NCBI GenBank assembly: GCA_002722615.1
Contig: PBMQ01000036.1
Span: 3,207 to 67,206, forward strand
DNA: 64,000 bases
Reading direction: 5' to 3'
Source of the DNA: Methanobacteriota archaeon
GTDB lineage: Archaea > Thermoplasmatota > Poseidoniia > Poseidoniales > Poseidoniaceae
Shown: piece by piece, positions 1 to 64,000 of the stretch
How positions within the stretch are numbered: the stretch's first letter is position 1
Layout of the letters: each line of letters starts with the position of its first letter
Notes under the pieces: generated by a model
Database searches by the model: none
Seen by the model: only the letters and a program-made list of their open reading frames with translations
What the model was told of the DNA's origin: nothing
Made by a program: the position numbers and the translations under genes

Positions 1-1
1 C

Positions 2-487
2 CTACTTTTGCTATTGGTTGATGCTGGGGATGAAATTGATGAAATAGAACGGAAACTCCTCACATCGATTCGAGAGTTGACAGAACGTGCTCTTGATGCC
101 AATGAAACCTCAATTATGGAACGTATTCAACTCGTACTCACGAAAGCAGACACTGTTGAAAACGGATCGTTCGGCCCTATTGAGGCCATGATTTCAGAAT
201 ATGGTTTTTCCAACCCTCTGATTATTTCGTCCCATTCCGGAGAAGGTTTGAACGAATTACAGTCCGCCATATTGAGTACACTTTTCGGCCCGAAACGCAC
301 GCTTGTCATTCATGATGGGGGCGTTGAACAGATGGCTTCGCAAGCCATCCTCTCAAGAGTGTTTGATACCGTCTATGTTCACAATCATGAGCCTGTTCAA
401 AACGGAATAGAGGTTCGAATTAGTGCCTCTGATGAGACCGTTGCAATTCTTCGTTCGACCCACGGTGAACGCATTGAACTCAAGTAG
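2..487 (+). CDS. GTP-binding protein, HflX/Obg-like, C-terminal fragment (5' end outside window)
   Basis: Frame is open to the window edge. 'LLLVDAGD', then 'LTKAD' ((N/T)KxD G4 box) and 'SSHSGEG' (G5-like), followed by a small C-terminal domain. Stop at 485-487. Confidence 0.6.
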   Translation, partial: LLLLLVDAGDEIDEIERKLLTSIRELTERALDANETSIMERIQLVLTKADTVENGSFGPIEAMISEYGFSNPLIISSHSGEGLNELQSAILSTLFGPKRTLVIHDGGVEQMASQAILSRVFDTVYVHNHEPVQNGIEVRISASDETVAILRSTHGERIELK

Positions 488-508
488 ACCAAACGATTGG
501 GGGGAAGT

Positions 509-1426
509 ATGAGCGAAGAGGAAGGGGATGAATGGGTTGGCATCGAAGGCCTGCCTGAATCCGAACCTTCAACGATGTTTGCTTCTTCAGACGCAAGCTT
601 TACTATTCCTGATACGACGTTACATCCAATAACAAAGTCAATTGCAATATTTGTCTTGTTCATTGCAGCATCTGGTTTTCTCAACGGATTAGACTACGCT
701 TCTCCAGAATCAGGGCTTGTACAACCGGATGAATTCGTGTACCAATTATCACAAACTGCTCCGCCAAATTCAGCCATGCTCGATGGTATAGTATTCGATC
801 ATCGTGGGGAGCCAATCGAAGGTGCAGAAATCAAACTCGAATGGGAAGAAAGAAAGGGATGGTTCAATTCAAGCATCACGGTTACCGATGCAAATGGTTC
901 ATTCTCATACGAATACATCAAGCCAGGCTTGGCTCGAATCGATATCACTGTCGAGCAAGGCAACTATACCGACACGCTGGTCGAACGATTGCTTCTCTCT
1001 CCACCAGCATTAATCGAACCTTACGGATTTACACGCCTAGATTTCGAGGTTCCATCGCCGGATACCTTTGCAGATGAACCCTGCCCATTCGAACAAGAAA
1101 CGTGTACAAAACGCTTGATTGACCGTAATGAAGAGCAACGAGAAAATCCTCGAATGGATCCCAGTGCTGCTGGTATTTACATCATGATTGGATATGGATT
1201 CATGGGAGTTTCTGTCATTGCCATCGGATTTGTCGTATGGGCATTGCGAAGTGGCTCTGTTGCCGTTTTGAGAATGAGTACAATGTTTGCCTTCTTTGGA
1301 ATGGGGCATTACTATGCTGCGTGCATTCTTGGTTTAACTGCCTTCTTACTGACGTTCGCAATTCCTAAACGAAGTAAGATTCTGAATACGAATTCAATTG
1401 ATGCAACAATGCGCTCTTCCTTATGA
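509..1426 (+). CDS. membrane protein with carboxypeptidase-regulatory-like beta-sandwich ectodomain
   Basis: Track ORF 497-1426 starts on TTG; trimmed to the first ATG (509). N-terminal TM helix. 'DGIVFDHRGEPIEGAEIKLEWE...VTDANGSFSYEYIKPG' resembles the CarboxypepD_reg motif. C-terminal TM helices. Stop overlaps the next start (ATGA at 1423-1426). Confidence 0.55.
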   Translation: MSEEEGDEWVGIEGLPESEPSTMFASSDASFTIPDTTLHPITKSIAIFVLFIAASGFLNGLDYASPESGLVQPDEFVYQLSQTAPPNSAMLDGIVFDHRGEPIEGAEIKLEWEERKGWFNSSITVTDANGSFSYEYIKPGLARIDITVEQGNYTDTLVERLLLSPPALIEPYGFTRLDFEVPSPDTFADEPCPFEQETCTKRLIDRNEEQRENPRMDPSAAGIYIMIGYGFMGVSVIAIGFVVWALRSGSVAVLRMSTMFAFFGMGHYYAACILGLTAFLLTFAIPKRSKILNTNSIDATMRSSL

Positions 1427-2505
1427 GGGAAAATGCATCGGGCTTCATGGACCTGACCAATTGCGCATGGATGGTCAGGGAATTGGGAGAACCCGTTAGC
1501 TGTGTTCATTTGCTTGATGATGCGTCTATTTTGGTTGGTGGATGGGATGGATGCATCAAATATTGGTCCGATGAAGGCGATCTAATCTGGTCAACGATGG
1601 CATCAAACAGAGTTTCTGCAATGGTTCGAAATCAAGATCACGTTTACGTAACATCTGGCTTGGATGTCGTTTGTCTCTCCTTGCGTGATGGTCAAGAGAA
1701 ATGGAGCATTGCTTTAGAAGGCTCTGCGGATTCTCTTGTTGCTACGGAAGCATGTTTGTTTGCAACATCATCCGTTTATGATATTGAGCACAATGATTTT
1801 ATCGAATCTGCGGTTTGGGTAATCTCATTTCAAGGAGAAGTGATGAAAGCCCATCGGATGGCTGAACGCCCTTGGACACTTAGCACATGCGACAATGGCG
1901 TAATAACCGGAATTGGTAGGCCACTAAACGGCTACATTATTTTTGATGAAAATGGTGACATTGTTGATAGAGAAGACGATTGGGATAGTCCAACAATTTG
2001 TGCTACTGGACAGAACAATCCTGTATTCGGTCTGGCTGATGGATCGCTAAGGACTCCCTCTGGAACGATTCTGAAAAAAATGAGTTCTGCGATAACACAT
2101 GTCGATCAATTTGACGAGTCATACATCGTTGCTGAAGAGAACGGGCGCGTTGAATGGTTCGATGAAAATCGTAATTGGACTTCGAACGGTAGCAAAGTCG
2201 TTGCTCTAAGTCATGGTTTTACAATCCAGGACTATCGGACGATATGGATAGCACGATGGAACGGTTCTCAAGGAGAATTGAATGTCAGGTCCGCAGATGC
2301 TGGTGAGTTCCTGGCTTCACTTCCTAAAAAGCGAATTCACAGCATTGCTTCGAGTAATGCTCGAATGGCGGTTGGTTGTGAAAATGGCCAAGTCTATGTT
2401 TGGGACAAGGTGTTATTTGAGCGCAGGATAAGTCAACCTGTGGAGAACCAATCCGATGTATCGCGGAATGAAATGCTGAAACGCCTTCGAGCATTACGGA
2501 AATAA
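1423..2505 (+). CDS. PQQ/WD40-like beta-propeller repeat protein
   Basis: 360-aa ORF translationally coupled to the upstream gene. Recurrent strand motifs: 'ILVGGWDGCIKYWSDEGDLIWS', 'VYVTSGLDVVCLSLRDGQEKWS', 'MAVGCENGQVYVWD'. Confidence 0.55.
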   Translation: MRENASGFMDLTNCAWMVRELGEPVSCVHLLDDASILVGGWDGCIKYWSDEGDLIWSTMASNRVSAMVRNQDHVYVTSGLDVVCLSLRDGQEKWSIALEGSADSLVATEACLFATSSVYDIEHNDFIESAVWVISFQGEVMKAHRMAERPWTLSTCDNGVITGIGRPLNGYIIFDENGDIVDREDDWDSPTICATGQNNPVFGLADGSLRTPSGTILKKMSSAITHVDQFDESYIVAEENGRVEWFDENRNWTSNGSKVVALSHGFTIQDYRTIWIARWNGSQGELNVRSADAGEFLASLPKKRIHSIASSNARMAVGCENGQVYVWDKVLFERRISQPVENQSDVSRNEMLKRLRALRK

Positions 2506-2700
2506 TCACTCGATGCTTTCGAGGCGCACAGGGATGTTTACTTTAGTACAAGTGGCATACCATGAATCTTGAGCGTTTGATTGAATTCGATAAACGACGA
2601 CAATTTTGGCAATCCAAATATGGAATTAATCCGATGCTTCATCTCTAGAAGATTTGGTTGAGGGCAAAGAAGATGTATGTTCGTCTTCAGAGTTGTCATT

Positions 2701-3453
2701 ATGAAGACGAAAGCCATCCTTGTTGCTGGAGGTAAAGGCTCTCGTTTGTACCCTTTTACCCGCTACACACAGAAAACGCTGTTGCCCCTTTACAAGCGTC
2801 CAGTCATCGATTATGCTCTCGGAACTATTCGACGAGGTGGGATTCGACGAATTACCATCATTTCAAACGAACACATAGGCCACATCGCAAAGCATGTTGG
2901 ACAAAGTATGGAAGGTGAACAGATACATTACGTCTTGGAGGAAGAACCGCAAGGTGTTGCACAAGCTTTGCTGCTGGCACGACCTCACAACGAAGATTGT
3001 CGTCTGATGATCTATTTTTCAGACAACATCACAACCGTCGAATTTGAGGATCTTGTTCAAGAATTTAAGCAAGCCAAACAACCCCCCGGTTGCCTTTTAC
3101 TTGCTCGGGAAGAAGCGAATCCACAAGCCTTTGGTGTTGCTGTTCTTGATGAGGAGGGGAAGATCATCGATGTGGTTGAGAAACCAGTAAATCCACCATC
3201 AAATCTTGCGATCGGTGGAATTTATCTGTTCGATGAAACATTCTGGAACAAACTTGATGATGCCGTTCAAGAAAAGGGAAATGCTTTCTCAATCTCAGAT
3301 ATCAATCGAGCATATATTGCTGAGGGGAAGGCGAATTTTGTTTCCGTAGGTGCCGAAACGTGGGTCGATTGTGGTACACCCGAAACCCTTCTTCAAGCAA
3401 GCATTATGGCGAAGGATGGGAAACTTAACCCACATCCATATCGAAAGAGATGA
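2701..3453 (+). CDS. sugar-1-phosphate nucleotidyltransferase (glucose-1-phosphate thymidylyl/uridylyltransferase family)
   Basis: '[40 protein letters not shown]' matches the G-x-G-(T/S)-R-L nucleotidyltransferase signature, plus '[19 protein letters not shown]'. Start moved to the internal ATG just before the motif. Confidence 0.8.
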
Positions 3454-3457
3454 TCAT

Positions 3458-4282
3458 ATGAAAATTGGAATCATTGGTGCAGGAATGGTCGGTGGAGCGA
3501 TTGAGCATTGTTTCGAGCATGCACATGAATTGTTCATTCACGATCCTGTCCGTGGAACCGATTTATCGATCATCACCGACAACGTCGACTTTGCATACAT
3601 CGCTGTTCCAACGCCTCCTCATCCGGAAACAGGAGCATGTGATACAAGAATTGTTGAAGCAACACTTGACGCGTTACCTAACGGATTTACTGCTGTCATC
3701 AAAAGTACGGTTGTTCCAGGTACAACACAACGATACCACGAAGAATATCCGAATCTGAAAATAGCCTATTCCCCGGAATTTCTTGTTGAACGTCAGCGAT
3801 TGGAGGACTTTGCGAACCAAGATATTCTCGTATGTGGCACACACCATTCTGATGTCGCTGAGCAGGTGTTTGAACAACATCGCCGAGCAGGTGTACTTCG
3901 TAGCGACCAAACATTCCACGTTACGCCAACACAGGCTGAGTTGGTCAAATACACCAAGAATACATTCTATGCAATGAAGGTGACATTTGCGAATCAACTC
4001 TACGATATTTGTGAAGGTTTAGGCGAAGATTGGTACAAAATCCGTGATGTCATCACTGCGGAACAAGCACAACCGATTGGACCTTCTCACCTTGATCCTA
4101 TCTTTGGATTAAATCGAGGATTTGGAGGAAAATGTTTACCAAAAGATTCCTTAGCATTGGGCGTTCTTGCAGAACAACTTGGTGTGAAGTACGAATGGAT
4201 GGATGCCATGCAGAATGACAATGCTCGTTTGCGGTCTATTCTTACTGGAAAACCAAGTGATGTGGTGACCAATGACGACTGA
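3458..4282 (+). CDS. short nucleotide-sugar dehydrogenase (UDP-glucose/GDP-mannose dehydrogenase family, lacks the usual C-terminal domain)
   Basis: '[13 protein letters not shown]' Rossmann start; 'AYSPEFL'; catalytic-Cys motif '[10 protein letters not shown]'. Track ORF 3350-4282 trimmed to ATG 3458, 4 nt after the upstream stop. Only 274 aa versus about 400-450 for typical family members. Confidence 0.7.
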
Positions 4283-4718
4283 TTTCAAGGTTCTGCATAG
4301 CCAATTAGCACCTCGAGGTTCATTGGGTCGTTTTGCGCTTGCTGGAGCGTTCAACAGCGCTCTGTTTTACATCGCTTGGACAGTTTCAATGATACTCCTT
4401 CCAGAGGCCGATGTGCGAATCCTTTGGGGGACATTCTGGGGATTAACAGGTGTCATGGCACACTTTGTTCATCGGTGGTATACATTCGATAATCACAAAT
4501 CACTCGCTTGGACGTTACCTGCGGCAATCCCCGTCTATGTTGGAAGCTTGGTTGGTTCAAGCATGAGCATTGGTTGGCTATCTGAGAAATATCCTGATCA
4601 AATCGAATGGATGGGGCTCCCCAACATGCTGTGTTGGGGTATTCTCATTTGGTTGACGATGAGGATTTTTGTCTTCCAGTTCACACCGCATGCGTCTCTA
4701 GAAGATCATACGGAATGA
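4272..4718 (+). CDS. GtrA-like membrane protein (polysaccharide/glycolipid synthesis accessory)
   Basis: 148 aa with 4 predicted TM helices. '[17 protein letters not shown]' and 'HRWYTFD' are GtrA-family-like. Overlaps the upstream gene by 11 nt within a sugar-nucleotide cluster. Confidence 0.6.
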
Positions 4719-5043
4719 TGCCAAGTGCCTCTTCGTGAGTTGCTTCTAGATCAACAGGACAGGCCGATCCCGCATTGACTGCAGCCAACCATGTTCGCGC
4801 ACATACGCACCATGAATCGCCGGGTTTGAGACCAGGAAATGAGAATTGAGGTGCTGGCGTCATTAAGTCGTTACCTTGAGATTTGGCAAATTCTAGGAAG
4901 GCTTGTGTTACGACGCAACAAACCGTGTGAGATCCTCTATCGTTGTCATCAGTATTGCAACATCCGTCACGATACCAGCCGGTGAGGGGATCTGTTGAGC
5001 AGGGCTTAAGTTCAGTGCCGAGTACATTGACGGACGGATGCAT
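4681..5043 (-). CDS. DUF2237 family protein
   Basis: 'TGWYRDGCCNTDDNDRGSHTVCCVVTQAFLEF...GNDL...FPGLKPGDSWCVCARTWL' matches my recollection of the conserved Cys-rich DUF2237 pattern. Confidence 0.65.
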   Translation of the reverse strand: MHPSVNVLGTELKPCSTDPLTGWYRDGCCNTDDNDRGSHTVCCVVTQAFLEFAKSQGNDLMTPAPQFSFPGLKPGDSWCVCARTWLAAVNAGSACPVDLEATHEEALGIIPYDLLETHAV

Positions 5044-5168
5044 GATTGTCCGTTGTCACACCTCCCTATCAATCATCGTGTGGGGGCTTGGAATTCCCTT
5101 CGAAACCAAGCAATTCCAGTGCTCAGGAGGCGAGAGGTTCTTGATGGAGAAGCACGAGAGTGGTTCGG

Positions 5169-5600
5169 ATGCTACCCGATACTCTCCAAAATCTGCCCCG
5201 TGATGAACGCTATGCATATGCTCGTTTACTAGCATATATGGCTCGCGTTGACGAAGAAATTACGGTTGATGAACTCGCAATGTTTGAACAACAACTTGGC
5301 AAGGCCTTGCTCTCACCAAACCAGCGCGAAGTGCTTCGTCGTTCTTTGAAATCCCCACCTACACTGGAAGAATGTCTGGATGGGTTAGGCCCTGAAGCAG
5401 GCCGACTGGCGCTACGAGATGCTGTACTCATGGCAGCTTCGGATGGTTCCGTCGATGATGATGAACTCGAAGTACTGAAAGAAATTGCAGAACATCTGGG
5501 GCTTGTACCTGATGCAGTTCAGCAACTCATCGAGTGGACCAAAATCGGTTATGCATGGATGCAAGACGGATACGATCTGCTGAATTCTCTTGAAAGTTGA
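5169..5600 (+). CDS. TerB-like (tellurite-resistance TerB/DjlA-N fold) protein, paralog 1
   Basis: 'YAYARLLAYMARVDEEITVDELAMFEQ' and 'LMAASDGSVDDDELEVLKEIAEHLG' are two halves of a TerB-type helical bundle with acidic metal-binding-like pairs. First ATG after the GTG at 5160. Confidence 0.55.
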   Translation: MLPDTLQNLPRDERYAYARLLAYMARVDEEITVDELAMFEQQLGKALLSPNQREVLRRSLKSPPTLEECLDGLGPEAGRLALRDAVLMAASDGSVDDDELEVLKEIAEHLGLVPDAVQQLIEWTKIGYAWMQDGYDLLNSLES

Positions 5601-5606
5601 AGTCCT

Positions 5607-6050
5607 ATGTTTTGCGACGGCGTCGCCGATTTGGATGCTGCAGAACGTGCGCGATATGCCGATTTACTTGTCTTGATTGCCGCTGCTGATGGTGAACTTG
5701 TTCGAGAAGAAATTCAGTTGTTAGAAGGTTTCATGGGAAGGGCGATGGTTCATCCTGAAGCAAGAACATCGATTCGTCAAGGTCTGTTCGATACCAATCG
5801 TCTAACAAACCTCCTGAAGAATGCTGAAGTTGAGACTTTGCGATATGTCTTGAGAGATGGAGTTCTTCTTGCTGCCGCAGATGGAGAATATGACCGAAGA
5901 GAGTTACGTATTTTGAAAAAAATTGCATCTGCGGCCGCCGTGGATGAAGACGAGCTAAAGGCCTTGTTCGATTGGGTAGCAAATGGATGGCAATGGCACG
6001 CTACTGGCGTGCAACTTGCAAAGTTGTCCGCGCGGAATGATTCAGTCTGA
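5607..6050 (+). CDS. TerB-like protein, paralog 2
   Basis: 'YADLLVLIAAADGELVREEIQLLEGF' and 'LLAAADGEYDRRELRILKKIASAA'. Same architecture and size as the gene 6 nt upstream. Confidence 0.55.
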   Translation: MFCDGVADLDAAERARYADLLVLIAAADGELVREEIQLLEGFMGRAMVHPEARTSIRQGLFDTNRLTNLLKNAEVETLRYVLRDGVLLAAADGEYDRRELRILKKIASAAAVDEDELKALFDWVANGWQWHATGVQLAKLSARNDSV

Positions 6051-6121
6051 GAATGAATCGTTTCATGATTTTGACAGGCACATTCAAACCATGATTGAAT
6101 ACCCACTGTATGGGGCGGACT

Positions 6122-8116
6122 ATGCAAAACGGGGTTAGCGGTTGGTATGCGAGATTAGATCGATGCTTAAACGATAGAAAAACACAAATCGAGATGTGGC
6201 TTGATGCTTGGGAAAATTCCCTCCGAACCCACCAACCTATCGCTGCGCTTCTCCCTGAAGATTGGCCAACCCTTCCAGCAAATCTCTTGACCGACCCAGG
6301 CCACGTTCTCGACCATCTTCTTGCACGTCACGATGCTGAGTCTGATGGACGCTCACCTCGCGGAGCACACCCTACCCCTCCTCGACTTGCAGATTCAATC
6401 ATCTCATCTGAACTGCTTGAGACGACCATCCAGCCAAAGGTCAAGAAGCAGACAACAAACATGCATCTTGCAGACCTTCCTCCAGGTTTCCAGAAGCACA
6501 TCAAGAAACTCAACTTCCCTCCAAGTGAAGAAGAGGTCACTCTCGATGAAAGTGCTCTTGATGCTGTCAAAAACAATGAGCGAACAAGCAGTGGAATTCC
6601 TTTACCATTCTCTGACATGTCCTGCGGCGGTGGAATTTTCCATGCCCGTATGCTCCGAAAGCACAGTGAATTGTTTGAAGGACAAAGTTCTGAATTGCGC
6701 AAAGAAGACACAGAACGTTTGCTCCGTGGTTTTCAACTCGTCGACGTCGACGAACTGGTCGTTACATCAACCCGTAGGCGGTTGCTGCTTGAAGCCATTC
6801 GCCTCGATCTCGTCGCCTTATCCGGTGAACAAGAAGGAAAATTGAATCGAAGTATAGCAGAAGAAATTCTCGAAGAGAACATCATCTGTTCCGACACACT
6901 TCAGAAAGATTGGCCATGGGGCGAATCTCCTCGCCTCATCATCTCCAACCCTCCTTGGTTACGAATCAAGGATCGGTTCAGAGGAATGGAAGACGGTTCC
7001 CAGCGTCGTAAAGATTTGAGCGAGAAGCTTCGAAGCCTAACCAACCCTGATGGTCCTCGTTTCTCAACCATGCGTGGAAACGTCAATCTCTACCGACTCT
7101 TCATCGAGCGAGGAATGCAAGTTCTTTCACAGGAAGGAAAGATGCGTATCGTCGCTCCAGACAGCCTCCTGCGCGAACAATCCTCCCACCCTCTGAGAAA
7201 ACTTCTCGTCGAGAAGCACTCATGGAATGAAGTCTGGGCCATTGAAGAGGCTAATCTCTTGTTCCCGGGTATGACTCAAGGTGTTGCAATTCTTGGAATT
7301 TCATCGACGCCAAACGGTACACAAAGCCTGAAGATCATTGGCCCGGTTACACGTTCCGATCTCCGCCGTGTTGGGACTGGGCTCTCGTCTCGAGTGCCTG
7401 CCTTCTCTCTCAATCAAACCCAATGGGTTCAGTGGGCAAGAAATACATGGGCTGTTCCACGATTACCACGTGATCAAATCGAAAGGAAGAACATTCTCAA
7501 GATTCTTGACAATATGTCGCAACTGCCAAGGCTTGGTGACCGTGAGCATTGGCTTGCTACCCAAGAACAAACAGTCAAGGTACGTGTTGGAGAGATTGAT
7601 CAAACTGCCCACTCCAATAACATCTCCAGTTGGGACAAAACAAAGTCATCACGCCCGTTCATTCGTGGCGTACACTTCACTGAAGACGAAGCGGGAGGCG
7701 TTTACATCCGTCACCCGGCCTTCCGTAAGGACATCCCCTCTCGAGCAAATGAACGCCAATTGGCTATGTGGTCAGGAAAAAGCGAAGTGCAATCCTATGG
7801 CCCTCGCCTCGCATGTCAAGCCATCGTCAATGCACACCAAGAGCGCCGACTACGCTGGGCAGTCATACCAAAGGGTTGCATTCTCGGAAACAGTGTAAAC
7901 CACATCGAAATGAATCAGGCAATCCTCAATCGACTTGCTGCAACAAAAGGTGATTTACAGAAAGCACTCGAGTGGATGTGTGAACAACTTAACCAACGCG
8001 ATCTCGATGATTGGGCGAAGGCTTGGTCTGCAAACAACAACGTCAATAATTACGAACTGGAAATGCTTCCACTTCAACTTGGAGTCGAAACCGGTATTGA
8101 AGAGGTCTTGAACTGA
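6122..8116 (+). CDS. N6-adenine DNA methyltransferase, Eco57I/type IIG-like gamma-class, no nuclease domain seen
   Basis: 'RGAHPTPPRLA' (x-x-T-P motif X-like), 'FSDMSCGGGIFH' (SAM motif I-like), 'LIISNPPWLRIKD' (motif IV NPPW), 'GNVNLYRLFIERGMQVLSQEGKMRIVAP'. About 300 aa of C-terminal presumed target-recognition region. Start ambiguous: TTG 6095, ATG 6110 or ATG 6122. Confidence 0.65.
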   Translation: MQNGVSGWYARLDRCLNDRKTQIEMWLDAWENSLRTHQPIAALLPEDWPTLPANLLTDPGHVLDHLLARHDAESDGRSPRGAHPTPPRLADSIISSELLETTIQPKVKKQTTNMHLADLPPGFQKHIKKLNFPPSEEEVTLDESALDAVKNNERTSSGIPLPFSDMSCGGGIFHARMLRKHSELFEGQSSELRKEDTERLLRGFQLVDVDELVVTSTRRRLLLEAIRLDLVALSGEQEGKLNRSIAEEILEENIICSDTLQKDWPWGESPRLIISNPPWLRIKDRFRGMEDGSQRRKDLSEKLRSLTNPDGPRFSTMRGNVNLYRLFIERGMQVLSQEGKMRIVAPDSLLREQSSHPLRKLLVEKHSWNEVWAIEEANLLFPGMTQGVAILGISSTPNGTQSLKIIGPVTRSDLRRVGTGLSSRVPAFSLNQTQWVQWARNTWAVPRLPRDQIERKNILKILDNMSQLPRLGDREHWLATQEQTVKVRVGEIDQTAHSNNISSWDKTKSSRPFIRGVHFTEDEAGGVYIRHPAFRKDIPSRANERQLAMWSGKSEVQSYGPRLACQAIVNAHQERRLRWAVIPKGCILGNSVNHIEMNQAILNRLAATKGDLQKALEWMCEQLNQRDLDDWAKAWSANNNVNNYELEMLPLQLGVETGIEEVLN

Positions 8117-8213
8117 AGCAAGAACGTCCCTTGATTGGTACTTTGAATACGATGTTTTATATCCAAACCCTCAGTAGTTTGAATCAGTATTTGTCAATTG
8201 GAGGATTCAAGTA

Positions 8214-8795
8214 ATGGGCATTCATCCAAAAATTGGCATTACGGGACTTCCCCGTAGTGGAAAATCAGCAGTGATGGAAAAGGTTCTATCAATGCTCAAG
8301 GAAGAGCGCGGTCGTGAACTTTCTGCCCGGAACCTTGCCGGTGAAACAGAAATCATTGGAGGCATCTGTACAGAGCCTATTCTTGAGAACGGTGAACGAC
8401 TCGGCTACAAAATTCGTGATCTTGTCACGGGGGACGAAGGAGAAATCGCTCACAAGAGTATTGACTCACGATTACGCGTTCTAGGCTATGGATTGAACAC
8501 TGCAGAACTCGAACGTGTTGCAATTCCAGCAATTCAGCATGCAATCGACAACTGTGAAGTCATCGTTATCGATGAAATCGGTAAGTTTGCCGTTGAGTCC
8601 GAAGCATTCGTCAACTCTGTACGAACCGCACTTGAAGTCGACAAGCCAACGCTTCTAACCCTTCACAAGAAGAGTAGACATCCTCTGCTTCAAGACATCC
8701 GTCGAAGAGATGATGGTCGTATTCTTGAGGTTACTCCCGTTAACCGTGCCTTACTCCCATACAAAATTCACAAACTGATGCGAGAAACGTACTGA
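8214..8795 (+). CDS. nucleoside-triphosphatase, THEP1 (COG1618) family
   Basis: Walker A 'GLPRSGKS', Walker B 'VIVIDEIGKF', and 'LLTLHKKSRHPLLQDI...EVTPVNRALL', typical of the archaeal THEP1 family. GGAGGA lies 10 nt upstream of the ATG. Confidence 0.75.
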   Translation: MGIHPKIGITGLPRSGKSAVMEKVLSMLKEERGRELSARNLAGETEIIGGICTEPILENGERLGYKIRDLVTGDEGEIAHKSIDSRLRVLGYGLNTAELERVAIPAIQHAIDNCEVIVIDEIGKFAVESEAFVNSVRTALEVDKPTLLTLHKKSRHPLLQDIRRRDDGRILEVTPVNRALLPYKIHKLMRETY

Positions 8796-8835
8796 TATCG
8801 TTGGTTTGATACCACACACCACCTACGGCACATCG

Positions 8836-9159
8836 ATGACCCCTGCAGAACGGGCAAGAAAAATTCTCTTGGGCACAGGGATGTGCCTTATGTTTGTCTT
8901 CGCAGTTGGCCTAAGTCAGGGTAGATATTCCCTTGATCTCGATATTGGGTTAATGTTTCCTCTTCTTGGAATCCTGCTCATTGGTGCGGGTGTCATGCAA
9001 GGCTCCCTAGGGCAGCAGTTTCCAGACGAATCGGATGATGAAATGACACGCCGAGTTCAGGGAGACGTTGAAGAAACGGAACGAGAAAAGAATGTAGGTC
9101 ATGCTTGGGCTTCGCTTGAACAACACGTTTTGAAATCAGAACTTGATGAGTCTGAATGA
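8836..9159 (+). CDS. small membrane protein, acidic C-terminus
   Basis: Two hydrophobic helices (LLGTGMCLMFVFAVGL; LMFPLLGILLIGAGVM). No recognisable family. First ATG in the TTG-initiated ORF 8806-9159. Confidence 0.4.
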   Translation: MTPAERARKILLGTGMCLMFVFAVGLSQGRYSLDLDIGLMFPLLGILLIGAGVMQGSLGQQFPDESDDEMTRRVQGDVEETEREKNVGHAWASLEQHVLKSELDESE

Positions 9160-9218
9160 GATACGATGAGAGCGGTTGATTCATACCCTTTGTTCACTTG
9201 CATGGAATCGGTGAGAGT

Positions 9219-9602
9219 ATGAGTGAAATACCTGCTGAATTGTTTTACACAAAAGAACACGAATGGATTCGAATGGACGGAGATATTGCGACCATCGGGA
9301 TTACTGATCACGCTCAAGATGCCCTTACGGACATCGTATACATCGAACTACCAGAAGGTGGAGAGGCGCTCGAAGATATGGGCGAGTTCGCCATTGTTGA
9401 ATCAGTGAAGTCAGCATCACCAATTTTCGCACCACTTGCAGGAGAAATCACAGAAGTCAATTTCGACCTTGAAGACACTCCAGAACTTATGAATTCAAGT
9501 CCATACGGGGATGGATGGATTGTCAAAATGCGATTGTCCAATCCGGATGATGTTTCAACACTCATGTCTGCAGATGCTTATCGAAGCATGTTGGGCGAGT
9601 GA
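9219..9602 (+). CDS. gcvH: glycine cleavage system protein H
   Basis: 'YTKEHEWIRMDGDIATIGITDHAQDALTDIVYIELPE', lipoyl-lysine motif 'VESVKSASPIFAP', and 'SPYGDGWIVKM'. 127 aa from ATG 9219. Confidence 0.9.
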   Translation: MSEIPAELFYTKEHEWIRMDGDIATIGITDHAQDALTDIVYIELPEGGEALEDMGEFAIVESVKSASPIFAPLAGEITEVNFDLEDTPELMNSSPYGDGWIVKMRLSNPDDVSTLMSADAYRSMLGE

Positions 9603-10147
9603 AGAGATTGACGGAACCAACCAAGCTTACATTGTACGTCGACGGTTCCTGTGATGGAAATCAAAACGTGGATGCTTCAACCGCTGCCGGTTGGGGTGTT
9701 GTCGTGGTCCTTGGGGATTCAGGTCTTGGCCGAGGTAGTGGTGAAATTATCACAGAATTTTCTGGTCCAGTTTCTACATCTCCTGATGATGATGATTTCA
9801 TTGGAGCAGAGGTTGGCTCAAACAATACAGCTGAACTTTCCGGACTTTTTTCTGCGCTTCGTTGGTTGTTAACCGAAGAAAACAATGACCCTGTCAGAAT
9901 CCGTCTTGATAGTCAATATGCAGGAAACATTGCAACTGGAGCGTGGCGTGCTAAAGCCAATCGAGAGCTTGCGGCCCGTGTTCAATCGGTTTGGAATGAA
10001 GTGGGCTCCCAGCGTGAATTGAGTTGGGATCATGTTCGAGCACATCGCGGTCATCGATGGAATGAGCGTGCTGATCACTTAGCAAAACGAGCAATGCGTC
10101 GTGAACGCCCGCTGCCGCTCACATTCTGGAAACCTGGACAGGATTAA
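9599..10147 (+). CDS. rnhA: ribonuclease HI
   Basis: 'LYVDGSC', 'NNTAELSGLFSALRWL', 'IRLDSQY', 'WDHVRAHRGHRWNERADHLAKRA' carry the DEDD catalytic residues in RNase H1 order. GTG start overlaps the gcvH stop (GTGA). Confidence 0.8.
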   Translation: MKRLTEPTKLTLYVDGSCDGNQNVDASTAAGWGVVVVLGDSGLGRGSGEIITEFSGPVSTSPDDDDFIGAEVGSNNTAELSGLFSALRWLLTEENNDPVRIRLDSQYAGNIATGAWRAKANRELAARVQSVWNEVGSQRELSWDHVRAHRGHRWNERADHLAKRAMRRERPLPLTFWKPGQD

Positions 10148-11004
10148 TTCATTCGTCCGTCCAACCACTGCCGAAGCTGTTGAGCGTATTCAGGGCGGCG
10201 TAGGGCATGGTCGATTTGTGATTTCAGCCATTCAAGTGGGAGGCCAGAATCGTACCATGCAACCGTAGAATCGAGGAGATGCGCGCCTAATTCTCCTTGA
10301 CGCATCCAATGTCGTAACAATTCAATCGATTGCAACTCCCCATATTCATCAACAGAATATTGTTCAAGAAGGTCGAAAGTATCCGCAGTATAGAGATAGC
10401 GGCCACACAAAGCAAATGTGGATGGTGCATGTGCAGCAGTCGGCTTTTCAACAAGTGACGTAATACGTCCATCCTGCATCGAGACAATACCATAATTGCT
10501 TACGCGGTCAATACCAACATCGTAAACTGAAGCGCACGGTTGTTGCGTAGTGTTGTACATTTCGACGAGTTCTTTCGAAACCATAGATGGTTTGAATTCT
10601 GCCAATGAAGAGTGGTTTGTCGTAAGGATATTGTCTCCAAGAAGGACGAGAAATGGGCCTTCAATCTTGTCTTTTGCCATCATAATTGCATGACCGAGGC
10701 CTTTCTGTTCAAATTGTGTATGGAAGAAAACTTCCGCCCCATCAAGTGGATTGAGGTGATTTTTTCCTTTCGAATACATCGGATACATCTGGTTGAGATC
10801 TTCTTCTAGCGATGTGAAATCTTTGTTTGGGGATGTAATGATGTGGATTCGGGAACACCCTGCTTCTCGTGCTTCAAAGATAAGATGATGCAAAACTGGT
10901 ACATCAACGAGGGGTAAGAGTTCCTTTGGAATGTAAGCGCTTGTTGGCAGCATCCTGGTGCCCAATCCAGCAGCGACGATAACAGCATCACGAACCGTGC
11001 CCAT
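10144..11004 (-). CDS. UTP-glucose-1-phosphate uridylyltransferase-like nucleotidyltransferase
   Basis: 'AVIVAAGLGTRMLPTSAYIPKELLPLVDVPVLHHLIFEAREAG' (GalU-type G-x-G-T-R-x-L-P...K-E-x-L-P) and 'GLGHAIMMAK'. Track ORF trimmed to ATG 11004 to remove an N-terminal extension with no recognisable motif that overlaps the divergent gene. Confidence 0.75.
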   Translation of the reverse strand: MGTVRDAVIVAAGLGTRMLPTSAYIPKELLPLVDVPVLHHLIFEAREAGCSRIHIITSPNKDFTSLEEDLNQMYPMYSKGKNHLNPLDGAEVFFHTQFEQKGLGHAIMMAKDKIEGPFLVLLGDNILTTNHSSLAEFKPSMVSKELVEMYNTTQQPCASVYDVGIDRVSNYGIVSMQDGRITSLVEKPTAAHAPSTFALCGRYLYTADTFDLLEQYSVDEYGELQSIELLRHWMRQGELGAHLLDSTVAWYDSGLPLEWLKSQIDHALRRPEYAQQLRQWLDGRMN

Positions 11005-11056
11005 GAAGTTGCACGTAAGCGACAGGCTATCAAGCGTGTACCTTCTCGAGAGGACA

Positions 11057-11467
11057 ATGGAGTCGAAGCGGAAGGGTATTCTTTTTGCCAGCGGCCTTGT
11101 GTTTTTGTCATTCGCATTCTTCAAATTCCTTCCAGCAGGGCCATGGCTCGATGCGTCGTTTTCGAGAGGGATTAGTGGATTACTTGGGCTGGCGTTAATC
11201 TACCTCAGTTGGTACCAACATGTTTTCGGCGTGTTTGGTGTGGTTCCTTCGGTTGAAAGGTGGAAGAACCCCAAGTCGAGCTGGAAGACTGTCGTTGGAG
11301 TGGGATGTGGATTTATTGGACTGTCATGGATTTCTGGTAAGACCTCAATTAAGGAAACATTGCCTGAGCCTTCGGGAATGTTGTTGTTGCTCATTGGTTT
11401 GCTTGTCACTTACACTGGTTTGTATGCCTATTTGGTCACAGATGGCCCTCTTAGAGAAGAATCGTGA
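11057..11467 (+). CDS. membrane protein, 4 TM
   Basis: 136 aa with four hydrophobic segments and no recognisable family. Start chosen at ATG 11057, divergent from the galU-like gene. Confidence 0.4.
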   Translation: MESKRKGILFASGLVFLSFAFFKFLPAGPWLDASFSRGISGLLGLALIYLSWYQHVFGVFGVVPSVERWKNPKSSWKTVVGVGCGFIGLSWISGKTSIKETLPEPSGMLLLLIGLLVTYTGLYAYLVTDGPLREES

Positions 11468-11539
11468 GTGATACCCTCCTCTAATCGCAGAGCAACGTCT
11501 TACACTGATCGTCGGTATGACGTATATTGTCAAAACTAA

Positions 11540-13018
11540 TCAATCGCTGAACCCAAGAGTGTCGTCCAACATGTCGAGAGCATCATCGAGGTTCGGTAAT
11601 TCATCGGGTGCTTCTCCTGTGCTCTGATGCACGTCCTGAATTGGAGCTATTGGTTCAGGCAAGGGACCACTGTCCGATAGCCAGTCTTTCCATGCTTGAC
11701 TACGGCCTTGTCGTCGAGCATCCATGGTCATCCATAATGCCTCAAGACGTTCGGGTTTCAACAAAGGTAGATGCTTGGAAAAGCGATCAGGATGTATCTC
11801 ATCCATTCTCATCAAAAGTTCTCGGAGGCGGATTTGGACCACTTCATCACCATCGTTCCAGAGTGTAGGAATGATTTCGCGTGTGTCATCAGGGTAGGTT
11901 TCGACATAATCTCGCAGGCTCAGAACAACGTTACGACGAACGATAGCGACATCGTGGTCGAGCAAAGATGTAAGACGGTCAGCCCATACATCTTTATCGA
12001 GGAATTTCAAATCACCAACCGTAGCGGAGGCGGCTGCAAGAACGCTCTCATCGTCATCCATAAGCATCGCATCAAGATAAGGTACGGCTTCCCATCCTGT
12101 TCGGCGGAAAATGCGAGTAAGGACATCTGCCATTCCCCTGCGAAGAAGCAATTCCTTTCGCTGGTGCAATCGTTGTGCGACACTAAGGCCTTGGGATTGG
12201 TCGTACTCCAAGAGGCGAGCAAGGCAGAGAATGACTCTCGATGCAACCTCTTCATGTTCATCTCCCGAACGTCGAATTAAGATATCAACCAAACCGAGAG
12301 GCTCGATAAGTGATGGTCGTTCGAGAAGGAGTTTGACCCATTCCATCAACAGTAATCTGCGGTCGAGTTCATCGTTCTCAAGGCAGTTCAGTAACCAAGT
12401 TGCGGCGGCAACTCCGGCGTCATGAGCAATCACTGAGGTTGTCCTTGGAACAACTGCATTTGGATTCCAGCCCATGTTTTGAGGTCCATCCGCAGGTTGG
12501 GTATGCCACGTTCCTGGTCGTTCTGCTAATGCAATTGATTCGACCAAATGATACCCCTGATGGACAGGTTGCCCGTAAGGCGTTGATGCTAATCCGTTGA
12601 TTAAAGCAACAGCCAGCCACCACCGGTCAGTATTCGGAGCACTTGAATCGAATGCTTGTGCAAGCCAATCTGTAGCAATGCAGAACAGCATTCGTTGAGC
12701 AACATCGTTGGTTCGTCGTGCAAGCCACTTTTGATGGACTTCGAACGGGTCATCGGTGAGATTCATTCGATGAGGGACAATCAAATCAACAATCGTGGAT
12801 AAGTGCCGATCGAACATTCCAACATCTGCGTGGAGCATGGATAAACCTTGAGAAATCAAGTCTTGATCTCGCTCTGGGCTCCGAGGAGGGAAGTCAGGAT
12901 CCGTCATTGGGGGCGCAGGTAGTGGCCAAACCTTGGTACCTTCTTCCAAGGCGTGCACTAATTGAGTTGCTACAACCTCAAACGTTGCTTTCGCGATTGC
13001 ATCACGGCTCTTACTCAT
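11540..13018 (-). CDS. HEAT/ARM-like repeat protein, function unknown
   Basis: 492 aa, all-helical-looking. C-terminal half has HEAT-like units ('DESVLAAASATVGDL', 'HDVAIVRRNVVLSLRDYV') and an acidic tail. ATG lies 16 nt downstream of the tfb stop on the same strand. Confidence 0.5.
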   Translation of the reverse strand: MSKSRDAIAKATFEVVATQLVHALEEGTKVWPLPAPPMTDPDFPPRSPERDQDLISQGLSMLHADVGMFDRHLSTIVDLIVPHRMNLTDDPFEVHQKWLARRTNDVAQRMLFCIATDWLAQAFDSSAPNTDRWWLAVALINGLASTPYGQPVHQGYHLVESIALAERPGTWHTQPADGPQNMGWNPNAVVPRTTSVIAHDAGVAAATWLLNCLENDELDRRLLLMEWVKLLLERPSLIEPLGLVDILIRRSGDEHEEVASRVILCLARLLEYDQSQGLSVAQRLHQRKELLLRRGMADVLTRIFRRTGWEAVPYLDAMLMDDDESVLAAASATVGDLKFLDKDVWADRLTSLLDHDVAIVRRNVVLSLRDYVETYPDDTREIIPTLWNDGDEVVQIRLRELLMRMDEIHPDRFSKHLPLLKPERLEALWMTMDARRQGRSQAWKDWLSDSGPLPEPIAPIQDVHQSTGEAPDELPNLDDALDMLDDTLGFSD

Positions 13019-13034
13019 GAAGAACCCTCTTTTC

Positions 13035-13961
13035 TCAAATATCAAGTTCGATGTTAAGGTTCTGAATCAATTCCTTGTAGCGATTTCGAATTGTGACTTC
13101 AGTAACACCTGCAACTTCAGCGACTTCTCGCTGAGTTCGTCGCTTACCGCAAAGTACGGAAGCGATGTAGATAATCGATGCAGCAATCCCAGTTGGTCCA
13201 CGTCCGCTGGTCAATTCTTTCTCTTGAGCGGCCTTAATCAGTTCGTATGCCTTGGCTTCAACTTCTGAATCCAATCCGAGTCCAGAACAGAATCGTGAAA
13301 TGTAATCTTCTGGGCCTGTTGGCATGATTTTCATCTTCAATTCACGTACCATGAAGCGGTATGTTCGGCCAATTTCTTTTCGGCCGGTTCGTGAGGCTTG
13401 TCCGATCTCATCAAGTGTACGAGGAACGCCACATTGTCGGCAAGCAGCATAGAGCGATGCAGCAGCAACACCTTCGATTGAACGGCCACGAATAAGGCGC
13501 TTGTCGACCGCTTTCTTGTAGTTGACAGCAGCTGCTTCACGAACAGTCTTTGGAAGTTCGAGACGGCTTGCCATTCGGTCAAGTTCAGCAAGAGCCATAG
13601 CGAGGTTTCGCTCAGTTGCATTGCTCACTCGACTTCGCTTTTGCCACTTTCTCATTCGATAAAATTGAGAGCGGTAGCGAGAATTAATCGTCTTTCCTGA
13701 GTAATCTTTGTTTTGCCAATCGATATCGGTTGACAACCCTTTGTCGTGAAGCATAACGGTCATTGGTGCACCTGTTCGTGCTCGTTGGTCACCTTGTTCA
13801 GGAGAGAAAACACGCCATTCTGCACCTTGATCGATAACATTGTCTTCCAAGACAAGCCCACAGTCGTCACAGGTGACTTCTCCACGGGTTTCGTCTCTCG
13901 TTAGGCTACGTCCGCCACATTCAGGGCACTTTACAATATCTTCAACTTGCTGATCATCCAT
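13035..13961 (-). CDS. tfb: transcription initiation factor IIB (TFB)
   Basis: N-terminal zinc ribbon 'CPECGG...[24 protein letters not shown]', two cyclin-fold repeats, and HTH '[22 protein letters not shown]'. GAGGTGA lies 6 nt upstream of the ATG. Confidence 0.95.
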
Positions 13962-13967
13962 AACATC

Positions 13968-13974
13968 TCACCTC
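13968..13974 (-). promoter_or_regulatory. Shine-Dalgarno-like site for tfb (GAGGTGA)
   Basis: The reverse complement of 13968-13974 reads GAGGTGA, 6 nt from ATG 13961. Confidence 0.4.
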
Positions 13975-14015
13975 ATGAATATTGAGAAATAGATATATCA
14001 ACGATTGGCATGGTG

Positions 14016-14023
14016 TTTTTAAA
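14016..14023. promoter_or_regulatory. TATA-box-like element (TTTTTAAA/TTTAAAAA) in the tfb / aconitase-family divergent intergenic region
   Basis: The only strong A/T octamer in the 152-nt divergent spacer. Sits about 55 nt upstream of the tfb ATG and about 90 nt upstream of ATG 14114. Confidence 0.3.
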
Positions 14024-14113
14024 CCTTATTCCTAGATATTCAAGCCCTAAACTTGAGGCGTAAGCATCGAATCGGTTAAACCTCAATGGCTTCTGAGAAG
14101 GTTGGGGTTGCGG

Positions 14114-16099
14114 ATGCAGGGTATGCCGGATTCGATTTCGCTTACGCCAGGGAAACGCATATTGTTCCTGACGAAAGACCTTGATTTAATTCGCCAGCAA
14201 TTGTATGAAGGCCTCGATTTGCGAATGGAAGATTTGCGAATTGAGGATTTGCTCGATGACATCAATACTGATGTCATGACACCTGCTTGGGTCTGTTTCG
14301 ATCATGAGCCAGCGATGATTGCAAAAAATGCATATGCTGGCCTTATGCAGAATGGGATCCGTGTATTCAATGAAAATGCTCTCATCAACGGTGGCTTTGA
14401 AGTAATTGTTTCGGGTCAACGGAAAGGAACTGGTTCCAGTCGAGAAACAGCAGCACAATGTGAACGATGGGCTGGAATTCGTATCGTTATCGCAGCATCG
14501 TTTGCCCCTATTCATGAACGAAACAACATCAACCTTGGTCAACTCATGGGCAACCATGAAATGCTTAAGCGTCTGCAAAATGCTGAATCTCTGCCCCTTG
14601 AAGAATTCACATCACAGTATGATGAAGTGACAGCTCTTATTCTTGAATCTGGGGGTCTGTTTGAATTTTCAAAGCGCCTCAAAAACGGGGAAATTTCACT
14701 GCCTGAACTTTCCATGGCTCCCCGTCCAATGACGATGGCTGAAAAAATCATTGCTCGAAATCTCGTCGGGCAACCGAAAGGTGTTTGTGTGAAACCAGAC
14801 GACCCTGTGATCGCTCAAGTCCAAGGAGGATATTCTCACGAGTTCACCACCGCCCAAGTTCATACCTTCCTCCAAGAAACGTACGGGGAATCATACCAAC
14901 TTACCAATCCGCAAAAGTTTGGCGTGTTTGAGGACCATTTGCTCTACGCTCACCACAACCCAAAGTTCGTCCCGTTCATGCATAAGGTAGAGACGCTCAG
15001 GTCTTTGCAGAAGAAGTTCCAAGCGCACACTGGAGTTCGTGACTACTCCGCAGTTGACGGTGTATCTCCAGGAATATGTCACCAAGTTGCTCGAGAGGAA
15101 TTCATTGAGGTGTCGGACTTTATCCAAGCAACCGACTCTCATACATGCATGGGAGGTGCGTCGAACGCACTGACTTGGGGTGTTGGAGCAACTGAATACG
15201 CAAATCTTGTATCTGCTGGATTCACATTCGTTAAGGTTCCAGAATCGATTCGGTTTGAACTCTCAGGAGTGTTATCCGATGGATGTACTGCCAAGGACGT
15301 GATTCTTCACATCCTCGCCGATCATGCACGCAAGGAACTTACTCTCAATCGTTCGATGGAATTCGGAGGGCCTGGATTGAAGTCATTGTCTGCTGATGAG
15401 CGAGCAACGTTGTGTAACATGGCTACTGAATGTTCTGCTCGAACGGGAATCTGCGAAGCGGATGACATCCTGTTCGATTGGATGGAAGCACAAATGCCTC
15501 ACCTTAGTATGGAAGAGCAACGAAACCGGGCGATAGCCCCTGATGAGGGTGCCAACTACGATGGGGGTGTACACCACATCGATCTTTCATCGATTCGGCC
15601 CATGGTCGCACACCCAGGTAATCCAGACGAAGGAATTCCAAGCGATCCAACTAACGGAGCGTACATCGATGAAATTGGGGATGTTCAAATTGACATAGCT
15701 TACGGCGGTTCTTGTACTGCAGGTAAGATCGATGACATTGCTTACTATGCTCAAGTCTGTCAGGCAGCAAAAGAACAAGGTCTCTCTGTGAAAGAAGGTG
15801 TTGATTTCTACATACAATACGGCTCAGGAATCGTCAAAGACATGGCTGTTTCGAAAGGTTGGCATCAGTTGTTCCTCGATGTCGGCGTGAAGCTCATCGA
15901 CCCAGGCTGTGGTGCTTGTATCGGTGCAGGGCCGGGTGTATCCATGACGCCAGATCAAGTCACTGTGTCGGCAATCAACAGAAATTTCCAAGGGCGATCA
16001 GGCCCGGGTAAACTCTACCTTGCAAGCCCGTTGACTGTGGCAATGAGTGCATTTTCTGGAATCATTCGTTCGTGGAAGGTTGAAACGATTGGAAATTGA
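14114..16099 (+). CDS. aconitase-superfamily hydro-lyase with the swivel (LeuD-like) domain at the N-terminus
   Basis: N-terminal ~190 aa: 'GQRKGTGSSRETAAQ' and 'IVIAASFAPIHERNNINLG' (LeuD/domain-4 motifs). Then domains 1-3: 'DSHTCMGG', 'YGGSCTAGKIDD', 'GCGACIGAGPG', 'NRNFQGRSG' (Fe-S cluster Cys ligands and substrate Arg/Ser). Confidence 0.8.
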   Translation: MQGMPDSISLTPGKRILFLTKDLDLIRQQLYEGLDLRMEDLRIEDLLDDINTDVMTPAWVCFDHEPAMIAKNAYAGLMQNGIRVFNENALINGGFEVIVSGQRKGTGSSRETAAQCERWAGIRIVIAASFAPIHERNNINLGQLMGNHEMLKRLQNAESLPLEEFTSQYDEVTALILESGGLFEFSKRLKNGEISLPELSMAPRPMTMAEKIIARNLVGQPKGVCVKPDDPVIAQVQGGYSHEFTTAQVHTFLQETYGESYQLTNPQKFGVFEDHLLYAHHNPKFVPFMHKVETLRSLQKKFQAHTGVRDYSAVDGVSPGICHQVAREEFIEVSDFIQATDSHTCMGGASNALTWGVGATEYANLVSAGFTFVKVPESIRFELSGVLSDGCTAKDVILHILADHARKELTLNRSMEFGGPGLKSLSADERATLCNMATECSARTGICEADDILFDWMEAQMPHLSMEEQRNRAIAPDEGANYDGGVHHIDLSSIRPMVAHPGNPDEGIPSDPTNGAYIDEIGDVQIDIAYGGSCTAGKIDDIAYYAQVCQAAKEQGLSVKEGVDFYIQYGSGIVKDMAVSKGWHQLFLDVGVKLIDPGCGACIGAGPGVSMTPDQVTVSAINRNFQGRSGPGKLYLASPLTVAMSAFSGIIRSWKVETIGN

Positions 16100-16246
16100 T
16101 TCCTGAAACGCATCCGTATTTTTGGCGAGAATTGAAGCGTTTGTTACGAGATGTGGCCGAAATATCAAGTAGCCTCGCCAATGGACTGCTGTTACCTGCT
16201 GGCCCGAAGTCAATGACGGAGGAGGACCAGGGGTGGATGTATTACG

Positions 16247-18316
16247 ATGAGCATTGCAGAAAAAATGGCGGCAAATCAGAAGCAAGTCGCAATTTCAGAA
16301 TTTTTTGAAAAGAACAAACATTTCCTTGGGTTTGACACCCTAAACCGAGCCCTCATTACGGCAGTCAAAGAGGCGGTTGACAATGCCTTAGATGCTTGTG
16401 AGGAAGCTCGAATTTTACCAGATATTGTTGTCAAGATTACAAAATTGGATAACAAGAAAGACATTCTCCAATTGGAAGTTGAAGATAATGGACCGGGTAT
16501 TCCTCGTGCAAGCATCGAGAAAGTGTTCGGGCAACTTCTGTTCGGTTCTCGTTTCCATGCAATTCGCCAATCTCGTGGTCAACAAGGAATCGGAATCACG
16601 GGTGTGGTCATGTATTCCCAGTTAACGACTGGAGACCCTACTCACGTTGAATCGAAGATTGCGAAAGAAGCAACGGCTGTTTCCGTTGACATCGGCTTAG
16701 ATACAAGGAAGAACAAGGCGATAAAGTCCAACCAAGATCGAGTCGATTGGGGAGAAAAACTCCACGGTTTGAAAGTCAAGACGACCATGAAGGCAAAATA
16801 TCAGCGAGGTCGTCAATCTGTCTGGCAATACCTCCGAATGACGAGTATCGTCAATCCCCATGCAGACATTCTTTTTATCGATCCGGATGGCGAAAAGCAT
16901 CATTGGCAACGTGTTACTGAGCGCTTACCGGGACGTGTTGAAGCCATCAAGCCCCACCCGAATGGAATCGAATTGGGCCAACTGCAACGTCTTTGTGGGG
17001 AATCCTCTGAATCTCGAATGACAACTTTCCTTCGACGCACATTCTCTGGAGTCTCTGGAAGAGCAGCAAAGGAATTGTGTGAAGTTGCCGAACTTGAAGA
17101 GAAATTGAAGCCAAAATCATTGTCAGCTCAACAAATTCGCTCTCTGTTGGAAGCATTTCAGGGTGAACGTACCCTCAAAGGCAAGCCTGTCAAACTTCTC
17201 AATCCACCAACATCGTGTTTATCGCCAATTGAAGAATTACTCATCAAAAAAGGACTCTCGAAAACAATTGATTCAAAGTTCGTTGCAACGATGACACGTG
17301 CCCCAAGCGTATCTCAGGGAAACCCGTTCCAAGTTGAAGTTGGATTGATTTTCGGCGATGGCATGGCTGCAGACAAACCCGTGGAAATCCTTCGTTTTGC
17401 AAACCGAGTTCCACTCATGTACCAACAAGGTGGCTGTTTGCTCACCAAGGCAATCGAAAGCGTAGATTGGAGGCAATATGGGCTTGACCAAGCGGGTGGC
17501 AGGGGTGTGCCAAAGGGCCCTGCTGCGATTCTAGTTCATCTTGCAAGCACAAACGTCCAATTTACTTCTGAGGCAAAGGAAGCGCTTTCTGATAATGAAA
17601 CTGTCATGGAAGAAGCGCGTAAGGCAATGCTCGAAATGGGTCGTGGATTGCGAAAGCATCTTGAAAAACAGAAGAAAATGGGCAAGACAAAGGAGAAATT
17701 CGAACTCATCAATGACATTATTCCTGCAATCGCCGAGAAATCTGCTTCTCTGCTTGAACTACCTGTACCAGATCTGGCTGCTTCGATTACCAAAATTATG
17801 TCTGCTGTCATTGCGGAAACGACGACGATTTGGAACAAGGAAACAAAGCAAACCGATGTTCATATCATTCTCTACAACTACACCTCTCGAGCACGATCTT
17901 ACACCATGCTCGTGAATTGGCCCGAACGCCAAGGTGCAAGGATGGTCGGCAATGAACTTGGGGGACGTAAAGAAGCAATGGGGGTCTGGGCATGGAAGCT
18001 TGAAACCCTCCAACCTGGCTCTCAGACTATTATCACATACAGCCTAGATGGATTGGAAAGGGGCGATTGGAACGAGACTGATGTATTCTATCGTGGTTCT
18101 CAAGAAGTCATTGGTGCGACAAAGATGGATGAGAAATTGCTTGAAGAAATCCGCCGTCAAGAAGAAGCACTTAATGCGCCACCTCCAAACGAAAATTCTG
18201 AGCTAGAAGGCGAAGGGAATTCAGAAGAAGAACCTGAATACGAACTTCCACAAACGGACTCTACTGCATCTAAGAGTGATACAAAGCAGACCACATTGTT
18301 TGGAGGTGATTACTGA
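16247..18316 (+). CDS. top6B: DNA topoisomerase VI subunit B
   Basis: 'ISEFFEKNKHFLGFD...ALITAVKEAVDNALDA' (GHKL Bergerat fold N box), 'DNGPGI', 'GQQGIG'. Long acidic C-terminal tail. Immediately followed by top6A. Confidence 0.93.
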   Translation: MSIAEKMAANQKQVAISEFFEKNKHFLGFDTLNRALITAVKEAVDNALDACEEARILPDIVVKITKLDNKKDILQLEVEDNGPGIPRASIEKVFGQLLFGSRFHAIRQSRGQQGIGITGVVMYSQLTTGDPTHVESKIAKEATAVSVDIGLDTRKNKAIKSNQDRVDWGEKLHGLKVKTTMKAKYQRGRQSVWQYLRMTSIVNPHADILFIDPDGEKHHWQRVTERLPGRVEAIKPHPNGIELGQLQRLCGESSESRMTTFLRRTFSGVSGRAAKELCEVAELEEKLKPKSLSAQQIRSLLEAFQGERTLKGKPVKLLNPPTSCLSPIEELLIKKGLSKTIDSKFVATMTRAPSVSQGNPFQVEVGLIFGDGMAADKPVEILRFANRVPLMYQQGGCLLTKAIESVDWRQYGLDQAGGRGVPKGPAAILVHLASTNVQFTSEAKEALSDNETVMEEARKAMLEMGRGLRKHLEKQKKMGKTKEKFELINDIIPAIAEKSASLLELPVPDLAASITKIMSAVIAETTTIWNKETKQTDVHIILYNYTSRARSYTMLVNWPERQGARMVGNELGGRKEAMGVWAWKLETLQPGSQTIITYSLDGLERGDWNETDVFYRGSQEVIGATKMDEKLLEEIRRQEEALNAPPPNENSELEGEGNSEEEPEYELPQTDSTASKSDTKQTTLFGGDY

Positions 18317-19410
18317 TGGCTGAGCGTAAATCGGTTGAAGAGACCAAGACTGCATTGCATGATGTTGTTCGAGAAATGTACGATCGTATTGTCAAAGGTG
18401 AACCCCCGACAATGACCCTACCTGTGCGTACAAAGAACAACATCGGCTTTGACCCAAAATTAGGAGTCTACAAATACGGAAAGAAACAAACCATACGTGA
18501 TGCAACGAGTCTTGGTTCTGCAAAGCAACTGCTTCGAGCATTGCACGTCATCGAATTTATAGAAAGTATGATCGATGATGGAAAGTCATCTACGCTTCGT
18601 GAAATGTACTACATCTCCGAAGGTTGGGGACTGGGTAAGTTCCAATCCCAAAACGAGAGCAACAACCTTGCTGAAGATTTAGAAATCGTAACACGTTGCC
18701 TTCGAGAAGATTTCAAACTCAGGCCTGAAGAAGACGGAGCTCGGATGATTGGAAATCTGACATTACGCGAACGCAACCGACGAGGGGAATGGATGCGGAT
18801 TAATGCTCGCGACGATGTTGGTGACAGTGGCTATGGAGTTCCATACAATGTCGAATCTGAAAAGATCGAATTCCTAGAACACGATATCAACTTCATCATG
18901 GCAATCGAGACAGGTGGTATGTTTGATCGACTTGTTGAGAACGGGTTTGATGAAGACTTCAATTGTGCTTTGTTGCATCTTAAAGGACAACCAGCCCGTT
19001 CAACCCGTCGAATTATGAAGCGGATGAGTGAAGAATGGGATTTGCCTGTCGTCGTCTTCCTTGACGGTGATCCGTGGTCATTCCGAATTTTTGCATCCAT
19101 TGCATACGGCGCAATCAAGACAGCGCACATTTCGGAATACTTGGCAACACCAACATCGACATATCTTGGTATTACGGCTGATGACATATTAGCATACGAT
19201 CTGCCAAGTGATGATTTATCAAAGAAGGATATTGAAGCGCTCAATGCAGAATTGAGCGATCCCAGATTTGCTGATGGTTGGTGGCAAGAACAAATCAACA
19301 TGATGCTCGAAGTAGGAAAGAAGGCTGAACAGCAATCTCTGGCAAAATATGGTCTCGATTTCGTGACGGAAACGTATCTTCCAGAAAAACTCCAGCAACT
19401 TGGATTATGA
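18316..19410 (+). CDS. top6A: DNA topoisomerase VI subunit A (Spo11 family)
   Basis: 'STLREMYYISEGW' (catalytic Tyr region) and Toprim 'IMAIETGGMFDRL...VVVFLDGDPWSFRI'. The ATG overlaps the top6B stop by 1 nt. Confidence 0.93.
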   Translation: MAERKSVEETKTALHDVVREMYDRIVKGEPPTMTLPVRTKNNIGFDPKLGVYKYGKKQTIRDATSLGSAKQLLRALHVIEFIESMIDDGKSSTLREMYYISEGWGLGKFQSQNESNNLAEDLEIVTRCLREDFKLRPEEDGARMIGNLTLRERNRRGEWMRINARDDVGDSGYGVPYNVESEKIEFLEHDINFIMAIETGGMFDRLVENGFDEDFNCALLHLKGQPARSTRRIMKRMSEEWDLPVVVFLDGDPWSFRIFASIAYGAIKTAHISEYLATPTSTYLGITADDILAYDLPSDDLSKKDIEALNAELSDPRFADGWWQEQINMMLEVGKKAEQQSLAKYGLDFVTETYLPEKLQQLGL

Positions 19411-19449
19411 AAAGAAAAAGCGAGCCTTCTTTGAGGAGTGGTTCATCCA

Positions 19450-20442
19450 ATGAACATGGAGAGCGGGAAGAAGAACCCTTGGCCGCTGCGTATGCTCATT
19501 GCATCAATGGCGTGTTTCGTACTCGGAAGCATCCTCTTACTCGGGCAAATGGATTCCATCAGCGACGCGCTCGATCCTGAGCGCAACAACGTAGGTTCTC
19601 TTGATGCTGGCTCGGAGAATCAGAAACTCATAACTGTCACTGATGATGGTTGTTATCGTGCATATGGAGTAAATTTCGAAGGAAACATTACCCTCTCAGA
19701 ACTTGATGGGTCTGATGTCAAAGAGCCTGAAAAAGAATCGAAATGTAAACTTGATTGGAATGCAATGTCTGCTGACGGCAGTGTTGAATACGCAGTGCTT
19801 GGATCGTGGGAGCTTACGAGAGGCGACTATCTTCTGAAAGTCGAATGCGTGGGAACGTGTGCCAACGAAACGGTTTGGTTAACCTCAATCGATAAAATGG
19901 AGAGTGGCCTTTTCGCAACTCCTTGGGTCATGATTGGCGGTGCTGTTTGCTGTCTAGGAATTTTCCTCTTGCCCTTATCTGGTGTCCTTCTCGCGTTCTC
20001 TCAAAACCGAAAACAGGGTGTCATGATGGTCGTTGGGCCCGATGGAAACCTGATGCCATTGACGGATCTCACCCCTGATGTTATTCAAGAACAAATCAAT
20101 ACAATGAATCAGGGCGCTAGTGAAGATATTGGTTTTGACGTACGAACAGGCGAATACATGAATCAGCAACAAAACAATGCTAACCAACAAATGGATGGAG
20201 CGATGGATGTCCAAGCAGGTAGTATGCTAACTACTGAACAAGTATACGCACTCATGCGAGGTGATGTGGAATCAGCAACACCTCAGGAACAAAATGAGCA
20301 ACAAGTTCCCGACCCATTCCCAGCTCCTGTAGCCCAATCTCCTGTGACTGCACCAGCGTTTGAAGTCACGTCGAAACCTGCTGTTGAACGGAAGATTCCT
20401 GTTGCCAAAGACGAAGATTGGCAATCATGGGATGAAGACTGA
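19450..20442 (+). CDS. bitopic/2-TM membrane protein with Cys-containing ectodomain and Q/N-rich cytoplasmic tail
   Basis: TM1 'LRMLIASMACFVLGSILLLG', TM2 'VMIGGAVCCLGIFLLPLSGVLLAF', then 'MNQQQNNANQQMDG...'. No family recognised. Confidence 0.45.
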   Translation: MNMESGKKNPWPLRMLIASMACFVLGSILLLGQMDSISDALDPERNNVGSLDAGSENQKLITVTDDGCYRAYGVNFEGNITLSELDGSDVKEPEKESKCKLDWNAMSADGSVEYAVLGSWELTRGDYLLKVECVGTCANETVWLTSIDKMESGLFATPWVMIGGAVCCLGIFLLPLSGVLLAFSQNRKQGVMMVVGPDGNLMPLTDLTPDVIQEQINTMNQGASEDIGFDVRTGEYMNQQQNNANQQMDGAMDVQAGSMLTTEQVYALMRGDVESATPQEQNEQQVPDPFPAPVAQSPVTAPAFEVTSKPAVERKIPVAKDEDWQSWDED

Positions 20443-20474
20443 CATTCAATGGCTATTTCATCCGACGAGTTCAA

Positions 20475-21245
20475 ATGAGTCCTTCTCTACCTAACTACAG
20501 GTTGAGTAGTATGGACGAACTAGAACGCTCCTTGATGTTGCTTCAAAATAAGACCCGCCGGTCCATCCTTGAACGACTGGTTCGAGAACCACATTATCCA
20601 ATGCAACTTGCTGATTTAATCGGCGTAAGTCAGCAAGCAATCGTCAAGCATCTCAAAGAACTGGAGCGAGGTAATCTTGTTGAAAAGATGAAAGTTCCGA
20701 GTGAAAGGGGCGGCCCTCCACGAACAATTTTCAGGGTCTGTGAAGCCTTTTCTCTTCGCGTTGATTTAGGCCCTGATCTCTTCAAAATTGAGAGAAGAAA
20801 GCTTCCATCAGGAGGTCCCCTAAGATTAAGTTCGAGATTACCTGAACATGCCCAACCAATTGCTGAACTTGTTAGTGGTCGTAAGAAAATTAGCGTTACA
20901 GAAGGTGTTGTTCACCTCGAACAATTGAATGAGCAACTCGAATTACTCGATCGACAACGCGACGCACTCATTGCCTTGCATCAGCAGATTCGGGGACGAG
21001 TTTCCGCTGCAGTGGATACTGATTTCGAAGATTACTCTCAGCGAACAATGGTTCACACCTTGATTGAAACACCTCGAGTGAAGCCAGATCTTGGATTAAT
21101 GGCGCAAGAACTCAATCTTACTGAGAATGATATCTCTGTCGTCATGTCCCGTGTACGGGAACTCGTTGAACGTCAGCGAACTGACCGATCCGGTGAAGTT
21201 GTCGCCATTGACGACAATCCCGAATTGCGATGGTGGCTTGGTTAA
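20475..21245 (+). CDS. ArsR-type winged-helix transcriptional regulator with extended C-terminal helical region
   Basis: 'RRSILERLVREPHYPMQLADLIGVSQQAIVKHLKELERGNLVEK' is a classic ArsR/SmtB HTH. About 170 aa of additional coiled-coil-like sequence follows. Confidence 0.65.
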   Translation: MSPSLPNYRLSSMDELERSLMLLQNKTRRSILERLVREPHYPMQLADLIGVSQQAIVKHLKELERGNLVEKMKVPSERGGPPRTIFRVCEAFSLRVDLGPDLFKIERRKLPSGGPLRLSSRLPEHAQPIAELVSGRKKISVTEGVVHLEQLNEQLELLDRQRDALIALHQQIRGRVSAAVDTDFEDYSQRTMVHTLIETPRVKPDLGLMAQELNLTENDISVVMSRVRELVERQRTDRSGEVVAIDDNPELRWWLG

Positions 21246-21250
21246 TTCAC

Positions 21251-24200
21251 TCACGCGTCGGCTTCATCACCGAGAACAGACATCAGTGACGACTGTTCAG
21301 CGATTCGATCCTTCACTGCAGCACGGCGGCCTCGGCCGACAAGATACAAGACACCGAAGAGCGAAAAGGTCAGCAAGACAATCATAGTTGGTAGTGCAAC
21401 TTTACCAGCAACTTCACCAGCAACATCCAAGAATGGGTTCGAGGAACCGAGCTCGGTTGAAATTCGGACGATATTGTCGCCTTCATTTGCCTCAACGATG
21501 GTGTTTCCTGGGTCGACAACGACGTAGACGTTCTTGCTACCTGCAGTAACTGGGTAAAGCATGTACAGTTCGATTACACGTTCTGTTTGAGAATCGTCTG
21601 GCTTGTCCAATGCACCAATGATTTGTCGCATGACAATACTTTCTTCATCACACATGTTGTTGTTCTTGCGAATTTCTTTCAACATGTCATCATCATCGTA
21701 CTCACAAAGAATGACTTCGATATCTGATGCGTGAACGTTTCCTGTGTTTGCAATCTCAATACGAATTGGGATTGATTCACCAACATCTGCTGAAGTGACA
21801 TCAGTTGAGGCTGATTTCACAACGAGATCTGGTGCACGTAGGTTGATGGTCACAATCTTCTCGTTTGAGTCCAACAGATCGCCGACCCATGACGCAGAAT
21901 CATCATGGTCGCCACCTTCCTCAGCGTTGCCCATCATCGAGACTACCTTGAGGCCAAGGCTTCGAGTGAGCAACTGTGCTCCTGGGTCAATCGATACGAC
22001 TGCAACCATGGTGTATGTTTGGTATGGGTCCATTTCCGGTAGCCTCCATTCATCAATGTCCGACAAGTACACGCAGCTGTCTTCTGGGTAGGATGCTGCT
22101 GTTGAGAGTGTTGTTACACAATCCTCCTCACTTTCGAGATCCAATCCAACTTGGCGAATCATTCGCCAATCGACATCCCAACCAGCAAGTGTCCCCATTC
22201 CAGGATCTTCGTTGACTGTAATGTCTGAGCCTGAACGGATGGATGTGTGATTGTCAAGGGTTGGAACGTCGGGAACGTTTCCTGCGTTTGTGATGTTGAC
22301 GATGAATCGTACAACACGGCCAGGTGCAGAAGTCTTGACATCGTTTTCTACAGTTGGGTCCATGGTGATTTGCATGTCATGGAATTCACGGACTGTTACT
22401 GTCAATGTTGTAATGTCCCGCAAGCGAGTCATACGTCCTGATGCGTCCTCATCCTTTTGTTCGGACTTGGTGTGGAAGACCACTGTGTAGTCACCAGCAG
22501 GGACTTGTTGTGGAATGCCCATGAGAACCTCAAAGGTTTGAGATGAGCCTGAATCGAGTTCTTCCAAGGTGTTACGAGGGATGGTAATGTCCCAAATGAC
22601 ATCGACTCCAGAGGAATCGGTTACACGTGCAAGAGTGTAATCGAAGCGATCTGGACCGTTTCCGTTGTTGCTAACTGTGGTTGGGAGAATGATGGCGTCA
22701 CCAGGATTGACGGTGAGCTGTTCATCATCTACGAGGGCGACATCGGTCTTGAGTTGGTAAACGTGATCAACGTCAACTTGCAGAATCTTGGCGGCTGAGA
22801 TCTTAGGATACCCTTTGAGATTTGCCTTGATTGTCACTGCCTTTCCGAGGCCCGCTGGGGCATCATCTGGCGCACAAATCTTAACCTTGACAACGTGCAT
22901 TCGATAATCATCGCCTGACATGAGAACCCACGGATAGGACACACCATCAGGGTTTAAGCTAAGTCCGTTCGGGAAGATTACTTCTGTAGTCCAATTGTCT
23001 TCATTTTCAGTTGTACCAGGGGTTGTAAAGACGAGGTCACCAGTATCGAAGTATTTCTCGACTTCAATTTCGAATACATGACAATTCGGATCCAATGCAT
23101 TCGGGGCATACGGAGCAGGCGTTACCATCGCTTCTTGGTCTGTAATGTTGAACACAATGTTGTTCGAAGAGCGGATTGAAACGAAAACTCCCAGTTCAAG
23201 AATATCGTATGTTCCTTTCTCGACAGACTTGACGGGTTCGCCTGCGGACCAACCCTTCAGCAAGATAACGAAGGCCCCTGGGTCTTCAGAGGTAGGGACA
23301 TTAATCTCAAGATTCTTGGTCACTGTTTGTTGTGGATCAAGTTGTACACTGAGCGGGAAGTTAACATCCCAAGCGAACGGCAGGAGCCACTCTTGACGGC
23401 CTTCTAAGGTCTGAGGATCCCAGAAGAGGAAGGTGTCAGCAACGTTTCCTGTATTGGTGATTGTGATCGAGAAAATCGCAGTTTGGCCCTGTTCAACGTC
23501 TGCTACACTGTGCGATGCATCAAGATCAATTCCGTGGACAACGTCCATCAGGGTGAGTGTTGTAATCTCGGAGCGGATTGCAGGGTCCTTGTAGGACTTA
23601 GCGTCCACTCGGATTTCAGCTAGCTCATCGGCGCCTGCTTGATAAATCGAAGGAGCCCGAACCCGGAGGTAGAATCGGATTGATTCTCCACCCTCAAGTG
23701 CGATTTCAGTATCTGGGAAAATTGCAGTATGATTATCTGCGAAGAACAGAGTTGCTGTCCAGTTGGTTGGAACGCCTGTAATGTTGAGTCCGTAACTGTC
23801 TGCCACCAAGTCCTTCGGACCCGGTGTTGAGTTATTCATTGTGAGATTGTATATGGTTTGTTCACCGGGTTCAATCACATGATAGAACGTCTCGCCATCA
23901 TCGAATTCAACATCGACTTGTCCAGTCAATACGTGAGAATAACAGACCGTAAATCGGTTGTTATTGGTCTCATCGTTACACTTGTTCGTATCCGACCAAG
24001 CCACGTGAGCGCCGCTACCCAAATCGTTCGAGAAGGCGGGCGGCATACCGATGCTTGGCTTGTACCCTGAATTCGGACCCAATTTGTTCGAGGACCAAGA
24101 GGTGATTGCAACCGTTTCCCATGGGTCAAGAGCTGTTAGTCCGTCGCCTTCGAGAGAAGTATGGTTCAAACGCACGTAAAGGAGTTCCTCACCTGCAGAG

Positions 24201-26260
24201 GTGTTTGCAGAATCGACCCAAGCAATGTGGATTTGGTTTTGATCGTCAGTAAGGAGTGAAGGGAAGACCGAGTTGCCGCCCCATGGAGCATTTGGTGGCA
24301 AGCCTGCGTTGGTCTCAACGTTTGAAATCGGAGTGTCGTTGATTTTCTTAATTGCGTAAGTCGAGAGTCCATCGTCGCGACCATCGAATTCACCAGCGCC
24401 TTGGAGGCGGAGTTTTGTGTAGTAAATTTCGTAGTTGACGTCCTTTTCAAATCCATAGTCTCTGCCGTCCATCCATGCAATGTGGGTGTTTCCTTCCATG
24501 TCAACACCGATAGATGGGTGGAATGAGTATGCATCATCGATTGTAACGCGTGTGTCGTTAACGACAACGAGGTGGCCATCGGCTCCTCTTCCAGTATCCT
24601 CAATGTAGGCGCCGTTCTGAGTGACGGTTCCTGAGACACCAGGTGTCCAACTTGGATCATTGTTCATCTTACCATATGGGTCAAGAACAGACATGTAAAT
24701 TTCTCGAGAATTGTTGGTTGAAATGTAAACCATTGCTTCGACGAGGAGGGCCATTTGGGCTGTATTAGCACCGCTTGATGGGAACTCATAGACTTGTCCG
24801 CCAGCATCGGTTGAACGTATGGTGTTACCAGGGCAGTTGCGCGCAGCCACACTCTGAACGCCATTCGGGCATTGTGAGAGATCTTTGAAGTGGGATTGAA
24901 CGTTAGTTGCACCACCATAAGTTTGTCCATACATGCCGACTGGGACGACGCCTGCAGTGACACAATTGTCGTGTGCTTCCTCAATGGAAGTAGTATCGTC
25001 AGCCTGTTGTGATGGGTCACCGTCTTTCGGACCTTCATCGGAAATAGGAATTACAATCTTGGTTGCATTTGGGTTCCACTTGTGATCGTCTTGTGTTGGT
25101 GGATTTCCGGGAATGTTACCATTAGAATCTTTCCATGATAGGCACGCCCAATTTGTACCTGGGCCCCAATCTTCTCCGGAGTACCCAGAGTATGTGTTTC
25201 CGTTGTAAACGGTTCCAGGAAGTTTTCGGATACCACCGGAGTCATCTCCGTCGACAATCCCTAGAGCTGTTGGCCGGGGGCCAGCGTTCTGGTTGTAGCT
25301 AGCGCAATTTCCGCTACTAGCCGCACCTGGCAAGGTGTTGCCAAGACCGTAAATGGTTTCGTACACGGTCATGTTTCCTTCCTCTAACAATGGCTTAATT
25401 CCTTGGAAGGAACCACTACCTGAAAAACTACCACCGTAAATGACAGTACAAACATCAGCCCATTCGGAGTACATCGATCCTGATGTATCGATGACGAAAA
25501 CAAGTTCAACCTTACCTCCACGCGTATCGTCCCATGCGATTTGGACCAAATCATTGGAGTCCACAACAATATCAGGGTGACCCTTGTGACCAATGATCGG
25601 AGTTAGAAGGGTATCTTCGAATAACGTGAGGACGGACCCGCCATTGAATTCTGGTTGAATCATGGTGTAGTAAATTTGGGGCTGGTTGAAGAACCGTTGA
25701 AGTTCATCATACGAATCCTGCCATGCGATGTGAAGGTTTCCTTGACTGTCAACGTCGATGGATGGCCAGTCACGGTCCTGAGCGCGCATCGAAATGATGG
25801 TGTCGTCAATGACTGAAATTGCGGTGTCCTCTGCAGCCATACCGTCGAGCGGAGCAAGGTACGGGTTGATGGACGTGTACATGATCTTGTGCTGGCCAGA
25901 TTTATCTGCCCAGACCAAGTGGATTCGGTCGTTGTCGTCAACGACCATATCTGGATGCCAGACCTTGTGAAGTCCGGGGTTTGTGATTTGGGTAGCGTCA
26001 ATAAGTGTTTCACCACGTGGCGAAATCATCGAGTAGTACAGGTGCTGCGTGTTTCTAGCCCATACGATGTGGACGTTACCTTCACTGTCCGATGCTACAG
26101 CCGCTTGACTGTCAGAGGCTGTTCCGCCGTCGACAACTCGCACTGCTTCAGTGATGACAACTTGAGATGCTTCCGCTTGTTCAGTTCCAAGAACCATTCC
26201 TGAAAATAAAGATAGCAGAAATAGACTGACGAGAGTTATCGATTTAGTTGTTTGACGCAT
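21251..26260 (-). CDS. giant cell-surface protein: signal peptide, 7-repeat propeller-like region with inserted vWA domain, multiple CARDB/Ig-like domains, C-terminal TM anchor
   Basis: Signal 'MRQTTKSITLVSLFLLSLFSGMVLG'. Seven 'h(I/V)(A/V)WxD' repeats. MIDAS 'VFVIDTSGSM' ... 'IVIPISDEGP'. CARDB-like 'ITNTGNVAD', 'ITNAGNVPD', 'IANTGNVHA', 'VSNNGNGPD'. C-terminal 'LPTMIVLLTFSLFGVLYLVGRGRR'. Confidence 0.8.
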   Translation of the reverse strand: MRQTTKSITLVSLFLLSLFSGMVLGTEQAEASQVVITEAVRVVDGGTASDSQAAVASDSEGNVHIVWARNTQHLYYSMISPRGETLIDATQITNPGLHKVWHPDMVVDDNDRIHLVWADKSGQHKIMYTSINPYLAPLDGMAAEDTAISVIDDTIISMRAQDRDWPSIDVDSQGNLHIAWQDSYDELQRFFNQPQIYYTMIQPEFNGGSVLTLFEDTLLTPIIGHKGHPDIVVDSNDLVQIAWDDTRGGKVELVFVIDTSGSMYSEWADVCTVIYGGSFSGSGSFQGIKPLLEEGNMTVYETIYGLGNTLPGAASSGNCASYNQNAGPRPTALGIVDGDDSGGIRKLPGTVYNGNTYSGYSGEDWGPGTNWACLSWKDSNGNIPGNPPTQDDHKWNPNATKIVIPISDEGPKDGDPSQQADDTTSIEEAHDNCVTAGVVPVGMYGQTYGGATNVQSHFKDLSQCPNGVQSVAARNCPGNTIRSTDAGGQVYEFPSSGANTAQMALLVEAMVYISTNNSREIYMSVLDPYGKMNNDPSWTPGVSGTVTQNGAYIEDTGRGADGHLVVVNDTRVTIDDAYSFHPSIGVDMEGNTHIAWMDGRDYGFEKDVNYEIYYTKLRLQGAGEFDGRDDGLSTYAIKKINDTPISNVETNAGLPPNAPWGGNSVFPSLLTDDQNQIHIAWVDSANTSAGEELLYVRLNHTSLEGDGLTALDPWETVAITSWSSNKLGPNSGYKPSIGMPPAFSNDLGSGAHVAWSDTNKCNDETNNNRFTVCYSHVLTGQVDVEFDDGETFYHVIEPGEQTIYNLTMNNSTPGPKDLVADSYGLNITGVPTNWTATLFFADNHTAIFPDTEIALEGGESIRFYLRVRAPSIYQAGADELAEIRVDAKSYKDPAIRSEITTLTLMDVVHGIDLDASHSVADVEQGQTAIFSITITNTGNVADTFLFWDPQTLEGRQEWLLPFAWDVNFPLSVQLDPQQTVTKNLEINVPTSEDPGAFVILLKGWSAGEPVKSVEKGTYDILELGVFVSIRSSNNIVFNITDQEAMVTPAPYAPNALDPNCHVFEIEVEKYFDTGDLVFTTPGTTENEDNWTTEVIFPNGLSLNPDGVSYPWVLMSGDDYRMHVVKVKICAPDDAPAGLGKAVTIKANLKGYPKISAAKILQVDVDHVYQLKTDVALVDDEQLTVNPGDAIILPTTVSNNGNGPDRFDYTLARVTDSSGVDVIWDITIPRNTLEELDSGSSQTFEVLMGIPQQVPAGDYTVVFHTKSEQKDEDASGRMTRLRDITTLTVTVREFHDMQITMDPTVENDVKTSAPGRVVRFIVNITNAGNVPDVPTLDNHTSIRSGSDITVNEDPGMGTLAGWDVDWRMIRQVGLDLESEEDCVTTLSTAASYPEDSCVYLSDIDEWRLPEMDPYQTYTMVAVVSIDPGAQLLTRSLGLKVVSMMGNAEEGGDHDDSASWVGDLLDSNEKIVTINLRAPDLVVKSASTDVTSADVGESIPIRIEIANTGNVHASDIEVILCEYDDDDMLKEIRKNNNMCDEESIVMRQIIGALDKPDDSQTERVIELYMLYPVTAGSKNVYVVVDPGNTIVEANEGDNIVRISTELGSSNPFLDVAGEVAGKVALPTMIVLLTFSLFGVLYLVGRGRRAAVKDRIAEQSSLMSVLGDEADA

Positions 26261-26349
26261 GGTACCACCTGTGTAACAAGAACGTGTATTCACCACTACT
26301 TAATCGCGACCCTTACGCGTCAGTTTCAAAACGCATCATGAAGCCGTTT

Positions 26350-26976
26350 TCAGGCCCATTCTTCAGGATCCAACCCCGTGCCAAATGGCATGGTATCATT
26401 GTACTCAATTTGGGCAGGTTCAGAAGGTTTGTTTTCAGTTTGATTCTGTTTCTTCTGGTTGGCCCAATCATCCACAGGGCCCGGCTCTCCCTTTCCAGGG
26501 CCATATGCGAATTTAATCTCATGAATCATACTCAATTTTGCAAGCCACAATCGACGGAGGCTGTGCATGAGGGCATTCTTGTTCAACCCATCAAACCAGA
26601 TTGGAAGGCTGACGTTGAACGCTTGAAGTGGCCCTGGCTTCTCCTTACCATCATGGCCCATGTGGATGCCCCAATCGAGTTCTGCACGCATCAGTGAAAG
26701 CCGACATTCGTGAACCCATTCAGACCATACCTCTGGTTCTTCATTCATGTGTTCTTTCATCTGGTCTTGTTGGCCCGAATCAACACGTGTCATACTGGAA
26801 ATAAAGACAAGGTCTCGCCCTTTGGGTAAAACGACTGCAAACATGTGTCCTTGGGGGCCTGGAGGGTAGCGAACCAGTAAGTGCGCATCAGCACGTGGGT
26901 CGTTTTTGTCACGAATTTCAAGTCGCTCACTGGCAAGCCATTGCCGGATTTGTTGTATCTGACCGGAATCGACCAT
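26350..26976 (-). CDS. hypothetical protein (N-terminal half possibly YbjN/DUF2299-like)
   Basis: 208-aa ORF with an ATG start and normal-looking composition. 'AHLLVRYPPGPQGHMFAVVLPKGRDLVFISSMTRV' weakly recalls YbjN-type sensor/chaperone-like folds. No firm family assignment. Confidence 0.45.
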   Translation of the reverse strand: MVDSGQIQQIRQWLASERLEIRDKNDPRADAHLLVRYPPGPQGHMFAVVLPKGRDLVFISSMTRVDSGQQDQMKEHMNEEPEVWSEWVHECRLSLMRAELDWGIHMGHDGKEKPGPLQAFNVSLPIWFDGLNKNALMHSLRRLWLAKLSMIHEIKFAYGPGKGEPGPVDDWANQKKQNQTENKPSEPAQIEYNDTMPFGTGLDPEEWA

Positions 26977-27013
26977 GTTATTGCGGAGCGCTAGGGTAAT
27001 TTGAACTCAACGC

Positions 27014-28618
27014 TTATCGAGAGGTTAAATCCGATGTAAGCGAGCGAAGTCGTTCTTCGAGACTTTGCGCGTAGGCTCGTCCTGTTGTAAGCCGTGAAAC
27101 GGCCCTGCGGGCGTCAACATATCCATCCCACCAAAATCCAAACATTCTGCCTGAACTCCAGAAAAGAGGGAACATCAAGACATAAATTACTACTAAGGAA
27201 ATAATTTCATTTCCTGCGAATGTCAATATGTCAATAGAAAGGATGGAAGATACATCAGAGGCATTCAACCAAACAAGCCATGTTCCAGCAATTGCGCAGA
27301 ACGGCCAGATCATTACAGAACCAAACATCGCTGCCAAAAACTGGTATGTCGTTCTTGCATCGACGCCCTCGTCCGTTCGATCCCCAAGGAATCGCCCAAG
27401 AGTAAGTTGTGGAGATAATGAGAGAATAAACGCAGGCAATAACGCTGCCATGAGAAGGGTCTTGATTCCGAAACTTATGCCATGAAGAGGATTGCCTTTT
27501 CGTAGGCGAAGTCCGGACGAATCCAAGTCTCTACCATCGAGATTCCGTTCCTTCAATTGAATGTGAATAGCCTTAGCGGAATCGACTACGGGGTGGACAA
27601 CCTTAGGGGGTTTCCCGTCTTCACCCTCTGGGTGAGTTTGGTAACGATCCCTGACTTCACGTGCTGCGAGAACTTCTTTTCTCCATGTGGCAAGAGGATT
27701 CTTGTCCCTCCTTGATTCAAGTTGGGCAATGAGATGGTATGCACCGTGTTCCTCCCAACATGGGACATTTGGTGTAATTGGAAGAAGGTGGGGGCGCAAA
27801 CCGTCGCGAAGAGAGCGAACAAGATCGCCCGGTGGTTCAACCCATTCCCGTTTTTTTACCGCTTGGATAAGATCTTGTGGAATCTCATCTTCTGGTAAGT
27901 AATAGGGTTCTACAAATTCCACCCACATGTCTGTACGGTAATGGTGCCTGGTTCGGAAGTGAAGGCCCACAGGTTGGAGGACAGGGCATTTTTTGCCGGA
28001 TGCTTTTGAGATTGCTGCGGCTGCAAGGACGGTTCGCATAGGCCCGGTTCTAAATCGCAACATGTGTGCTAGGTCATGGCTTGTTCCTTCTGGAAACAGA
28101 ACACAACCAAACCCGCTAGAAATACCAGTTGCGAGCGTGAGGAGGGAGCGCCCATTCAGATTCGTAGCTTCTTCTTCACTGCAACCTCCTCGGAGAAGTT
28201 CTGCCTTCCGAACAACTGGTTGAACCGCAAGTCTACGAGTCCAGAAAGAAAGTACTGGCCTCGTAACCAAATCGTGCCGGCCGCCCATGACGAATTCCTT
28301 TGGATGTGCAAGCATAATACCGAGTGGATCGATGAGGCCATTTGTGTGCCAAGCGGCACAAAGTGAACCCCTGTCCGCAGGGATATGCTCCATTCCAGAA
28401 TATTCGATTGAACGAAATTGGTTTGCGGCTGTTCGGCGACAAAAGAAAAAGGCAAGTTTTGTCCAGAAAGGGCTCCCAGGAGTGTCTTTGTCGAAGGAAG
28501 GCATCGGAGTGTTGAGCAACTTTTCCATCTTCATGTTGGCCGAAGATTTGGATAAAACGGGGAGAGCTTCTCCCCGATGGTCAACGACACCGTCGAATGG
28601 GGCAACGCCTTTTACCAT
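27014..28618 (-). CDS. PlsC/LPLAT-superfamily glycerolipid acyltransferase with C-terminal multi-TM domain
   Basis: His/Asp box 'AAWHTNGLIDPLG' (HX4D-like, one residue longer) and block III 'VLFPEGTSHD'. C-terminal ~170 aa contain 4-5 TM helices. The ATG lies 2 nt after the HIT gene stop. Confidence 0.7.
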   Translation of the reverse strand: MVKGVAPFDGVVDHRGEALPVLSKSSANMKMEKLLNTPMPSFDKDTPGSPFWTKLAFFFCRRTAANQFRSIEYSGMEHIPADRGSLCAAWHTNGLIDPLGIMLAHPKEFVMGGRHDLVTRPVLSFWTRRLAVQPVVRKAELLRGGCSEEEATNLNGRSLLTLATGISSGFGCVLFPEGTSHDLAHMLRFRTGPMRTVLAAAAISKASGKKCPVLQPVGLHFRTRHHYRTDMWVEFVEPYYLPEDEIPQDLIQAVKKREWVEPPGDLVRSLRDGLRPHLLPITPNVPCWEEHGAYHLIAQLESRRDKNPLATWRKEVLAAREVRDRYQTHPEGEDGKPPKVVHPVVDSAKAIHIQLKERNLDGRDLDSSGLRLRKGNPLHGISFGIKTLLMAALLPAFILSLSPQLTLGRFLGDRTDEGVDARTTYQFLAAMFGSVMIWPFCAIAGTWLVWLNASDVSSILSIDILTFAGNEIISLVVIYVLMFPLFWSSGRMFGFWWDGYVDARRAVSRLTTGRAYAQSLEERLRSLTSDLTSR

Positions 28619-28620
28619 CG

Positions 28621-29058
28621 TTAGACCACCTTTGTAATCGTGCTTGCCAAAAGACCCAGAGCATCATGATCGGGTTCACCGATTGGAGAATGCGGCCACA
28701 TCGCTGCAAGAGTTGAACCAGAGTCTCCATTTGTCCTTGGGAGAACGTGGACGTGAACATGAGGTATTTCCTGGCCTGCAAGAGGGCCATCATGAACGAT
28801 GATCGTGAAGTCTCTCGTATCGAAATATTTGGAGAGAAGCGCTTGGACGCTTACAACACCATTCATCAGATTGCTTCGTTCCACTTCAGAAAGTTCGGTC
28901 ATTCGCTGCACTGGAGTGGTTGGAATGACAAGTGTGTGGCCCTCTCGCCGGGGAAAAATGTCTAGAAATGCGAACCATCCTTCTCCAGAACCAATGGTAT
29001 GGGAAGGGATTTCTCCAGAGAGGATTCGTTCGAAGAGTGTTTCTTCGGCCATATTCAT
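28621..29058 (-). CDS. HIT-family (histidine triad) nucleotide hydrolase/transferase
   Basis: 'LFERILSGEIPS...FLDIFPRREGHTLVIP' and histidine triad 'HVHVHVLPR'. Track ORF 28621-29325 trimmed to the first ATG after the upstream stop. Confidence 0.85.
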   Translation of the reverse strand: MNMAEETLFERILSGEIPSHTIGSGEGWFAFLDIFPRREGHTLVIPTTPVQRMTELSEVERSNLMNGVVSVQALLSKYFDTRDFTIIVHDGPLAGQEIPHVHVHVLPRTNGDSGSTLAAMWPHSPIGEPDHDALGLLASTITKVV

Positions 29059-29080
29059 CCCAATTGGATTGTACAAATAA

Positions 29081-30715
29081 TCAAACCGCAGCGGTTGGAG
29101 ATAAAATCCAGTTTCCTGAGGGGCCCTTTCGCAAGGCGAGAGTGCCTTGTGTTCCATCTGCGAAAACAAGGTTATGGTGAAGTTGTTCGGCATCGGTTTC
29201 AGTGAAATCGGCCCGTTGGTGTAGGCCTCTTGATTCGGTTCGAAGAGATGCTGATTGGACGTATGCCTGTGCCATTCGAATAGCTGCTTGGGTGCGGAGA
29301 ATCTCCAGCAAATTTTGGTTGGCAATCAATGAGGTTTGGTCGGAATAGAGTTGCTCCCCCTTAACAGAGAGTTGATCAAGCATTTCTGCTGCATTATCAT
29401 AATCCGCGGCCACCGTAGCAGGAGACTGAAGCGAAACAAGAATCTCTTTGAGGCGAGTGAGCAAAGGATTCAATCGTTGAACAGGCCCTTCAGATTCTCC
29501 TCCAAGCATGCTGAGTTCGGCTTCCGCAAGCCCATGTGCTTCTTCAAGAGCGGTTGCGGCAGTGAATTTTCGGGATCCTATCCAGCCAGCAGCATGCATT
29601 CCAGCAGCATCACTAACGGCTAGTGCGTCAAGTAGTCGGTTACCTCCCAACACATCGGCACCGTGGAATCCGCTTGATGAAGCGGAACCTGCAGCGTAAA
29701 GCCCAGTAAACCATCGAGCCCACGATTGAAGAACAACTCGACCGTGTTCATCGACAGGCAATCCTCCAATGGTGTGGGCAGGAACTGGTGCAACTTCGAC
29801 GGTTTGTCGGTTCATGTCGATGCCTGTTCGTTGCTTGATGTTGTCAAACATCACGGACCACCAGGCAGCATGTTCACCAAGATTTCGAGCATCGAGAACT
29901 GTCATTCCTGCTTCGTGCATCTTTGCACAAATTTCGGAAGTTGGAGTGGTTGCATTCGTCTCTAATGGAGTTCCTGAAGGTGTGTGAAGCGTTGCACCAT
30001 CAGAGAGAATTGATTGTGGGATAATGAGGTTCGTTCCGACTACGCCTAGAGGGGTTTCTGCTATGAACTCCATATTCCTCAACGGTGCTCCAGCACGATA
30101 TGCGAGATCCATTCCAAGAGAGGATGGTCCGTTGGTAAACGCTCCTTCGAAGCCTCCGTCGGCGATGATAAGTGCTTTGCATTGGATTGAAAGAATTCGC
30201 CCGTTGAGCATATCGATTGCAACCAATCCATTCACAGAATAATCCGTGTGAACCAACTCAAGTGGAATCTGATCGCCACGGCGAGTTACGCCATGCTTCA
30301 TGCACTGTTCTTCCAGAACTTGTTGGAATTCTTGGGTAGTAGCATCTCCTGCATTGCACAGGCGAGGTTTTGAATGTCCTGAGGCGTAATGGCCCTTCAC
30401 GATTCCTTTTGCGTCGCGACGGAAGTTCACGCCACGGCGTTCGAGGAGATCGACGATTCGGAGTGCTTTTGTCGTGTGATGTGCCACGATATCTTGGTCA
30501 CAAAGGAAGCCTCCCATTTTGATGGTGTCTTCTCTGTGTCCCCTGTTGCTCTCTTCTTGAACATGGCAAGCTATACCATCCATTGCCTCAATTCCGGCAT
30601 CGCCAAGACCTGAAGAACTCATCATGAGAACGCTTGCACCATCCTTCGATGCTTGTGCAGCAGCAGACAATGCTGCTGGGCCATCTCCTAGAATCACGAC
30701 GTCCCATGCTTCCAT
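29081..30715 (-). CDS. FAD-dependent oxidoreductase, succinate dehydrogenase/fumarate reductase flavoprotein / L-aspartate oxidase family
   Basis: 'WDVVILGDGPAALSAAAQA' (dinucleotide fold), 'HREDTIKMGGFLCDQDIV', 'AHTIGGLPVD', 'SSSGFHGADVLGGNRLLD', 'ESRGLHQRADF'. 544 aa from ATG 30715. No SdhB/C/D nearby, so NadB-like is as likely as SdhA. Confidence 0.75.
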   Translation of the reverse strand: MEAWDVVILGDGPAALSAAAQASKDGASVLMMSSSGLGDAGIEAMDGIACHVQEESNRGHREDTIKMGGFLCDQDIVAHHTTKALRIVDLLERRGVNFRRDAKGIVKGHYASGHSKPRLCNAGDATTQEFQQVLEEQCMKHGVTRRGDQIPLELVHTDYSVNGLVAIDMLNGRILSIQCKALIIADGGFEGAFTNGPSSLGMDLAYRAGAPLRNMEFIAETPLGVVGTNLIIPQSILSDGATLHTPSGTPLETNATTPTSEICAKMHEAGMTVLDARNLGEHAAWWSVMFDNIKQRTGIDMNRQTVEVAPVPAHTIGGLPVDEHGRVVLQSWARWFTGLYAAGSASSSGFHGADVLGGNRLLDALAVSDAAGMHAAGWIGSRKFTAATALEEAHGLAEAELSMLGGESEGPVQRLNPLLTRLKEILVSLQSPATVAADYDNAAEMLDQLSVKGEQLYSDQTSLIANQNLLEILRTQAAIRMAQAYVQSASLRTESRGLHQRADFTETDAEQLHHNLVFADGTQGTLALRKGPSGNWILSPTAAV

Positions 30716-30785
30716 ACCATTACCCCGGTAACCTAAGCGAAGCAAAACCCCGCAATAAGCAAAGCGCTTATTCCGCTTCAAATGG

Positions 30786-32327
30786 TTAACTCGTTGAGGC
30801 AGGGATGTCGAGTTCAGAAAAGCGTCGAACACGTAGCAATTGACGGATTCTTTCAGTCCTTTGACGGCTCTCCTTAGGGAGTACATTTGTTCGCACGATT
30901 CTCGAGCCAAGGACAACTTCGTCATCGTCTCTAAGCGTAACCTGAACTTGCGCATCGCCCTTGAAACTTCGATCCCATGCAACGTTGACCCAAAGAACCA
31001 CAGTTCGCTCAAGATAACGCGGAAGCCAACTTAACACATCGTCTTCAGATGGGTTTGTCAATTCAATGGCCTTGAGAGGTGGCGGGCAGGGTGCAAGTTC
31101 GAAACGATGGTCAATCGATTGTGGTTCACCACCCGGGACTTGGACTTCGACACGGACGTGAGTTGTATCAAAGGTTTGGTTGTTAAGGGCGATAAAGAGA
31201 CTGCCTGAGCCATCGTAGCATGTTGAGTCGAGAGAGATATCCATTCTCCAAGGTGAGAGGAGGATTTCTGGAGCGCCTGAAAGAAAATCATTCTGGAGGC
31301 GTTCGAACAATCGGAATGCCCCTGGTTGCCATGCTCGCGCATGCTCAAGGGCGCGCTGAAGTGTACGCCAATTGAAAAATTCCTCTTCTGAAAGAAGCGA
31401 CCGGTCAATGGCATCAGGGGACATGAAATCACGTAATGAGTCGAGGACAGTTTGATCAGGTATGATGTCGGTTGCATTTAGGTGAAGCAAGAACAGGAGG
31501 CGTTCTCTTGCTTGGATTGGGTCAGTCCCAGGCAGGATGGTTTGATGGAAGCGTTGTTCCCACTCTGACCATTCGATTTGTGAATCCGGATCGAGGTGAG
31601 ATTGAAGCAGTTGCCCGAGCGGTGAACCCAATTGAGTTGGGTGGTGGGTCGGAGCATAATGAATTAGAAGCGGCATTGAATCAGCCTGTAAACGAATGTA
31701 GTATGTGGTCAAGATAGAATGGATGCTCAATCCGATTCCAGATGTCATCGAAATAAGCAACAACAAGTTCCACGCTACAGAACGGGGTGTAATGAGCATG
31801 GAAAGACAAAGAAGCGTTAGGGATGTTGTCGCTAAAAATGCACTAATGTTGTTTTGTCTTCTGCCATCTCGCAGACCTTCCAGGACTCTGTCCATGCCCG
31901 GTTGCGAACGTAAGGTGTGTCTTTTCCCATCCCCAAATCCCCCTTGTTCACGAAGCGATATTTTCGCCTCAACTGCAGACCATGTCGCTTCGCTTCCTGC
32001 GATGGGTGGTGTGAATGCTGCCAATACGGGAATCAACCAAATTGCTAGGATAAACATCGGTGAAGTGTACGGTAAAATGGATGAATCGATAACGAGAAGG
32101 ACGGCTGTTGTTGCAATTCCAAAGCCGACGACATTCCGGAATGCAAGGAAGAATGTGTTGTTGGCTATTCGGCCGCTTTTCATTCGGAAGCGCTCGCTTT
32201 TTTCCCAGGCTTCCCGTGTGCGTTCTAAGGGATCTTCGTTTCGAGCAAAGCCATGACCGTACGGATCGGGCAAGGATTTGATGGTCCTACGCGTTCGAGC
32301 AACAATGGATTCTTCCTCGGGCTCCAT
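30786..32327 (-). CDS. polytopic membrane protein, function unknown
   Basis: 513 aa. N-terminal half has ~5 TM helices; C-terminal ~270 aa look soluble. No recognisable motif. ATG 32327 lies inside the TTG-initiated ORF. Confidence 0.45.
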   Translation of the reverse strand: MEPEEESIVARTRRTIKSLPDPYGHGFARNEDPLERTREAWEKSERFRMKSGRIANNTFFLAFRNVVGFGIATTAVLLVIDSSILPYTSPMFILAIWLIPVLAAFTPPIAGSEATWSAVEAKISLREQGGFGDGKRHTLRSQPGMDRVLEGLRDGRRQNNISAFLATTSLTLLCLSMLITPRSVAWNLLLLISMTSGIGLSIHSILTTYYIRLQADSMPLLIHYAPTHHPTQLGSPLGQLLQSHLDPDSQIEWSEWEQRFHQTILPGTDPIQARERLLFLLHLNATDIIPDQTVLDSLRDFMSPDAIDRSLLSEEEFFNWRTLQRALEHARAWQPGAFRLFERLQNDFLSGAPEILLSPWRMDISLDSTCYDGSGSLFIALNNQTFDTTHVRVEVQVPGGEPQSIDHRFELAPCPPPLKAIELTNPSEDDVLSWLPRYLERTVVLWVNVAWDRSFKGDAQVQVTLRDDDEVVLGSRIVRTNVLPKESRQRTERIRQLLRVRRFSELDIPASTS

Positions 32328-32397
32328 CTCACTCAACTCGACTATGTGTAGCCCACATATGTCTTCTTCGCTTGCTCCACAATCAAACCAAGCAATT

Positions 32398-32474
32398 TGG
32401 CGGGCGTGGCAGGATTCGAACCCGCGATCTTCGGCTTAGGAGGCCGATGCATTATCCAGCTGTGCTACACGCCC
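32398..32474 (-). tRNA. tRNA-Arg (anticodon CCU), 3' CCA encoded
   Basis: Hand-folded cloverleaf. Acceptor GGGCGTG/CACGCCC; anticodon stem TCGGC/GCCGA with loop CTCCTAA (U33, CCU, A37); T-arm GCGGG-TTCGAAT-CCTGC; discriminator G followed by CCA. Confidence 0.85.
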
Positions 32475-32505
32475 AGCGATGCCAAAACGCCACCTATCAA
32501 GGAGG

Positions 32506-33639
32506 TTACTGTTGCTTCATTGCGGCAAATTCATGCAACAATTGCTCGATTTGTATTCGCCCCTGAGAGGAGCGTCGCAGACGTACATCGCAATCCGATA
32601 ACGCACTGAGTGCGAGGGTCAATTGATTCTCTGGCAAGTTGAGCCTGCCGCCCGTGAGGACTTGATGCACCTGCTCAACAACATCCTCTGCTTCGAGACT
32701 CTGTTTGGAGATAATCTCGTCATAGATCCCTAACGCACCTTTGAGTTTCCTAGCATTCTTGTAACCGTCTTTCTCCCATCGCCATTCAACGACTTGGCCT
32801 CGCAGTGCGGCCTCTATCATACGTTGCACTTCATTGGTTGAAATCATAGTAAGGAGACGGTGAAGGTTTTCTCTCTGTCCGAGTAGTTCTCGTAAAGCAA
32901 GTACTTCTGTTGTGAAAATAGCCTTTCTGAGATTTCCTTCTGAAATGTGTGCTATGTCTCCCAGAATTCCGCGAACTGGTTCAATACCTTCCGCTGAGCA
33001 AAGTTCTGCGAGTCTGGATTCTATTCGTTTCCTGGGAATTCCTGTCAACCGTATGTGTTGCGTCCGACTACGAAGTGCATCGATCAATCGCGAAGGTGTT
33101 TGTGCAGTGAAAATGAAACGGGAGGTCTGACTTGTTGCCTCCATCATCCTTCGCAAGAGAGGTTGCCGTTTGTGGCCGAGATAATCCGCATCCTCAATAA
33201 CGATGATTCGTGATATGTGGGCCTCAGTTTGCGTTCCACGTTGAGATTCGTGTCCTGCGGGGGCAATATCATCGTCCGATACTTGGGAGAATGTTGAGTC
33301 GAATGCATCGAGTGATGTTCGACTGGCTAGAGTATCGCTTGAATTCTTACCGCCCGGTCGCAGAAATGCTTCGAAGGCAGCCATTGCACCCGCTGACTTT
33401 GCGAGATCTTTTGCTTGCAACACGTGGGTTGTTGAACGCCATGATGGGCCGAGTACTTGGCGAACGATAAGGTTCCAAGTAGCGGTCTTACCCGAACCAG
33501 GTGGCCCCGATATCAACAGGTGAGGGGGGTTGGCTTGTAGAGCTACGCGCTGTATGGTATCAATTGTTGATTCTTCGAGAGCTAAGTCTGAGAAACGGCG
33601 TGGTGGATACGACTCAAGCCAACTCGCCATGCTAACCAA
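32506..33639 (-). CDS. rfc: replication factor C (clamp loader) small-subunit-like AAA+ ATPase, divergent
   Basis: Walker A 'SGPPGSGKT', Walker B region 'IIVIEDADYL', 'LLRRMMEATSQTSRFIFTAQT', 'LRSRTQHIRL' (SRC-box position reads SRT). A ~50-aa Ser/Asp-rich insertion lies between Walker A and B. Confidence 0.7.
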   Translation of the reverse strand: MVSMASWLESYPPRRFSDLALEESTIDTIQRVALQANPPHLLISGPPGSGKTATWNLIVRQVLGPSWRSTTHVLQAKDLAKSAGAMAAFEAFLRPGGKNSSDTLASRTSLDAFDSTFSQVSDDDIAPAGHESQRGTQTEAHISRIIVIEDADYLGHKRQPLLRRMMEATSQTSRFIFTAQTPSRLIDALRSRTQHIRLTGIPRKRIESRLAELCSAEGIEPVRGILGDIAHISEGNLRKAIFTTEVLALRELLGQRENLHRLLTMISTNEVQRMIEAALRGQVVEWRWEKDGYKNARKLKGALGIYDEIISKQSLEAEDVVEQVHQVLTGGRLNLPENQLTLALSALSDCDVRLRRSSQGRIQIEQLLHEFAAMKQQ

Positions 33640-33673
33640 TCAGCGACAAAGGTCTTTGACCATTTGTGTGAAT

Positions 33674-33835
33674 TCACTCTGCCTTGAGCGTCTTCTTCTT
33701 TCGGTCTCCGCTGCTACGGCGGAGTTTCATGAAGATCTTTGATCCACAATGACTGCAGTGGATTCCGTTTCGCTCACGGTCAAAGCTTTCGTGGGTGCCA
33801 CAAAGCGCACACTTGTAGTCTACAAGTTCCGACAT
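33674..33835 (-). CDS. rpoP: DNA-directed RNA polymerase subunit P (Rpo12/RpoP zinc ribbon)
   Basis: 53 aa from ATG 33835. 'YKCALCG...IHCSHCGSKIFMKLR' is the CxxC...CxxC zinc ribbon with the basic tail typical of RpoP. Confidence 0.7.
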   Translation of the reverse strand: MSELVDYKCALCGTHESFDRERNGIHCSHCGSKIFMKLRRSSGDRKKKTLKAE

Positions 33836-33887
33836 AGCCAAACCGACCGACCCATTGGTTTTGAACCTGTCCGTTAAAATTCGGAAC

Positions 33888-34508
33888 TCAAAGGCCGCCA
33901 ACAAGCGGTCGTGTCATGCGAATCTCGGTAGCTTGTGCAAGGTCCGTTTCTGCAATGGCGTTTGCATCAACCATCTGACCGTCAACGAAAACCCAGTTGT
34001 TGGCTTCCTTGGCACTTGTTGTGATTTCTTCCTTGGTCATTTCGCAGACTGAGTGTCCTGAAGCGTCTGTAATCTGAACCGTGAAGGTTTCAGATCCGCC
34101 CACAATGGACGGAACCAGTCGCAGGACGTTGTCTTGGCTGAGTTCGGTGTTTTCAATGGTGGCTGCATCAACCATTTGGCCATCAACAAAGAGCCAGTTG
34201 CCCCGGTTGTTTGTCAACTCGCCTGTAAGTTCTTGCTTCGTCATAAGCATGGCTTGGTCGCCTTTTTCGCTTGCTACAAGTACGGTGAAGGTTTCAACAC
34301 CTCCAACCATTCCTGGGTTGATACGAATCTCGGTTGCATCGTTCAAATCGATGGTTTCGAGTTCTTGTGCATTGACCATTTGTGAATCCACAAAGACCCA
34401 TGTGTTTTCGTTTGCTGACACCGTGTCTACGATGTCTTGACGGGTCATGGCAACTTGCTCATGGCCGGTCTCTTTGGCTACGTGAACTGTAAATATCTTG
34501 TCTGACAT
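33888..34508 (-). CDS. triple tandem ThiS/MoaD/SAMP-like beta-grasp protein, each unit ending in Gly-Gly (poly-ubiquitin-like precursor architecture)
   Basis: 206 aa from ATG 34508. Unit 1 (aa 1-70) ends ...INPGMVGG; unit 2 (71-138) ends ...LVPSIVGG; unit 3 (139-205) ends ...MTRPLVGG, followed by Leu and stop. Conserved 'TFTV', 'MTKxE', 'NWxFVDGQMVDA', 'RxxPxxVGG'. Confidence 0.7.
   Translation of the reverse strand: MSDKIFTVHVAKETGHEQVAMTRQDIVDTVSANENTWVFVDSQMVNAQELETIDLNDATEIRINPGMVGGVETFTVLVASEKGDQAMLMTKQELTGELTNNRGNWLFVDGQMVDAATIENTELSQDNVLRLVPSIVGGSETFTVQITDASGHSVCEMTKEEITTSAKEANNWVFVDGQMVDANAIAETDLAQATEIRMTRPLVGGL
33891..34508 (-). repeat. in-frame tandem triplication, 3 x ~204-210 nt (units ~34299-34508, 34095-34298, 33891-34094)
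   Basis: Units share ~40-45% aa identity by eye. The DNA copies are clearly diverged, so this is an old duplication and not an assembly artefact. Confidence 0.8.
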
Positions 34509-34540
34509 TGTTCTTCCTCGCAATCTTTGAATTTCCACAG

Positions 34541-34548
34541 TATATTAA
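34541..34548. promoter_or_regulatory. TATA-box-like element (TATATTAA) in the short divergent spacer between the triple-Ubl gene and guaA-A
   Basis: Only A/T-rich octamer between ATG 34508 (minus) and ATG 34565/34598 (plus). About 33 nt from the minus-strand ATG and about 50 nt from ATG 34598. Confidence 0.3.
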
Positions 34549-34597
34549 TCGCGACAAAGTCGGCATGTTCAAGGATGTTCTCGATGCAAGGAATTTC

Positions 34598-35191
34598 ATG
34601 GGCGAGGATACACCTCTTGTCATCGATGTTGTTGACAACGGCGGACAGTGGACACATCGTGAATGGAGGATGTTGAAGTATCTTAAAGTCGACACTCAAA
34701 TTATCACGAACGACACCCCTGTCGATCAACTGCGAGAACTTGATGGTCTCATTCTCTCAGGCGGTGCAGCTCGTATCGGTCTTTCCGGTGAATTGGGGAA
34801 TTGTGCTGAATTCCTCAAACTCGATGTTCCAATCCTCGGTATCTGTGCAGGCCATCAGTTCATGGCACGATTCTACGGAGGGGATGCAAGAGAATCCCCT
34901 ATCCCAGAGTTTGGAGCAATGGAAATAGAGCTTCACGATGGAGGTGGCAAAATCTTTGCCGGAACTTCTGAAACACAAACAGTATGGGAGTCGCACAACG
35001 ATGAGGTACATGTTGTGCCTGAGGGATTCTTCATCACTGCAAGTAGTCCTTCGTGTGAAGTCCAAGGCATGGAGAATGAAGACGGTGATCGGTTTGGGTT
35101 GCAATTTCATCCAGAAGTCAACGATTCGGAATTCGGAAAGGAGATGTTCGAAAACTTCGTTGGAGTGTGCCGGCAAGCCCGAAAAAACTAG
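34598..35191 (+). CDS. guaA: GMP synthase [glutamine-hydrolysing] subunit A (class I glutamine amidotransferase)
   Basis: 'LVIDVVDNGGQWTHREWRML', catalytic 'PILGICAGHQFM' and 'GLQFHPEV'. 197 aa, the size of archaeal split GuaA-A. An alternative ATG lies at 34565. Confidence 0.8.
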   Translation: MGEDTPLVIDVVDNGGQWTHREWRMLKYLKVDTQIITNDTPVDQLRELDGLILSGGAARIGLSGELGNCAEFLKLDVPILGICAGHQFMARFYGGDARESPIPEFGAMEIELHDGGGKIFAGTSETQTVWESHNDEVHVVPEGFFITASSPSCEVQGMENEDGDRFGLQFHPEVNDSEFGKEMFENFVGVCRQARKN

Positions 35192-36525
35192 ATCTTGAGA
35201 TTCGCTTGTCGAGCAAGAATCAAGATATGCATTGAATGTTCAAGCATTGCTGCGTTGGCCATTGCTTGGTCGAGATTTGCTCCGACTGCGTATGCTCCAT
35301 GCCCTCGGACGACAACGCAGCGCATTCCTCCTTGCTGCAGTGCTTCTGCAACTTGACGTAGGAATTCCTCTTGAGCATCATCATCTGGATCGACAATGAC
35401 GACTTTGCCAATGTGTTCTTTCCCAAGGACATCAATGGGTTGAACGAGAATCAAATCTTTCTCACAACTTGCTGCGGTTGTATATGGCCCTTGCATATGA
35501 ATACATGCTGCTGGACCTCCAGTCACTAAGGCAACTGAAGCCAAGAGTACTTCGTGAATTTTCCACTCGCTAATGGCTCCGCGTGGAGGATTTCCACCAA
35601 GGCGGCCACCGACGATTCCTCGTTCATCGAGACGGCTAAGCATTGTGGAATGGCGGGTGCTGATCATCATTCCTGGTTCATCTGGATGGAGCATGGAAAT
35701 GGCCCCCATTGTTCCTTTGATCAAGGATTCTCGGCTGAGTTGCCGCCCCATTCGAGCGAAGTCTGCAACCATATGTGAAGGGACAACAATATCTTCGAGT
35801 ACTACTGGAGGAAGAGGTGCTTCCTCTATCTCTTCGATAACCTCAACAGCACCTACAAGGCCACCACGAAGGCGTTCGATTTCTGCCGTTAGCCGGGCAA
35901 TTTCCATCGCTTGATCTACATCGACAGGTGGTAATTCTTCAGCAGATTCCTCTGTAAGAGTCTCTTGTGGTTCTTCAGTGACTACAGGCTCAGATTCTTC
36001 TTCTTGCTCTGGTTCGGTTTCTGCTACCTCTTCAATCTGTTCAGGTTCATCCCCTTCAGGTTCTGCGGGGGCTTCTTCAACAACCGGTTCAGAAGCTTCC
36101 TCTTCGACAATGGGATTTTCATCATTGAAAGATTCAGGTTCTACAGTCGCTTCTTCGATTTCTTGGGGGGCTGGTTCCGCTGACTCTTCTTCTGTGGAGA
36201 GTTCTTCCGTACTTGATTCAGATGGGGGTTCCGAAGGTGGTTTCCCAGGGGGACCTGACGGCGGCCCGGTTGGGGGACCTGAGGGGGGTCCTGTTGGGGG
36301 TCCTGTTGGGGGTTTGCTCGGAGGCCCTGTTGGTGGGCCTGTTGGGGGTTTGCTCGGAGGCCCTGTTGGTGGTCCTGGGGGTGTTGCAGGAGGATTTGAT
36401 GGGGTGGGCGGCGGTGATGTTTCGATACCTTCCATTGCACCAAATGCTCCGTCGAGCATGGAGCCAAGTGTGGCTTCTTCTGCTTGTTCTCTGGCCTCTT
36501 CTGCAGAAGTCTTCTTGGTCGCCAT
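35188..36525 (-). CDS. class II aldolase/adducin-head-domain protein with Pro-rich repeat and acidic N-terminal extension
   Basis: C-terminal ~210 aa: 'GAISMLHPDEPGMMISTRHS', 'AISEWKIHEVL', 'ACIHMQGPYTTAAS', 'VVVRGHGAYAVGANLDQAMANAAMLEHS'. N-terminus has PPTGPPSK-type repeats (aa 38-102) followed by a ~110-aa acidic stretch (E-rich, with abundant P, T, V, A). Confidence 0.7.
   Translation of the reverse strand: MATKKTSAEEAREQAEEATLGSMLDGAFGAMEGIETSPPPTPSNPPATPPGPPTGPPSKPPTGPPTGPPSKPPTGPPTGPPSGPPTGPPSGPPGKPPSEPPSESSTEELSTEEESAEPAPQEIEEATVEPESFNDENPIVEEEASEPVVEEAPAEPEGDEPEQIEEVAETEPEQEEESEPVVTEEPQETLTEESAEELPPVDVDQAMEIARLTAEIERLRGGLVGAVEVIEEIEEAPLPPVVLEDIVVPSHMVADFARMGRQLSRESLIKGTMGAISMLHPDEPGMMISTRHSTMLSRLDERGIVGGRLGGNPPRGAISEWKIHEVLLASVALVTGGPAACIHMQGPYTTAASCEKDLILVQPIDVLGKEHIGKVVIVDPDDDAQEEFLRQVAEALQQGGMRCVVVRGHGAYAVGANLDQAMANAAMLEHSMHILILARQANLKI
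36220..36414 (-). repeat. coding low-complexity tandem repeat (PPxGPPxx)n
   Basis: 'PPATPPGPPTGPPSKPPTGPPTGPPSKPPTGPPTGPPSGPPTGPPSGPPGKPPSEPP'. The DNA shows reiterated GGGGGTCCTGTTGG/GGAGGCCCTGTTGG units. Confidence 0.85.
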
Positions 36526-36555
36526 GCCCGTCCCTGACTACGCCATACCTAGCGG

Positions 36556-36563
36556 CTTAAATA
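36556..36563. promoter_or_regulatory. TATA-box-like element (CTTAAATA / TATTTAAG) between the divergent aldolase-like gene and tRNA-Asp
   Basis: Centre is ~32 nt upstream of the mature tRNA 5' end (36592) and ~35 nt upstream of the minus-strand ATG (36525). Near-palindromic, so it could serve both directions. Confidence 0.45.
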
Positions 36564-36591
36564 GCGGTTCCGCTACGGCAGGATGTTTACG

Positions 36592-36663
36592 GCCCGCTTG
36601 GTGTAGAGGTTATCATGCAGGATTGTCATTCCTGCGACCCGGGTTCAATTCCCGGAGTGGGCG
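36592..36663 (+). tRNA. tRNA-Asp (anticodon GUC), CCA not encoded
   Basis: Hand-folded. Acceptor GCCCGCT/AGTGGGC (one G:T pair); U8, A14, GG in the D-loop; anticodon stem CAGGA/TCCTG with loop TTGTCAT; T-arm CCGGG-TTCAATT-CCCGG; discriminator G followed by CCT. Confidence 0.85.
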
Positions 36664-36824
36664 CCTTACTCTTCACGATGATGAGTTGTTACTGTCCCAC
36701 AAACTCGGCACCAAACCTTGATTCCATCAATTCGTGGAGTTGCTCCTGCGATGTCGATGCTGGCTCCGCATTGGCACTGGACAACGTTGCGCATGAGTCT
36801 CCGAATCACTTGTTGTTCATCAAC

Positions 36825-37922
36825 TCAGCGATGGGTTTGGCTCTCAATTACACATTCATAGCGATACATTGACTTGCTCGGTGAGAAGCCTTTCACAGAT
36901 TCAATAGTGTTGGACTGAACAGCATAACCTGCTGCTTCAAATTGACGAGCAAGTTTAGATCCTACCGCGCTTGATGCCTCTTTCTCTTGAATCGTCCAAC
37001 CGCAAATCAATGCTCGATTTGGGTTCAGTAACGGTGTTAAATCTCGAAGGTGAGTTATGCCATCATGTGGGAGATTTACGAGCAAAACGTCTGATGTACC
37101 ATTCAATTCGGAACATTCAGTTGCTAGATTTCTTGCATCCAAACATGAAATTGAAAACATTCCTGGAGACTTGCGCTTGTTTTCAAAGCGTTCCATGTTT
37201 CGCTCAAGAAGGGGGGTCGTTTCAGGATTCATATCATTGACATGAACAGATTCAGTCAACTTAGCATCGGTGTAGAGATAAGCCATTGCTGGACCTACGC
37301 CTGCATATGCGTCAACGATTCTGAGTGGGCGATTGAATTCCGAAGCAAATGTTTGAATAGATTCGAATGTTTTCTTCCGTTGTTCAGAAAGTCGTGCAGA
37401 ATAGTAAGCTATTGAAGGGTCGACTTCAATTCTATGGCCATGCTCCTTCACGTATGTTTGTGTCGAAAGAGATGAGTCACGAGAGTGGATTGGGTTGAGG
37501 TTTCGCACACGGAATTCCCCTGTTACGCCTTCGTCATGGCAAACGATGCGAACGTTCGGGTAACGTTTCAGCATCGCTTCCGCTATTTCTGTTGCAACGG
37601 TTTGCATTGCTTCAGGGATTTTGACAAGTAAGACATCACCAAGGATTTCAAACGATTGGGGGAATTCTTCTGCGTATTCTTGTTGTAATGATGGTTCTAG
37701 GTGTGCCGTCCAATGCTGTATTCGCTTTTCAGTTGCTTCTCTCTCGAGAACAGGAAAGCCTTGCCAGACTGCATCATTTCGTGAAGGTGCGCTATTAACC
37801 AAAGGAATCAACCGGTCACCATCTAGAGATTGAACACCGAAACCAATTGCGTACCAGCCGTGCTCTTTGCATCGTTGAATCCAATGCGCCGTCTGAGCAC
37901 TCGGCACCCTCAAATGACGCAT
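36825..37922 (-). CDS. trm5: tRNA (guanine37-N1)-methyltransferase Trm5 / Taw2-like (Met-10+ family)
   Basis: 'ILGDVLLVKIPE', 'VDAYAGVGPAMAYL' (SAM motif I), 'VLLVNLPHDG' (NLP(H/Y) catalytic loop). Start trimmed to ATG 37922; the longer ORF reaches 37994. Confidence 0.7.
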   Translation of the reverse strand: MRHLRVPSAQTAHWIQRCKEHGWYAIGFGVQSLDGDRLIPLVNSAPSRNDAVWQGFPVLEREATEKRIQHWTAHLEPSLQQEYAEEFPQSFEILGDVLLVKIPEAMQTVATEIAEAMLKRYPNVRIVCHDEGVTGEFRVRNLNPIHSRDSSLSTQTYVKEHGHRIEVDPSIAYYSARLSEQRKKTFESIQTFASEFNRPLRIVDAYAGVGPAMAYLYTDAKLTESVHVNDMNPETTPLLERNMERFENKRKSPGMFSISCLDARNLATECSELNGTSDVLLVNLPHDGITHLRDLTPLLNPNRALICGWTIQEKEASSAVGSKLARQFEAAGYAVQSNTIESVKGFSPSKSMYRYECVIESQTHR

Positions 37923-37959
37923 GAGCCTCGGAGGTTCATCGCAAGTAAGAGGTTTGAGG

Positions 37960-38778
37960 ATGAAAAGTGATGATGAGACGGGGTTTGCACTCATAGGTAT
38001 GGGCCCTGGAAAGGTTGATTCGATGACCTTTGAAGCCGTCGAGGTAGCTAAGAATTCTGATGTCCGCCTCTACGAAGCCTATACAGCATTATGGCCAGAT
38101 GATGAATTGGAGCGCCTTGAAACCATGATTGGTCCTATCAAACGAATCATGCGACCCGCAGTCGAACGCCCAGAAACACTCTTCGAACAAGCCAAGGACA
38201 AATTGGTAGCGATTCTCGTTGTCGGCGATCCTATGCAGGCAACAACCCATATCGATTTCCAACTTCGCGCAGAAAAGGAAGGGATTCCTGTACGCGTCAT
38301 TCACGGGATTTCTGTTACAACACTTGTTCCTGGATCAACCGGCCTCTCTGATTACAAATTTGGTCGTTCAACAACATTGACCTACCCATACGGTGATTGG
38401 ATTGTCACCTCTCCCCTCGAAGTTATGTTGCGAAACAAAGCACAGGGATTTCACACTCTGGTCTTGTTCGATCTTGACCCAACAGGAGCAGGAACAGGGG
38501 ATCAGAGCCCGATGCAACCGCAAGATGCGCTTCTTAGTATTGAAAAAATGATTGAGAAACTCCAACATTCGGAGATGGAGGAGTCAATCAAACAGCAAGC
38601 CTCGGACCTGCTTGATTCAGAAATTGTTCTGTGTTGCGATCTTGGCACAAACGACGCATTTTTGAAAACAACAACTGTTGGCGGTCTTCGTAACCTTTCG
38701 GGCGGGAGATTGAATTGCATGGTCTTCTTAGCCAACATGTCGGAGATGGAACTAGAAGCCATAAATCGATGGAAGTGA
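37960..38778 (+). CDS. dphB: diphthine synthase
   Basis: 'FALIGMGPGKVDSMTFEAVEVAKNSDVRLYEAYTALW', 'VAILVVGDPMQATTH', 'IPVRVIHGISV' indicate the tetrapyrrole-methylase fold in the Dph5 pattern. ATG 37960 is preceded by GAGGA. Confidence 0.85.
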   Translation: MKSDDETGFALIGMGPGKVDSMTFEAVEVAKNSDVRLYEAYTALWPDDELERLETMIGPIKRIMRPAVERPETLFEQAKDKLVAILVVGDPMQATTHIDFQLRAEKEGIPVRVIHGISVTTLVPGSTGLSDYKFGRSTTLTYPYGDWIVTSPLEVMLRNKAQGFHTLVLFDLDPTGAGTGDQSPMQPQDALLSIEKMIEKLQHSEMEESIKQQASDLLDSEIVLCCDLGTNDAFLKTTTVGGLRNLSGGRLNCMVFLANMSEMELEAINRWK

Positions 38779-38782
38779 TGAA

Positions 38783-41440
38783 ATGAGCGAAAGTATAGAT
38801 GCCGAGCTTGTAAATGAGCAGCCGGAGTCGTTTCTTTCACCGCTTTATCATTTTAACATCAACATGTTAACTCCGAGTTGGTATAGGAACTTCTCTGTGA
38901 GAAAATTGGCATACTCTCTGTCCGTTTTGTACTTGGCATGGATGTTTGCAAAGCACGGAGTCAAGGCGCTCCTCGTCACAGAGAAATACATCCCTGTTGT
39001 ATCTGTAATCTTCCCAACAGGATGGAGTTCTGCGGTACTGATGCTTGTTGGCGTTATCGACGTGACCATTGCCTGTCTTTTGCTCGTTCGAAATCGCCCG
39101 TGGGTCCTTCTTTACGCAGGGATTTACCCTTTTGCGCCGTTAATTCTTTCATACGTTGCAACCGGTGAGCTTGAACTAATTGGGAAAATAATCATTCAGG
39201 TCGTTGCAATTCTTGCACTCTTCACTGCGCCTGCAGAGATGAATTTCTTTTACAAGATAAAGCAACATGAAGCATATACAGCAAAGCGAAATACGATTCT
39301 TGGGAGTCTAATTTTGCTCGGCCCATCCGCTATTGTTGGCATTGTTTATTTGCTACCCAATTCAATGGATTTCGGCATCCTCGTCTCCTTCTTGATGTTC
39401 TTGTCGTTCTTCGCAGCTGTTGGCCTTGCGAGCATGTTTGTCAAACAAGACACAACTGATGACTATCTCGTTGCAGGACGGGGCATGCATCCTGCTTTAG
39501 CTGCACTTTCAGCAGTGAGTACGTGGAATTCTGGTTACATGTTCATCGGTTTCATTGGTTTCATCTACTTGATGGGTTACTCCGCAATTTGGATTGGAGT
39601 GATCTCAACAATTGGACAATTTGTAGCATGGGCATGGTTGTATAAGTTCATTCAAAAAGAAGGAAACGAGCGTGGACTACGCTCTCTCTCATCATTGGTC
39701 GCTGAAAAGGCAGGAGCGCCTGAAGCAAAATTAGCCGCGGTTCTTTCCGTGTTTTTCCTAGCCATCTATGCGGCAGCTCAGCTAACCGCTGGTGGTAAAG
39801 CGCTCTTTGTCATGCTTAACTGGCCAGAACTTGTTGGAATTCTCATCGGATTCGTTCTCGTTGTTGCGTACTGCTATGCTGGAGGAATTCGAGCTTCGAT
39901 TTGGACCGATGCTGCGCAGTCTTGCGTCATGATCGTTGGCTCCGTGATCCTTTGTTGGGTTGCACTCGGAAACGTTGGTGGCTTCTCGGGCATGCATGAA
40001 AATCTTGAATCGCAAAGTGCAACTCTTGTCAACTTCTTACCTACAGATATCTCACTCGGAATCTCTCTGTATTTTGTGGCGTTCTTCTTGGGAGGCTTGG
40101 GCGTTGCCGGACAACCACAAGTCGTTTCTCGAGTCATGACGCTCAAATCTGACAAGGATAGGAAGCAGGCCATGATCTGGTTCTTTGTTTGGCAGACGCC
40201 TTTCATTGCCCTGATGTTCATTGTTGGACTCGCAAGTCGTGTCTTGTTTACAGACGGTGATTTCGATGCTGAACTTGGACTTCCAGCACTTGCAATGGAC
40301 ACCCTTCCAGCACTCGGCGTCGGCATGATCCTTGCATCCATCTTTGCAGCAACGATGTCAACTGCAGACAGTCAAGTTCTAGCATGTACTGCAGCAATTA
40401 CAGACGATATCAAACCCGAGTGGCGCGAAGATCACAAGACCACAAAGAAAGTCACGCTCTACGTAGCAGCGGCTGCGACATTGATTTCGATTGCAGGCCT
40501 CTACATTCCAGGTGGAGACTCTGTGTTTACGTTGGTCGTCCTCGCTGTGTATGGTCTTGGTGGCATCTTTGTACCACTCCTCATCATCCGATGGTTGGGA
40601 TACAAACCTGATTCATTCCATTCGATTGTAATGATGATTTCAGCCTTCACAGGCGTCATCATTTGGACGCTCCTCGGTCTCGGTGAAGATGTGTTTCCGT
40701 CCGTACCTGGAGTTGGCGCTGCCTTTACATCACATATTGTCATGTGTCTGATGAGAAATGATTCAGCATCCAATCCGTTTGGCCGGTTTGAAATTACTCA
40801 AGAGCACCGAAAGAAATTTACTACATTTGGAGTCATAGCACTATGCTTCGTAGGAGTTGCTGAAGCCAGTTATGCAATCTATGCTCCTGATTCCACAGAG
40901 GATGGTTTTAGTGATGAAATAAGAATGTACACGATAGGTAATTGGAGTTTTACCACGCTAGAAATCGCTTCTGGTAGTCAAGAAATTGCGAGTGGGTCCT
41001 CGATTCAGGTTACTGCCGACTACGCGGGTGCAGATGGGCGGCCTATTGGATATGAGTTTACTGCAACGCATTCAGACAACGAACAAGCTTGTGATTTTAC
41101 AGCATCAACCATTGATGATGATGTTTCAATCGAAGGAGGAATTGGGGAATATCTCATCTCTAGGACCGATTCTGATGATACGATCACTGATGGAGCAATA
41201 TGGATAAACACATCCCTTTTGGAGGCTGATTCGATGCCCATCGCCATTTCCGAAGCTCAAATCATAGCGGGGCTAGCCCCGGGAGATATCGGATTGGGAG
41301 AATACTCGTTTGAGCTTGGGGTTACAGCAAATAGTGATGGCGGGGTCATTTGCCAAAATAACGATGATAGTGAAATCGTTGATTGGAAAATTGAGATTGT
41401 TTTCTTGGATTCGTTCAGTACATCCTACACTACAGGTTGA
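38783..41440 (+). CDS. sodium:solute symporter (SSS, PutP-like) with extra N-terminal TM module and C-terminal extracytoplasmic domain
   Basis: SSS core 'DDYLVAGRGMHPALAALSAVSTWNSGYMFIGFIGFIY' and the TM helices that follow. About 190 aa of additional N-terminal TM helices and about 215 aa of acidic C-terminal soluble region. Confidence 0.75.
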   Translation: MSESIDAELVNEQPESFLSPLYHFNINMLTPSWYRNFSVRKLAYSLSVLYLAWMFAKHGVKALLVTEKYIPVVSVIFPTGWSSAVLMLVGVIDVTIACLLLVRNRPWVLLYAGIYPFAPLILSYVATGELELIGKIIIQVVAILALFTAPAEMNFFYKIKQHEAYTAKRNTILGSLILLGPSAIVGIVYLLPNSMDFGILVSFLMFLSFFAAVGLASMFVKQDTTDDYLVAGRGMHPALAALSAVSTWNSGYMFIGFIGFIYLMGYSAIWIGVISTIGQFVAWAWLYKFIQKEGNERGLRSLSSLVAEKAGAPEAKLAAVLSVFFLAIYAAAQLTAGGKALFVMLNWPELVGILIGFVLVVAYCYAGGIRASIWTDAAQSCVMIVGSVILCWVALGNVGGFSGMHENLESQSATLVNFLPTDISLGISLYFVAFFLGGLGVAGQPQVVSRVMTLKSDKDRKQAMIWFFVWQTPFIALMFIVGLASRVLFTDGDFDAELGLPALAMDTLPALGVGMILASIFAATMSTADSQVLACTAAITDDIKPEWREDHKTTKKVTLYVAAAATLISIAGLYIPGGDSVFTLVVLAVYGLGGIFVPLLIIRWLGYKPDSFHSIVMMISAFTGVIIWTLLGLGEDVFPSVPGVGAAFTSHIVMCLMRNDSASNPFGRFEITQEHRKKFTTFGVIALCFVGVAEASYAIYAPDSTEDGFSDEIRMYTIGNWSFTTLEIASGSQEIASGSSIQVTADYAGADGRPIGYEFTATHSDNEQACDFTASTIDDDVSIEGGIGEYLISRTDSDDTITDGAIWINTSLLEADSMPIAISEAQIIAGLAPGDIGLGEYSFELGVTANSDGGVICQNNDDSEIVDWKIEIVFLDSFSTSYTTG

Positions 41441-42269
41441 AACTCTGACCCTCTTCACCTAATCGCCAACCAAGTTGTACAAGTTCTTGATGTTCTATGC
41501 CTGTCTGGTCATATGCTGGGTTTGTATGATTCAAATGTATGAAGGAGATGTCAGGATCTGTCTGTTTGCGACTTCCTAAGCGCTGAAGAGAGTCTTCAAT
41601 TGTTGGATGAGGCACTACGCTCATGTCCCTGCCCTGAAGTTCGCCACCAGACCAAAATGTTCCGTCAAGAAGAGCAATGTCGATATTGTGTTTACTAAGA
41701 AAAGCGCGAATGGTATTGCATGAATGGGCGACGAGTGTTTCATTCCAAGTATCATGATCGGGTAAGAAAAGCAGTGATTTCTCTCTTCCCCGAATAATGA
41801 TTGCATGCATATCAGAAAGTTCGGCTCGATGTGGAATATGGATGAATTCAACGATGACATCATCAATTTCTGTTCGCGGAAAAGTGCCAAATTCCAGCAC
41901 ATTTTGCAATAATAGTTGATTCCATGCTGGTGTCCGCTCGATCAACGAATACATCGACGGGCTGCAATGAAGTTGGATGTTTCGGGCTGACATTGTTTCA
42001 CGACCGAAAAGACCCAAACCGTCGACGTGCCCGAGATGTGCATGGGTAATGAAAAGGTGATCGATACTAGGATTTCCAATCATGCGAAGTTGTCGACCAA
42101 GATCGCGCGTCGCTTCGATAAGGAGAGTTGTTCCATTGTTGGTTTGTATGCTTAAGGATACAGGACTTCGATAGTCTGCCTCTGTCAATCCCTCACAACA
42201 AGAGCGTGTACAACCCGGCTGAGGGCGGCCTCCGTCCTGCGCAATACCCAGCAAGGTGAGGATGGCCAT
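41430..42269 (-). CDS. MBL-fold metallo-hydrolase, PqqB-like
   Basis: 'ILTLLGIAQDGGRPQPGCTRSCC' (PqqB-type N-terminus), 'LFITHAHLGHVDGL' (HxHxxH variant of the MBL HxHxDH motif; Asp at the fifth position is replaced by Gly), 'HIPH'. Confidence 0.65.
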   Translation of the reverse strand: MAILTLLGIAQDGGRPQPGCTRSCCEGLTEADYRSPVSLSIQTNNGTTLLIEATRDLGRQLRMIGNPSIDHLFITHAHLGHVDGLGLFGRETMSARNIQLHCSPSMYSLIERTPAWNQLLLQNVLEFGTFPRTEIDDVIVEFIHIPHRAELSDMHAIIIRGREKSLLFLPDHDTWNETLVAHSCNTIRAFLSKHNIDIALLDGTFWSGGELQGRDMSVVPHPTIEDSLQRLGSRKQTDPDISFIHLNHTNPAYDQTGIEHQELVQLGWRLGEEGQSFNL

Positions 42270-42355
42270 GTCAAGAGGAATGGCTCCTGCAACATAGACG
42301 TATTTACGGGGAAGACCTCAAGCGGGACGTCTGTTTGGATTGAATCGACCGGCAT

Positions 42356-44110
42356 ATGGCACGACCTGCACAAGTATCCTTCCCTGGCCAAAAGCAAAGG
42401 ATGCGAATGCGTGGAACAAAGCATGCAAATGATGCCACAGCAAAGCGTCTAGGTCGACAGTTACGTCAGTTGCTTGAAGATCCAAATGCATACCTTCCTG
42501 AAATGACATGGAAGGGTCGGTTGAGTTGGGGTCGTCGAGACCCGGTGACCAAAACGCTTCTCGATCTGAAGAAAATTGTCGCAAAAAAGGATGATGTGAA
42601 ATGGCTTTCAAAGCGAATGCTTGCGAAAAGAGGTGACCCTGTTGGGAAAGCGTTTGCTGGCTCTTTACATGCCGCTCATGATGATGAGATTTCTCTTGTT
42701 GGGAACTTCAAATCACCAAATTTTGGTTCTGGCTCCTTCATTCGCAGAGGTGACGGAAAACAAGGCTATCTTGCAGGATTGCAGAACCACCAAAATCTCA
42801 CGTTGCGAATGTTACCTTGGGAAGACCATGCTCGAAAGGGGATGTACTTCTTCTCGTGGGAGAACGGATTTGTCTGTACAGGCCCGAACCCAACACCGCC
42901 AAAGGGTTGGCTTGAGGATGTCCTTGAACGTTCACGTTTTGATTTTAAGCATCAAGAAATCGAGGGGGTTGAAGTTTACGTGGCAGGCGAAATCAATGCC
43001 GATGATGTCCTCAACAGCATACCTTCTACTCAGGGGTGGGTTCGTCTATCCTTCAATCACGGGCCGATTGTTGGTATCGATTTGCAATCTCTCAAGGCAA
43101 CAAAAGAGAAGCAGAGTGCCTTTGTTCACCATCTTGCACTATCGATGCTTCCACCTTTGTTGACATCCGTTGTTGAGATTGATGCAATGTGGGTTCCGAA
43201 CGGTTGGGATGTGAATGATGAACTACCTGAAGGTGCAAAAGAAGGCCTGGATAAACTCATTGCTGGCTGGCATGGTTTGACTGTACCTGAAGGAAATCTA
43301 ACACATGCATGTCAACGATCAGTTCTCGATTCATTGGATTTCGGCTTGCTTATTGGTTCTTCATGGAGCAGGGGAGATTCTATCGAGCAAATCCTTGAAT
43401 CGCTAGAAAACATGGCTGGGAACGAAGATGAAAAATTGTTGGCTGCCGGAGTGTTCCTTGAAGCAATGAACCAGTCAGGTGAAGGAATCCGCATTGATTC
43501 AAGAGGAGGTATCCAAGAACGTGAAGGAAGCATTGTCGAAGTCATGGAAGGTGCTAGCCTTACTGATGCAGTCAACGCCCTATGGGAAGATTTTGGATTG
43601 GCCGGACTCGATTCAATTGGCATTGAAGGTGATGAAGCTCAGATTATTTGGGAGCAACAACTCAAGAAACCAAAACCTCTCAAAACTTTCCTCAAGGGGC
43701 TGGATTCTTCACGGAAAAAAGCCCAAGAGAAGGCGAAGTTCCCCTACCGGGTCGGTGTTCTTCGTGGTGCAGTGGGGGCTATTCACGACCTCATTCTCAC
43801 CGGCCTGCTTGAAGGTCCGGGCATTGCAGAACGCAAGGCTACTGCACGTCATGATGACATCGATAGTGCCGCTGCCGGTTGGGCATGGCTACGAGCCGCT
43901 AACCGTTCAACTGGACAAGATTGGCATTTTGAGTCCCTTGCTCGAGACCGCGGTGGGGCTTGGATGGAAGCCACAAAGGCTCTCCTTGAAGCAGGAAAAG
44001 ACCTCCTTGATTCGGATGGTTCAGATAACTCATCCTTCGTGAATGCGTTGAAAGCGCTGCATACTGCAACGGGGCAACAAGAGCCTCTTCCAGATCAAGC
44101 CAAGGCTTGA
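42356..44110 (+). CDS. hypothetical protein, 584 aa, no recognisable domain
   Basis: Long uninterrupted ORF with an ATG start and normal-looking composition. Basic N-terminus, Gly/Asp/Glu-rich middle. No motif I can assign. Confidence 0.5.
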   Translation: MARPAQVSFPGQKQRMRMRGTKHANDATAKRLGRQLRQLLEDPNAYLPEMTWKGRLSWGRRDPVTKTLLDLKKIVAKKDDVKWLSKRMLAKRGDPVGKAFAGSLHAAHDDEISLVGNFKSPNFGSGSFIRRGDGKQGYLAGLQNHQNLTLRMLPWEDHARKGMYFFSWENGFVCTGPNPTPPKGWLEDVLERSRFDFKHQEIEGVEVYVAGEINADDVLNSIPSTQGWVRLSFNHGPIVGIDLQSLKATKEKQSAFVHHLALSMLPPLLTSVVEIDAMWVPNGWDVNDELPEGAKEGLDKLIAGWHGLTVPEGNLTHACQRSVLDSLDFGLLIGSSWSRGDSIEQILESLENMAGNEDEKLLAAGVFLEAMNQSGEGIRIDSRGGIQEREGSIVEVMEGASLTDAVNALWEDFGLAGLDSIGIEGDEAQIIWEQQLKKPKPLKTFLKGLDSSRKKAQEKAKFPYRVGVLRGAVGAIHDLILTGLLEGPGIAERKATARHDDIDSAAAGWAWLRAANRSTGQDWHFESLARDRGGAWMEATKALLEAGKDLLDSDGSDNSSFVNALKALHTATGQQEPLPDQAKA

Positions 44111-45264
44111 TTGAGGTCGTCCCAGAGATCTTCAACGTCTTCGATACCAACACTAATTCGAACATAGCCCGGTTCGATTCCTGCTGCAATACGGACGTCG
44201 ACTGGCATAGCCATGTGACTCGATGTGGCTGGAACTTCAATCAACGACTCAACACCGCCGAGTGATGTTGCTTCATAGAATATGTCCAACTTTGACATAA
44301 AATCCATTGCTCCTTCATCGCCACCTGCAACAACAATCCCGAGCATCCCGCATCCCTTTGGAACGACACGTTGTGCAACTTCGTAATCTGGATGTGATGG
44401 AAGTGTTACATGTTGAACACGAACTACATTGGGGTGGTTTTGGAGGCGTCGTGCAAGTTCAGCAGAATTTGAGGTAAGGATTGGCATTCGGGCGTGCAAG
44501 GTTCGCATACCTCGTTCCAACATGTAGCAGTTGTGAGGATCTGGTGCTCCGCCAAAGTGAACTCGTCCTTTGAAGATCTGAGCAATAAGTTCCTTTGAAC
44601 CAACGACTGCACCGCCAAGAAGGTCAGAATGGCCTCCAAGGAACTTTGTTGTGGAATGAATAACCAAATCTGCACCCATTGAGAGTGGCTGACAAGCCCA
44701 CGGAGATGCGAATGTATTGTCGACAATAACCAAGAGATTGTGCCGCTTTGCAACCTCGACCATTGCAGGAATGTCACAAACCTTGAGATTTGGATTGGTA
44801 ATGGTTTCAATGTACAGAATCTTAGTGTTGTCTTGAATCGCTGCTTCGTATGATGAAGGATCGCAAAGATCTGCCATGGTCGTTTCAATACCCAATCGCG
44901 GCAACTCTTCAGTCATGAGCCCATACGTACCGCCATAAACATCGGCTGAAGCTACGATGTGATCACCTTGGTTGAGGAGCATCATGAGCGTGGTGGAAAT
45001 AGCGGCCATGCCGCTTGCGAAGGTTTCAGCATCCTCTCCACCTTCCATTGCACAGATTTTCTGAGCAACCGCATCAGAATTCACTGAAGAAAGACGGGAA
45101 TAGAGGAGTGTGTGTTGAGCACCTGCCGCCCAACCTGCATATCGCTCTTCAGTCAATTTGTAGGTCGATGAAAGGAAGATGGGGGTGTTGACGGAGTCGC
45201 CTATGTGATTGGTTCCTGCGTGTACGTTTTTTGTCGCCTCGCGTTGATTTTTGTGGTCTGACAT
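44095..45264 (-). CDS. Cys/Met-metabolism PLP-dependent enzyme (cystathionine gamma-synthase/lyase or O-acylhomoserine sulfhydrylase family)
   Basis: 'TPIFLSSTY', 'YSRLSSVN', PLP-lysine motif 'VIHSTTKFLGGHSDLLGG', 'SLGGVESLI'. Trimmed to ATG 45264 (389 aa) to remove the overlap with the EamA gene. Confidence 0.85.
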   Translation of the reverse strand: MSDHKNQREATKNVHAGTNHIGDSVNTPIFLSSTYKLTEERYAGWAAGAQHTLLYSRLSSVNSDAVAQKICAMEGGEDAETFASGMAAISTTLMMLLNQGDHIVASADVYGGTYGLMTEELPRLGIETTMADLCDPSSYEAAIQDNTKILYIETITNPNLKVCDIPAMVEVAKRHNLLVIVDNTFASPWACQPLSMGADLVIHSTTKFLGGHSDLLGGAVVGSKELIAQIFKGRVHFGGAPDPHNCYMLERGMRTLHARMPILTSNSAELARRLQNHPNVVRVQHVTLPSHPDYEVAQRVVPKGCGMLGIVVAGGDEGAMDFMSKLDIFYEATSLGGVESLIEVPATSSHMAMPVDVRIAAGIEPGYVRISVGIEDVEDLWDDLNQALA

Positions 45265-45326
45265 AGCCTCGCCCAGTTTTTCCTCGTGACAGGCAGGACT
45301 TGAACGATGTGCTACTTTTGAATGGA

Positions 45327-46313
45327 TTATTCTTCCTGACCTGGGTGAATAAGAATGGAATCTGGAGGGCGAGATGATTGATTTGGTTCCGGAATAAGGT
45401 CGTGTTCTGTTGTAGCTGTCTCCCGTAATTCGACCATAAGGTTGCCAGCCAAAAGGGCGCCACCACCTATCGCAATCCAACCAGTCCAATCAGTCATTTC
45501 AAGACCGAGTGCGAAGATTGTAGCCCAAACAGGTTCAAGCGCATAGATGATTGCTGCTTGTACTGGATGTAAATGTCGCTGAAGAATATTCAACAAAAGT
45601 AAGGCGAACAATGATCCTATGAGTCCAAGGCACAAGAGCGGCAATATCACGCCCTCATTGACTACAACAGAGATAGTATCGGGTGTTGAGCGTCCAGCAG
45701 TGAGGAGTGCGACGGCCAAACTTCCGAGCACCACGACAAGAAACGATGTACTTGTGACGCCAATTGGGCTCATCTTCTGAGTAATTTGTTGCGTAAAGAG
45801 AATGTGAAGTGCGAAGAAAAAGGCGCATATGACGGTTAGAATTTCACCCCACCCCCAAGAAAGGTGTGGTGGCCCTTCGATAAATCCAGCCCCAAACGTT
45901 GCCAGTGCAACCCCGAAAATCATCGTACGAGTTACGTTTTGCCCAGTCATTCTCGTTGTAATTAAGGCGGTAAATACGACATACAATGATGTCAAAAACG
46001 CAGAGGTTGACGGTGTAATCGAATCAAGTCCAATCATTTGAGTGATAAACCCAACAAGGAGGATACCCCCGAGAATCGCCCCCCCTTTCCATAACTCGGG
46101 ATTGAAAAGTGCTGCTTGTGCCTCTCTTGAAACCAAAACGAGTGCTATGAAGGCGATCAAGAATCGCCCCCCTACCAGTGCTGCAACTACTGGAGTCCTC
46201 CCATAAACCTCAATTTCTGGTTGGATGGCGTTCATTGCTTGCTTCATCCAAATGAAGGTCGCACCCCATGCCAGAGTGACCGCCAAAAGGCCCAGCGTCG
46301 CCTTACGTCGCAT
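45327..46313 (-). CDS. EamA/DMT-superfamily transporter
   Basis: 10 predicted TM helices in two halves. 'LLAVTLAWGATFIWMK' is an EamA-like start. Start ATG 46313; alternatives at 46325 and 46352. Confidence 0.7.
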   Translation of the reverse strand: MRRKATLGLLAVTLAWGATFIWMKQAMNAIQPEIEVYGRTPVVAALVGGRFLIAFIALVLVSREAQAALFNPELWKGGAILGGILLVGFITQMIGLDSITPSTSAFLTSLYVVFTALITTRMTGQNVTRTMIFGVALATFGAGFIEGPPHLSWGWGEILTVICAFFFALHILFTQQITQKMSPIGVTSTSFLVVVLGSLAVALLTAGRSTPDTISVVVNEGVILPLLCLGLIGSLFALLLLNILQRHLHPVQAAIIYALEPVWATIFALGLEMTDWTGWIAIGGGALLAGNLMVELRETATTEHDLIPEPNQSSRPPDSILIHPGQEE

Positions 46314-46405
46314 GGATGCCTCCATGTATTGCCTCTCTCGTTCATAGTGCATAGTGATGATGGTCGTTCAAGAAGCCTCAAAGGTTACCGAGAAGTGGTT
46401 ACCTC

Positions 46406-47752
46406 ATGGCGTCATGGGAGCAACCAATAGAGACTGGAGCCGTTCCAAATTCTGGTGCATCATTCGATGCAATTGTCGTTGGTGGAGGACCGGGTGGTTG
46501 CTCGGCTGCAGGTTATCTTTCAATGGCCGGTAAGAAGGTCTTGTTGATCGAAAAAAGAGTCTGGCCGCGAGACAAAATATGTGGGGATGCGGTCGGCGGC
46601 AAATCATTGTCGCATGTCAAGGCGCTTGGAGTCAAGGAAACACTCGAAAGTACGCCACATTTCAGAGTCAATGGAATTTTGTTTTCAAGTCCGAATGGGA
46701 ACGAGGTTCGAGTTCCATTGCCTGAGGAGGATGTCGCTCGACTGGAAGCTGGATATGCTCTTCCTCGTCAACAATTTGATCATTTATTGTTCGATCGAGT
46801 CCAAGACCTGGTCCGACAAAAGGGGGGTTCCGTGATCCAAGGCGCGTCTGTAAAAGACATGCTCTACAACAATGGCGATGATCCTGGTGAAGGTACTGGA
46901 GCAAAGCGAAAAGCGACTGGTGTGCGGTTAACGGTTGGTGGCAGAAATGGGGATGTGATGGAATTCCACGCTCCCGCAATCGTCGGCGCAGGCGGATACC
47001 TCTGCCCTGTTGCGACCTCGCTCGTCGTCGATACCTACAACGAAAAAATGGTTGACAAAAAGCACTACTGTGGTGGATATCGCGAATACTGGGATGGCGT
47101 CAAAGGATGTGAAGGGAACATTGGCGACATTGAAATTCACTTCGTTGATACGATCATTCCCGGATATTTTTGGATCTTCCCAATTGGTGAAGGGAGGGTT
47201 AATGTTGGCTGTGGGATGGTTATGCATTTAATGGACAAACAGTCAAAGAAATTGAGAGCACTCCAAGAAGATATTATTTCCAATCATCCGCAGTTCAGGG
47301 AGCGTTTCGAACATGCAACGATGGTCAAAGGCAGCTCCAGAGGATGGCAACTTCCGTTCGGATCTCCACGAAAGAAACAGAAATTGCAACCTCGAAGAAT
47401 GGCCATGAATGGGGCTTGGCTGGTCGGTGACGCCGCGAGTCTCATCGATCCATTTTCGGGAGAAGGCGTTGGTAATGCCCTTGTCACTGGCGAGATTGCA
47501 GCACGCCATATCATCGAAGGGCGGTCGCCCGAAGAATACCAAGAAGAAGTCTGGTCTACACTGGGTGCTGAACTAAAGAACAGTTACCGGATGCAATCGC
47601 TCAGTCGAAAATCATGGTTGCTCAACTGGTTTGTTGGCAAGGCTGGTCGTAAGCCTCAGTTGCAAGAAATGATGACCGAAATGATTGCAAGCAAGGAAGC
47701 CCAAGAAAATCTTCACTCTCCATGGTTCATGTTCAAGACCTTGATGTTCTAA
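46406..47752 (+). CDS. geranylgeranyl reductase family flavoprotein (archaeal lipid/isoprenoid saturation)
   Basis: 'FDAIVVGGGPGGCSAAGYLSMAGKKVLLIEK', 'RDKICGDAV', 'LVGDAASLIDPFSGEGVGNAL'. Confidence 0.8.
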   Translation: MASWEQPIETGAVPNSGASFDAIVVGGGPGGCSAAGYLSMAGKKVLLIEKRVWPRDKICGDAVGGKSLSHVKALGVKETLESTPHFRVNGILFSSPNGNEVRVPLPEEDVARLEAGYALPRQQFDHLLFDRVQDLVRQKGGSVIQGASVKDMLYNNGDDPGEGTGAKRKATGVRLTVGGRNGDVMEFHAPAIVGAGGYLCPVATSLVVDTYNEKMVDKKHYCGGYREYWDGVKGCEGNIGDIEIHFVDTIIPGYFWIFPIGEGRVNVGCGMVMHLMDKQSKKLRALQEDIISNHPQFRERFEHATMVKGSSRGWQLPFGSPRKKQKLQPRRMAMNGAWLVGDAASLIDPFSGEGVGNALVTGEIAARHIIEGRSPEEYQEEVWSTLGAELKNSYRMQSLSRKSWLLNWFVGKAGRKPQLQEMMTEMIASKEAQENLHSPWFMFKTLMF

Positions 47753-47761
47753 GGGTGCATC

Positions 47762-48550
47762 ATGGGGACAAGCCTTGAAGGCATCAAAGCCGTCTTTCTG
47801 GACCTTGACGGAACGATTTACTTAGGCGGCAAACTCATTGATGGAGCCTTGGAATTTCTTAATCGGTGTGATGAGCAAGGCGTTCAGCGGTACTTTTTAT
47901 CCAACAATTCTTCGCGTAGTGTTGAACAGTACGTCAAGAAGTTGGAAAGAATGGGGATTCCAGCAACTGCAGATGATGTTCTCCTATCAACGCACGACTG
48001 TATCGCTTGGCTCAAACAACAAAACATTACGCAAACCTATTGCGTTGGAACTGAAGGAATGTGTCAAATGTTGGAAGATGAGGGAATTACAACACGTTCA
48101 CAGGAACCACAGTACGTTGTGCTTGGATACGATACTGAAACAACATATGAACGACTGGAAACTGCGAGTTTGTACCTCCATGCAGGCGTTCCGTTGATGG
48201 CTTCTCATCCCGACATGGTTTGTCCTTCCCCGAATGGTGGCCTTCCAGATGTTGGGGCATTTCTCGCATTGTTCAAAGCAACTACAGGTGTTGAGCCAAC
48301 ACATATCTCAGGAAAGCCAAACGCTGGCATGATTCTGCATAAGATCGAAGCATTAGGTCTTCGGCCTGAAGAATGCGCAATGGTGGGCGACCGTCTCTAC
48401 ACCGATATTGCAATGGCAAATCGAGCGAAATGCATGGGGATTTTGGTACTCTCAGGAGAAGCGAAACAAGCCGATGTTGAGGCTCTTCCAGAAGGCGTTG
48501 AACAACAACCAACGCTCATTGTTTCTTCAGTTGACGCACTACTTAGGTGA
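47762..48550 (+). CDS. HAD-superfamily hydrolase, subfamily IIA (NagD-like sugar-phosphate phosphatase)
   Basis: Motif I 'FLDLDGTIY', motif II 'FLSNNS', 'GKPN', motif IV 'MVGDRLYTDI'. Confidence 0.8.
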   Translation: MGTSLEGIKAVFLDLDGTIYLGGKLIDGALEFLNRCDEQGVQRYFLSNNSSRSVEQYVKKLERMGIPATADDVLLSTHDCIAWLKQQNITQTYCVGTEGMCQMLEDEGITTRSQEPQYVVLGYDTETTYERLETASLYLHAGVPLMASHPDMVCPSPNGGLPDVGAFLALFKATTGVEPTHISGKPNAGMILHKIEALGLRPEECAMVGDRLYTDIAMANRAKCMGILVLSGEAKQADVEALPEGVEQQPTLIVSSVDALLR

Positions 48551-48554
48551 TGGA

Positions 48555-49451
48555 GTGGGACTCAAAAACCGTTGGAAGCTTTGGCGGAAAAGGAAGTTAA
48601 TTTTCCCACCCGATGAAATTCATCAGGCTGGGGAAAACGCAGAATTACGTTTGGAAAAACTTTGCAGAGCAGCAGGCAAAAACAACAATTGGGCAGTTTA
48701 CCCTTCCGTCCGCATACCTGATCCTGATGGGGGTCGCCGTGAGATCGATTTAATTCTCGTATCTGGGACTACTGTCTTGATTGTTGAACAAAAACACTGG
48801 TCTGGCCGGTTTGAAGTCTTTGAAGATGGTGAGTTTTTACAGCATCGAAACAAAGGTGGAGCCCATAGTCACGCCACGGTTGCACATAGAATTGCTCGAA
48901 AAGCTCGGCTGTTAGAAGAGATTCACCGACAGCGATTTCCTGAAAATGAGATGTCATTTCATGTCCTTGTTGCTATGACTCACCCACGCCTTGAATGGCC
49001 TGAGACATTCCCAGAACTTCCTGCTGAGATGATCAATGAACGACAATTGTTGGACAGAATCCAATCCACAGGAGGTTCCCCTGAAGATAATGATTTCGAA
49101 GACACAATGGCTGGGTTTGGAACGTGGGATGAAATTCATATGCACGGGGGTTTGAAACTTAAGGGCGATTTACTCAACCTCGGTCTAGGTTCTGGAGTCG
49201 AAGAGTGGGATGGAACCCGACAAGGTGACCTGAGGGTGCATGTTGAACATCCTCGAGGAGTCCTCACCCTGTTACGGACGTCCATGAGTAAAGTTCGGCT
49301 CAGTGATGATTCTGGAAGGAATATCGAATTGAAATGCAAGGATGGTCCGAACGCAAAAATGCATGTTGTCGGAAAGACAACCGCTGAAGAAGTGGATTGG
49401 ATGATGATTGATTCAATACATGCGTCTCGACGACCAAAGGAGTGGGGATGA
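48555..49451 (+). CDS. NERD (nuclease-related domain) protein
   Basis: 'RREIDLILVSGTTVLIVEQKHWSGRF' is the NERD-type D...E-x-K core. Start uncertain: GTG 48555 just after the HAD stop, or ATG 48474/48408, which would overlap the HAD gene by 77-143 nt. Confidence 0.55.
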   Translation: MGLKNRWKLWRKRKLIFPPDEIHQAGENAELRLEKLCRAAGKNNNWAVYPSVRIPDPDGGRREIDLILVSGTTVLIVEQKHWSGRFEVFEDGEFLQHRNKGGAHSHATVAHRIARKARLLEEIHRQRFPENEMSFHVLVAMTHPRLEWPETFPELPAEMINERQLLDRIQSTGGSPEDNDFEDTMAGFGTWDEIHMHGGLKLKGDLLNLGLGSGVEEWDGTRQGDLRVHVEHPRGVLTLLRTSMSKVRLSDDSGRNIELKCKDGPNAKMHVVGKTTAEEVDWMMIDSIHASRRPKEWG

Positions 49452-49759
49452 TGGCTGAGCCTTGGATTGAAGCAATTGGTCTGATCGCAGGTTTCATCGG
49501 CATTGTTGCTTGGATTCCTCAGATTCGACGCGTATATGTCGATGAAAAGGAGGAGGGAATCTCTCTTCCAACCTTCCTTGCCGTGACTGCTTCTTTGTCG
49601 CTTTGGCTTGTTTACGGAATTATTGTCAAATCCATTGCGATGATTGTTTCAAACATCCTTACCTTAGGATTCATCATTGCGATTACGCTGGGCGTCTATC
49701 GCATTCGAAGCAAGTCGTCGAATGATGATATCAACAAACAGACTTCGTTGTCTCGATGA
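49448..49759 (+). CDS. SemiSWEET / PQ-loop 3-TM transporter
   Basis: ~100 aa with three TM helices and the PQ motif 'VAWIPQIRRVY' in TM1, the size and layout of prokaryotic SemiSWEETs. The ATG overlaps the NERD stop. Confidence 0.65.
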   Translation: MMAEPWIEAIGLIAGFIGIVAWIPQIRRVYVDEKEEGISLPTFLAVTASLSLWLVYGIIVKSIAMIVSNILTLGFIIAITLGVYRIRSKSSNDDINKQTSLSR

Positions 49760-50750
49760 TGACTGCCCCAATTTTGTACGGGTCACCATTGGATGCAGGC
49801 CGACGGTCCTCAAGACGGCCTACCCATCCATCTGTTGGGACTGTTGCGGGAACTCGAATTGATGCTCCACGATCAGAGACACCGTATGAGAATTGGTCTA
49901 TTGACTGTGTTTCGTGAAGTCCTGTCAGACGCTCTTCGTTGTGAGCTCCATAGACTGACATGTGCTTTTCGATGTTACGGCCGAATGCTTCGCAAATGCT
50001 GTCAAACAATTCTTTCCCGCCCTTGTCACGCATTGCACCATTGGAGAAGTTTGCGTGCATACCGGATCCATTCCAATCTCCCTTGATTGGTTTTGGATGG
50101 TATTCAATGTAGTAACCGTAACTTTCTGTCAAGCGGTCAAGGAGGTAGCGGGCAACCCAGAGCTCATCGCCGGCTTGCTTTGCACCCTTTGCGAAGATTT
50201 GGAATTCCCATTGTCCGCAAGCGACTTCTTGGTTGATTCCTTCGAAATTGAGACCTGCTTCGAGACAGAGATCTGCATGTTCTTCGACGAGAGAACGCCC
50301 GTGTGTGTTCTTACCGCCAACGGAACAATAGTACAATCCTTGAGGGCCAGGGTAGCCACCAACTGGGAAACCAAGGGGAAGTTGTGTATCGACATCCATG
50401 ATGAAGTATTCCTGTTCAAAACCAAACCAAAAGTCTGCATCATCATCATCGATGGTTGCTCGACCGTTGCTGAGGTGAGGGGTCCCATCTGGGTTCAGAA
50501 CTTCACACATGACAAGGTAACCGTTGACACGCTGTGGGTCAGGGAAGATGTTGACTGGTTGGAGAAGACAGTCGGATGAGCTTCCGTCTGCTTGCTTTGT
50601 TGAAGAACCGTCAAACATCCAGATAGGACATTCTTCAAGTGTTCCTGTAAAATTCGAACGAACCATTGTCTTGCTACGCATGTTTTGTGTAGGTTTGTAT
50701 CCGTCTAGCCAAATGTACTCAAGTTTTGCTTTATCATTCATGGGTATCAT
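49731..50750 (-). CDS. glnII: glutamine synthetase, type II (eukaryote/GlnII-like)
   Basis: 'KLEYIWLDG...MRSKT', 'WMFDGSSTKQA', 'FGFEQEYF', 'GINQEVACGQWEFQI', 'HPKPIKGDWNGSGMHANFS'. 339 aa, the type II size and motif set. Confidence 0.88.
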   Translation of the reverse strand: MIPMNDKAKLEYIWLDGYKPTQNMRSKTMVRSNFTGTLEECPIWMFDGSSTKQADGSSSDCLLQPVNIFPDPQRVNGYLVMCEVLNPDGTPHLSNGRATIDDDDADFWFGFEQEYFIMDVDTQLPLGFPVGGYPGPQGLYYCSVGGKNTHGRSLVEEHADLCLEAGLNFEGINQEVACGQWEFQIFAKGAKQAGDELWVARYLLDRLTESYGYYIEYHPKPIKGDWNGSGMHANFSNGAMRDKGGKELFDSICEAFGRNIEKHMSVYGAHNEERLTGLHETQSIDQFSYGVSDRGASIRVPATVPTDGWVGRLEDRRPASNGDPYKIGAVIIETTKSVC

Positions 50751-50951
50751 ACGCGTCGCTGTGAGGACGGTATATGAAACATTTGCTCATTATTTATGAT
50801 AATTTATGTGTTTAATGACTAAAAAATGATAGGATGTTTAATCATATGTTCTATAATCATGGAGTTCGAGAAGGATAGAGTATCCATTTGTTCTGTTCCG
50901 GAGAGAAATATTTTGCAAATGCATAAAAAATTGCATTGGTACTGTCAGAGG

Positions 50952-52751
50952 TCACTGGTTGTTCGCCGCTTCATCTGATTGTGGGGTGATCAAGACTTCA
51001 GAACTCGAGCGTTCAATCAATGGTAATTCTGCAACTGATAGGGAGGGGAGAACATGTACTGTGCAGGTGTTACCACAAGCTGGCGCAAGGTAGTCTTCGC
51101 CTTGATCGGTGAGAACGAAACGAATACCATGTCCTGCGGGCAGCAGCGCATCAATGGCCTGAAATTCCATGAGAAGGGTGATTTCCTGACCGGGTACAAC
51201 CGTTTGTGCTTCGTATCCGCCTGCATGATATCGTATATCCATGGTCGCATGGCCAAGACGAATGCCTGTAACAGCATCCTGCATCTCAACAAAGACTTGC
51301 CCTCCGTCGAAGGTTGGAACTGCTGAAAGATGGATTGTGGCAAGACCTGCGATGTGTGAATCTTGTAATTCATTGATTGCAGGACATTCAACGGTGATTG
51401 ACTGGCCACCTCCGACAACCGGCGTACCGCCCCCGACAAATGCGCCGTCGTTCGTACAATCTCCTAAATCAATTTGGTGAGGTTCGACATCCAATGGAGG
51501 CCACGTATCTTCGATTCTCCATTGACCATCGTTCCGCTGTATTTGGGCGTGAAGATCGGGCTTTTCTCCAATCCCTTTGAGATAATATTCCATCCACTCA
51601 AACAAGTCTTGACCCCAATCCCATCGTGTCATGTTCTGAATTGCTTCGCCACCGTAACCAGAGGCTTGCGCATTGTGTTTTGTCCATTGGTCTGGATAGT
51701 TATGTTCCCATTGGCCGATCATACCAGCAACATCGTATCCGTTGTCGATGTATTCTTGATACCAATTTACGCCAGGCGGGCCCCCGAACACTTGGTGGGG
51801 GTCAACATTCCAATCTTGCAGTCCTTGAACCCAATAGATGCTTCCATTGTAAGTCCCTAGTGCTTTGTCGATATGACTGCGCTCATCGTAATAATTGTCC
51901 ATGTAGGGATCTAATTCACCGAGTCCGTAGCGTGTTGGTCCAGCAAGGAACCCTTCAACAACATCTCCGCACAGGTTGTCCAAATCATCAGAATCATAAT
52001 CAAGAATTGACCCCCCATAATTCGAATGCATCACTTGACTTCGTGCTTCTGCGCTACCGTTTTTGTACAAAAGTGGGCCCAATGCCGTCGTACCTGATAT
52101 TGGGACGATGGTCTTGAGATACTGGCTACCTTGTGCAGCAGCTTCCCATGCAGTGGCTCCCTCGTAGGATTTCCCATAAATCGCAACATGCCCGTTGCTC
52201 CAATTTTGAGTACCAAGCCACTCAACCGCAGTGTGGATGCCAAGTCCTTCCCCGTCTCCACGATAATCGAAACAACCCGTACTCTCCTCAGTTGCAAATA
52301 CAGCAACTTGGGCCAATGCATATCCATGAGGAACGAAATTATCGTAAATGAATTCGCCTCTTCCAGCACTCACGACATTGGTTGGAGATGATTCACTCCC
52401 TTGTTGCCCATAATCAAAGTACGGGCTGACAACAGCGATAACCGGGACTTGTTCGCCTTCTTCTGTATTCGAAGGTAGCCAGTAGGAGAGGTGGACTTCA
52501 GCAGTGTTTGGCCCTCCTTCCCATGTGCCAGAAGTGTCAACTTCGATGGTTGCTTCTTGAACAGAAAGGGGTTCATAGGGGCCATCTTCCAAAACACGAG
52601 AGTAGGATCCGGTCCAATTCCACTGTAATGTGTGCCGTTCATAGATATCTGGATATGGTTCGGCTTGCTGTTGTTCTGGACCCGCTTCAGCATCGCCAAA
52701 ACAGCCTGCTAATGTCATTGACAACATCATTGACGCCAAGAGGAGAGCCAT
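50952..52751 (-). CDS. secreted X-Pro dipeptidyl-peptidase / CocE-NonD family (S15) serine hydrolase, probable lipoprotein
   Basis: Lipobox-like signal 'MALLLASMMLSMTLAGC'. Nucleophile motif 'IYGKSYEGATAW' (GxSYxG) and a large C-terminal beta-domain. AGGAGTGGG precedes ATG 52751. Confidence 0.75.
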   Translation of the reverse strand: MALLLASMMLSMTLAGCFGDAEAGPEQQQAEPYPDIYERHTLQWNWTGSYSRVLEDGPYEPLSVQEATIEVDTSGTWEGGPNTAEVHLSYWLPSNTEEGEQVPVIAVVSPYFDYGQQGSESSPTNVVSAGRGEFIYDNFVPHGYALAQVAVFATEESTGCFDYRGDGEGLGIHTAVEWLGTQNWSNGHVAIYGKSYEGATAWEAAAQGSQYLKTIVPISGTTALGPLLYKNGSAEARSQVMHSNYGGSILDYDSDDLDNLCGDVVEGFLAGPTRYGLGELDPYMDNYYDERSHIDKALGTYNGSIYWVQGLQDWNVDPHQVFGGPPGVNWYQEYIDNGYDVAGMIGQWEHNYPDQWTKHNAQASGYGGEAIQNMTRWDWGQDLFEWMEYYLKGIGEKPDLHAQIQRNDGQWRIEDTWPPLDVEPHQIDLGDCTNDGAFVGGGTPVVGGGQSITVECPAINELQDSHIAGLATIHLSAVPTFDGGQVFVEMQDAVTGIRLGHATMDIRYHAGGYEAQTVVPGQEITLLMEFQAIDALLPAGHGIRFVLTDQGEDYLAPACGNTCTVHVLPSLSVAELPLIERSSSEVLITPQSDEAANNQ

Positions 52752-52849
52752 CCCACTCCTTTGCGCCATGGCAAGGCCTGTTAGAGGTGACATAAACGGT
52801 TTGCGTCTTTTCCGCAAACTATGATTGGTGGCAACGCTTGGAGTTCAAC

Positions 52850-53644
52850 ATGGAGGCCGCAGAAGTATGGAAGGCAAGATGGGATGCATCAACGTTGCCC
52901 ATGGCGAAAACGTTCATGGAAGTTGCATGCAGAAAGAAGAGTCTTGTCTGTCTCGCCGCTGACAAATACACCATGGGAGAGTTGTTCGAACTTCTGAAAG
53001 CAGTTGGACCTTCAATCGCTGCTCTAAAGACACATGTCGATCTCATCGATGATTGGAACAAAGAAGAGTGGGGTCAATTTTGCAATCTTGCCCAAACAAT
53101 GGATTTGCTTATTTTTGAAGATCGTAAATTTGCTGATATCGGAAAAATATCGAGAAAGCAGATGGGTGGAGTATACAACATCCAAGAATGGAGCGACATC
53201 GTTACTGCTCATCTCATCAGCGGCCCTGATATTGTCGATGGGCTGCAATCTGCTTGGAGTGATGCCTCACGAGAAGGTGGAGTCTTATTGCTCGCTCAGA
53301 TGTCAAGCCGTGGCAATCTGTTGAATCCAGATTATACTGCAACTGTTGTCCAAGCAGGAAAGGTTCATCCTGGCGTGTTTGGATTCATTGGAAACGGGTC
53401 AAATGCTGACTCTGTACGCGCATTACGGGAAATGGTTGGAGATGAGAAAATGATCTGGACCCCTGGTGTGAATATTGCAACTGGTGATGGAGAAATGGGC
53501 CAGCGCTACGGCGATCCTTATGATGCTGTCATCGCTGGTTCAGATTGTATCATCGTTGGTTCAGGTATTCACGGTGCAGCCGATCCTGCCGCCGCAGCGG
53601 CCGCTTATGCTGAAGTGTCTTGGAAAGCCCTCATGGAGCGATAA
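52850..53644 (+). CDS. pyrF: orotidine 5'-phosphate decarboxylase
   Basis: 'KKSLVCLAADKYTMGELFELLKAVGPSIAALKTHVDLIDDW' and 'IFEDRKFADIG' (DxKxxD catalytic motif). URA3-like subtype. Confidence 0.9.
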   Translation: MEAAEVWKARWDASTLPMAKTFMEVACRKKSLVCLAADKYTMGELFELLKAVGPSIAALKTHVDLIDDWNKEEWGQFCNLAQTMDLLIFEDRKFADIGKISRKQMGGVYNIQEWSDIVTAHLISGPDIVDGLQSAWSDASREGGVLLLAQMSSRGNLLNPDYTATVVQAGKVHPGVFGFIGNGSNADSVRALREMVGDEKMIWTPGVNIATGDGEMGQRYGDPYDAVIAGSDCIIVGSGIHGAADPAAAAAAYAEVSWKALMER

Positions 53645-53646
53645 AT

Positions 53647-53907
53647 ATGGAGGCTGTGCTCTTTATCATCGGTATGGTTCTCCTTGCAGGACTGCTTGGA
53701 CTGTTGTACTGGGGCTACTGGAATGCGAGAAAACTCGATCGACAAATCCAACGTGGAGACCCGTCGTTATTGACAACGAGCACCTACAAACGCGAAGAAG
53801 TCATTCAGGCTCCGCAGGGATCTGTAATTATGGAAGGGCAAATCGTCCAATTACCGGGACAATACACTCAGGCCATTCCTGTACAACACTCTCAGTTACA
53901 AGAGTGA
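53647..53907 (+). CDS. small single-TM protein
   Basis: ATG lies 2 nt after the pyrF stop. 'AVLFIIGMVLLAGLLGLLYWGYW' TM helix, then a Q-rich tail. Weak support beyond ORF length and position. Confidence 0.35.
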   Translation: MEAVLFIIGMVLLAGLLGLLYWGYWNARKLDRQIQRGDPSLLTTSTYKREEVIQAPQGSVIMEGQIVQLPGQYTQAIPVQHSQLQE

Positions 53908-54564
53908 GTCAAGATATCCAAGTTGGTAGGCAGCACCAGCACCTGCTGCAATGAGTACAAGAAGGAACAAGAATTTCTTTTTTCCTTTCTTATTCGGGCC
54001 TGATGATTCGGATGCTTCGGCTTCAAGAGGAGGTAATTCGGCAATTGGAGGGAGTTCTTCTAGAGGGGGCAACTCTGCAATTGGAGGTAACTCGATGGTG
54101 TCCGGCTCTGGCTTGATTCGATCTTCTGGGTACAATTGGTCCAAATCTTCCAAACCTGGGGCTTCGGGGATCGGTCCAAGGACTTGGTCCCAGATTTCAT
54201 CAAGTTGGGATTGGGTTACTGGCTTTGCAAGCCATCCAACAGCTCCCGCTGAGAAGGTTGCATGAACTGCCAGCTCCGATAGTCGATTTGGTGCAATGAA
54301 CAAGATGCGTGAATCTCCTCCGTGTTCTCTCATTTCCAGGGCAGCAAGATGGCCATCGAGAGAAGGGATGTCGAGGGACATCACGACCAGTTCGGGATCG
54401 AGTTTGATGTATTCATCAACGGCAAGATCTCCATCTTCACAAACTTCGATAGCGAAACCTCGCTTTCTGAACACTTCACGCAAACGCATAATGGACATCT
54501 GATTGTTGTCAACAATCAAGACCGTTGGCGCTTCATCCGAAGAAACTTCACTAACGTATGACAT
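53896..54564 (-). CDS. receiver (CheY-like) domain protein with Pro-rich repeat linker and C-terminal TM anchor
   Basis: 'VLIVDNNQMS', 'LVVMSLDIPSLDG' (phospho-acceptor Asp position), 'WLAKPV' (conserved Lys). Then (ELPPIAELPPLE)x2, a KKGKKK stretch and 'FLFLLVLIAAGAGAAY'. Confidence 0.7.
   Translation of the reverse strand: MSYVSEVSSDEAPTVLIVDNNQMSIMRLREVFRKRGFAIEVCEDGDLAVDEYIKLDPELVVMSLDIPSLDGHLAALEMREHGGDSRILFIAPNRLSELAVHATFSAGAVGWLAKPVTQSQLDEIWDQVLGPIPEAPGLEDLDQLYPEDRIKPEPDTIELPPIAELPPLEELPPIAELPPLEAEASESSGPNKKGKKKFLFLLVLIAAGAGAAYQLGYLDSLL
54022..54093 (-). repeat. 2 x 36-nt coding tandem repeat (ELPPIAELPPLE)x2
   Basis: Direct repetition visible in both the protein and the DNA (ggaggtaattcggcaattggaggg... 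/ gggggcaactctgcaattggaggt...). Confidence 0.8.
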
Positions 54565-54629
54565 TGCGACCAATCCCCCTGAGACATTGCTTGCTCATCA
54601 ATGAACCGATGAAATTGTTTCAATTCCAA

Positions 54630-54986
54630 TCATTCTTCACTCGAAACATCTTCAACGGGGGCTTGCCGAGGATTTTCAAAGGTTTGACGTACATTTTGCA
54701 TGTTCGCTTCCTCTTCTTCCATTCGCTTCTTTCGCTTCGGCCCTTGCATGAATTGCATCTGTAATTCACTGATGACCCCTTTGAGCATTGCTTCTGCTGA
54801 TGCATCAAGATTGCCTTGGGTTTTATTTTGAAGCATCCGAAGAATGTCGATGATGTCTTTTGCTTCTGAAAAATTGAATTTCAGACCACCTTCTGGATGT
54901 TCAAGGAGTCCTAAATTAGCCATTGCAGACCGTTGGAACATATGGACAACCGTGAAAAACGTCTCAGTTTCTTTATCTTGAAACAT
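54630..54986 (-). CDS. DUF1844-like protein
   Basis: 'FFTVVHMFQRSAMANLGLLEHPEGG...FSEAKDIIDILRMLQNKTQGNLDASAEAML' matches my recollection of the DUF1844 pattern (…AKxxIDxLxxLxxKTxGNL…). Confidence 0.55.
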   Translation of the reverse strand: MFQDKETETFFTVVHMFQRSAMANLGLLEHPEGGLKFNFSEAKDIIDILRMLQNKTQGNLDASAEAMLKGVISELQMQFMQGPKRKKRMEEEEANMQNVRQTFENPRQAPVEDVSSEE

Positions 54987-54995
54987 GGTTAAGCC

Positions 54996-56354
54996 TCATG
55001 AAAACATTTCGTCCAACAACCAATCTGGATCGAATTGAAGAAGATCATCATAGCCTTGGCCAATACCAGCGAAGACGATTGGTCGTCCTGTAGCAAATGC
55101 AATCGACAAACCTGCCCCACCTTTCGCATCTGTATCCATCTTCGAAAGTACTGCTCCATCGAATCGCATCATCTCTTGGAACATCTTGGCTTGGTCAACT
55201 GCATCGTTTCCAGCAAGAGCATCCCCTACAAAGAGAACGAGGTGGGGGTTTGCAACACGGCGTACCTTTTCCAGTTCCTTCATGAGGTTGGTTTTGTTTT
55301 GCATTCGACCAGCAGTATCGACGAGTACAACATCGATGTTTTTCGCTTTCGCAGATTCGATTGCATCGCGTGCGATTGCTGCTGCATCGCCTCCACGTTG
55401 ACTCGAAATACAGCGGATTCCAAGATTTTCACAATGTGATTCAAGTTGTTGAATGGCTCCTGCACGGAATGTGTCTCCGGCGGCAGCAATGACAGAATGG
55501 CCGTTGGATTGTAGTCGATGTGCAATCTTAGCAGCTGTAGTGGTTTTTCCAGTTCCGTTCACGCCAACAAGCATCACGACAACGGGTGAATCACCTTGGT
55601 CCAAAAACGATTGAATTGAGGCGTCAAAGTCCCAGTATCCTGCTGAAAGAAGATTGCGCAGAGCACGTTTCAGTGCGGCTTCCAATACCTTCGCCAATTC
55701 TGCACCACGGCGTAGTCTTGCGCCAATGAGACTCTTTCTCAAAGCATCAAGGACTGAAGTTACCGCTTCGCTTGATATATCGGATTCAAGAAGCATCCAT
55801 TCGAGTTCTTCAAGTAAATCATCGAGAACCTTACCTTGTTTGATGACTCGGCCTCCTTGCTCCACAATACCGCCACCGAGATCGATGGATACTGCGCCTG
55901 CTTCTGTTTCCATATCTGCCGTCTTTGAAGAGCCTCGTGGAGTTGATTTTACTTCAACAAGTTGTCTTCCTGTTGTGGTTCTCATCATTGAAAGATCAAC
56001 ACGGGAGCCTTTTGGCTTCGCAATCGTTGTCGCTTTCCTTCGTTTGAGTTCCTTAGCGCGTTGTTTCTCTAATTTTTCAAGACGTTTTCGTTCTTTTTTG
56101 GAAACTACAACTGGAAGTTCGATATCATCTTCTTCTTCATCCCAATCATCCCAATCATCATCTTGAGATTCACTAGAAGTCGGTTCTTCGAATTCTTCTT
56201 CGAATGTTTCTTCCTCCCAGTCTTCCTCAATGTAGCGAGAGGTTTCTATTGCAGCAATACCCTCTTCTGAATCTTCAACCGCTGTCAAGGCTTCAGAATC
56301 CACTTCTTCTGCAACCTCTTTGACGCGTTTTTTGAATCGGTCGAAAAGGCCCAT
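54996..56354 (-). CDS. ftsY: signal recognition particle receptor FtsY
   Basis: Acidic N-terminal A-domain. NG domain 'VVMLVGVNGTGKTTTAAKIA', 'DTFRAGAIQQL', 'VLVDTAGRMQN', 'LSKMDTDAKGG'. Confidence 0.93.
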   Translation of the reverse strand: MGLFDRFKKRVKEVAEEVDSEALTAVEDSEEGIAAIETSRYIEEDWEEETFEEEFEEPTSSESQDDDWDDWDEEEDDIELPVVVSKKERKRLEKLEKQRAKELKRRKATTIAKPKGSRVDLSMMRTTTGRQLVEVKSTPRGSSKTADMETEAGAVSIDLGGGIVEQGGRVIKQGKVLDDLLEELEWMLLESDISSEAVTSVLDALRKSLIGARLRRGAELAKVLEAALKRALRNLLSAGYWDFDASIQSFLDQGDSPVVVMLVGVNGTGKTTTAAKIAHRLQSNGHSVIAAAGDTFRAGAIQQLESHCENLGIRCISSQRGGDAAAIARDAIESAKAKNIDVVLVDTAGRMQNKTNLMKELEKVRRVANPHLVLFVGDALAGNDAVDQAKMFQEMMRFDGAVLSKMDTDAKGGAGLSIAFATGRPIVFAGIGQGYDDLLQFDPDWLLDEMFS

Positions 56355-56362
56355 GAGATCAC

Positions 56363-56905
56363 CTAATCGTCGAGTGTGAGTTCGTTACCGAACATGCCGC
56401 CTCGACGTCGTTTTGATTTCTGTGTGTCGGTTGCCTCGGGGGAGGGGGTTGGCTCTTCATCGACTATTGCTTCTTCGATTTTCGGCTGCGCCTCAGCGGC
56501 TGCGGTAAAGGTCTGCGCCAAAGCAGTAATCGTTGTCTCGAGTTGTTGACTTTGGGATTGGAGATTTTCAAGGAGTGAGCCAAGCTCCTCCATTCGCTCT
56601 CTCGTTAAGGCCGCAGCATCGGACCAGGTGCGTTCTGCGAAGATCCCGCTACCTAAATCGACGATTGTTGTTCCTTCTCCGCCTCCAGGATGTTGACAAG
56701 TGAGCGTCACTCCAGCTCCGATGGAAACGTGCATTTTCATTTCTGCATCGTGGTTTTTCTTAGATAGTGTTTCGAGAATCGTTGCTGTAACATCATGTTC
56801 ACCAAGAACATTGATCACTTGTTCAATCCGTTCCTGAACTTCATGAAAACGTTCACGGTTCATCTCGACGAGTCGTGCTGTTCGTTGAAGTTCAGATTGT
56901 TCCAA
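56363..56905 (-). CDS. pfdA: prefoldin subunit alpha
   Basis: Coiled coil, then beta-hairpins ('VSIGAGVTLTCQ', 'VDLGSGIFAERTWSDA'), then coiled coil. Conserved position next to ftsY. Start is TTG 56905 or ATG 56863. Confidence 0.7.
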   Translation of the reverse strand: MEQSELQRTARLVEMNRERFHEVQERIEQVINVLGEHDVTATILETLSKKNHDAEMKMHVSIGAGVTLTCQHPGGGEGTTIVDLGSGIFAERTWSDAAALTRERMEELGSLLENLQSQSQQLETTITALAQTFTAAAEAQPKIEEAIVDEEPTPSPEATDTQKSKRRRGGMFGNELTLDD

Positions 56906-56961
56906 AAGACCGCCTCAACAATGCCTGTGGTGCGACATTCATGAATGCGACGATGGTGCAA

Positions 56962-57234
56962 TCACTCTTCCTCTGCAACTGGGGCAATGGTGCCACCGGC
57001 TGCTGCGATTTCGTCGCGGAAGTGGTGAAGAACGGTTGGTTCAGTAGAGGTGCGTGGATCAACTTCGTTGATTGAGTTGATTGTAATTGCTCGTCGTTTC
57101 GCATTGTGGCGAGACCCGATAATCGAGTAAACGCGGTGTTCAGCATCTGCTTTTGTAGTTGCAACAACATCAAGCGAGAACTTCTGTCGTAGTCGACCGA
57201 AGGGGGCCTGTCCATCAACACGGAATGCCTTCAT
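56962..57234 (-). CDS. rplX: 50S ribosomal protein LX (L18Ae/eL20 family)
   Basis: 'MKAFRVDGQAPFGRLRQKFSLDVVATTKADAEHRVYSIIGSRHNAKRRAITINSINEV' fits the LX pattern (…GSKHKxKRxxIxI…). Trimmed to ATG 57234. Confidence 0.75.
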   Translation of the reverse strand: MKAFRVDGQAPFGRLRQKFSLDVVATTKADAEHRVYSIIGSRHNAKRRAITINSINEVDPRTSTEPTVLHHFRDEIAAAGGTIAPVAEEE

Positions 57235-57331
57235 GTTTCCAAGGCGATTCGTTTCTTGATTTAAACGCGATGGTTCGGATTTGGGGTGGAGCATCGCGTG
57301 TTTCATCAACGTGGAAGAGTAGCCTAGTGAT

Positions 57332-60184
57332 GTGCGAAGCATCTGGTTAGCCTTGTTCATCCTTGTTGCGCCCCTGCCACTCGAGGGGGTGTTGGACGAC
57401 GAAATGTTCGATCAACACGAGGTTGTTCTCCAACTACCAGAAGGTGAGGTTTGGAGCCAGTTAGGCTGGATGGGCCTTGGTGAATTCAATTACGTCCCGC
57501 TCCGTTTATTGACGCCATCCGCATTGATTGCATGGAAGGTTAGTTCCGATGCATATCATCCGATTGCAGCTGAAACAAAGACAAGTGATGCTGTTTGGAA
57601 ATCTTATCCTTCAGAGGGTCAATCAGTAAGACTTGTTTTCGAACCCGGATTGCCCGATTCTGCTGTTGTACAACTTCACGACCAAATTCAGAGATTCATT
57701 GGTTACCAGCAGCTACTCTTTGACTCAGGACATTTGACGTCCGTAACTATCCAATGGGATACATCTTTCCAAATGGATTGGTTTGCTGAACTGGAAGGGG
57801 TTCTTTGGATTGAACCGCAGTTAAAGACTGGGGGGCGAAATTTCAATTCGGCGCAACTCTTGACCGGGACCGAAGGAAACGAATATCCCTCTGCATGGAA
57901 CGTTGGACTGAATGGGACAGGGGTAGTAATCGGTGTCGCGGATACCGGAATCGATTCGGATCACACCTGTTTCCGAAATCTATCTTCGGTTAATATTGGC
58001 CATGGACATCGTAAGTTGCTGCATGTGAATACATCCATTGACGGATGGGATAGTTCGGGCCATGCGGATTATCGTCATGGCACACATACAGCAGGAATCC
58101 TTGGTTGCCATCCATTAGGTACGGCTACTGAGGAAAATCTCCCTCCTGCTTACATGGCGATTGGTTATGAAACGCAACTGGTTGTGCAAGACATCGTTTC
58201 AGAAGAGGGGTGGCTTCCACCCGATGTTGATCTTCTCCTAGCAGAGTCTGCGATGTATGGAGGATATCTGCATTCGAACTCTTGGGGTGATGACACCACA
58301 GATTACACCTTGCGCTCAGGAGATTTTGATGCCTTTACTCGTGAATTCCCGTGGACTCTTCCGTTGATTGCACCAGGGAACAACGGTGGATTCGTATTGG
58401 AACCAGCCAACGCCCGTAACGTGATCGCCATTGGAGCTTCAACCAAAGATACGAATCCAGAACGGTGGTTGTCTTCAGTACATGGTCCGACAGATGCCGA
58501 TACTCGCGGTATTTTCGCACTTGCGCCAGGTGTTTCCATCGTTTCAGCTCGATCGGATGGAATGCCCGATTCATACAATGCAGGCCAGCATACATTGAGT
58601 GGAACCAGCATGTCAACGCCCATGGCTGCGTCCTATGCGAGCATCGTTCAGCAAATGGTACAAGATGGATGGTTAACGGGCCATAATGAAACACTATCAA
58701 CAACCAATCTTGAAAACATGGTCCCTTGGTTTGAAGATGAAGGAACTCAGAAGGACATCCTCTTGGGCGAGGGTTTCACCCCCTCGGCGCCAATGATGAA
58801 AGCATTGCTTTCACTTTCAACAACGCCGTTAGATGATTCATTTAGGAATGGTGGTGACGGTGGTTCAACTGCTCCAAACTCACACGATGGATGGGGTGTA
58901 TTCAACCTTGAAGAATTGTTGAATATTAATCAATTGCGAGCGCTCTCTACAGAAGAAAATCGGCCCGTGGAAAACATATGGATTCATGACTCCTACCGTC
59001 TCATAAACGGCTCACCTTCCAATCAATTGGCAACACGAATGGGTGCTTCAGGACCAATCGAAAATTTGATGCAACAATCATGGGATGGGTCTGGTTCTGT
59101 TGGCCCTTTCCTTTCAACTGGTGATGTGTTTCAACAGCGATTCATCCTACAAGGAAACGAGTCTCTCGATGTGCGACTCGCGATCCAAGCAAAGCCTGAA
59201 CCTCACCTTGTGGACGATGTGCAGCTCATGGTTCGATTGCCAGATGGTCGTTTTGCACTAGGGGAACAATATCGTCAAGATGGTCGTTCAATGCTGTATT
59301 ACGACTTTGCAGACCATCTCAACACGAGTGCCTTCCCGCCAACAAATGAAACCACGGTAGGAATTTACCTTGATGAAAGTACTCTAAGTGGGATTGATTA
59401 TGTCGATGTCGTCGTTTCTGGACGATATGTCACGCCGGGTAACAACCCTGGGACTCTCGGTGTTGAAGGAGATCGTATTGGATTTGGCCTAGCGGTCAAA
59501 GGCGTAGAGATTGACCCATTGAATCATTCAGATGCCGATGGGGACGATGTTCCCTACGAGCAAGACAGTTGTCCGTTTACGAACGCTACTGGCTGGGATA
59601 TTGACCAAGATGGATGTATTGACGATGTTGATGAAGACGGTGTTGAAGACAATCAAGATGACTGTCTTTCCACACATCCTGATGTGCCTGTTACCTCATC
59701 TGGCTGTGCACAACAAAATCAAGCGCCACGGATTTTTGTCGACGAAGTGATACTGCAAGCGCATGATAATGAAACGATCTCTCTTCTCTTTTCTGTTTTG
59801 GATTCGGATAGCGTATCAGTAGAGGCTCTTCTCGATCGTCAAGGTCCAAATCCTGGAACCGTATCAATTTGTGAGCGTCTCGTCATAAACGATTCTTGGC
59901 AATCATGTTCTGTTAAGGTAAATCAGGACTTCTTTCCATTGTCGCCCGGCGGCAACTGGACGGTTGTTGTAATCGCACAAGACATGAACTCAAGTTGGTG
60001 GACTTCGCCAGAATTAACAGAATATGAATCAGAAACATTCGAGATTTTCGTACCTTTGCCTGCGGCTGAATTGTCTGTATCCAGTGTGAGTTCGTGGTTC
60101 TCTATGGCCGTAATTGCCTCGATTGTTTCAGCAATCCTATTTGGAACGATTCTTCAGCGTTGGATATCTGAGGAAATTGACTGA
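57332..60184 (+). CDS. secreted subtilisin-like serine protease (S8) with Ca-binding TSP3-like Asp-rich repeats and C-terminal TM anchor
   Basis: Signal 'MRSIWLALFILVAPLPLEG' (GTG start). Catalytic triad 'VIGVADTGIDSDH', 'HGTHTAGIL', 'LSGTSMSTPMAA'. 'DADGDDVPYEQDSCPF...DIDQDGCIDDVDEDGVEDNQDDC'. C-terminal 'MAVIASIVSAILFGTIL'. Confidence 0.88.
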   Translation: MRSIWLALFILVAPLPLEGVLDDEMFDQHEVVLQLPEGEVWSQLGWMGLGEFNYVPLRLLTPSALIAWKVSSDAYHPIAAETKTSDAVWKSYPSEGQSVRLVFEPGLPDSAVVQLHDQIQRFIGYQQLLFDSGHLTSVTIQWDTSFQMDWFAELEGVLWIEPQLKTGGRNFNSAQLLTGTEGNEYPSAWNVGLNGTGVVIGVADTGIDSDHTCFRNLSSVNIGHGHRKLLHVNTSIDGWDSSGHADYRHGTHTAGILGCHPLGTATEENLPPAYMAIGYETQLVVQDIVSEEGWLPPDVDLLLAESAMYGGYLHSNSWGDDTTDYTLRSGDFDAFTREFPWTLPLIAPGNNGGFVLEPANARNVIAIGASTKDTNPERWLSSVHGPTDADTRGIFALAPGVSIVSARSDGMPDSYNAGQHTLSGTSMSTPMAASYASIVQQMVQDGWLTGHNETLSTTNLENMVPWFEDEGTQKDILLGEGFTPSAPMMKALLSLSTTPLDDSFRNGGDGGSTAPNSHDGWGVFNLEELLNINQLRALSTEENRPVENIWIHDSYRLINGSPSNQLATRMGASGPIENLMQQSWDGSGSVGPFLSTGDVFQQRFILQGNESLDVRLAIQAKPEPHLVDDVQLMVRLPDGRFALGEQYRQDGRSMLYYDFADHLNTSAFPPTNETTVGIYLDESTLSGIDYVDVVVSGRYVTPGNNPGTLGVEGDRIGFGLAVKGVEIDPLNHSDADGDDVPYEQDSCPFTNATGWDIDQDGCIDDVDEDGVEDNQDDCLSTHPDVPVTSSGCAQQNQAPRIFVDEVILQAHDNETISLLFSVLDSDSVSVEALLDRQGPNPGTVSICERLVINDSWQSCSVKVNQDFFPLSPGGNWTVVVIAQDMNSSWWTSPELTEYESETFEIFVPLPAAELSVSSVSSWFSMAVIASIVSAILFGTILQRWISEEID

Positions 60185-60265
60185 TTTTCGATTAAAATCC
60201 TCATCGTATACAGGGGCTATCTTCAAACCTTATGGCATCCACGCTGGGATAACCGAGAGGTGTTC

Positions 60266-61273
60266 ATGATGAGCGAACGATTATATGTTGGAATTGACCT
60301 AGGAACGTTTCAGTCGACAATTGCATCCAGCGCTGGCGCTATGCATTCCATTGAGACTGTTGTTGGACGACCAAAAGACCCTGTTGCACGAAATTTCCTA
60401 AAGCGAGACGTTCTGTTTGGGGCTGACGCTCTGAAGAACAAACTCGCATGCAATCTCTACCGCCCAATGGCGGCTGGAGTTACACAGGATGATGAGGCGA
60501 ACCTCGCTGCTGCCAAGGCATTCGTTTCCCACCTCATTGAAACTGTTGATCCTGAGGAATTCGACGAGGTTTTCGGTGTCATCTGCTCTCCAAGTCACGT
60601 ATCGTTTACCGACAAGAGCAATCTTGTTGCAACACTCCGTGGGCAAGTTAACGCAATCATGGTCGTAACAGAACCGTTCGCAACTGCATTCGCTATTGAC
60701 GAAATCGGTGGTTCAATTGTTGTTGACGTTGGTGCTGGTACAACAGACATTGCTCGAATCCACGGAACATTCCCAAGCGACGAAGACCAAGTCACAATCC
60801 AAGAAGCTGGTGATTGGCTCGATTTGGAACTCATGAACCTGATCGCTAAAAAATTCACAGGCGCTCAAATCACTAAGGACATGGTCCGAAAGTGGAAGGA
60901 AGAATCCTCCTACGTCGGTGGAGATGTTCGAACTGTTGAAGTCTCACTCTCCGTTGATGGAAAGAGTCAGAACGTCGACATTGGCGACCTTATCCAGGAG
61001 GCTTGTGACTTGTTAGTCCCAAAGGTTGCTAACGCAATCAAGCGAATTGTTGCTGAAGCAGACCCTGAGTACCAACCTGTCCTACGTAACAACATCATCC
61101 TCTCAGGAGGAGGTTCTCTTATCGAAGGGCTCGCTGAGCGTGTTGCTCGGGAAATCGCTGATATCGGTGATGTAAATGTCTGGTGTGTTGAAAACCCATT
61201 GGAAAAGGTCGCTGAAGGTGCTCTTATGCTCGCAGGTCAAATGCCTGATGACATGTACACCTCCATCAACTGA
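60266..61273 (+). CDS. actin-fold ATPase, MamK-like
   Basis: Phosphate-1 'YVGIDLGTFQS', 'VVGRPKD', 'MVVTEPFATAFAI', phosphate-2 'IVVDVGAGTTDIARIHGTFPSDEDQVTIQEAGDWLD', 'DPEYQPVL', adenosine 'IILSGGGSLIEGLAERV', 'GDVNVWCVENP'. GAGAGGTG precedes ATG 60266. Confidence 0.75.
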   Translation: MMSERLYVGIDLGTFQSTIASSAGAMHSIETVVGRPKDPVARNFLKRDVLFGADALKNKLACNLYRPMAAGVTQDDEANLAAAKAFVSHLIETVDPEEFDEVFGVICSPSHVSFTDKSNLVATLRGQVNAIMVVTEPFATAFAIDEIGGSIVVDVGAGTTDIARIHGTFPSDEDQVTIQEAGDWLDLELMNLIAKKFTGAQITKDMVRKWKEESSYVGGDVRTVEVSLSVDGKSQNVDIGDLIQEACDLLVPKVANAIKRIVAEADPEYQPVLRNNIILSGGGSLIEGLAERVAREIADIGDVNVWCVENPLEKVAEGALMLAGQMPDDMYTSIN

Positions 61274-61365
61274 TTTGGTTGAAGAAATTCACTCTGAAAT
61301 CAGACGCTTTATGCCTTGATTTACAGGGAAGGTTCAAGAGTGGTTGAGGTTCGATAGACTCTCGT

Positions 61366-62646
61366 ATGACGCTCGGCGCTTCCAATCCAGATGCCTCCCG
61401 TGGGCAACCAACAAGTTCTGGTAACGATAGAGCGGCTCTTGAGGGGATGTTGAAAAGCTACCCTATTGACCAACTCGTCGAAGAAGTCCTCATCGCATGG
61501 GATGAACTTGGTCAGCGTAATGAAGAAGTCGTTACAACCAAGCAACGTCTTCGTGTTTTGGAACTCGATTTAGCAGAACGCGAAGATGAAGTTGCACCTG
61601 AAATTCAACGCCTCCATCAAAGTGAACAACAGCTTAAGGAAGCAGAAGCACGAATTGTCCACCTTGATCGATTGTTAAATGACACACGACAAGAACTCGA
61701 TGCTCAAGCTTCATCACTTTCAAAAGATCAGCAAGACGCGCTTCACGAAGAAGTTGATCAACTTCGAACGCTCAGTGTATCCCAGGATGAGGTCATCGCT
61801 GAAATGGAAGGGCGTATGGGCCTTATGGTTGAAGCCCTCGAGAAGGCAGCGGATGCAGGATTAACATCAGTTACCGCCGATGAAGTGCGCTCGCTGAAGA
61901 ATCAACTCAATGAAAAATCAGCACAATACGATGCTGAAGTTGCTGCCAATAATGCGCTTGATGAAGAACGACAACGGCTGAGAGATATTGCAGATCGGAT
62001 GCGTGGTCTCTTGGATGCTCGAGACAAGCGTTTGGCTGATTTGGAAGAACAACTCGAGCGTGTTATGCAAGGACCTCGTTCCGTATCTGCAGAGCATGAC
62101 TATCTCGTAGAACAGATTGAAGAGATGAAGCGTCGATTGCTTGAGCGAAATCGAGAGTATGAATCTCTCCGACGTCGAGAGCGCCGTCTGCACACTGATG
62201 TGTTTGAACGCGATGAGCGAATTCAACAAATGTCACTCACCATCACAGATCTTGAGGCCGCCCTCACGGATAGAGTTGCAGAAATCCGCGAGCTTGAATC
62301 ACAAAATGACATTGCAATGCAAGAAGTCAATAGTGTTCGAAGAGGCGAGCGAACCCGAGAGGTTGTTGGTCGTGTCTTTGCAGACTCGTTGTCGTTGGTT
62401 CGAGGCCATGATGCCCGCGAGGCAAAGCGGGAAGCCTACGCCAACAGTCCTGATGTTGAACGTAGCCTATCCACTCCTAGTTCCGATGATATGCGCAATC
62501 TTGCAGATGGTGGCACCGTTGATTTGAGCGTTGAAGAAACTGAACTTCCACAAGGTATGGATGTTGATGGAACACGTCCGCCATCACCCGGTGGCAGTGG
62601 AGACCCTGTTCTCTTTGATGAAGAGTCAGAGAACCCCGATGAGTGA
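61366..62646 (+). CDS. long coiled-coil protein with acidic C-terminal tail
   Basis: 426 aa. About 300 aa of heptad-like E/R/L/Q-rich sequence ('LRVLELDLAEREDEV', 'RLADLEEQLERV', 'ESLRRRERRLHTDV'). Disordered acidic C-terminus. Lies 92 nt downstream of the MamK-like gene. Confidence 0.6.
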   Translation: MTLGASNPDASRGQPTSSGNDRAALEGMLKSYPIDQLVEEVLIAWDELGQRNEEVVTTKQRLRVLELDLAEREDEVAPEIQRLHQSEQQLKEAEARIVHLDRLLNDTRQELDAQASSLSKDQQDALHEEVDQLRTLSVSQDEVIAEMEGRMGLMVEALEKAADAGLTSVTADEVRSLKNQLNEKSAQYDAEVAANNALDEERQRLRDIADRMRGLLDARDKRLADLEEQLERVMQGPRSVSAEHDYLVEQIEEMKRRLLERNREYESLRRRERRLHTDVFERDERIQQMSLTITDLEAALTDRVAEIRELESQNDIAMQEVNSVRRGERTREVVGRVFADSLSLVRGHDAREAKREAYANSPDVERSLSTPSSDDMRNLADGGTVDLSVEETELPQGMDVDGTRPPSPGGSGDPVLFDEESENPDE

Positions 62647-63402
62647 CTGAAGTCGCTCCTTTAGGAGTTTAAGGTCATCAAACTCTTCTGTAATTGTTCC
62701 TGTGACAATATAATCCGCACCAGCCTCTGCTGCAGCCTTCATTTGTTCGGGATTTCGTATCCCTCCACCAATAATTAGGGTGCAATCCATACTTGATTTT
62801 GCGATACGAATGAGATCGGTGGATACGGGAGATGATGCTCCCGAGCCTGCCTCCAAGTACACAGTGGTGAAGCCATACATCTCTGCTGTTTGACAATAAG
62901 CAGATACGAGCTCTCTGTCTTCTGGTTTGATGAGTTTGGCTTCTCCAACTTCACCCACCGCACCTCCTGGTGCACAAACAACGTATCCAGTTGGAATGGT
63001 TTGAAGACCTGCCTTTGCAATGTATGGTGCGCCCGTAAGTTGCTCTTCAATGAGGAACCTTCGGTTTTTACTGTTCATGAGCATCATGAAGAGAATGCCG
63101 TCTGCACGTGCTGACATTGCATGAGCACCGCCAGGAAAGAGGATTACGGGTATGTCCCACGTTTCCTCATCTGCATCAGGGTGTTGGCTTGCGGCAAACA
63201 TGGCCAGTTCGAGTGCTTCTTGGATTGCCCCACAAGTAGCGTCAACAATGTTGCTGTCGGTATCCGTAGAACCTCCGACGAAGATTGCTGATGTCCCGCA
63301 CTCTACCGCAACCATCGCCCGCTGTGCTGCAATCTCAGGGGATTGTTTGTCCGGATCGATGAGTGTAATGTGTCTCGTTTTACCTGACTGGCTTGAGAGC
63401 AT
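62626..63402 (-). CDS. geranylgeranylglyceryl phosphate synthase (PcrB/GGGPS family)
   Basis: 'HITLIDPDKQSPE', 'IFVGGS', 'PVILFPG', 'VYLEAGSGASSPV', 'LIIGGGIRNPEQMKAAAEAGADYIVTGT'. ATG 63402 lies inside the GTG-initiated ORF. Confidence 0.85.
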   Translation of the reverse strand: MLSSQSGKTRHITLIDPDKQSPEIAAQRAMVAVECGTSAIFVGGSTDTDSNIVDATCGAIQEALELAMFAASQHPDADEETWDIPVILFPGGAHAMSARADGILFMMLMNSKNRRFLIEEQLTGAPYIAKAGLQTIPTGYVVCAPGGAVGEVGEAKLIKPEDRELVSAYCQTAEMYGFTTVYLEAGSGASSPVSTDLIRIAKSSMDCTLIIGGGIRNPEQMKAAAEAGADYIVTGTITEEFDDLKLLKERLQSLIGVL

Positions 63403-63584
63403 TGGATAATTCTTCGACCACACCTCAAGACCCTCTGGTCAACTGTAGGCTACTCGGTTGGTAAAGGATTTCATTCGTATTCGAGGCTTCGAATGTTTGC
63501 TGTAACATCTCATTGGTTCCGTTATGGGTATCGTCCCCGGGTTGTGTAGCAAGACTTCACAAACAATGGTTTCTAGCCCTCTTC

Positions 63585-64000
63585 ATGGAGCAAGTGGATA
63601 GGCCTCTGCGAGGTATTCTTGAAAGGTCTGACGCTCCTAAGGGGAAAATACGACTCGCTATTCTCTGTTCAATACTCAACAAAATTTGGGACCTTGCGCC
63701 ACCGTTACTGATCGGTGTCGCAGTTGATGTCGTTGTCCAGAAAGAAGAATCTCTTCTTGCTCAATGGGGCATTATCGACCCGTGGAATCAACTCATCGTC
63801 TTAGCAGTAGCCACCTTCATCATATGGGGGCTAGAATCACTCTTCGAATATTTCTATGCTGTGTTATGGAGAAATTTGGCTCAAACCGTTCAACACAATC
63901 TGAGAATCAAAACATTTGATCATGTCCAAAATCAATCAATGACCTGGTTCGATGAACATCAGAAGGGCGATTTGCTCGCAATTATGAACGATGATGTCAA
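63585..64000 (+). CDS. ABC exporter (type I, MsbA-like) transmembrane domain, 5' fragment running off the window
   Basis: Not in the ORF track because there is no stop. My translation from ATG 63585: 'MEQVDRPLRGILERSD...RLAILCSILNKIWDLAPPLLIGVAVDVV...WRNLAQTVQHNLRIKTFDHVQNQSMTWFDEHQKGDLLAIMNDDV', the ABC_membrane TM1-TM2 and 'F(F)D…G(D/E)L…R…D' pattern. Confidence 0.7.
   Translation, partial: MEQVDRPLRGILERSDAPKGKIRLAILCSILNKIWDLAPPLLIGVAVDVVVQKEESLLAQWGIIDPWNQLIVLAVATFIIWGLESLFEYFYAVLWRNLAQTVQHNLRIKTFDHVQNQSMTWFDEHQKGDLLAIMNDDV

What the first reader, a model, noticed from the sequence alone, without database searches (positions are those of the whole stretch)
23927..26134. Seven-repeat propeller-like region interrupted by a vWA (MIDAS) domain: integrin-alpha-I-like topology in an archaeal surface giant
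Seen: in the 1669-aa surface protein the motif P(S/D)(I/M)xVDxxGNxH(I/V)(A/V)WxD, followed by a (I/L/V)(Y)Y strand, occurs seven times: NVHIVWAR, RIHLVWAD, NLHIAWQD, LVQIAWDD, then NTHIAWMD, QIHIAWVD, GAHVAWSD. A ~265-aa segment (nt ~24716-25510) lies between repeats 4 and 5. It begins 'VELVFVIDTSGSMYSEW' (DxSxS MIDAS) and contains 'IVIPISDEGP', which marks a vWA domain. Established: integrin alpha subunits with an I-domain have a vWA domain inserted in a loop of a 7-bladed beta-propeller. Inference: this is a convergent or distantly related propeller-with-inserted-vWA adhesin head, mounted on CARDB/Ig-like stalk domains and a C-terminal TM anchor. It would be a candidate cell-particle or cell-cell adhesion machine.
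Basis: partly seen in the sequence, partly recalled or inferred. Interest (0 to 1): 0.6.

Follow-up and report, generated by a model that had tools for sequence, protein, structure and literature searches.

The report
Archaeal propeller head with nested vWA
Nearly every Marine Group II (Poseidoniales) archaeon encodes one membrane-anchored 1,669-residue surface protein whose tip is a seven-bladed propeller with a metal-binding vWA adhesion domain nested inside one blade; this layout resembles an animal integrin head but was built from unrelated parts, and its ligand is unknown.

Summary
All seven HxxW-D/YY repeats and both vWA-like strings are at the stated positions in a 1,669-aa minus-strand gene (21251-26260).

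The repeats align as four-strand blades. A model of the head matches only beta-propellers, mostly seven-bladed ones (GH145, PL42, PL25, PLL lectins).

The 271-aa insert (aa 248-518) gives a confident model (pLDDT 87.9) that matches only vWA folds, with integrin beta-I domains first. By sequence it stays below Pfam's VWA threshold.

D258, S260, S262, E363 and D408 are intact in 29 sequences. They are replaced together in four paralogs. That pattern fits a beta-I-type metal site (MIDAS).

- The insert sits inside blade 4, in the B-C loop, not between blades 2 and 3.
- The propeller is BNR/SBBP-like, not FG-GAP.

The resemblance is therefore convergent.

The gene is a syntenic, mostly single-copy core gene in 199 of 201 Poseidoniales genomes. 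The vWA insert is its most conserved part, and the short cytoplasmic tail keeps a motif.

My best reading is a metal-dependent ligand-binding receptor or adhesin. I found no description of it in the literature. Function, ligand and expression are untested.

The parts
21251..26260 (-). Whole gene: 1,669-aa type-I membrane surface protein. An in-frame GTG at 26296 would add 12 aa.
   Evidence: ORF list and translation. Orthologs are present in 199 of 201 genomes of the order.
26168..26260 (-). Signal peptide, aa 1-31 (MRQTTKSITLVSLFLLSLFSGMVLGTEQAEA).
   Evidence: Hydrophobic peak at aa 6-26 and the n/h/c layout, read directly from the sequence.
26129..26167 (-). N-terminal strand, aa 32-44 (SQVVITEAVRVVD). 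It is a candidate 'velcro' strand completing blade 7. This is an inference.
   Evidence: It resembles the D-strand pattern of the other blades. V, T and A are invariant or nearly so in orthologs. Model 1 places short strands here.
25520..26128 (-). Propeller blades 1-3 plus strands A and B of blade 4 (aa 45-247).
   Evidence: Model 1 has pLDDT 88-95 here with groups of four strands. Blade alignment. Propeller-only fold hits.
24707..25519 (-). Nested vWA-fold domain (aa 248-518), inserted in the B-C loop of blade 4.
   Evidence: Model 2 has pLDDT 87.9 and pTM 0.89. Foldseek hits are all vWA folds: integrin beta-I, BatB, alpha-M I domain, vWF-A1. It is the most conserved segment of the protein.
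25475..25489 (-). D258-T-S260-G-S262, the MIDAS-type D-x-S-x-S motif after strand beta-1.
   Evidence: Invariant in 21 orthologs. Lost together with E363 and D408 in four paralogs.
25172..25174 (-). E363, the candidate fourth metal ligand (position equivalent to integrin beta3 Glu220). It precedes the invariant WGPG..WAC.SW helix.
   Evidence: Co-varies with the D-x-S-x-S motif. Spacing resembles beta3 (105 against 101 residues). The Glu220 role is from PMC3792891.
25037..25042 (-). S407-D408 at the end of strand beta-4 ('IVIPISDEGP'), the candidate fifth metal ligand (equivalent to the TDG/Asp251 position).
   Evidence: Invariant in orthologs. Replaced by G-Y, G-V, G-R or G-E in paralogs that lack the MIDAS motif.
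23891..24706 (-). Strands C and D of blade 4 plus blades 5-7 (aa 519-790).
   Evidence: Blade alignment. Strand groups in model 1, with lower confidence in the long loops.
21416..23890 (-). Stalk of Ig-like modules (aa 791-1615). It includes choice-of-anchor-T (aa 1108-1274) and CARDB (aa 1476-1597, nt 21470-21835).
   Evidence: Pfam CARDB 37.3 bits against a 22.7 cutoff. NCBIfam choice_anch_T 76.2 bits against 70.
21335..21400 (-). Single transmembrane helix, aa 1621-1642.
   Evidence: Hydropathy peak at 1617-1644, followed by GRGRR.
21254..21334 (-). Cytoplasmic tail, aa 1643-1669, with the conserved motif R-x-AEQSSLxSVL.
   Evidence: The motif is kept across both families of the order.
26350..26976 (-). 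DUF2299 gene immediately upstream on the same strand. It is a conserved neighbour whose functional link is unknown.
   Evidence: Pfam DUF2299. The same neighbour is present in two other lineages.

Best explanation
The gene encodes a type-I membrane surface protein: signal peptide, distal head, stalk of about 825 aa made of Ig-like/CARDB modules, one TM helix and a cytoplasmic tail of about 27 aa.

The head is a single closed beta-propeller of seven four-stranded blades. The blades belong to the BNR/SBBP-like (sialidase-clan) repeat type. In the Poseidoniales lineage a vWA module became nested in the B-C loop of blade 4. The same vWA subtype exists as a free-standing module in other Thermoplasmatota surface proteins. 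The B-C loop opens on the same face of a propeller as the D-A loops, so the vWA should sit on that face.

The vWA keeps a beta-I-type metal-ion-dependent adhesion site (D258, S260, S262, E363, D408). Most likely a bound divalent cation completes its coordination with an acidic group of an external ligand, with the propeller surface contributing to recognition.

The head, and the vWA above all, is the most conserved part of the protein. The gene is a syntenic, mostly single-copy core gene of the order. The ligand is therefore probably something invariant, such as a common algal or particle polymer or a component of the cell's own envelope, rather than a variable target. The conserved tail motif suggests a cytoplasmic partner.

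Shown here: the repeats, the fold classes, the insertion point, residue covariation, the distribution and the synteny. Inferred: ring closure, metal binding, ligand binding, and any signalling.
For: - Repeats and motifs are at the stated sites.
- The blades align in register, with blade 4 split as A,B | insert | C,D.
- The head model (pLDDT 70.7, pTM 0.71) shows seven groups of about four strands around an alpha/beta insert.
- Foldseek hits for the head are only propellers. Alignments crossing the insert reach target TM 0.62 (4irt), 0.55 (PL42 7esn) and 0.51 (PL25 5uas). GH145, PL42, PL24 and PL25 are seven-bladed and PL42 is a BNR_4 member (PMC8377490). PLL lectins are seven-bladed (PMC6943638).
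- Repeat-only relatives of the head score above threshold for BNR_4, BNR_2 and SBBP.
- The insert model has pLDDT 87.9 and pTM 0.89. Its top 50 PDB hits are essentially all vWA folds with probability 0.9-1.0, integrin beta-I first, and target TM about 0.5 on stand-alone vWA domains.
- D/S/S/E/S-D are intact in 29 sequences and lost jointly in four paralogs.
- Compact stand-alone homologs exist outside the order (hhalign 99.7%, E 1.6e-25). One scores 23.2 bits against a 23.8 cutoff on Pfam VWA.
- Orthologs are present in 199 of 201 genomes of the order. The insert domain is absent from 10 of 10 genomes of the sister family.
- In a cross-family ortholog the vWA segment is 61% identical, against 37-40% for the membrane-proximal stalk.
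- Synteny is conserved, and the tail motif is conserved.
Against: - No sequence method puts the insert above a vWA threshold. Pfam gives 14.7 bits, covering only the 19-residue beta-1/MIDAS stretch. A profile search of PDB sequences found nothing.
- Foldseek TM-scores for the insert are modest (query TM about 0.4) and rmsd is 9-12 A.
- The head model is only moderately confident, and the C-terminal blades have long loops below pLDDT 50.
I could measure neither ring closure, nor how the vWA docks on the propeller, nor the geometry of the five candidate metal ligands.
- The most invariant motifs of the insert (WGPG..WAC.SW, NPPT, DHxWN, EAHDxC, six Cys) also survive in paralogs that lack the MIDAS motif. 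Part of the constraint is therefore unrelated to metal binding.
- There are no expression, localisation or binding data.
Confidence: 0.62

Rival explanations
1. The protein is a structural envelope protein, an S-layer-like or main surface-coat protein of Marine Group II cells. The propeller-vWA head would make lattice or cell-envelope contacts, with the metal site bridging neighbouring subunits or glycans. It would not capture external ligands.
For: - It is near-universal, mostly single-copy and syntenic within a housekeeping region.
- The head is strongly conserved, which suits a self or endogenous partner.
- It has a C-terminal TM anchor and 17 N-glycosylation sequons.
- The ectodomain is acidic: 232 D+E against 94 K+R.
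- No S-layer protein of this uncultured order was mentioned in the genomic survey I read (PMC6461757).
Against:
- S-layer proteins usually diverge fast, whereas this head is 57-61% identical between families.
- Thalassarchaeaceae genomes carry 2-5 diversified paralogs with other tails and with lost metal sites. That pattern looks more like a receptor family than a lattice protein.
- A conserved cytoplasmic tail motif is not needed for a passive coat.
Confidence: 0.2
2. The protein is a cell-surface carbohydrate-active enzyme. The seven-bladed propeller would be a lyase or hydrolase of the GH145/PL42/PL24/PL25 type acting on algal uronic-acid polysaccharides, and the vWA would be an accessory binding module.
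For: - The best fold matches of the head are GH145, PL42 and PL25 enzymes and sialidases.
- PL24 and PL25 are ulvan lyases, and these families share the BNR_4-like seven-bladed fold (PMC8377490).
- Marine Group II archaea are heterotrophs associated with phytoplankton-derived matter (abstract of PMC8821943).
Against: - Sequence identity to these enzymes is 6-13%.
- The protein itself has no BNR_4 hit at E<1.
- The conserved residues in the blades are the repeated, hence probably structural, motif residues.
- Lectins of the same fold match equally well.
- The catalytic His/Arg/Tyr constellation could not be checked without coordinates.
Confidence: 0.1
3. The insert has a vWA-like fold but is not a working metal-dependent adhesion domain. 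It would be a rigid, disulfide-stabilised decoration of the propeller, and the D-x-S-x-S motif would be a structural relic.
For: - Sequence scores against VWA are below threshold.
- Six invariant cysteines and several invariant motifs unrelated to the metal site persist in paralogs that lack the MIDAS motif.
- Those paralogs show that the domain can persist without the site.
Against: - All five candidate ligands are invariant over 57-100% identity in the main ortholog line and in several paralog lines.
- They are lost together rather than piecemeal in four paralogs, as expected for one functional unit.
- Distant stand-alone relatives keep DTSGSM, ESWG and IPISDE.
Confidence: 0.08

Closest known systems
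Integrin alpha subunits with an inserted alpha-I domain (alpha-M, alpha-L, alpha-1, alpha-2 and others)
   Same: Both have a seven-bladed propeller head with a vWA domain nested in a loop of the propeller. Both are carried on a stalk of beta-sandwich domains, with one TM helix and a short cytoplasmic tail. Alpha-I domains are among the structural matches of the insert (1mf7, target TM 0.52).
   Different: The propeller has no FG-GAP repeats and is BNR/SBBP-like. The insertion lies inside blade 4 (B-C loop), not between repeats 2 and 3 (PMC4237329). The candidate fourth metal ligand is Glu, not Thr. No partner beta chain is known. Alpha-I domains arose in chordates (PMC4237329), so the resemblance is convergent.
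Integrin beta-I (beta-A) domains
   Same: These are the top structural matches of the insert (8vs6_B, E 1.7e-4, probability 1.0). The metal-site residue set is of the D/S/S/E/D type with similar spacing. Both carry large loop insertions relative to compact vWA domains. In integrins this domain sits against a propeller face.
   Different: In integrins the beta-I domain is nested in a hybrid domain of a separate chain and docks non-covalently on the alpha-chain propeller. Here it is covalently nested in the propeller. I could not assess ADMIDAS or SyMBS sites. Sequence identity is 9-13%.
GH145 / PL42 / PL24 / PL25 seven-bladed propeller enzymes and PLL-type propeller lectins (Pfam BNR_4 and relatives)
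   Same: These are the best fold matches of the head, including alignments that run across the insert. Repeat-sharing relatives of the head score above threshold for BNR_4, BNR_2 and SBBP.
   Different: This protein has no above-threshold family hit. It has no canonical SxDxGxTW Asp-box. None of those proteins has a nested vWA. Catalytic residues were not assessable.
Bacterial vWA adhesins: PilY1 (vWA plus propeller in tandem), pilus-tip adhesins with a vWA nested in an Ig-like domain (RrgA/GBS104 type), BatA/BatB
   Same: These are prokaryotic surface proteins that use a MIDAS-type vWA for adhesion. BatB is a structural match (3ibs, target TM 0.51).
   Different: In PilY1 the two domains are in tandem, not nested. 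In the pilus adhesins the host domain is an Ig-like fold. This comparison rests on my own knowledge of those proteins, not on a test here.

Membership tests
vWA domain (Pfam PF00092 / vWA-like clan) | Sequence match above the curated Pfam threshold | tested here: not met
   VWA scores 14.7 bits against a 23.8 cutoff, covering only aa 6-24 of the insert. Seven of 36 family members reach E<=10, the best at E 0.0041. The compact relative scores 23.2 bits. A profile search of PDB sequences found no vWA.
vWA domain (Pfam PF00092 / vWA-like clan) | Rossmann-like alpha/beta fold: a central sheet of about six strands flanked by helices | tested here: met
   Model 2 has pLDDT 87.9 and pTM 0.89, with a beta-alpha order consistent with vWA. 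Foldseek hits are vWA folds only, with probability 0.9-1.0. TM is about 0.4 on the query and about 0.5 on stand-alone vWA targets.
vWA domain (Pfam PF00092 / vWA-like clan) | MIDAS: D-x-S-x-S after beta-1, a Thr or Glu about 50-100 residues later, and an Asp after beta-4, all converging on one metal | tested here: inconclusive
   D258-x-S260-x-S262, E363 and D408 are present, invariant in orthologs and lost jointly in four paralogs. Their convergence in 3D and metal binding could not be measured because no coordinates were available.
Integrin alpha subunit with I domain | Propeller built of FG-GAP repeats | tested here: not met
   No FG-GAP family appears at E<1 in the Pfam scan. The repeats link to BNR_4, BNR_2 and SBBP proteins.
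Integrin alpha subunit with I domain | vWA inserted between propeller repeats 2 and 3 | tested here: not met
   The insert lies between strands B and C of blade 4. The integrin position is from PMC4237329.
Integrin alpha subunit with I domain | Non-covalent heterodimer with a beta subunit | not testable with these tools
   No candidate partner was identified. The neighbours are DUF2299 and an ArsR-type regulator.
BNR_4 / sialidase-clan beta-propeller | Pfam match above threshold | tested here: not met
   P0001 has no hit at E<1. Paralogs P0135 and P0140 score 17-20 bits against a 27.3 cutoff. Repeat-only relatives score 50-84 bits.
BNR_4 / sialidase-clan beta-propeller | Six- or seven-bladed propeller fold similar to family members | tested here: met
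   Foldseek probability is 1.0 to GH145, PL42, PL25 and sialidases. Target TM is 0.51-0.62 for alignments spanning the insert.
BNR_4 / sialidase-clan beta-propeller | Asp-box SxDxGxTW in blades | tested here: not met
   The blade motif is hPDIxVDxxGNxHIAWxD. The Trp lies six residues after the Gly and the motif spans the A-B hairpin, so it is not a canonical Asp-box.
CARDB (PF07705) | Pfam match above threshold | tested here: met
   37.3 bits against a 22.7 cutoff at aa 1476-1597.
NCBIfam 'PDIAV motif-containing lipoprotein' (NF053835) | Match above the curated cutoff | tested here: not met
   53.2 bits against a 90 cutoff, covering aa 41-130 only. The two share the repeat type but this protein is not in that family.

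The most novel reading that the evidence does not exclude
Poseidoniales carry an independently evolved, single-chain counterpart of an integrin. It would be an order-wide transmembrane receptor whose propeller-plus-vWA head binds an external ligand through a beta-I-type metal site. Its conserved short cytoplasmic tail (R-x-AEQSSLxSVL) would couple that binding to an intracellular partner, linking particle or cell contact to cell behaviour in the most abundant planktonic archaea of the surface ocean.
Probability: 0.12. Interest if true: 0.85.

Novelty: new variant of a known kind. Interest (0 to 1): 0.58.

Why it matters
Marine Group II archaea are among the most abundant microbes of the surface ocean and have never been cultured. 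How they attach to particles, algae or each other is known only from gene inventories (archaella, thrombospondin-like genes, flotillin; PMC6461757).

This protein is a near-universal, strongly conserved surface gene with a recognisable ligand-binding head, so it gives attachment studies a concrete target. The head can be expressed, its metal site mutated, and its ligand sought.

It is also a clean case of convergent domain architecture. A vWA nested in a seven-bladed propeller on a stalk with a TM anchor arose here from non-integrin parts and at a different insertion point. The paralogs that have lost the metal site are natural controls.

Tried and rejected
- Pfam, NCBIfam and PDB sequence searches with the whole protein gave no vWA, FG-GAP or BNR hit.
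- A profile of the insert against PDB sequences gave only a chance hit, to peptidase B.
- The compact relative against PDB sequences gave nothing.
- The first homolog search returned only relatives at 79% identity or more, too shallow for modelling. I obtained diversity from related genomes and the representative library instead.
- Model coordinates are not exposed, so I could not measure ring closure, vWA docking or metal-site geometry.
- Gene neighbourhood gave no functional clue beyond a conserved DUF2299 neighbour.
- Literature searches found no description of this protein.
- I considered and rejected that the D-x-S-x-S motif is a chance match. It is invariant, co-varies with two distant positions, and sits on a vWA fold.
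- I rejected true integrin homology, because the FG-GAP and insertion-site criteria are not met.
- The second copies in Thalassarchaeaceae are not uniformly MIDAS-less. Of four examined, two keep the site, one has lost it and one is partly degenerate.
Full report
**Observation.** The finding lies in one minus-strand ORF, 21251..26296. The seven strings NVHIVWAR, RIHLVWAD, NLHIAWQD, LVQIAWDD, NTHIAWMD, QIHIAWVD and GAHVAWSD are at aa 62, 112, 175, 238, 591, 676 and 750. The pattern [HQ][ILV][AV]W occurs nowhere else in the protein. 'VELVFVIDTSGSMYSEW' starts at aa 251 and 'IVIPISDEGP' at aa 402.

**Organism and distribution.** Close homologs are named Candidatus Poseidoniales, Poseidoniaceae or Poseidonia sp., that is, Marine Group II archaea.
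- A six-frame search of 201 genomes of the order found the head in 199, in 24 of 24 genera. Open frames are about 1,670-1,760 aa and head identity is 57-100%. Most genomes of the window's own family have one copy, and the other large family has 1-5.
- The insert domain was found in none of 10 genomes of the sister family in the same class. Elsewhere in the phylum it appears only as weak partial matches.
- Synteny is kept in both families: DUF2299, this gene, a convergent ArsR-type HTH gene, a TM protein, topoisomerase VI A/B, aconitase, TFB.

This is therefore a vertically inherited core gene, not an island gene.

**The repeats are propeller blades.**
- Cut at the repeat boundaries, the seven units align in register over four elements: A 'hPDIxVD', B 'xHIAWxD', C 'xIYYxxI', D 'hxxDTxIS'.
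- An alignment-based AlphaFold2 model of aa 30-800 (21 orthologs, A1) reached pLDDT 70.7 and pTM 0.71. Blades 1-3 scored 88-95 and several long loops in blades 5-7 were weak. Its secondary structure shows seven groups of about four strands.
- Foldseek against the PDB returned only beta-propellers: GH145 (5muk), sialidases (NanB), 4irt, PL42 FoRham1 (7esn), PL25 (5uas) and Photorhabdus PLL lectins. Alignments of 765-802 columns, which run across the insert, give target TM of 0.62, 0.55 and 0.51.
- GH145, PL42, PL24 and PL25 are seven-bladed, and FoRham1 is a Pfam BNR_4 member (PMC8377490). PLL lectins are seven-bladed (PMC6943638).
- An exhaustive search of 1.84 billion representatives gave 1,382 hits. 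Many are repeat-only proteins with 5-11 matched stretches, and these score above threshold for BNR_4, BNR_2 and SBBP.
- The protein itself has no such hit at E<1 and no FG-GAP hit. NCBIfam's 'PDIAV motif-containing lipoprotein' matches below its cutoff (53 bits against 90).
- Ring closure, with the N-terminal strand 'VVITEAVRV' as the missing fourth strand of blade 7, is an inference.

**Where the insert sits.** Blade 4 has its A and B strands ('HPDIVVD', 'LVQIAWDD') before the insert. Its C and D strands ('REIYMSVLDP', 'HLVVVNDTRVT') come after it. The insert (aa 248-518, nt 24707-25519) is therefore in the B-C loop inside blade 4, not between two blades. In integrin alpha chains the I domain buds out between repeats 2 and 3 (PMC4237329). 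From general knowledge of propellers, B-C and D-A loops open on the same face, so the spatial result may be similar. I could not verify this.

**The insert is a vWA fold.**
- By sequence the case is weak. Pfam VWA scores 14.7 bits against a 23.8 cutoff, on the first 19 residues only. A profile search of PDB sequences found nothing relevant.
- I built a more diverse alignment (A2, 36 sequences down to 34% identity). The resulting model is confident, with pLDDT 87.9 and pTM 0.89.
- Its PDB matches are vWA domains throughout: integrin beta-I domains first (8vs6_B, E 1.7e-4, probability 1.0), then BatB (3ibs, target TM 0.51), the alpha-M I domain (1mf7, 0.52) and vWF-A1 (4c2a, 0.51). TM-scores are modest because the domain carries large extra loops.
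- Compact stand-alone relatives of the same subtype (about 170 aa, 'VDTSGSMY.EW', 'ESWG', 'IPISDEC', 'DEA') occur between Ig-like modules in surface proteins of other families of the phylum.
- hhalign links one of them to the insert at 99.7% probability, E 1.6e-25. That alignment shows three lineage-specific elaborations in the Poseidoniales version. The compact form scores 23.2 bits on Pfam VWA, just under the cutoff.

**The metal site.** D258, S260 and S262 (D-x-S-x-S), E363 (before the invariant WGPG helix) and S407-D408 (end of beta-4) are intact in all 21 orthologs and in 8 paralog representatives.
- In four paralogs with D258 replaced by Pro, E363 is also replaced (K, D, R, L), and S-D becomes G-Y, G-V, G-R or G-E. 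Two further paralogs are partly degenerate.
- Joint loss marks these residues as one functional unit.
- A D/S/S/E/D set with spacings of 105 and 45 residues resembles integrin beta3, where Ser121 and Ser123 lie in the beta1-alpha1 loop, Glu220 is shared by MIDAS and SyMBS, and Asp251 contacts the MIDAS ion (PMC3792891). The position of Asp119 is from my own knowledge.
- Other invariant features persist in the MIDAS-less paralogs too: E301-T302, WGPG..WAC.SW, NPPT, DHxWN, EAHDxC and six cysteines. Not all of the constraint is about the metal.

**Rest of the protein.**
- The N-terminus is a signal peptide.
- aa 791-1615 are Ig-like modules (choice-of-anchor-T 76 bits, CARDB 37 bits, NPCBM_assoc).
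- aa 1621-1642 form the only other hydrophobic segment, followed by GRGRR and a 27-aa tail.
- The tail keeps R-x-AE(Q/K)SS(L/M)xS(V/N)L across both families.
- Segment-wise identity to a cross-family ortholog is 56% (propeller N-half), 61% (vWA), 57% (propeller C-half), 56% (first stalk third), then 37-40% for the membrane-proximal stalk and the TM helix plus tail. The vWA is the most conserved part in all four comparisons.

**Interpretation.** The architecture is a seven-bladed non-FG-GAP propeller with a beta-I-like vWA nested in blade 4, on an Ig-like stalk with a TM anchor and a conserved tail.
- It works like an integrin head in layout but fails two defining tests for integrin alpha membership (repeat type and insertion site). 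It is best called convergent.
- The most likely mechanism is metal-dependent binding of an acidic group on a conserved ligand, with the propeller contributing. This is inference.
- Rivals are an envelope or S-layer-like structural role, a surface carbohydrate-active enzyme, and a metal-independent structural insert.

**Novelty.**
- Two literature searches for Poseidoniales or MGII with vWA or adhesion terms, and one for integrin-like archaeal propeller/vWA proteins, found no description.
- Public annotations read 'CARDB domain-containing protein', 'uncharacterized membrane protein' or 'hypothetical protein'.
- Earlier notes of this scan on orthologs in other genomes reached the same general reading. 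They are not independent evidence.
  1. The intra-blade insertion point.
  2. The beta-I-type site and its joint loss in paralogs.
  3. The stand-alone relatives of the vWA subtype.
  4. The conservation gradient along the protein.
  5. The conserved synteny.
  6. The conserved tail motif.

Noticed in passing
window 21254-21334 (-), aa 1643-1669; paralog tails in P0134, P0137, P0140, P0124, P0125, P0127: The short cytoplasmic tail keeps R-x-AEQSSLxSVL across both families of the order. MIDAS-less paralogs have long tails ending in 'IGDLIDDLL'. Paralogs with thrombospondin-type-3-like repeats end in a W..YYR..W..W module. This suggests different intracellular partners for each paralog class.
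   Followed up: partly
P0132; L063 and L064: One paralog class in Thalassarchaeaceae carries a further domain of about 270 aa nested near the C-terminal end of the vWA, which is itself nested in the propeller. That makes three levels of domain nesting. The extra domain was not identified.
   Followed up: no
L060:21-2300 (+) and L062:21-5918 (+): Compact stand-alone copies of the same vWA subtype (DTSGSMY.EW / ESWG / IPISDEC) sit between Ig-like, PKD and Y_Y_Y modules in surface proteins of other Thermoplasmatota families. One of these proteins is a giant of more than 1,966 aa.
   Followed up: partly
P0124, P0125, P0127, P0131, P0132: Paralogs with the same propeller-vWA head replace the CARDB stalk with long arrays of DxDxDG (thrombospondin type-3-like) calcium-binding repeats. 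These are probably the 'thrombospondin' genes counted in MGII genome surveys (PMC6461757).
   Followed up: no
window 26350-26976 (-): A DUF2299 gene lies directly upstream on the same strand. It keeps that position in a different genus and in the other family. Whether it is linked functionally to the surface protein is unknown.
   Followed up: partly
window 25520-26167 (-), aa 32-247: There is no N-x-S/T sequon in blades 1-4a, against 11-15 per 1,000 aa in the vWA, the C-terminal blades and the stalk. This could mark a glycan-free interaction surface. I checked this sequence only.
   Followed up: no
window 26261-26296 (-): An in-frame GTG 12 codons upstream of the ATG would give a 1,681-aa product. 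The clustered database entry identical to this protein is 1,669 aa, which favours the ATG.
   Followed up: partly

What the first reader, a model, noticed from the sequence alone, without database searches (positions are those of the whole stretch)
33888..34508. Three head-to-tail ThiS/MoaD/SAMP-like units, each ending in Gly-Gly, plus a one-residue C-terminal cap: a polyubiquitin-style precursor in an archaeon
Seen directly: the 206-aa product has three ~68-aa modules. Unit 1 is MSDKIFTVHV...WVFVDSQMVNA...IRINPGMVGG. Unit 2 is VETFTVLV...WLFVDGQMVDA...LRLVPSIVGG. Unit 3 is SETFTVQI...WVFVDGQMVDA...IRMTRPLVGG, followed by a single Leu and then stop. The units are ~40-45% identical by eye and their DNA has diverged, so this is an old in-frame triplication and not an assembly artefact. 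Established knowledge: the pattern (N-terminal hydrophobic strand, 'V(D/N)Gxxv', short hydrophobic strand, C-terminal Gly-Gly) is that of ThiS/MoaD/Urm1/SAMP beta-grasp proteins, whose terminal Gly-Gly is adenylated by an E1-like enzyme. Eukaryotic polyubiquitin genes encode head-to-tail units each ending in GG, with an extra C-terminal residue that must be trimmed. Inference: this could be a precursor that is cleaved after each VGG into three distinct small modifiers or sulfur carriers. The archaeal SAMPs I know of are single-domain. Tandem beta-grasp proteins have been noted computationally in some bacterial E1/JAB operons, so novelty needs checking. No E1 or JAMM gene lies in this window.
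Basis: partly seen in the sequence, partly recalled or inferred. Interest (0 to 1): 0.85.

Follow-up and report, generated by a model that had tools for sequence, protein, structure and literature searches.

The report
Three-unit ubiquitin-like array in marine archaea
A conserved gene of the abundant ocean archaea Poseidoniales (Marine Group II) strings together three diverged ubiquitin-like domains, each ending in a strictly conserved Gly-Gly tail. Its relatives sit beside or are fused to an activating enzyme and a tail-cutting protease, so it may be a prokaryotic counterpart of the eukaryotic polyubiquitin precursor, but cleavage has not been shown.

Summary
A 206-aa ORF on the minus strand (34508..33888) encodes three 67-70-aa units that are 38-48% identical. 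Each ends in VGG, and one Leu follows the last GG.

- **Fold:** AlphaFold2 gives three beta-grasp domains joined by low-confidence GG linkers. Foldseek finds ISG15, di-ubiquitin and SUMO.
- **Conservation:** The gene is single-copy and syntenic (guaA-A | array | rpoP | RFC) in at least 26 Poseidoniaceae species. The eight residues before each junction are invariant despite synonymous codon changes, and the residue after each GG varies. One divergent subgroup has AG at junction 2.
- **Origin:** A related lineage carries a single 72-aa unit (…VGGNC) in the same slot, so the array arose by in-frame triplication.
- **Link to enzymes:** The units define a Ubl family with no Pfam or NCBIfam model. 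Other members are fused to a ThiF-type E1, or sit in Poseidoniales operons with a minimal E1, a JAMM peptidase and an AAA ATPase.

Best reading (about 0.5): a precursor cut after each Gly into three modifiers. Main rival (about 0.28): an intact three-domain Ubl like bacterial Bil/Bub Ubl3.

Not shown: cleavage, and presence of the E1/JAMM operon in the same genome. Verdict: a new variant of a known kind.

The parts
33888..34508 (-). Complete CDS of the three-unit Ubl protein (206 aa plus TGA stop at 33888-33890)
   Evidence: Orthologs of 206-211 aa were found in 140 protein clusters and 27 GTDB species loci.
34299..34508 (-). Unit 1 (residues 1-70), ending EIRINPGMVGG. This is the most conserved stretch of the protein.
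   Evidence: HMM unit E 1.1e-27. Predicted beta-beta-alpha-beta-beta-(short helix)-beta. E60-I63 and P65-G70 are invariant in 49 orthologs. These residues show 2-4 synonymous codons per position across 19 species.
34095..34298 (-). Unit 2 (residues 71-138), ending LRLVPSIVGG
   Evidence: HMM unit E 7.2e-24; beta-grasp. The tail is invariant in 19 species of the 206-aa form. G137 is Ala in 9 of 49 orthologs, and G138 is invariant.
33894..34094 (-). Unit 3 (residues 139-205), ending RMTRPLVGG
   Evidence: HMM unit E 1.7e-27. The single-unit AF2 model has pLDDT 89 and pTM 0.73. P201-G205 are invariant.
34299..34304 (-). Gly69-Gly70 codons (junction 1; proposed cleavage and activation site)
   Evidence: Invariant in 49 of 49 orthologs, each with 3 codon types. 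pLDDT is below 50 at residues 68-70. The following residue 71 varies (V/S/A/G/I).
34095..34100 (-). Gly137-Gly138 codons (junction 2)
   Evidence: G138 is invariant. Position 137 is Gly in 40 and Ala in 9 orthologs. pLDDT is below 50 at residues 136-138.
33894..33899 (-). Gly204-Gly205 codons (C-terminal Gly-Gly)
   Evidence: Invariant in 49 of 49 orthologs.
33891..33893 (-). Leu206, a one-residue C-terminal cap
   Evidence: The cap is variable in orthologs: L18, F11, I7, V7, Q1, or four residues (IKLQ, IDSV, IDLV). Family-wide tails are 0-8 residues.
34541..34548 (-). TATA-like box TTAATATA, about 37 nt upstream of the ATG (inferred archaeal promoter)
   Evidence: Read directly from the sequence. 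This is an inference and has not been tested.
33674..33835 (-). rpoP (RNA polymerase subunit P), 52 nt downstream on the same strand. Conserved neighbour; context only.
   Evidence: Pfam Zn_ribbon_RPAB4; NCBIfam RpoP models are best but below cutoff. Same position in L018 and L035.
34565..35191 (+). guaA subunit A (GMP synthase glutamine amidotransferase), divergently transcribed. Conserved neighbour; context only.
   Evidence: NCBIfam NF001975, 215.7 bits, above the cutoff of 198. Synteny seen in L001, L002-4, L009, L018 and L035.

Best explanation
The gene encodes a head-to-tail array of three diverged ubiquitin-like (beta-grasp) modules. They belong to a previously unmodelled Ubl family of marine Poseidoniales archaea and related marine-metagenome lineages. 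The array arose by in-frame triplication of a single capped Ubl gene at a conserved chromosomal locus (guaA-A | Ubl | rpoP | RFC).

The most likely mechanism is a pro-protein. A JAMM/MPN+ metallopeptidase of the type encoded in the Poseidoniales Ubl-E1-JAMM-AAA operon would cut after Gly70, Gly138 (or the AG variant) and Gly205, which also removes the Leu cap. This would release three non-identical Ubl monomers. A minimal, roughly 218-aa ThiF-type E1 would then adenylate each exposed C-terminal glycine for conjugation to target proteins.

Shown: the architecture, the fold prediction, selection on the tails, the family-level link to E1 and JAMM, and the single-unit ortholog.

Inferred: the cleavage itself, which peptidase and E1 act, what the targets are, and that the E1/JAMM operon is in the same genome.
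For: 1. **Fold.** The whole-protein AF2 model has pLDDT 85. It shows three beta-beta-alpha-beta-beta-beta units and drops below pLDDT 50 only at the three GG tails. Its pTM of 0.41 indicates no fixed packing between domains. The unit-3 model has pLDDT 89 and pTM 0.73. Foldseek finds ISG15, OASL di-Ubl and linear di-ubiquitin (E 3e-5, prob 1.0), and SUMO, Mth1743, UFM1 and NEDD8 for one unit.
2. **Tails behave like Ubl tails, not linkers.** In 49 orthologs the longest invariant run is E60-G70 at the end of unit 1, and P201-G205 is also invariant. In 19 species with 79-97% nucleotide identity, the 8 residues before each of the three junctions are almost invariant (1.0, 1.0 and 1.12 residue types per position). 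Most of these positions carry 2-4 synonymous codons. The residue just after each GG varies (4, 2 and 4 types). Elsewhere the average is 1.4-1.7 residue types per position.
3. **Origin and modularity.** A 72-aa single unit ending VGGNC occupies the same syntenic slot in L009. Stand-alone or extra units follow the array in L006 and L035. Two-unit forms exist.
4. **Family link to E1 and JAMM.**
   - P0133 is two units fused to a Pfam ThiF domain (E 3.6e-17, above cutoff), followed by a JAMM gene.
   - In L007, P0134 (two units plus an unknown C-terminal domain) is followed by an E1 gene and a JAMM gene.
   - P0175 is one unit fused to E1.
   - Poseidoniaceae loci L012-14 and L044 carry a 92-aa Ubl (…LPGLVGG+MIIDECER), a 218-aa E1, a JAMM and an AAA ATPase.
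   - The operon Ubls hit the window protein by tblastn at E 1e-8 to 1e-25.
   - All four JAMM proteins keep the E…HxHx7SxxD motif.
   - The operon Ubl itself needs its tail removed after LVGG. That is the same motif as the array junctions.
5. **Internal GG kept in independent duplications.** P0133, P0130, P0129, P0125 and P0156 retain it. P0149, P0152/P0166 and P0179 have lost it, so it is not structurally obligatory.
6. **Precedent.** Archaeal JAMM/Rpn11 enzymes cut Ubl precursors and linear fusions exactly after GG (PMC6043591). The bacterial BubCD JAB domain cuts the BubAB pre-protein after its conserved Gly (PMC11601596).
Against: - No experiment or proteomic datum shows cleavage.
- The three-unit architecture and the identity of each unit are stable across at least 26 species. 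This fits an intact three-domain protein as well as it fits three distinct modifiers.
- Bacterial three-beta-grasp Ubls (Bil/Bub Ubl3) are not cut internally (PMC11601603, PMC11601596).
- In the divergent 208-aa subgroup, unit 2 has AG, has lost the W-FVD-Q-V core motif, and is only 28-31% identical. Unit 1 stays at 66-77%. This suggests unit 2 may be decaying.
- The gene is not next to any E1 or JAMM.
- I could not show that the E1/JAMM operon is in the same genome. The listed E1 homologs (top 120 per search) showed no cluster whose longest contig matched in length any of the long contigs (up to 1.66 Mb) that carry the array.
Confidence: 0.5

Rival explanations
1. Intact three-domain Ubl. Only the C-terminal cap is removed, and the whole ~22-kDa tri-beta-grasp protein is activated at Gly205 and conjugated, or it self-assembles. 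This is how bacterial Bil/Bub Ubl3 proteins and eukaryotic ISG15/FAT10 behave. The internal GG motifs would be inherited relics or serve as hinges.
For: Three-beta-grasp Ubls are common in bacterial Bil/Bub operons and act intact. BubCD cuts only after the last Gly (PMC11601603, PMC11601596, PMC1779556). The best Foldseek hits are two-domain ISG15 proteins. Exactly three orthologous units are kept in every complete species locus. Unit 2 carries AG and a degenerate core in one subgroup.
Against: The internal tails are the most conserved parts of the protein, with synonymous codon turnover, while the residue after each GG is free to vary. That pattern is not expected of a hinge. The low pTM (0.41) alongside high per-domain pLDDT suggests no fixed domain packing, unlike E. 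coli Ubl3, where domains 1 and 2 pack tightly (PMC11601603). A single-unit ortholog occupies the same locus, and stand-alone unit genes exist. There was no Pfam Multiubiq or Prok_Ub match.
Confidence: 0.28
2. Non-conjugated beta-grasp scaffold or adaptor. A stable tandem-domain protein that binds partners, for example replication or transcription factors encoded nearby (RFC, RpoP). The GG segments would be flexible spacers, with no E1 chemistry involved.
For: The gene sits among housekeeping genes and not next to any E1, JAMM or E2. Beta-grasp domains are widely used as adaptors (PMC1949818, abstract only, seen in the results). E1 co-occurrence in the same genome is unproven.
Against: The terminal Gly is nearly invariant across the family (invariant in the 25-sequence alignment; at least 90% conserved in the 36-sequence one), and single-unit members end in GG plus 0-8 residues. 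Homologous units are fused to, or operonic with, E1 and JAMM. The conservation pattern of the tails is not that of a spacer.
Confidence: 0.12
3. Sulfur-carrier proteins of the ThiS/MoaD/SAMP2 type. After processing, the units would be thiocarboxylated and donate sulfur for tRNA thiolation or cofactor synthesis.
For: Weak sub-threshold matches to ThiS (E 0.01) and SAMP1 (E 0.004) over the C-terminal half of unit 2. The family E1 is of the ThiF/MoeB type. tRNA-modification genes lie within a few kb: TYW2/Trm5 in the window and TYW1 next to the L005/L015 operons.
Against: Both curated thresholds are missed. No MoaE, ThiG, NcsA or rhodanese gene is in the window or in the E1 operons. The operons instead carry a JAMM peptidase and a PAN/Cdc48-like AAA ATPase, which points to protein conjugation. 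The unit profile prefers ubiquitin over ThiS/MoaD among solved structures.
Confidence: 0.07

Closest known systems
Eukaryotic polyubiquitin precursors (UBB/UBC/UBI4)
   Same: Head-to-tail beta-grasp units, each ending in Gly-Gly with no spacer. One or a few extra residues cap the last unit. A profile of the archaeal protein retrieves polyubiquitins, with the match centred on the …GG|next-unit junction. Extra units fused to other domains (L035, P0133, P0134) recall ubiquitin-ribosomal protein fusions.
   Different: The units are 38-48% identical and each is individually orthologous across species (no concerted evolution), whereas polyubiquitin units are identical. The number is fixed at three. 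A single ubiquitin matches only at E 0.07-0.4, and there is no Pfam PF00240 match. The presumed protease is a JAMM, not a USP/UCH. Cleavage is unproven.
Bacterial Bil/Bub multi-beta-grasp Ubls (polyUbl of operon type 6E; BilA/BubA 'Ubl3')
   Same: [quoted passage not shown] The family occurs in operons with an E1 and a JAB/JAMM peptidase. Ubl pre-proteins are fused to downstream domains and cut after a conserved Gly (PMC1779556, PMC11601603, PMC11601596). The archaeal operons found here (L005, L007, L012-16, L044) have the same logic.
   Different: The bacterial Ubl3 acts intact and forms Ca-dependent dimers and filaments. This archaeal gene lies outside any such operon in a housekeeping neighbourhood. 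Every unit keeps the full tail motif under selection. There was no Pfam Multiubiq match and no PADLOC model match beyond a generic E1 Rossmann hit. No recognisable E2 or DUF6527 was found.
Archaeal capped Ubl precursors (Caldiarchaeum CsUb-pre/CsRpn11; CsSAMP/CsJAMM; Haloferax SAMPs with UbaA and HvJAMM1)
   Same: Archaeal beta-grasp modifiers with a Gly-Gly tail. Some have a C-terminal extension that a JAMM enzyme removes exactly after GG before E1 activation (PMC6043591). They use an E1 of the ThiF/MoeB type.
   Different: Those are single-domain proteins. The SAMP1 model is not matched (17.7 bits against a cutoff of 60). The E1 here is a ~218-aa minimal form, closest, though weakly, to PRTRC-type ThiF. 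I did not find a tandem array described for archaea in the literature I could search.
ISG15 / FAT10 / OASL tandem Ubl domains
   Same: These are the best structural matches to the multi-domain model (Foldseek E 3e-5 to 2e-3): tandem beta-grasp domains joined by a short linker.
   Different: The internal junction of ISG15 has no Gly-Gly and is not cleaved. There is no sequence relationship (13-17% identity in the structural alignment).

Membership tests
Ubiquitin-like beta-grasp modifier superfamily (Ubl) | beta-grasp fold (beta-beta-alpha-beta-beta-beta) | tested here: met
   AF2 models have pLDDT 85 and 89. Foldseek finds ISG15, di-Ub, SUMO, UFM1, NEDD8 and Mth1743. Single-unit E-values are only 4.5e-3 to 0.1, with TM scores of 0.4-0.5.
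Ubiquitin-like beta-grasp modifier superfamily (Ubl) | C-terminal glycine (usually Gly-Gly) at the end of a flexible tail | tested here: met
   G70, G138 and G205 are invariant in 49 orthologs. The terminal Gly is invariant and the penultimate Gly at least 90% conserved in 25 family members.
Ubiquitin-like beta-grasp modifier superfamily (Ubl) | Functional partnership with an E1-like adenylating enzyme | tested here: inconclusive
   Met at family level by fusions (P0133, P0175) and operons (L005, L007, L012-16, L044). Not shown for this gene's own genome.
Ubiquitin-like beta-grasp modifier superfamily (Ubl) | Covalent conjugation to targets, or thiocarboxylation | not testable with these tools
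   Needs mass spectrometry or biochemistry.
ThiS/MoaD (Pfam PF02597) and SAMP1 (NCBIfam NF041918) | Score at or above the curated model threshold | tested here: not met
   ThiS scores 16.8 bits against 22.5. SAMP1 scores 17.7 bits against 60. Only residues 98-138 match.
ThiS/MoaD (Pfam PF02597) and SAMP1 (NCBIfam NF041918) | Gene neighbourhood with sulfur-transfer or cofactor enzymes (MoaE, ThiG, NcsA, rhodanese) | tested here: not met
   None in the 64-kb window or in the E1 operons.
Eukaryotic polyubiquitin | Spacer-less head-to-tail units each ending in GG, with a C-terminal cap residue | tested here: met
   One subgroup has AG at junction 2.
Eukaryotic polyubiquitin | Units are ubiquitin (PF00240) and near-identical through concerted evolution | tested here: not met
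   No PF00240 match. A single ubiquitin matches at E 0.07-0.4. Units are 38-48% identical and orthologous unit by unit.
Eukaryotic polyubiquitin | Proteolytic release of monomers | not testable with these tools
   Inferred only from tail conservation and from JAMM partners of the family.
Bacterial Bil/Bub Ubl3 / polyUbl (operon type 6E) | Two or three tandem beta-grasp domains | tested here: met
Bacterial Bil/Bub Ubl3 / polyUbl (operon type 6E) | Encoded in an operon with E1, E2 and a JAB or DUF6527 protease | tested here: not met
   The window gene lies between guaA-A and rpoP/RFC in all loci examined. Only paralogous family members are operonic.
Bacterial Bil/Bub Ubl3 / polyUbl (operon type 6E) | Sequence membership (Pfam Multiubiq/Prok_Ub; defence-system models) | tested here: not met
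   Absent from Pfam results at E up to 10. No PADLOC Ubl match.
JAMM/MPN+ peptidase (for the partner proteins in related loci) | E…HxHx7SxxD metal-binding and catalytic motif | tested here: met
   E47, H85, H87, S95 and D98 are invariant in four proteins. The Pfam Prok-JAB match is only sub-threshold (E 0.0014 and 0.095).

The most novel reading that the evidence does not exclude
This is a genuine prokaryotic polyubiquitin-type precursor. A JAMM peptidase would release three different Ubl modifiers from one polypeptide. A minimal 218-aa E1 would activate them. Together with the operon's PAN/Cdc48-like AAA ATPase, they would form a complete, previously undescribed Ubl conjugation and unfolding pathway in Marine Group II archaea. 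That lineage is non-Asgard and among the most abundant archaea of the surface ocean. Precursor-array biogenesis of ubiquitin-like modifiers would then have evolved outside eukaryotes.
Probability: 0.4. Interest if true: 0.85.

Novelty: new variant of a known kind. Interest (0 to 1): 0.72.

Why it matters
Polyubiquitin genes, in which several modifiers are made as one chain and cut apart, are regarded as a eukaryotic hallmark. The multi-domain Ubls known in bacteria are used intact. If this array is cleaved, it would show the same biogenesis strategy in an archaeal lineage unrelated to the Asgard ancestors of eukaryotes, and with three different modifiers instead of identical copies.

Even if it is not cleaved, three results stand:
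- It defines a new Ubl family with no Pfam or NCBIfam model.
- It reveals a compact Ubl-E1-JAMM-AAA operon in Poseidoniales. These organisms are uncultured, globally abundant and had no described protein-modifier system in the literature I could search.
- It gives precise, testable predictions for ocean metaproteomes: junction-spanning peptides versus neo-terminal peptides, and INPGMVGG or MTRPLVGG remnants on lysines.

Tried and rejected
- **Assembly artefact or recent DNA repeat:** rejected. TRF finds nothing, unit DNA identity is 58-64%, and the same three-unit ORF occurs in 26 species-level MAGs.
- **Filing under ThiS/MoaD/SAMP:** rejected, because the curated thresholds are missed.
- **The strong polyubiquitin E-values (2e-22 to 1e-14):** not taken at face value. 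They sum many identical weak repeats of about 7.6 bits each, and a single ubiquitin scores only E 0.07-0.4.
- **Co-occurrence of the E1/JAMM operon with the array in one genome** (four routes, all uninformative):
  - NCBI locus-tag prefixes of cluster members.
  - A chimeric array+E1+JAMM query against GTDB genomes, which returned only array loci.
  - Matching 'longest contig' lengths between the E1 and array hit lists.
  - The 324-kb contig that carries the E1 operon.
- **Viral origin:** no relatives of the array or of the E1 in IMG/VR with the patterns used.
- **Known defence systems:** PADLOC gives only generic E1 Rossmann and AAA matches.
- **Internal translation starts at unit boundaries:** none seen in frame in the sequence.
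- **The two-unit (138- and 142-aa) variants:** noted but not relied on. They could be real unequal crossovers or assembly collapses across the shared FVDGQMVDA segment.
- **Uncharacterised operon components:** the 397-523-aa Cys-rich protein and the C-terminal domain of P0134 have no family match. An E2-like role is only a guess.
Full report
**1. Observation**

The ORF lies on the minus strand, from 34508 (ATG) to 33888 (TGA stop at 33890-33888). It encodes 206 residues. GG occurs at residues 69-70, 137-138 and 204-205, and a single Leu precedes the stop.

The three units are residues 1-70, 71-138 and 139-205. They are 38%, 48% and 45% identical pairwise. Alignment z-scores are 20-24 against 500 shuffles. 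Their DNA is only 58-64% identical, and Tandem Repeats Finder reports nothing. The triplication is therefore old and real.

A longer GTG start at 34538 is unlikely. It lies 3 nt downstream of a TATA-like TTAATATA (34548-34541), and orthologs begin MSDK/MLDK.

**2. Organism and context**

140 homologous protein clusters were found. Nearly all are 206-211 aa. The named ones come from Candidatus Poseidoniaceae, Poseidoniales or Thermoplasmatota MAGs.

A scan of GTDB species genomes returned 27 loci. All are Poseidoniales or MGIIa apart from two evidently mis-binned contigs.

The neighbourhood is conserved, including in the most divergent orthologs:
- class II aldolase-like gene
- GMP synthase subunit A, divergently transcribed
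- the array
- rpoP
- RFC small subunit
- a conserved 516-aa unknown protein
- a flavoprotein and a HIT protein

Pfam scans of about 50 window ORFs show a core-chromosome region with topo VI, TFB, aconitase, FtsY, prefoldin and glutamine synthetase. There is no ThiF, JAB, MoaE, UBC or rhodanese. A motif and tblastn screen agrees.

**3. Fold**

AlphaFold2 on a 49-sequence alignment gives pLDDT 85. It predicts three repeats of beta-beta-alpha-beta-beta-(short helix)-beta. Confidence falls below 50 only at residues 68-70, 136-138 and 204-206. The pTM is 0.41, which suggests beads on a string.

Foldseek against the PDB returns ISG15 (E 3e-5, probability 1.0), the OASL tandem di-Ubl and linear di-ubiquitin.

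A model of unit 3 alone has pLDDT 89 and pTM 0.73. It matches SUMO/Smt3, the archaeal Ubl Mth1743, UFM1, NEDD8 and ubiquilin. The statistics are modest: E 4.5e-3 to 0.1 and TM 0.4-0.5.

The units are ubiquitin-like beta-grasp domains.

**4. Family assignment**

Curated models do not claim the protein:
- Pfam ThiS: 16.8 bits against a cutoff of 22.5.
- NCBIfam SAMP1: 17.7 bits against 60. Both cover only the C-terminal half of unit 2.
- There is no ubiquitin, Urm1, Multiubiq or Prok_Ub match.

A profile search of 1.8 billion representative proteins found 156 relatives:
- Single-unit proteins of 66-100 aa, ending VGG plus 0-8 residues.
- Two-unit proteins.
- One three-unit protein with near-identical units (P0121).
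- Fusions to other domains.

The family signature is tV-vAD--GH…W-FVD-Q-V…R--P-lVGG. The terminal Gly is invariant in the 25-sequence alignment A3 and at least 90% conserved in the 36-sequence A4.

The same searches also pulled out eukaryotic polyubiquitins, with the match centred on the …GG|next-unit junction. The low E-values come from adding many identical repeats of about 7.6 bits each. A single ubiquitin reaches only E 0.07-0.4. I treat this as a resemblance, not proof of specific kinship. It is still notable that ubiquitin, and not ThiS, MoaD or SAMP, is the best solved-structure sequence match.

**5. Conservation of the junctions**

In 49 full-length orthologs the longest invariant stretch of the whole protein is the tail of unit 1. 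E60-I63 and P65-G70 are invariant, and only N64 varies, in one sequence. P201-G205 is also invariant. At junction 2, V136 and G138 are invariant, and position 137 is Gly in 40 sequences and Ala in 9.

I extracted coding sequences from 19 species-level genomes with 79-97% nucleotide identity:

| Region | Mean residue types per position |
|---|---|
| 8 residues before junction 1 (63-70) | 1.00 |
| 8 residues before junction 2 (131-138) | 1.00 |
| 8 residues before the C-terminal GG end (198-205) | 1.12 |
| Unit averages overall | 1.4-1.7 |

Most tail positions carry 2-4 synonymous codons. The residue immediately after each GG varies, with 4, 2 and 4 residue types at positions 71, 139 and 206.

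An invariant P8-P1 segment next to a free P1' is what a Ubl tail or cleavage site predicts. It is the opposite of a typical inter-domain linker.

The C-terminal cap is L, F, I, V or Q, or four residues.

**6. Origin and plasticity**

In contig L009 a single 72-aa unit ending VGGNC occupies the same slot. The flanking genes there are Lactamase_B_2, SSF, TP_methylase, TYW2, GATase, RFC, the 520-aa unknown, the flavoprotein and HIT. The array therefore arose by in-frame triplication of a capped single Ubl gene.

Other variants:
- L035 has a fourth unit (…APLVGG) fused to a ~140-aa domain as a separate gene between the array and rpoP.
- L006 has a stand-alone unit-1-like gene (…NPGMIGGF) right after the array.
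- Two-unit forms of 138 and 142 aa occur in several assemblies. They could be collapses.

All 26 complete GTDB-species loci nevertheless have exactly three units in one ORF. In the divergent 208-aa subgroup, unit 1 stays 66-77% identical, while units 2 and 3 drop to 28-31% and 43-45%.

**7. Link to E1 and JAMM**

Family members are physically and genomically tied to the enzymes a Ubl needs:
- **P0133** is two units fused to a ThiF domain (Pfam E 3.6e-17, above threshold). In its archaeal contig L005 (which also carries a TFB-like gene and TYW1), a 171-aa protein with HTHPHGHAYWSLTD follows it.
- **P0134** is two units plus an unknown 314-aa domain. A 210-aa ThiF E1 and a 141-aa JAMM follow it in L007.
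- **P0175** is one unit fused to E1.

The short E1 has homologs about 52% identical throughout Poseidoniales. One of them is annotated 'ThiF family adenylyltransferase [Candidatus Poseidoniaceae archaeon]'.

The Poseidoniaceae E1 loci are L012-14, and L044 on a 324-kb contig. They read, in order:
1. A 431-aa Cys-rich unknown protein.
2. A 92-aa Ubl of this family ending LPGLVGG+MIIDECER.
3. The 218-aa E1.
4. A 191-aa JAMM.
5. A 71-aa protein.
6. A PAN/Cdc48-like AAA ATPase.

The four JAMM proteins share the full E…HxHx7SxxD motif. The E1s share GxGGIGS and two invariant cysteines. The operon Ubls hit the window protein by tblastn at E 1e-8 to 1e-25.

The operon's own Ubl must lose an 8-residue tail after LVGG. 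A peptidase specific for this fold plus the …VGG motif is therefore implied, and the array junctions present the same motif.

**8. What is not shown**

Cleavage is not shown. The E1/JAMM operon is also not shown to be in the same genome as the array. Four routes failed:
- Locus-tag comparison.
- A chimeric GTDB query.
- Contig-length matching.
- Inspection of the long E1 contig.

Among the listed E1 homologs, none had a longest contig matching in length the very long contigs that carry the array.

**9. Comparison with known systems**

Tandem Ubls are not new in prokaryotes. Iyer et al. 2006 described polyUbl proteins in E1/JAB operons (PMC1779556). Bil/Bub Ubl3 proteins have since been shown to act as intact three-domain modifiers that form Ca-dependent filaments (PMC11601603). 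The JAB domain of BubCD cuts the BubAB pre-protein only after the final conserved Gly (PMC11601596). This makes 'intact tri-Ubl' a serious rival.

On the other side, archaeal JAMM/Rpn11 enzymes are known to trim capped Ubl precursors and linear fusions exactly after GG (PMC6043591). I found no paper describing a Ubl array or this operon in Marine Group II.

**10. Verdict**

The Ubl fold, the conserved Gly tails, the cap and a family-level E1/JAMM partnership are established. The ThiS/MoaD/SAMP label is not. Cleavage remains an inference.

I rate the precursor model at about 0.5 and the intact tri-Ubl model at about 0.28, mainly because the internal tails are under such strong selection. It is a new variant of a known kind, with interest of about 0.7.

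Noticed in passing
L013:97-3936 (also L012:3734-7573, L014:1489-5328, L044:2675-6604, L015:1477-4053): A T7-like single-subunit DNA-dependent RNA polymerase (Pfam PF00940, E 2.8e-45; 858-1309 aa) sits just upstream of the Ubl-E1-JAMM-AAA operon in several Poseidoniales contigs. One of these is a 324-kb contig. This is unusual for archaea, and it raises the possibility that the operon is part of an integrated element.
   Followed up: partly
L013:4370-9095; L007:5401-9608; L005:1202-4762; L015:8876-11768: A compact, apparently undescribed archaeal operon: a Cys-rich 397-523-aa unknown protein, a Ubl (single, double, or fused to E1), a minimal 210-218-aa ThiF E1, a 141-191-aa JAMM, a small ~80-aa protein, and (in L012-14/L044) a PAN/Cdc48-like AAA ATPase. 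No Pfam, NCBIfam or PADLOC model covers the unknown parts.
   Followed up: partly
L013:7333-7548 and L007:5401-5580: Small conserved proteins (59-71 aa) in these operons end in …EFSEEWG or …EFEERWG. A C-terminal Gly in a non-beta-grasp peptide next to an E1 could mark a second E1 substrate.
   Followed up: no
L035:4628-5275; L006:74-289 and 290-814: Extra Ubl units follow the array as separate genes in some Poseidoniaceae. One is a fourth unit (…APLVGG) fused to a ~140-aa unknown domain. Another is a stand-alone 71-aa unit-1-like gene (…NPGMIGGF), followed by a degenerate unit without GG.
   Followed up: partly
window 35188-36525 (-): The class II aldolase-like protein has a ~130-residue proline-rich, low-complexity N-terminal extension (PPTGPPSKPPTGPP repeats) that typical aldolases lack.
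   Followed up: no
window 21251-26296 (-): A giant 1681-aa ORF. Orthologs in L002/L004 carry faint CARDB/NPCBM_assoc/CLIPPER hits, so it is probably a surface protein.
   Followed up: no
window 5160-8116 (+): Two tandem TerB-domain genes are followed by a 673-aa Eco57I-like restriction-modification methylase. This may be a small defence or stress island inside the core region.
   Followed up: no
window 60260-61273 (+): An MreB/actin-like protein that also matches the archaeal Salactin and Volactin families.
   Followed up: no
L022 and L028: Contigs carrying the Poseidoniales array (85-86% identical to the window protein) are binned in MAGs titled 'uncultured Rhodobiaceae bacterium' and 'Salipiger bermudensis'. 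This is most likely mis-binning in public MAGs.
   Followed up: no
window 30786-32336 (-): A conserved 516-aa protein with no Pfam or NCBIfam match always lies next to RFC in the syntenic block (also in L001, L002 and L009).
   Followed up: no

Follow-up and report, generated by a model that had tools for sequence, protein, structure and literature searches.

Does a planktonic archaeon possess a MamK-type actin filament, and is the coiled-coil protein encoded beside it a working part of the same system? The question arises from two adjacent genes in a 64,000-nucleotide stretch of DNA (hereafter the window) from a Marine Group II (MGII) archaeon of the Poseidoniaceae, which an earlier note had described as coding for a 335-aa actin-fold ATPase of MamK type and a 426-aa coiled-coil protein, together probably forming a horizontally acquired two-gene filament module. 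Both reading frames were found where the note had placed them, with 335 aa counted from the ATG at 60266, 426 aa for the second product and a spacer of exactly 92 nt (Table 1). The 335-aa frame is real, and it is the first codon that requires revision: the second ATG (60269) is conserved in 79/79 orthologous loci, codon 1 is an ATG in 13/79, and because the start is conserved only at 60269 the product is likely one of 334 aa.

The archaeal host is confirmed by the housekeeping character of the flanks, which include genes for ribosomal protein L18Ae, prefoldin, FtsY and GGGP synthase (GGGPS), and by MAG proteins of Poseidoniales that are 99–100% identical to the actin among the matches listed. 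These matches, all at least 82% identical, include the identical actin sequence on 51 contigs. In the 18 kb of annotated sequence about the locus, the genes flanking the pair are housekeeping and chromosomal, and the block order L18Ae–S8 protease–actin–partner–GGGPS is syntenic in every Poseidoniales locus compared. No mobile-element genes occur at the locus, no viral copies of it were found, and its base composition is genome-typical. The earlier statement that the window holds no other magnetosome gene stands for these 18 kb, where none was found; in the same interval, no mreCD and no peptidoglycan or other cell-wall genes lie near the pair. Clusters of "fragment" sequences at 60–72% identity were considered as divergent relatives from MGIIb or other Thermoplasmatota and rejected, as they are long-read assemblies broken by frameshifts and share the gene order of the other loci.

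Table 1. Positions of the actin gene, its coiled-coil neighbour and associated sequence features in the window
Feature	Position	Strand	Details
Conserved region 5' of the actin gene	60213..60262	+	Alignment of 76 distinct upstream regions
Alternative starts of the actin ORF	In-frame ATG 60266; GTG 60260	+	335 aa from ATG 60266; 337 aa from GTG 60260
MamK-like actin-fold ATPase gene	60269..61273	+	ORF; product of 334 aa from the conserved start
Actin–partner spacer	61274..61365	+	Exactly 92 nt; compared across 73 distinct spacers
Lineage-specific coiled-coil gene	61366..62646	+	ORF, 426 aa; disordered short head, four-segment helical rod, acidic disordered tail (predicted)
Partner, N-terminal conserved block (residues 22-79)	61429..61602	+	RAALEGMLKSYP..QLVEEVLIAW...KQRLRVLELDLAERED.VAPE; column conservation in 70 orthologues
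Partner, nearly invariant core (residues 200-300)	61963..62265	+	Spans the helix break at MQGPRSVSAEHDY
Partner, acidic disordered tail (residues 361-426)	62446..62643	+	Net charge -15
Partner, short conserved tail motif (residues 404-416)	62575-62613	+	RPPSPGGSGDPVL; rest of tail variable

The actin and its place among MamK-like proteins

Judged by profile scores, the actin-fold ATPase motifs reported earlier are real and far beyond chance: the top Pfam match is MreB_Mbl (80 bits, 1.6e-22), and the protein matches the NCBIfam MamK family (NF040964) at 330.9 bits (7.8e-99), under the 400-bit cut-off of a model on which relatives from other lineages score 333–425 bits. No other family comes near this MamK score (~331 bits): the BeeR equivalog model reaches 208 bits (cut-off 530), MreB models 61–78 (cut-offs 293–515) and crenactin 17 (cut-off 630). 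Salactin models give 31 bits in Pfam, slightly over the 27.1 cut-off and far under MamK, and 39 bits in NCBIfam (cut-off 400), and the volactin model gives 26.4 bits (cut-off 35). No ParM or Alp family in Pfam or NCBIfam matched at E<=0.01, nor did Ta0583 in the PDB at the same threshold.

The solved MamK structures 5JYG, 5LJV and 5LJW match the actin at ~1e-60 in phmmer searches, residues 4-331 being collinear with MamK 10-338 (~328 residues) through a single 1-residue gap. Identity to the MamK of M. magneticum is 32.9%, and the ATPase residues E143 and D161 of MamK align to E136 and D154 of the MGII protein; among the nucleotide-binding and hydrolysis residues, D11, G13, E136, D154, G156, T159 and G281 vary little or not at all across a 27-sequence family alignment. 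An A278D change in MamK blocks polymerisation, and the corresponding position in the MGII actin is a proline, which is neutral, not acidic, yet not identical. The protein begins MMSERLYVGIDLG and has no N-terminal amphipathic helix, this start leaving no room for one of the MreB type. A template-free AF2 model (pLDDT 90.7) has as its best Foldseek match the MamK filament subunit 5LJV (TM 0.93/0.96, rmsd 1.6 Å), a likeness that is partly expected because the AF2 input alignment held MamK-family sequences. The next matches are BeeR (TM 0.86), followed by MreB (TM ~0.8) and actins. BeeR (8R2N) is likewise second best among solved structures by sequence (134 bits) and among family models, but its alignment to the MGII actin needs gaps of 4 and 12 residues. 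Profile scores, the PDB sequence search and the predicted fold all place the protein much nearer to MamK than to any of MreB, crenactin, Hsp70, salactin, volactin and BeeR, in agreement with the earlier view as regards MreB, crenactin and Hsp70.

A neighbour-joining tree (Kimura distances, 86 taxa, 330 columns, 200 bootstraps) recovers the MGII actins as monophyletic at 100% bootstrap on a long stem, outside both the AMB-1 MamK group, which represents canonical magnetosome MamK, and the BeeR-like clade. The grouping of MamK-like proteins that includes MGII and excludes the BeeR-like ones has 46% bootstrap, and none of the deep nodes relevant to MGII placement exceeds this value. On clade-specific HMMs the MGII actin reaches 376–377 bits with the non-magnetosome MamK-like clades, as compared with 337 bits on the side of canonical MamK and 252 on the BeeR-like side; the highest affinities are to the non-magnetosome clades of candidate division KSB1, Verrucomicrobiota and ANME-2, and identity to such actins is 35–46%. 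ANME-2/Methanosarcinales MAGs also encode MamK-like actins, so that MGII is not the sole archaeal case, and the archaeal members (MGII and ANME-2) occur patchily and fall in separate places in the tree. The MamK-type identity proposed in the earlier note therefore holds for best family and fold, and not for the magnetosome protein itself, given the 32.9% identity, the score under cut-off and the position outside the canonical group. The MGII actin is MamK-like at the family level only and probably no orthologue of the magnetosome protein; in sequence comparisons it forms its own branch within a wider, mostly bacterial, MamK-like assemblage.

The coiled-coil partner and its linkage to the actin gene

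The partner is predicted by AF2 to be almost wholly helical (helices 19-31, 34-117, 120-163, 168-235 and 241-360), and residues 398-426 fall below a pLDDT of 50. These helices and the charge of the tail bear out its earlier description as a coiled-coil protein with an acidic disordered tail. As a whole the protein has a strong excess of acidic residues (pI 4.55, net charge -41), and with a pTM of 0.34 its tertiary or quaternary arrangement is not readable from the model. Conservation takes the form of block-wise near-invariance and not of a generic heptad pattern. Mean column conservation over residues 201-300 is 0.90–0.98 in 70 orthologues, with most columns of the core invariant across 19 sequences of 70–92% overall identity, and this pattern makes residues 200-300 the foremost candidate region for a specific contact surface.

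Against Pfam and NCBIfam the partner gives noise-level coiled-coil matches only, all far under cut-offs (for example, 15 bits to the SAB domain), and no DNA-binding domain was recognised in either library. A relationship to SMC proteins was considered and rejected: the match (33 bits, cut-off 729) covers the coiled-coil part only (model positions 709-986), and the 426-aa all-helical rod plus tail has no ABC-type ATPase heads. Homology to crescentin was likewise rejected (Rod_CreS 15.5 bits, cut-off 100). The head, segmented rod and tail predicted for the partner are also the layout of crescentin and other coiled-coil-rich proteins, but similarity to crescentin, whose function depends on the actin MreB, is limited to this noise-level rod match. 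No partner homologue was found beyond Poseidoniales among the matches examined, nor beside the bacterial MamK-like actins examined.

The conservation of the pair in related genomes, which the earlier note had offered as a check, was borne out: the partner lies beside the actin on the same strand in 79/79 Poseidoniales loci with downstream sequence, its orthologues there being 65–98% identical. The spacer is 92 nt in 59 of these loci and 91–98 nt in 77. One locus (L008) has two genes, a 2.3-kb insertion, between actin and partner, and another has a gap of 415 nt, indicating that co-transcription of the pair is not obligatory. The actin is 83–99% identical across 80 Poseidoniales loci, and the locus is inherited throughout the family as sampled; L18Ae is 54–95% identical and the neighbouring GGGPS, an essential lipid-synthesis enzyme, 46–95% (60–95% where no contig end cuts the alignment). 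The actin has a dN roughly a third as high as GGGPS, and dN/dS values of 0.015–0.08 for the actin and 0.03–0.12 for the partner indicate strong purifying selection on the two genes alike.

The two genes also share an upstream signature. The spacer contains a conserved element GGGAAGGTTCAAGAGTGG at 61326-61343, the core of which is the 8-mer AAGGTTCA at 61329-61336; this 8-mer is present in 59/77 spacers. The region 5' of the actin gene contains a block GGGGCTATCTTCAAACC at 60213-60229, where most orthologues read ...GAACCTTGAAGG..., as well as ATGGCA at 60232-60237 and an SD-like GAGAGGTG at 60255-60262, ahead of the actin start. The same 8-mer, on the opposite strand, is carried by the upstream block in 42/79 loci, the copy in the window having diverged. 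Across 832 kb of loci, 101 of its 118 occurrences fall in the upstream regions of these two genes. A general promoter motif was rejected as an explanation of the spacer element, which has no repeats elsewhere in the window. The spacer has no T-run terminator and no iterons, no ParC- or centromere-like repeat arrays are present upstream or in the spacer, and no Rfam family matched at the locus.

Related pairings and competing explanations

Coiled-coil proteins recur near MamK-like actins in other lineages. In a small sample of MamK-like loci from 8 lineages, ANME-2 has a gene for a 1940-aa coiled-coil protein 26 nt downstream of the actin, another locus (L089) has a 178-aa coiled-coil protein 72 nt downstream, and in KSB1 the actin itself carries a fused N-terminal coiled coil with an acidic disordered region; some loci are without such a neighbour (L090, and L085 as regards its downstream gene). 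The MGII, ANME-2 and KSB1 coiled coils show no mutual homology: profile comparisons of the MGII partner with the N-termini of the ANME-2 giant protein and the KSB1 protein gave probabilities below 1%, and BLAST against the ANME-2 protein gave E values of at least 0.047. The MamK-like actins of KSB1, ANME-2 and Saltatorellus belong to the same broad assemblage as that of MGII, and the protein of the non-magnetotactic Saltatorellus ferox forms filaments in E. coli (bioRxiv 10.1101/817700); KSB1 loci differ in adding a second actin, Roadblock proteins and a small GTPase, none of which occur in the MGII locus. Magnetosome MamK of Magnetospirillum, the best sequence, profile and fold match, resembles the MGII actin also in having an acidic or adaptor-type partner encoded nearby (MamJ, MamY, McaA/B), whereas the MGII locus is archaeal, lacks a magnetosome cluster and encodes a partner unrelated to MamJ. 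In Desulfovibrio magneticus RS-1, the coiled-coil proteins Mad20/23/25/26 act with MamK and Mad28 as dedicated partners of MamK-type actins that position intracellular structures (PMC12748827); in contrast to MGII, the host there is a bacterium and the cargo an established one, the magnetosomes. Among archaeal actin-fold filament proteins (salactin, volactin, crenactin, Ta0583), crenactin is encoded beside partner proteins, the arcadins (PMC5173319), and salactin is reported to be the family most closely related to MamK and affects DNA partitioning in Halobacterium (PMC10746226); the low scores of the MGII actin on the salactin, volactin and crenactin models set it apart from these families.

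The reading that we consider probable is a vertically inherited, strongly constrained Poseidoniaceae locus in which a MamK-like, ATP-driven filament operates with a lineage-specific adaptor, cross-linker or scaffold in coccoid cells. The actin, to judge from its fold, collinearity and conserved catalytic residues, would most likely bind and hydrolyse ATP and polymerise into MamK-type filaments, and the partner, with its intermediate-filament-like layout, would most likely work with the filament in one of these three roles, binding it perhaps through the nearly invariant core or the conserved C-terminal motif. Whether the coiled-coil gene is instead a mere syntenic neighbour of a genuine MamK-like filament, encoding, say, an independent scaffold for the nucleoid or envelope, has to be weighed, since the whole neighbourhood is syntenic and adjacency alone, which discriminates little, cannot mark the partner as functionally linked. 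The partner, moreover, has its own conserved upstream element, is separated from the actin by the insertion in L008 and shows no homology to known actin-binding proteins in Pfam or NCBIfam, and coiled-coil proteins are common. Set against this, the genes share a strand and a near-fixed spacer length, the 8-mer is nearly exclusive to their two upstream regions, constraint on both is similarly strong, and coiled coils recur independently beside or fused to MamK-like actins (ANME-2, L089, KSB1), so that we regard a mere neighbour as unlikely.

A system of the ParMRC or salactin type, in which the actin would move chromosomes or replicons, with the coiled-coil protein as its adaptor to DNA, is suggested by a gene order (actin, then adaptor) that is also that of ParM/ParR, by the precedent of salactin and by a coccoid cell form that makes a role in shape less obvious (PMC6864105). 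It is nevertheless improbable in view of the missing ParM/Alp matches, the weak salactin scores, the absence of centromere-like repeats, a chromosomal position among housekeeping genes and a partner that is acidic, far larger than ParR and has no recognised DNA-binding domain. Horizontal acquisition of the two genes as a unit from bacteria, as the earlier note proposed, is very improbable and is not supported as stated. The assemblage is overwhelmingly bacterial, the top-scoring relatives come from KSB1 and Verrucomicrobiota, and the archaeal members stand apart from one another; but the housekeeping context, normal composition, family-wide inheritance and lack of a partner homologue beside bacterial actins or elsewhere outside Poseidoniales, among the matches examined, speak against transfer of a module, and there is no sign of recent or mobile acquisition. 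The single MGII branch on its long stem is consistent with one old event or even vertical descent, and an old bacterial origin of the actin alone is plausible, with deep-node bootstraps of at most 46%. Lastly, public records name the protein "rod shape-determining protein MreB" (or "hypothetical"), the rod-shape name appearing in NCBI and JGI annotations, and MreB_Mbl is its top Pfam match. That it is an MreB orthologue is nonetheless extremely improbable, as its MreB scores lie far under cut-offs and under its MamK score, its fold is closer to MamK (TM 0.93) than to MreB, and it has neither the amphipathic helix nor mreCD or peptidoglycan genes nearby.

Implications for MGII cell biology

MGII archaea, plentiful in the plankton of the surface ocean, have yet to be brought into culture (PMC6461757), and their cell biology has accordingly been barely explored; the literature searched yielded no report linking MGII or Poseidoniales to MreB, MamK or actin. 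MGIIa cells are cocci of 0.7 μm diameter (PMC6864105), a form that, with no peptidoglycan genes at the locus, makes the "MreB" label misleading. For cells of this kind, with a pair that has no cell-wall or magnetosome genes around it, an internal organiser is likelier than a rod-shape determinant, and the filament system of the preferred reading would organise or partition an internal target such as the nucleoid, a polar apparatus or another structure. That the actin evolves more slowly than GGGPS and has the same neighbour in every genome examined makes the pair a strong candidate for a central element of cell organisation in this lineage.

Recognition of the protein as MamK-like extends the MamK family into planktonic archaea, and the pair constitutes a testable two-protein system, heterologous expression of which needs no culture of the host. 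By itself it settles no long-standing question; it adds a data point to an emerging pattern in which MamK-type actins work with coiled-coil partners. We tentatively entertain the further possibility that Poseidoniaceae have a MamK-type cytomotive filament of their own with a newly evolved coiled-coil adaptor, positioning or partitioning an internal structure or polar apparatus. If this is true, archaea would have their first demonstrably working MamK-type cytoskeleton, and this in one of the surface ocean's most abundant archaeal groups, and the recurrent, non-homologous coiled coils of MGII, ANME-2, KSB1 and magnetotactic bacteria would suggest, as a general rule, that MamK-like actins are retargeted to new cargo by exchange of their coiled-coil adaptors.

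A MamK-like actin of Marine Group II archaea

The actin of this Poseidoniaceae locus was shown to have a MamK-like fold with intact catalytic residues and to be under very strong constraint. Its nearest NCBIfam family is MamK, matched over its full length (330.9 bits, E 8e-99) though below the curated MamK cut-off of 400 bits, and it is followed by BeeR (208), MreB (78), salactin (39) and crenactin (17 bits). Because Pfam holds no MamK model and instead returns MreB_Mbl (80 bits), the protein bears the public name "rod shape-determining protein". In a PDB sequence search, the top three matches were MamK structures (5JYG, 5LJV and 5LJW; E about 1e-60), to which residues 4-331 align with a single 1-residue gap, and these were followed by BeeR (8R2N, 6.5e-38) and then MreB (1e-13 and weaker). 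Global identity to MamK of M. magneticum is 32.9%. A template-free AlphaFold2 model, built from a 27-sequence alignment (pLDDT 90.7, pTM 0.87), found the MamK filament subunit 5LJV as its best Foldseek match (TM 0.93/0.96, rmsd 1.6 A), with BeeR next (TM 0.86) and MreB and eukaryotic actins near 0.8. MamK residues E143 and D161 correspond to E136 and D154, both kept across the family alignment, and the position of MamK A278 is occupied by proline, as it is in some relatives. In MamK itself, substitution A278D yields the non-polymerising crystal form 5LJW. The earlier note's view that the protein lies nearer to MamK than to MreB or crenactin is borne out by the NCBIfam scores and by the best PDB and Foldseek matches.

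When 1.84 billion cluster representatives were searched exhaustively with HMMER, the Marine Group II (MGII) proteins formed a single full-length 50%-identity cluster, and the next matches were no more than 45% identical. The top-scoring relatives are proteins of 523-1232 aa with a C-terminal actin domain, of which the two named members both come from candidate division KSB1 bacteria; further relatives come from Verrucomicrobiota and ANME-2/Methanosarcinales archaea, and MamK was the best-scoring model for all 10 relatives tested (333-425 bits). In a neighbour-joining tree (86 taxa, 330 columns, 200 bootstraps, MreB root), MGII monophyly received 100% bootstrap support and the KSB1 clade 98.5%, and MGII joined KSB1 in 23.5% of replicates. 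HMMs built from the clades of this tree scored the window protein at 377 bits for KSB1, 376 for ANME-2/Verrucomicrobiota, 340 for the unnamed Clade C, 337 for the canonical MamK side, 295 for the unnamed Clade E and 252 for the BeeR-like clade. The clade HMMs favour MamK-like over BeeR-like affinities; in the tree, the grouping of MGII with all MamK-like clades, BeeR-like proteins left out, reached only 46%. Together, the family scores, tree and clade HMMs argue for a distinct, long-branched subfamily within the MamK-like assemblage rather than an orthologue of magnetosome MamK. Identity with MreB, BeeR, salactin, volactin, crenactin or ParM was likewise rejected. MamK is also reported as the closest family of salactin, in a paper whose main text mentions neither the Marine Group nor Thermoplasma (PMC10746226), and no paper tying MGII to MamK, MreB or actin was found in the literature searched.

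Host, synteny and inheritance of the locus

That the host is an MGII archaeon of MGIIa type follows from several observations. The pair is flanked by genes for ribosomal protein L18Ae, prefoldin, FtsY and GGGP synthase, the last an archaeal ether-lipid enzyme; proteins 94-100% identical to the actin carry the names Poseidoniales or Poseidoniaceae archaeon; and of 267 relatives found when each GTDB species was represented by one genome, the best 80 lie on MGII contigs, including CM001443.1, the first MG-II genome. The identical actin sequence occurs on 51 public contigs. Three of the best 80 contigs (L014, L017 and L050) are filed under the bacterial MAG names 'uncultured Rhodobiaceae bacterium', 'Salipiger bermudensis' and 'Candidatus Microthrix sp.'; they show MGII synteny and actin genes 84-96% identical, with archaeal L18Ae and GGGP synthase genes on L014 and L017 and a 70-aa GGGP synthase fragment at the contig end of L050, and are almost certainly mis-binned archaeal contigs. 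Two further contigs (L083 and L084) hold the same locus in long-read or low-coverage assemblies, its genes broken up by frameshifts; the resulting fragments account for separate 50%-identity clusters (60-72% identity), and a divergent second lineage was rejected.

The actin and a 426-aa coiled-coil protein, here termed the partner, lie on the same strand with 92 nt between stop and start codons. The actin product is most likely 334 aa long, since the second ATG alone is kept as a start in the 79 orthologous loci compared; an SD-like GAGAGGTG lies directly 5' of it. The partner is present in every one of the 79 loci whose sequence continues for 300 nt or more beyond the actin gene. In 77 of these the spacer measures 91-98 nt, with 59 at exactly 92 nt; the other two have gaps of 415 and 2277 nt. 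In the latter, from one Poseidoniales MAG (L008), two genes for a 473-aa multi-pass membrane protein and a 228-aa protein are inserted. The earlier note had described an actin and coiled-coil pair in an archaeal genome with no other magnetosome gene, and on each point it proved right, no such gene being present in the 18 kb annotated around the locus.

Features of the actin/partner locus and of loci compared with it
Feature	Position	Strand	Remark
S8 subtilase	57332-60184		950 aa; upstream of actin
Conserved block, actin side	60213-60229		AAGGTTCA copy diverged to CTTCAAACC
Actin ORF	60260/60266..61273	+	second ATG at 60269
Conserved spacer element	61326-61343		
Intact AAGGTTCA copy	61329-61336		within spacer element; the window's only intact copy
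Partner ORF	61366..62646	+	
Overlap of partner and GGGP synthase genes	62626-62646		21 nt, convergent 3' ends
Partner helices (AlphaFold2)	residues 19-31, 34-117, 120-163, 168-235, 241-360		first one short
Partner tail (AlphaFold2)	residues 361-426		disordered, net charge -15
Conserved partner blocks	residues 22-79, 141-178, 200-300, 324-349		200-300 nearly invariant, across helix break MQGPRSVSAEHDY
Inserted genes, Poseidoniales MAG	L008:7080-9190		
KSB1 loci	L081:4864-13716; L082:4163-11326		fusion protein, 906-1232 aa
ANME-2 locus	L086:6001-12925		
Chemotaxis-operon locus	L090:1-4507		

The same note's proposal that the two genes form a horizontally acquired module is not supported in that form. 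The block L18Ae/S8 subtilase/actin/partner/GGGP synthase is syntenic in all loci, which shows vertical inheritance and at the same time limits what adjacency of actin and partner alone can prove. Base composition is uniform over the window, the 18 kb around the locus hold no transposase or integrase, and no viral contig was found to carry a relative, which together exclude a recent transfer. Descent of the actin from an ancient bacterial gene would fit the mostly bacterial membership of its family but is not demonstrated by the neighbour-joining tree. Within the block, the actin is the most conserved gene (83-99% identity), compared with 61-98% for the partner, 54-95% for L18Ae, 46-95% for GGGP synthase (60-95% where no contig end cuts the alignment) and 26-89% for the S8 subtilase, the lowest values reflecting alignments truncated where a contig stops. 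The actin has roughly one third of the dN of GGGP synthase; its dN/dS lies at 0.015-0.08 and that of the partner at 0.03-0.12 (dS saturated in distant pairs).

The S8 subtilase carries an N-terminal signal-like segment and a C-terminal hydrophobic anchor and weakly matches myxobacterial surface proteins with Ca-binding repeats (TraB/MtsC); its synteny is kept in all loci, yet it evolves fast (37-89% identity in near-full-length alignments). A large S8/FG-GAP protein also adjoins a MamK-like actin at an unrelated locus (L089), probably by coincidence. Imperfect inverted repeats surround the overlap of the partner and GGGP synthase genes.

The coiled-coil partner and shared upstream elements

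By AlphaFold2 prediction, the partner is helical over nearly its whole length. No family or domain of Pfam or NCBIfam matches it significantly, and its best 120 database matches are all 70-98% identical, most labelled hypothetical and the few named organisms being Poseidoniales, Euryarchaeota and uncultured archaeon. Conservation is block-wise rather than uniform, and the otherwise variable acidic tail contains the short motif RPPSPGGSGDPVL, a pattern more in keeping with specific binding surfaces and a short linear motif than with a rod that acts as a generic spacer. Any of these elements may contact the actin.

Conserved blocks also occur upstream of both genes. Across the 80 orthologous Poseidoniales loci (L001-L080; 832 kb in total) there are 118 copies of the 8-mer AAGGTTCA, of which 101 fall in one of two places: the 90 nt that precede the actin (42 of 79 loci) and the spacer (59 of 77 loci). 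Within the window it does not recur as a general motif. Neither repeat arrays nor Rfam families were found at the locus. This distribution hints at joint control of two transcripts, each with its own start, with AAGGTTCA as a possible shared operator or promoter element.

Related loci and a proposed role

Coiled-coil proteins accompany MamK-like actins at several of the other loci sampled, although no homology of the MGII partner to the other partners compared was detectable. In ANME-2, a 358-aa actin is followed after 26 nt by a gene for a 1940-aa repetitive coiled-coil protein, which has no Pfam match on record; its N-terminal domain is distinct, and the motif 'VPV.EGYENFDEL.SFF..LKK' occurs in it twice. 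L089 encodes a 178-aa coiled-coil protein 72 nt downstream of its actin, L087 a protein with a partial coiled coil about 900 nt downstream, and L085 a small upstream protein with a transmembrane segment and coiled coil. In KSB1 the coiled coil, which is short, forms the N-terminal part of the actin protein itself; a long acidic/Pro-rich disordered region and then a basic patch separate it from the C-terminal actin. The KSB1 fusion gene precedes genes for a second MamK-like actin of about 346 aa, three Roadblock/LC7 proteins (one with PatA_N) and an Arf/Ras-like small GTPase, an arrangement suggestive of two actins coupled to a polarity switch of MglA/MglB type. At L090, the actin (P0255), which shares 40% identity with the window protein, lies inside a chemotaxis operon beside a non-coiled-coil protein, the order being CheA fragment, CheC, CheD, actin, a 291-aa protein of unknown function and CheC, a hint of a chemosensory or motility role for some members of the family. 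Among published systems, coiled-coil Mad proteins work together with MamK and Mad28 in Desulfovibrio magneticus (PMC12748827), and a MamK-like protein of the non-magnetotactic Saltatorellus forms filaments in E. coli (bioRxiv 10.1101/817700).

The MGII actin, we infer with high confidence, assembles ATP-dependent MamK-type filaments, which the neighbouring coiled-coil protein would, with moderate confidence, bind or organise. More tentatively, the filaments may serve to position or partition intracellular structures rather than to give the cell a rod shape, because MGIIa cells are 0.7-um cocci (PMC6864105) and neither cell-wall nor magnetosome genes lie near the locus. As prokaryotic actin diversity is already known, the finding is conceptually unsurprising. 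The observation itself is well supported. What appears to be new is a subfamily of MamK-like actins in archaea whose coiled-coil partner, likewise new, is specific to the lineage; public annotation of the pair is wrong or empty, and the pair can be tested without culture of its host.
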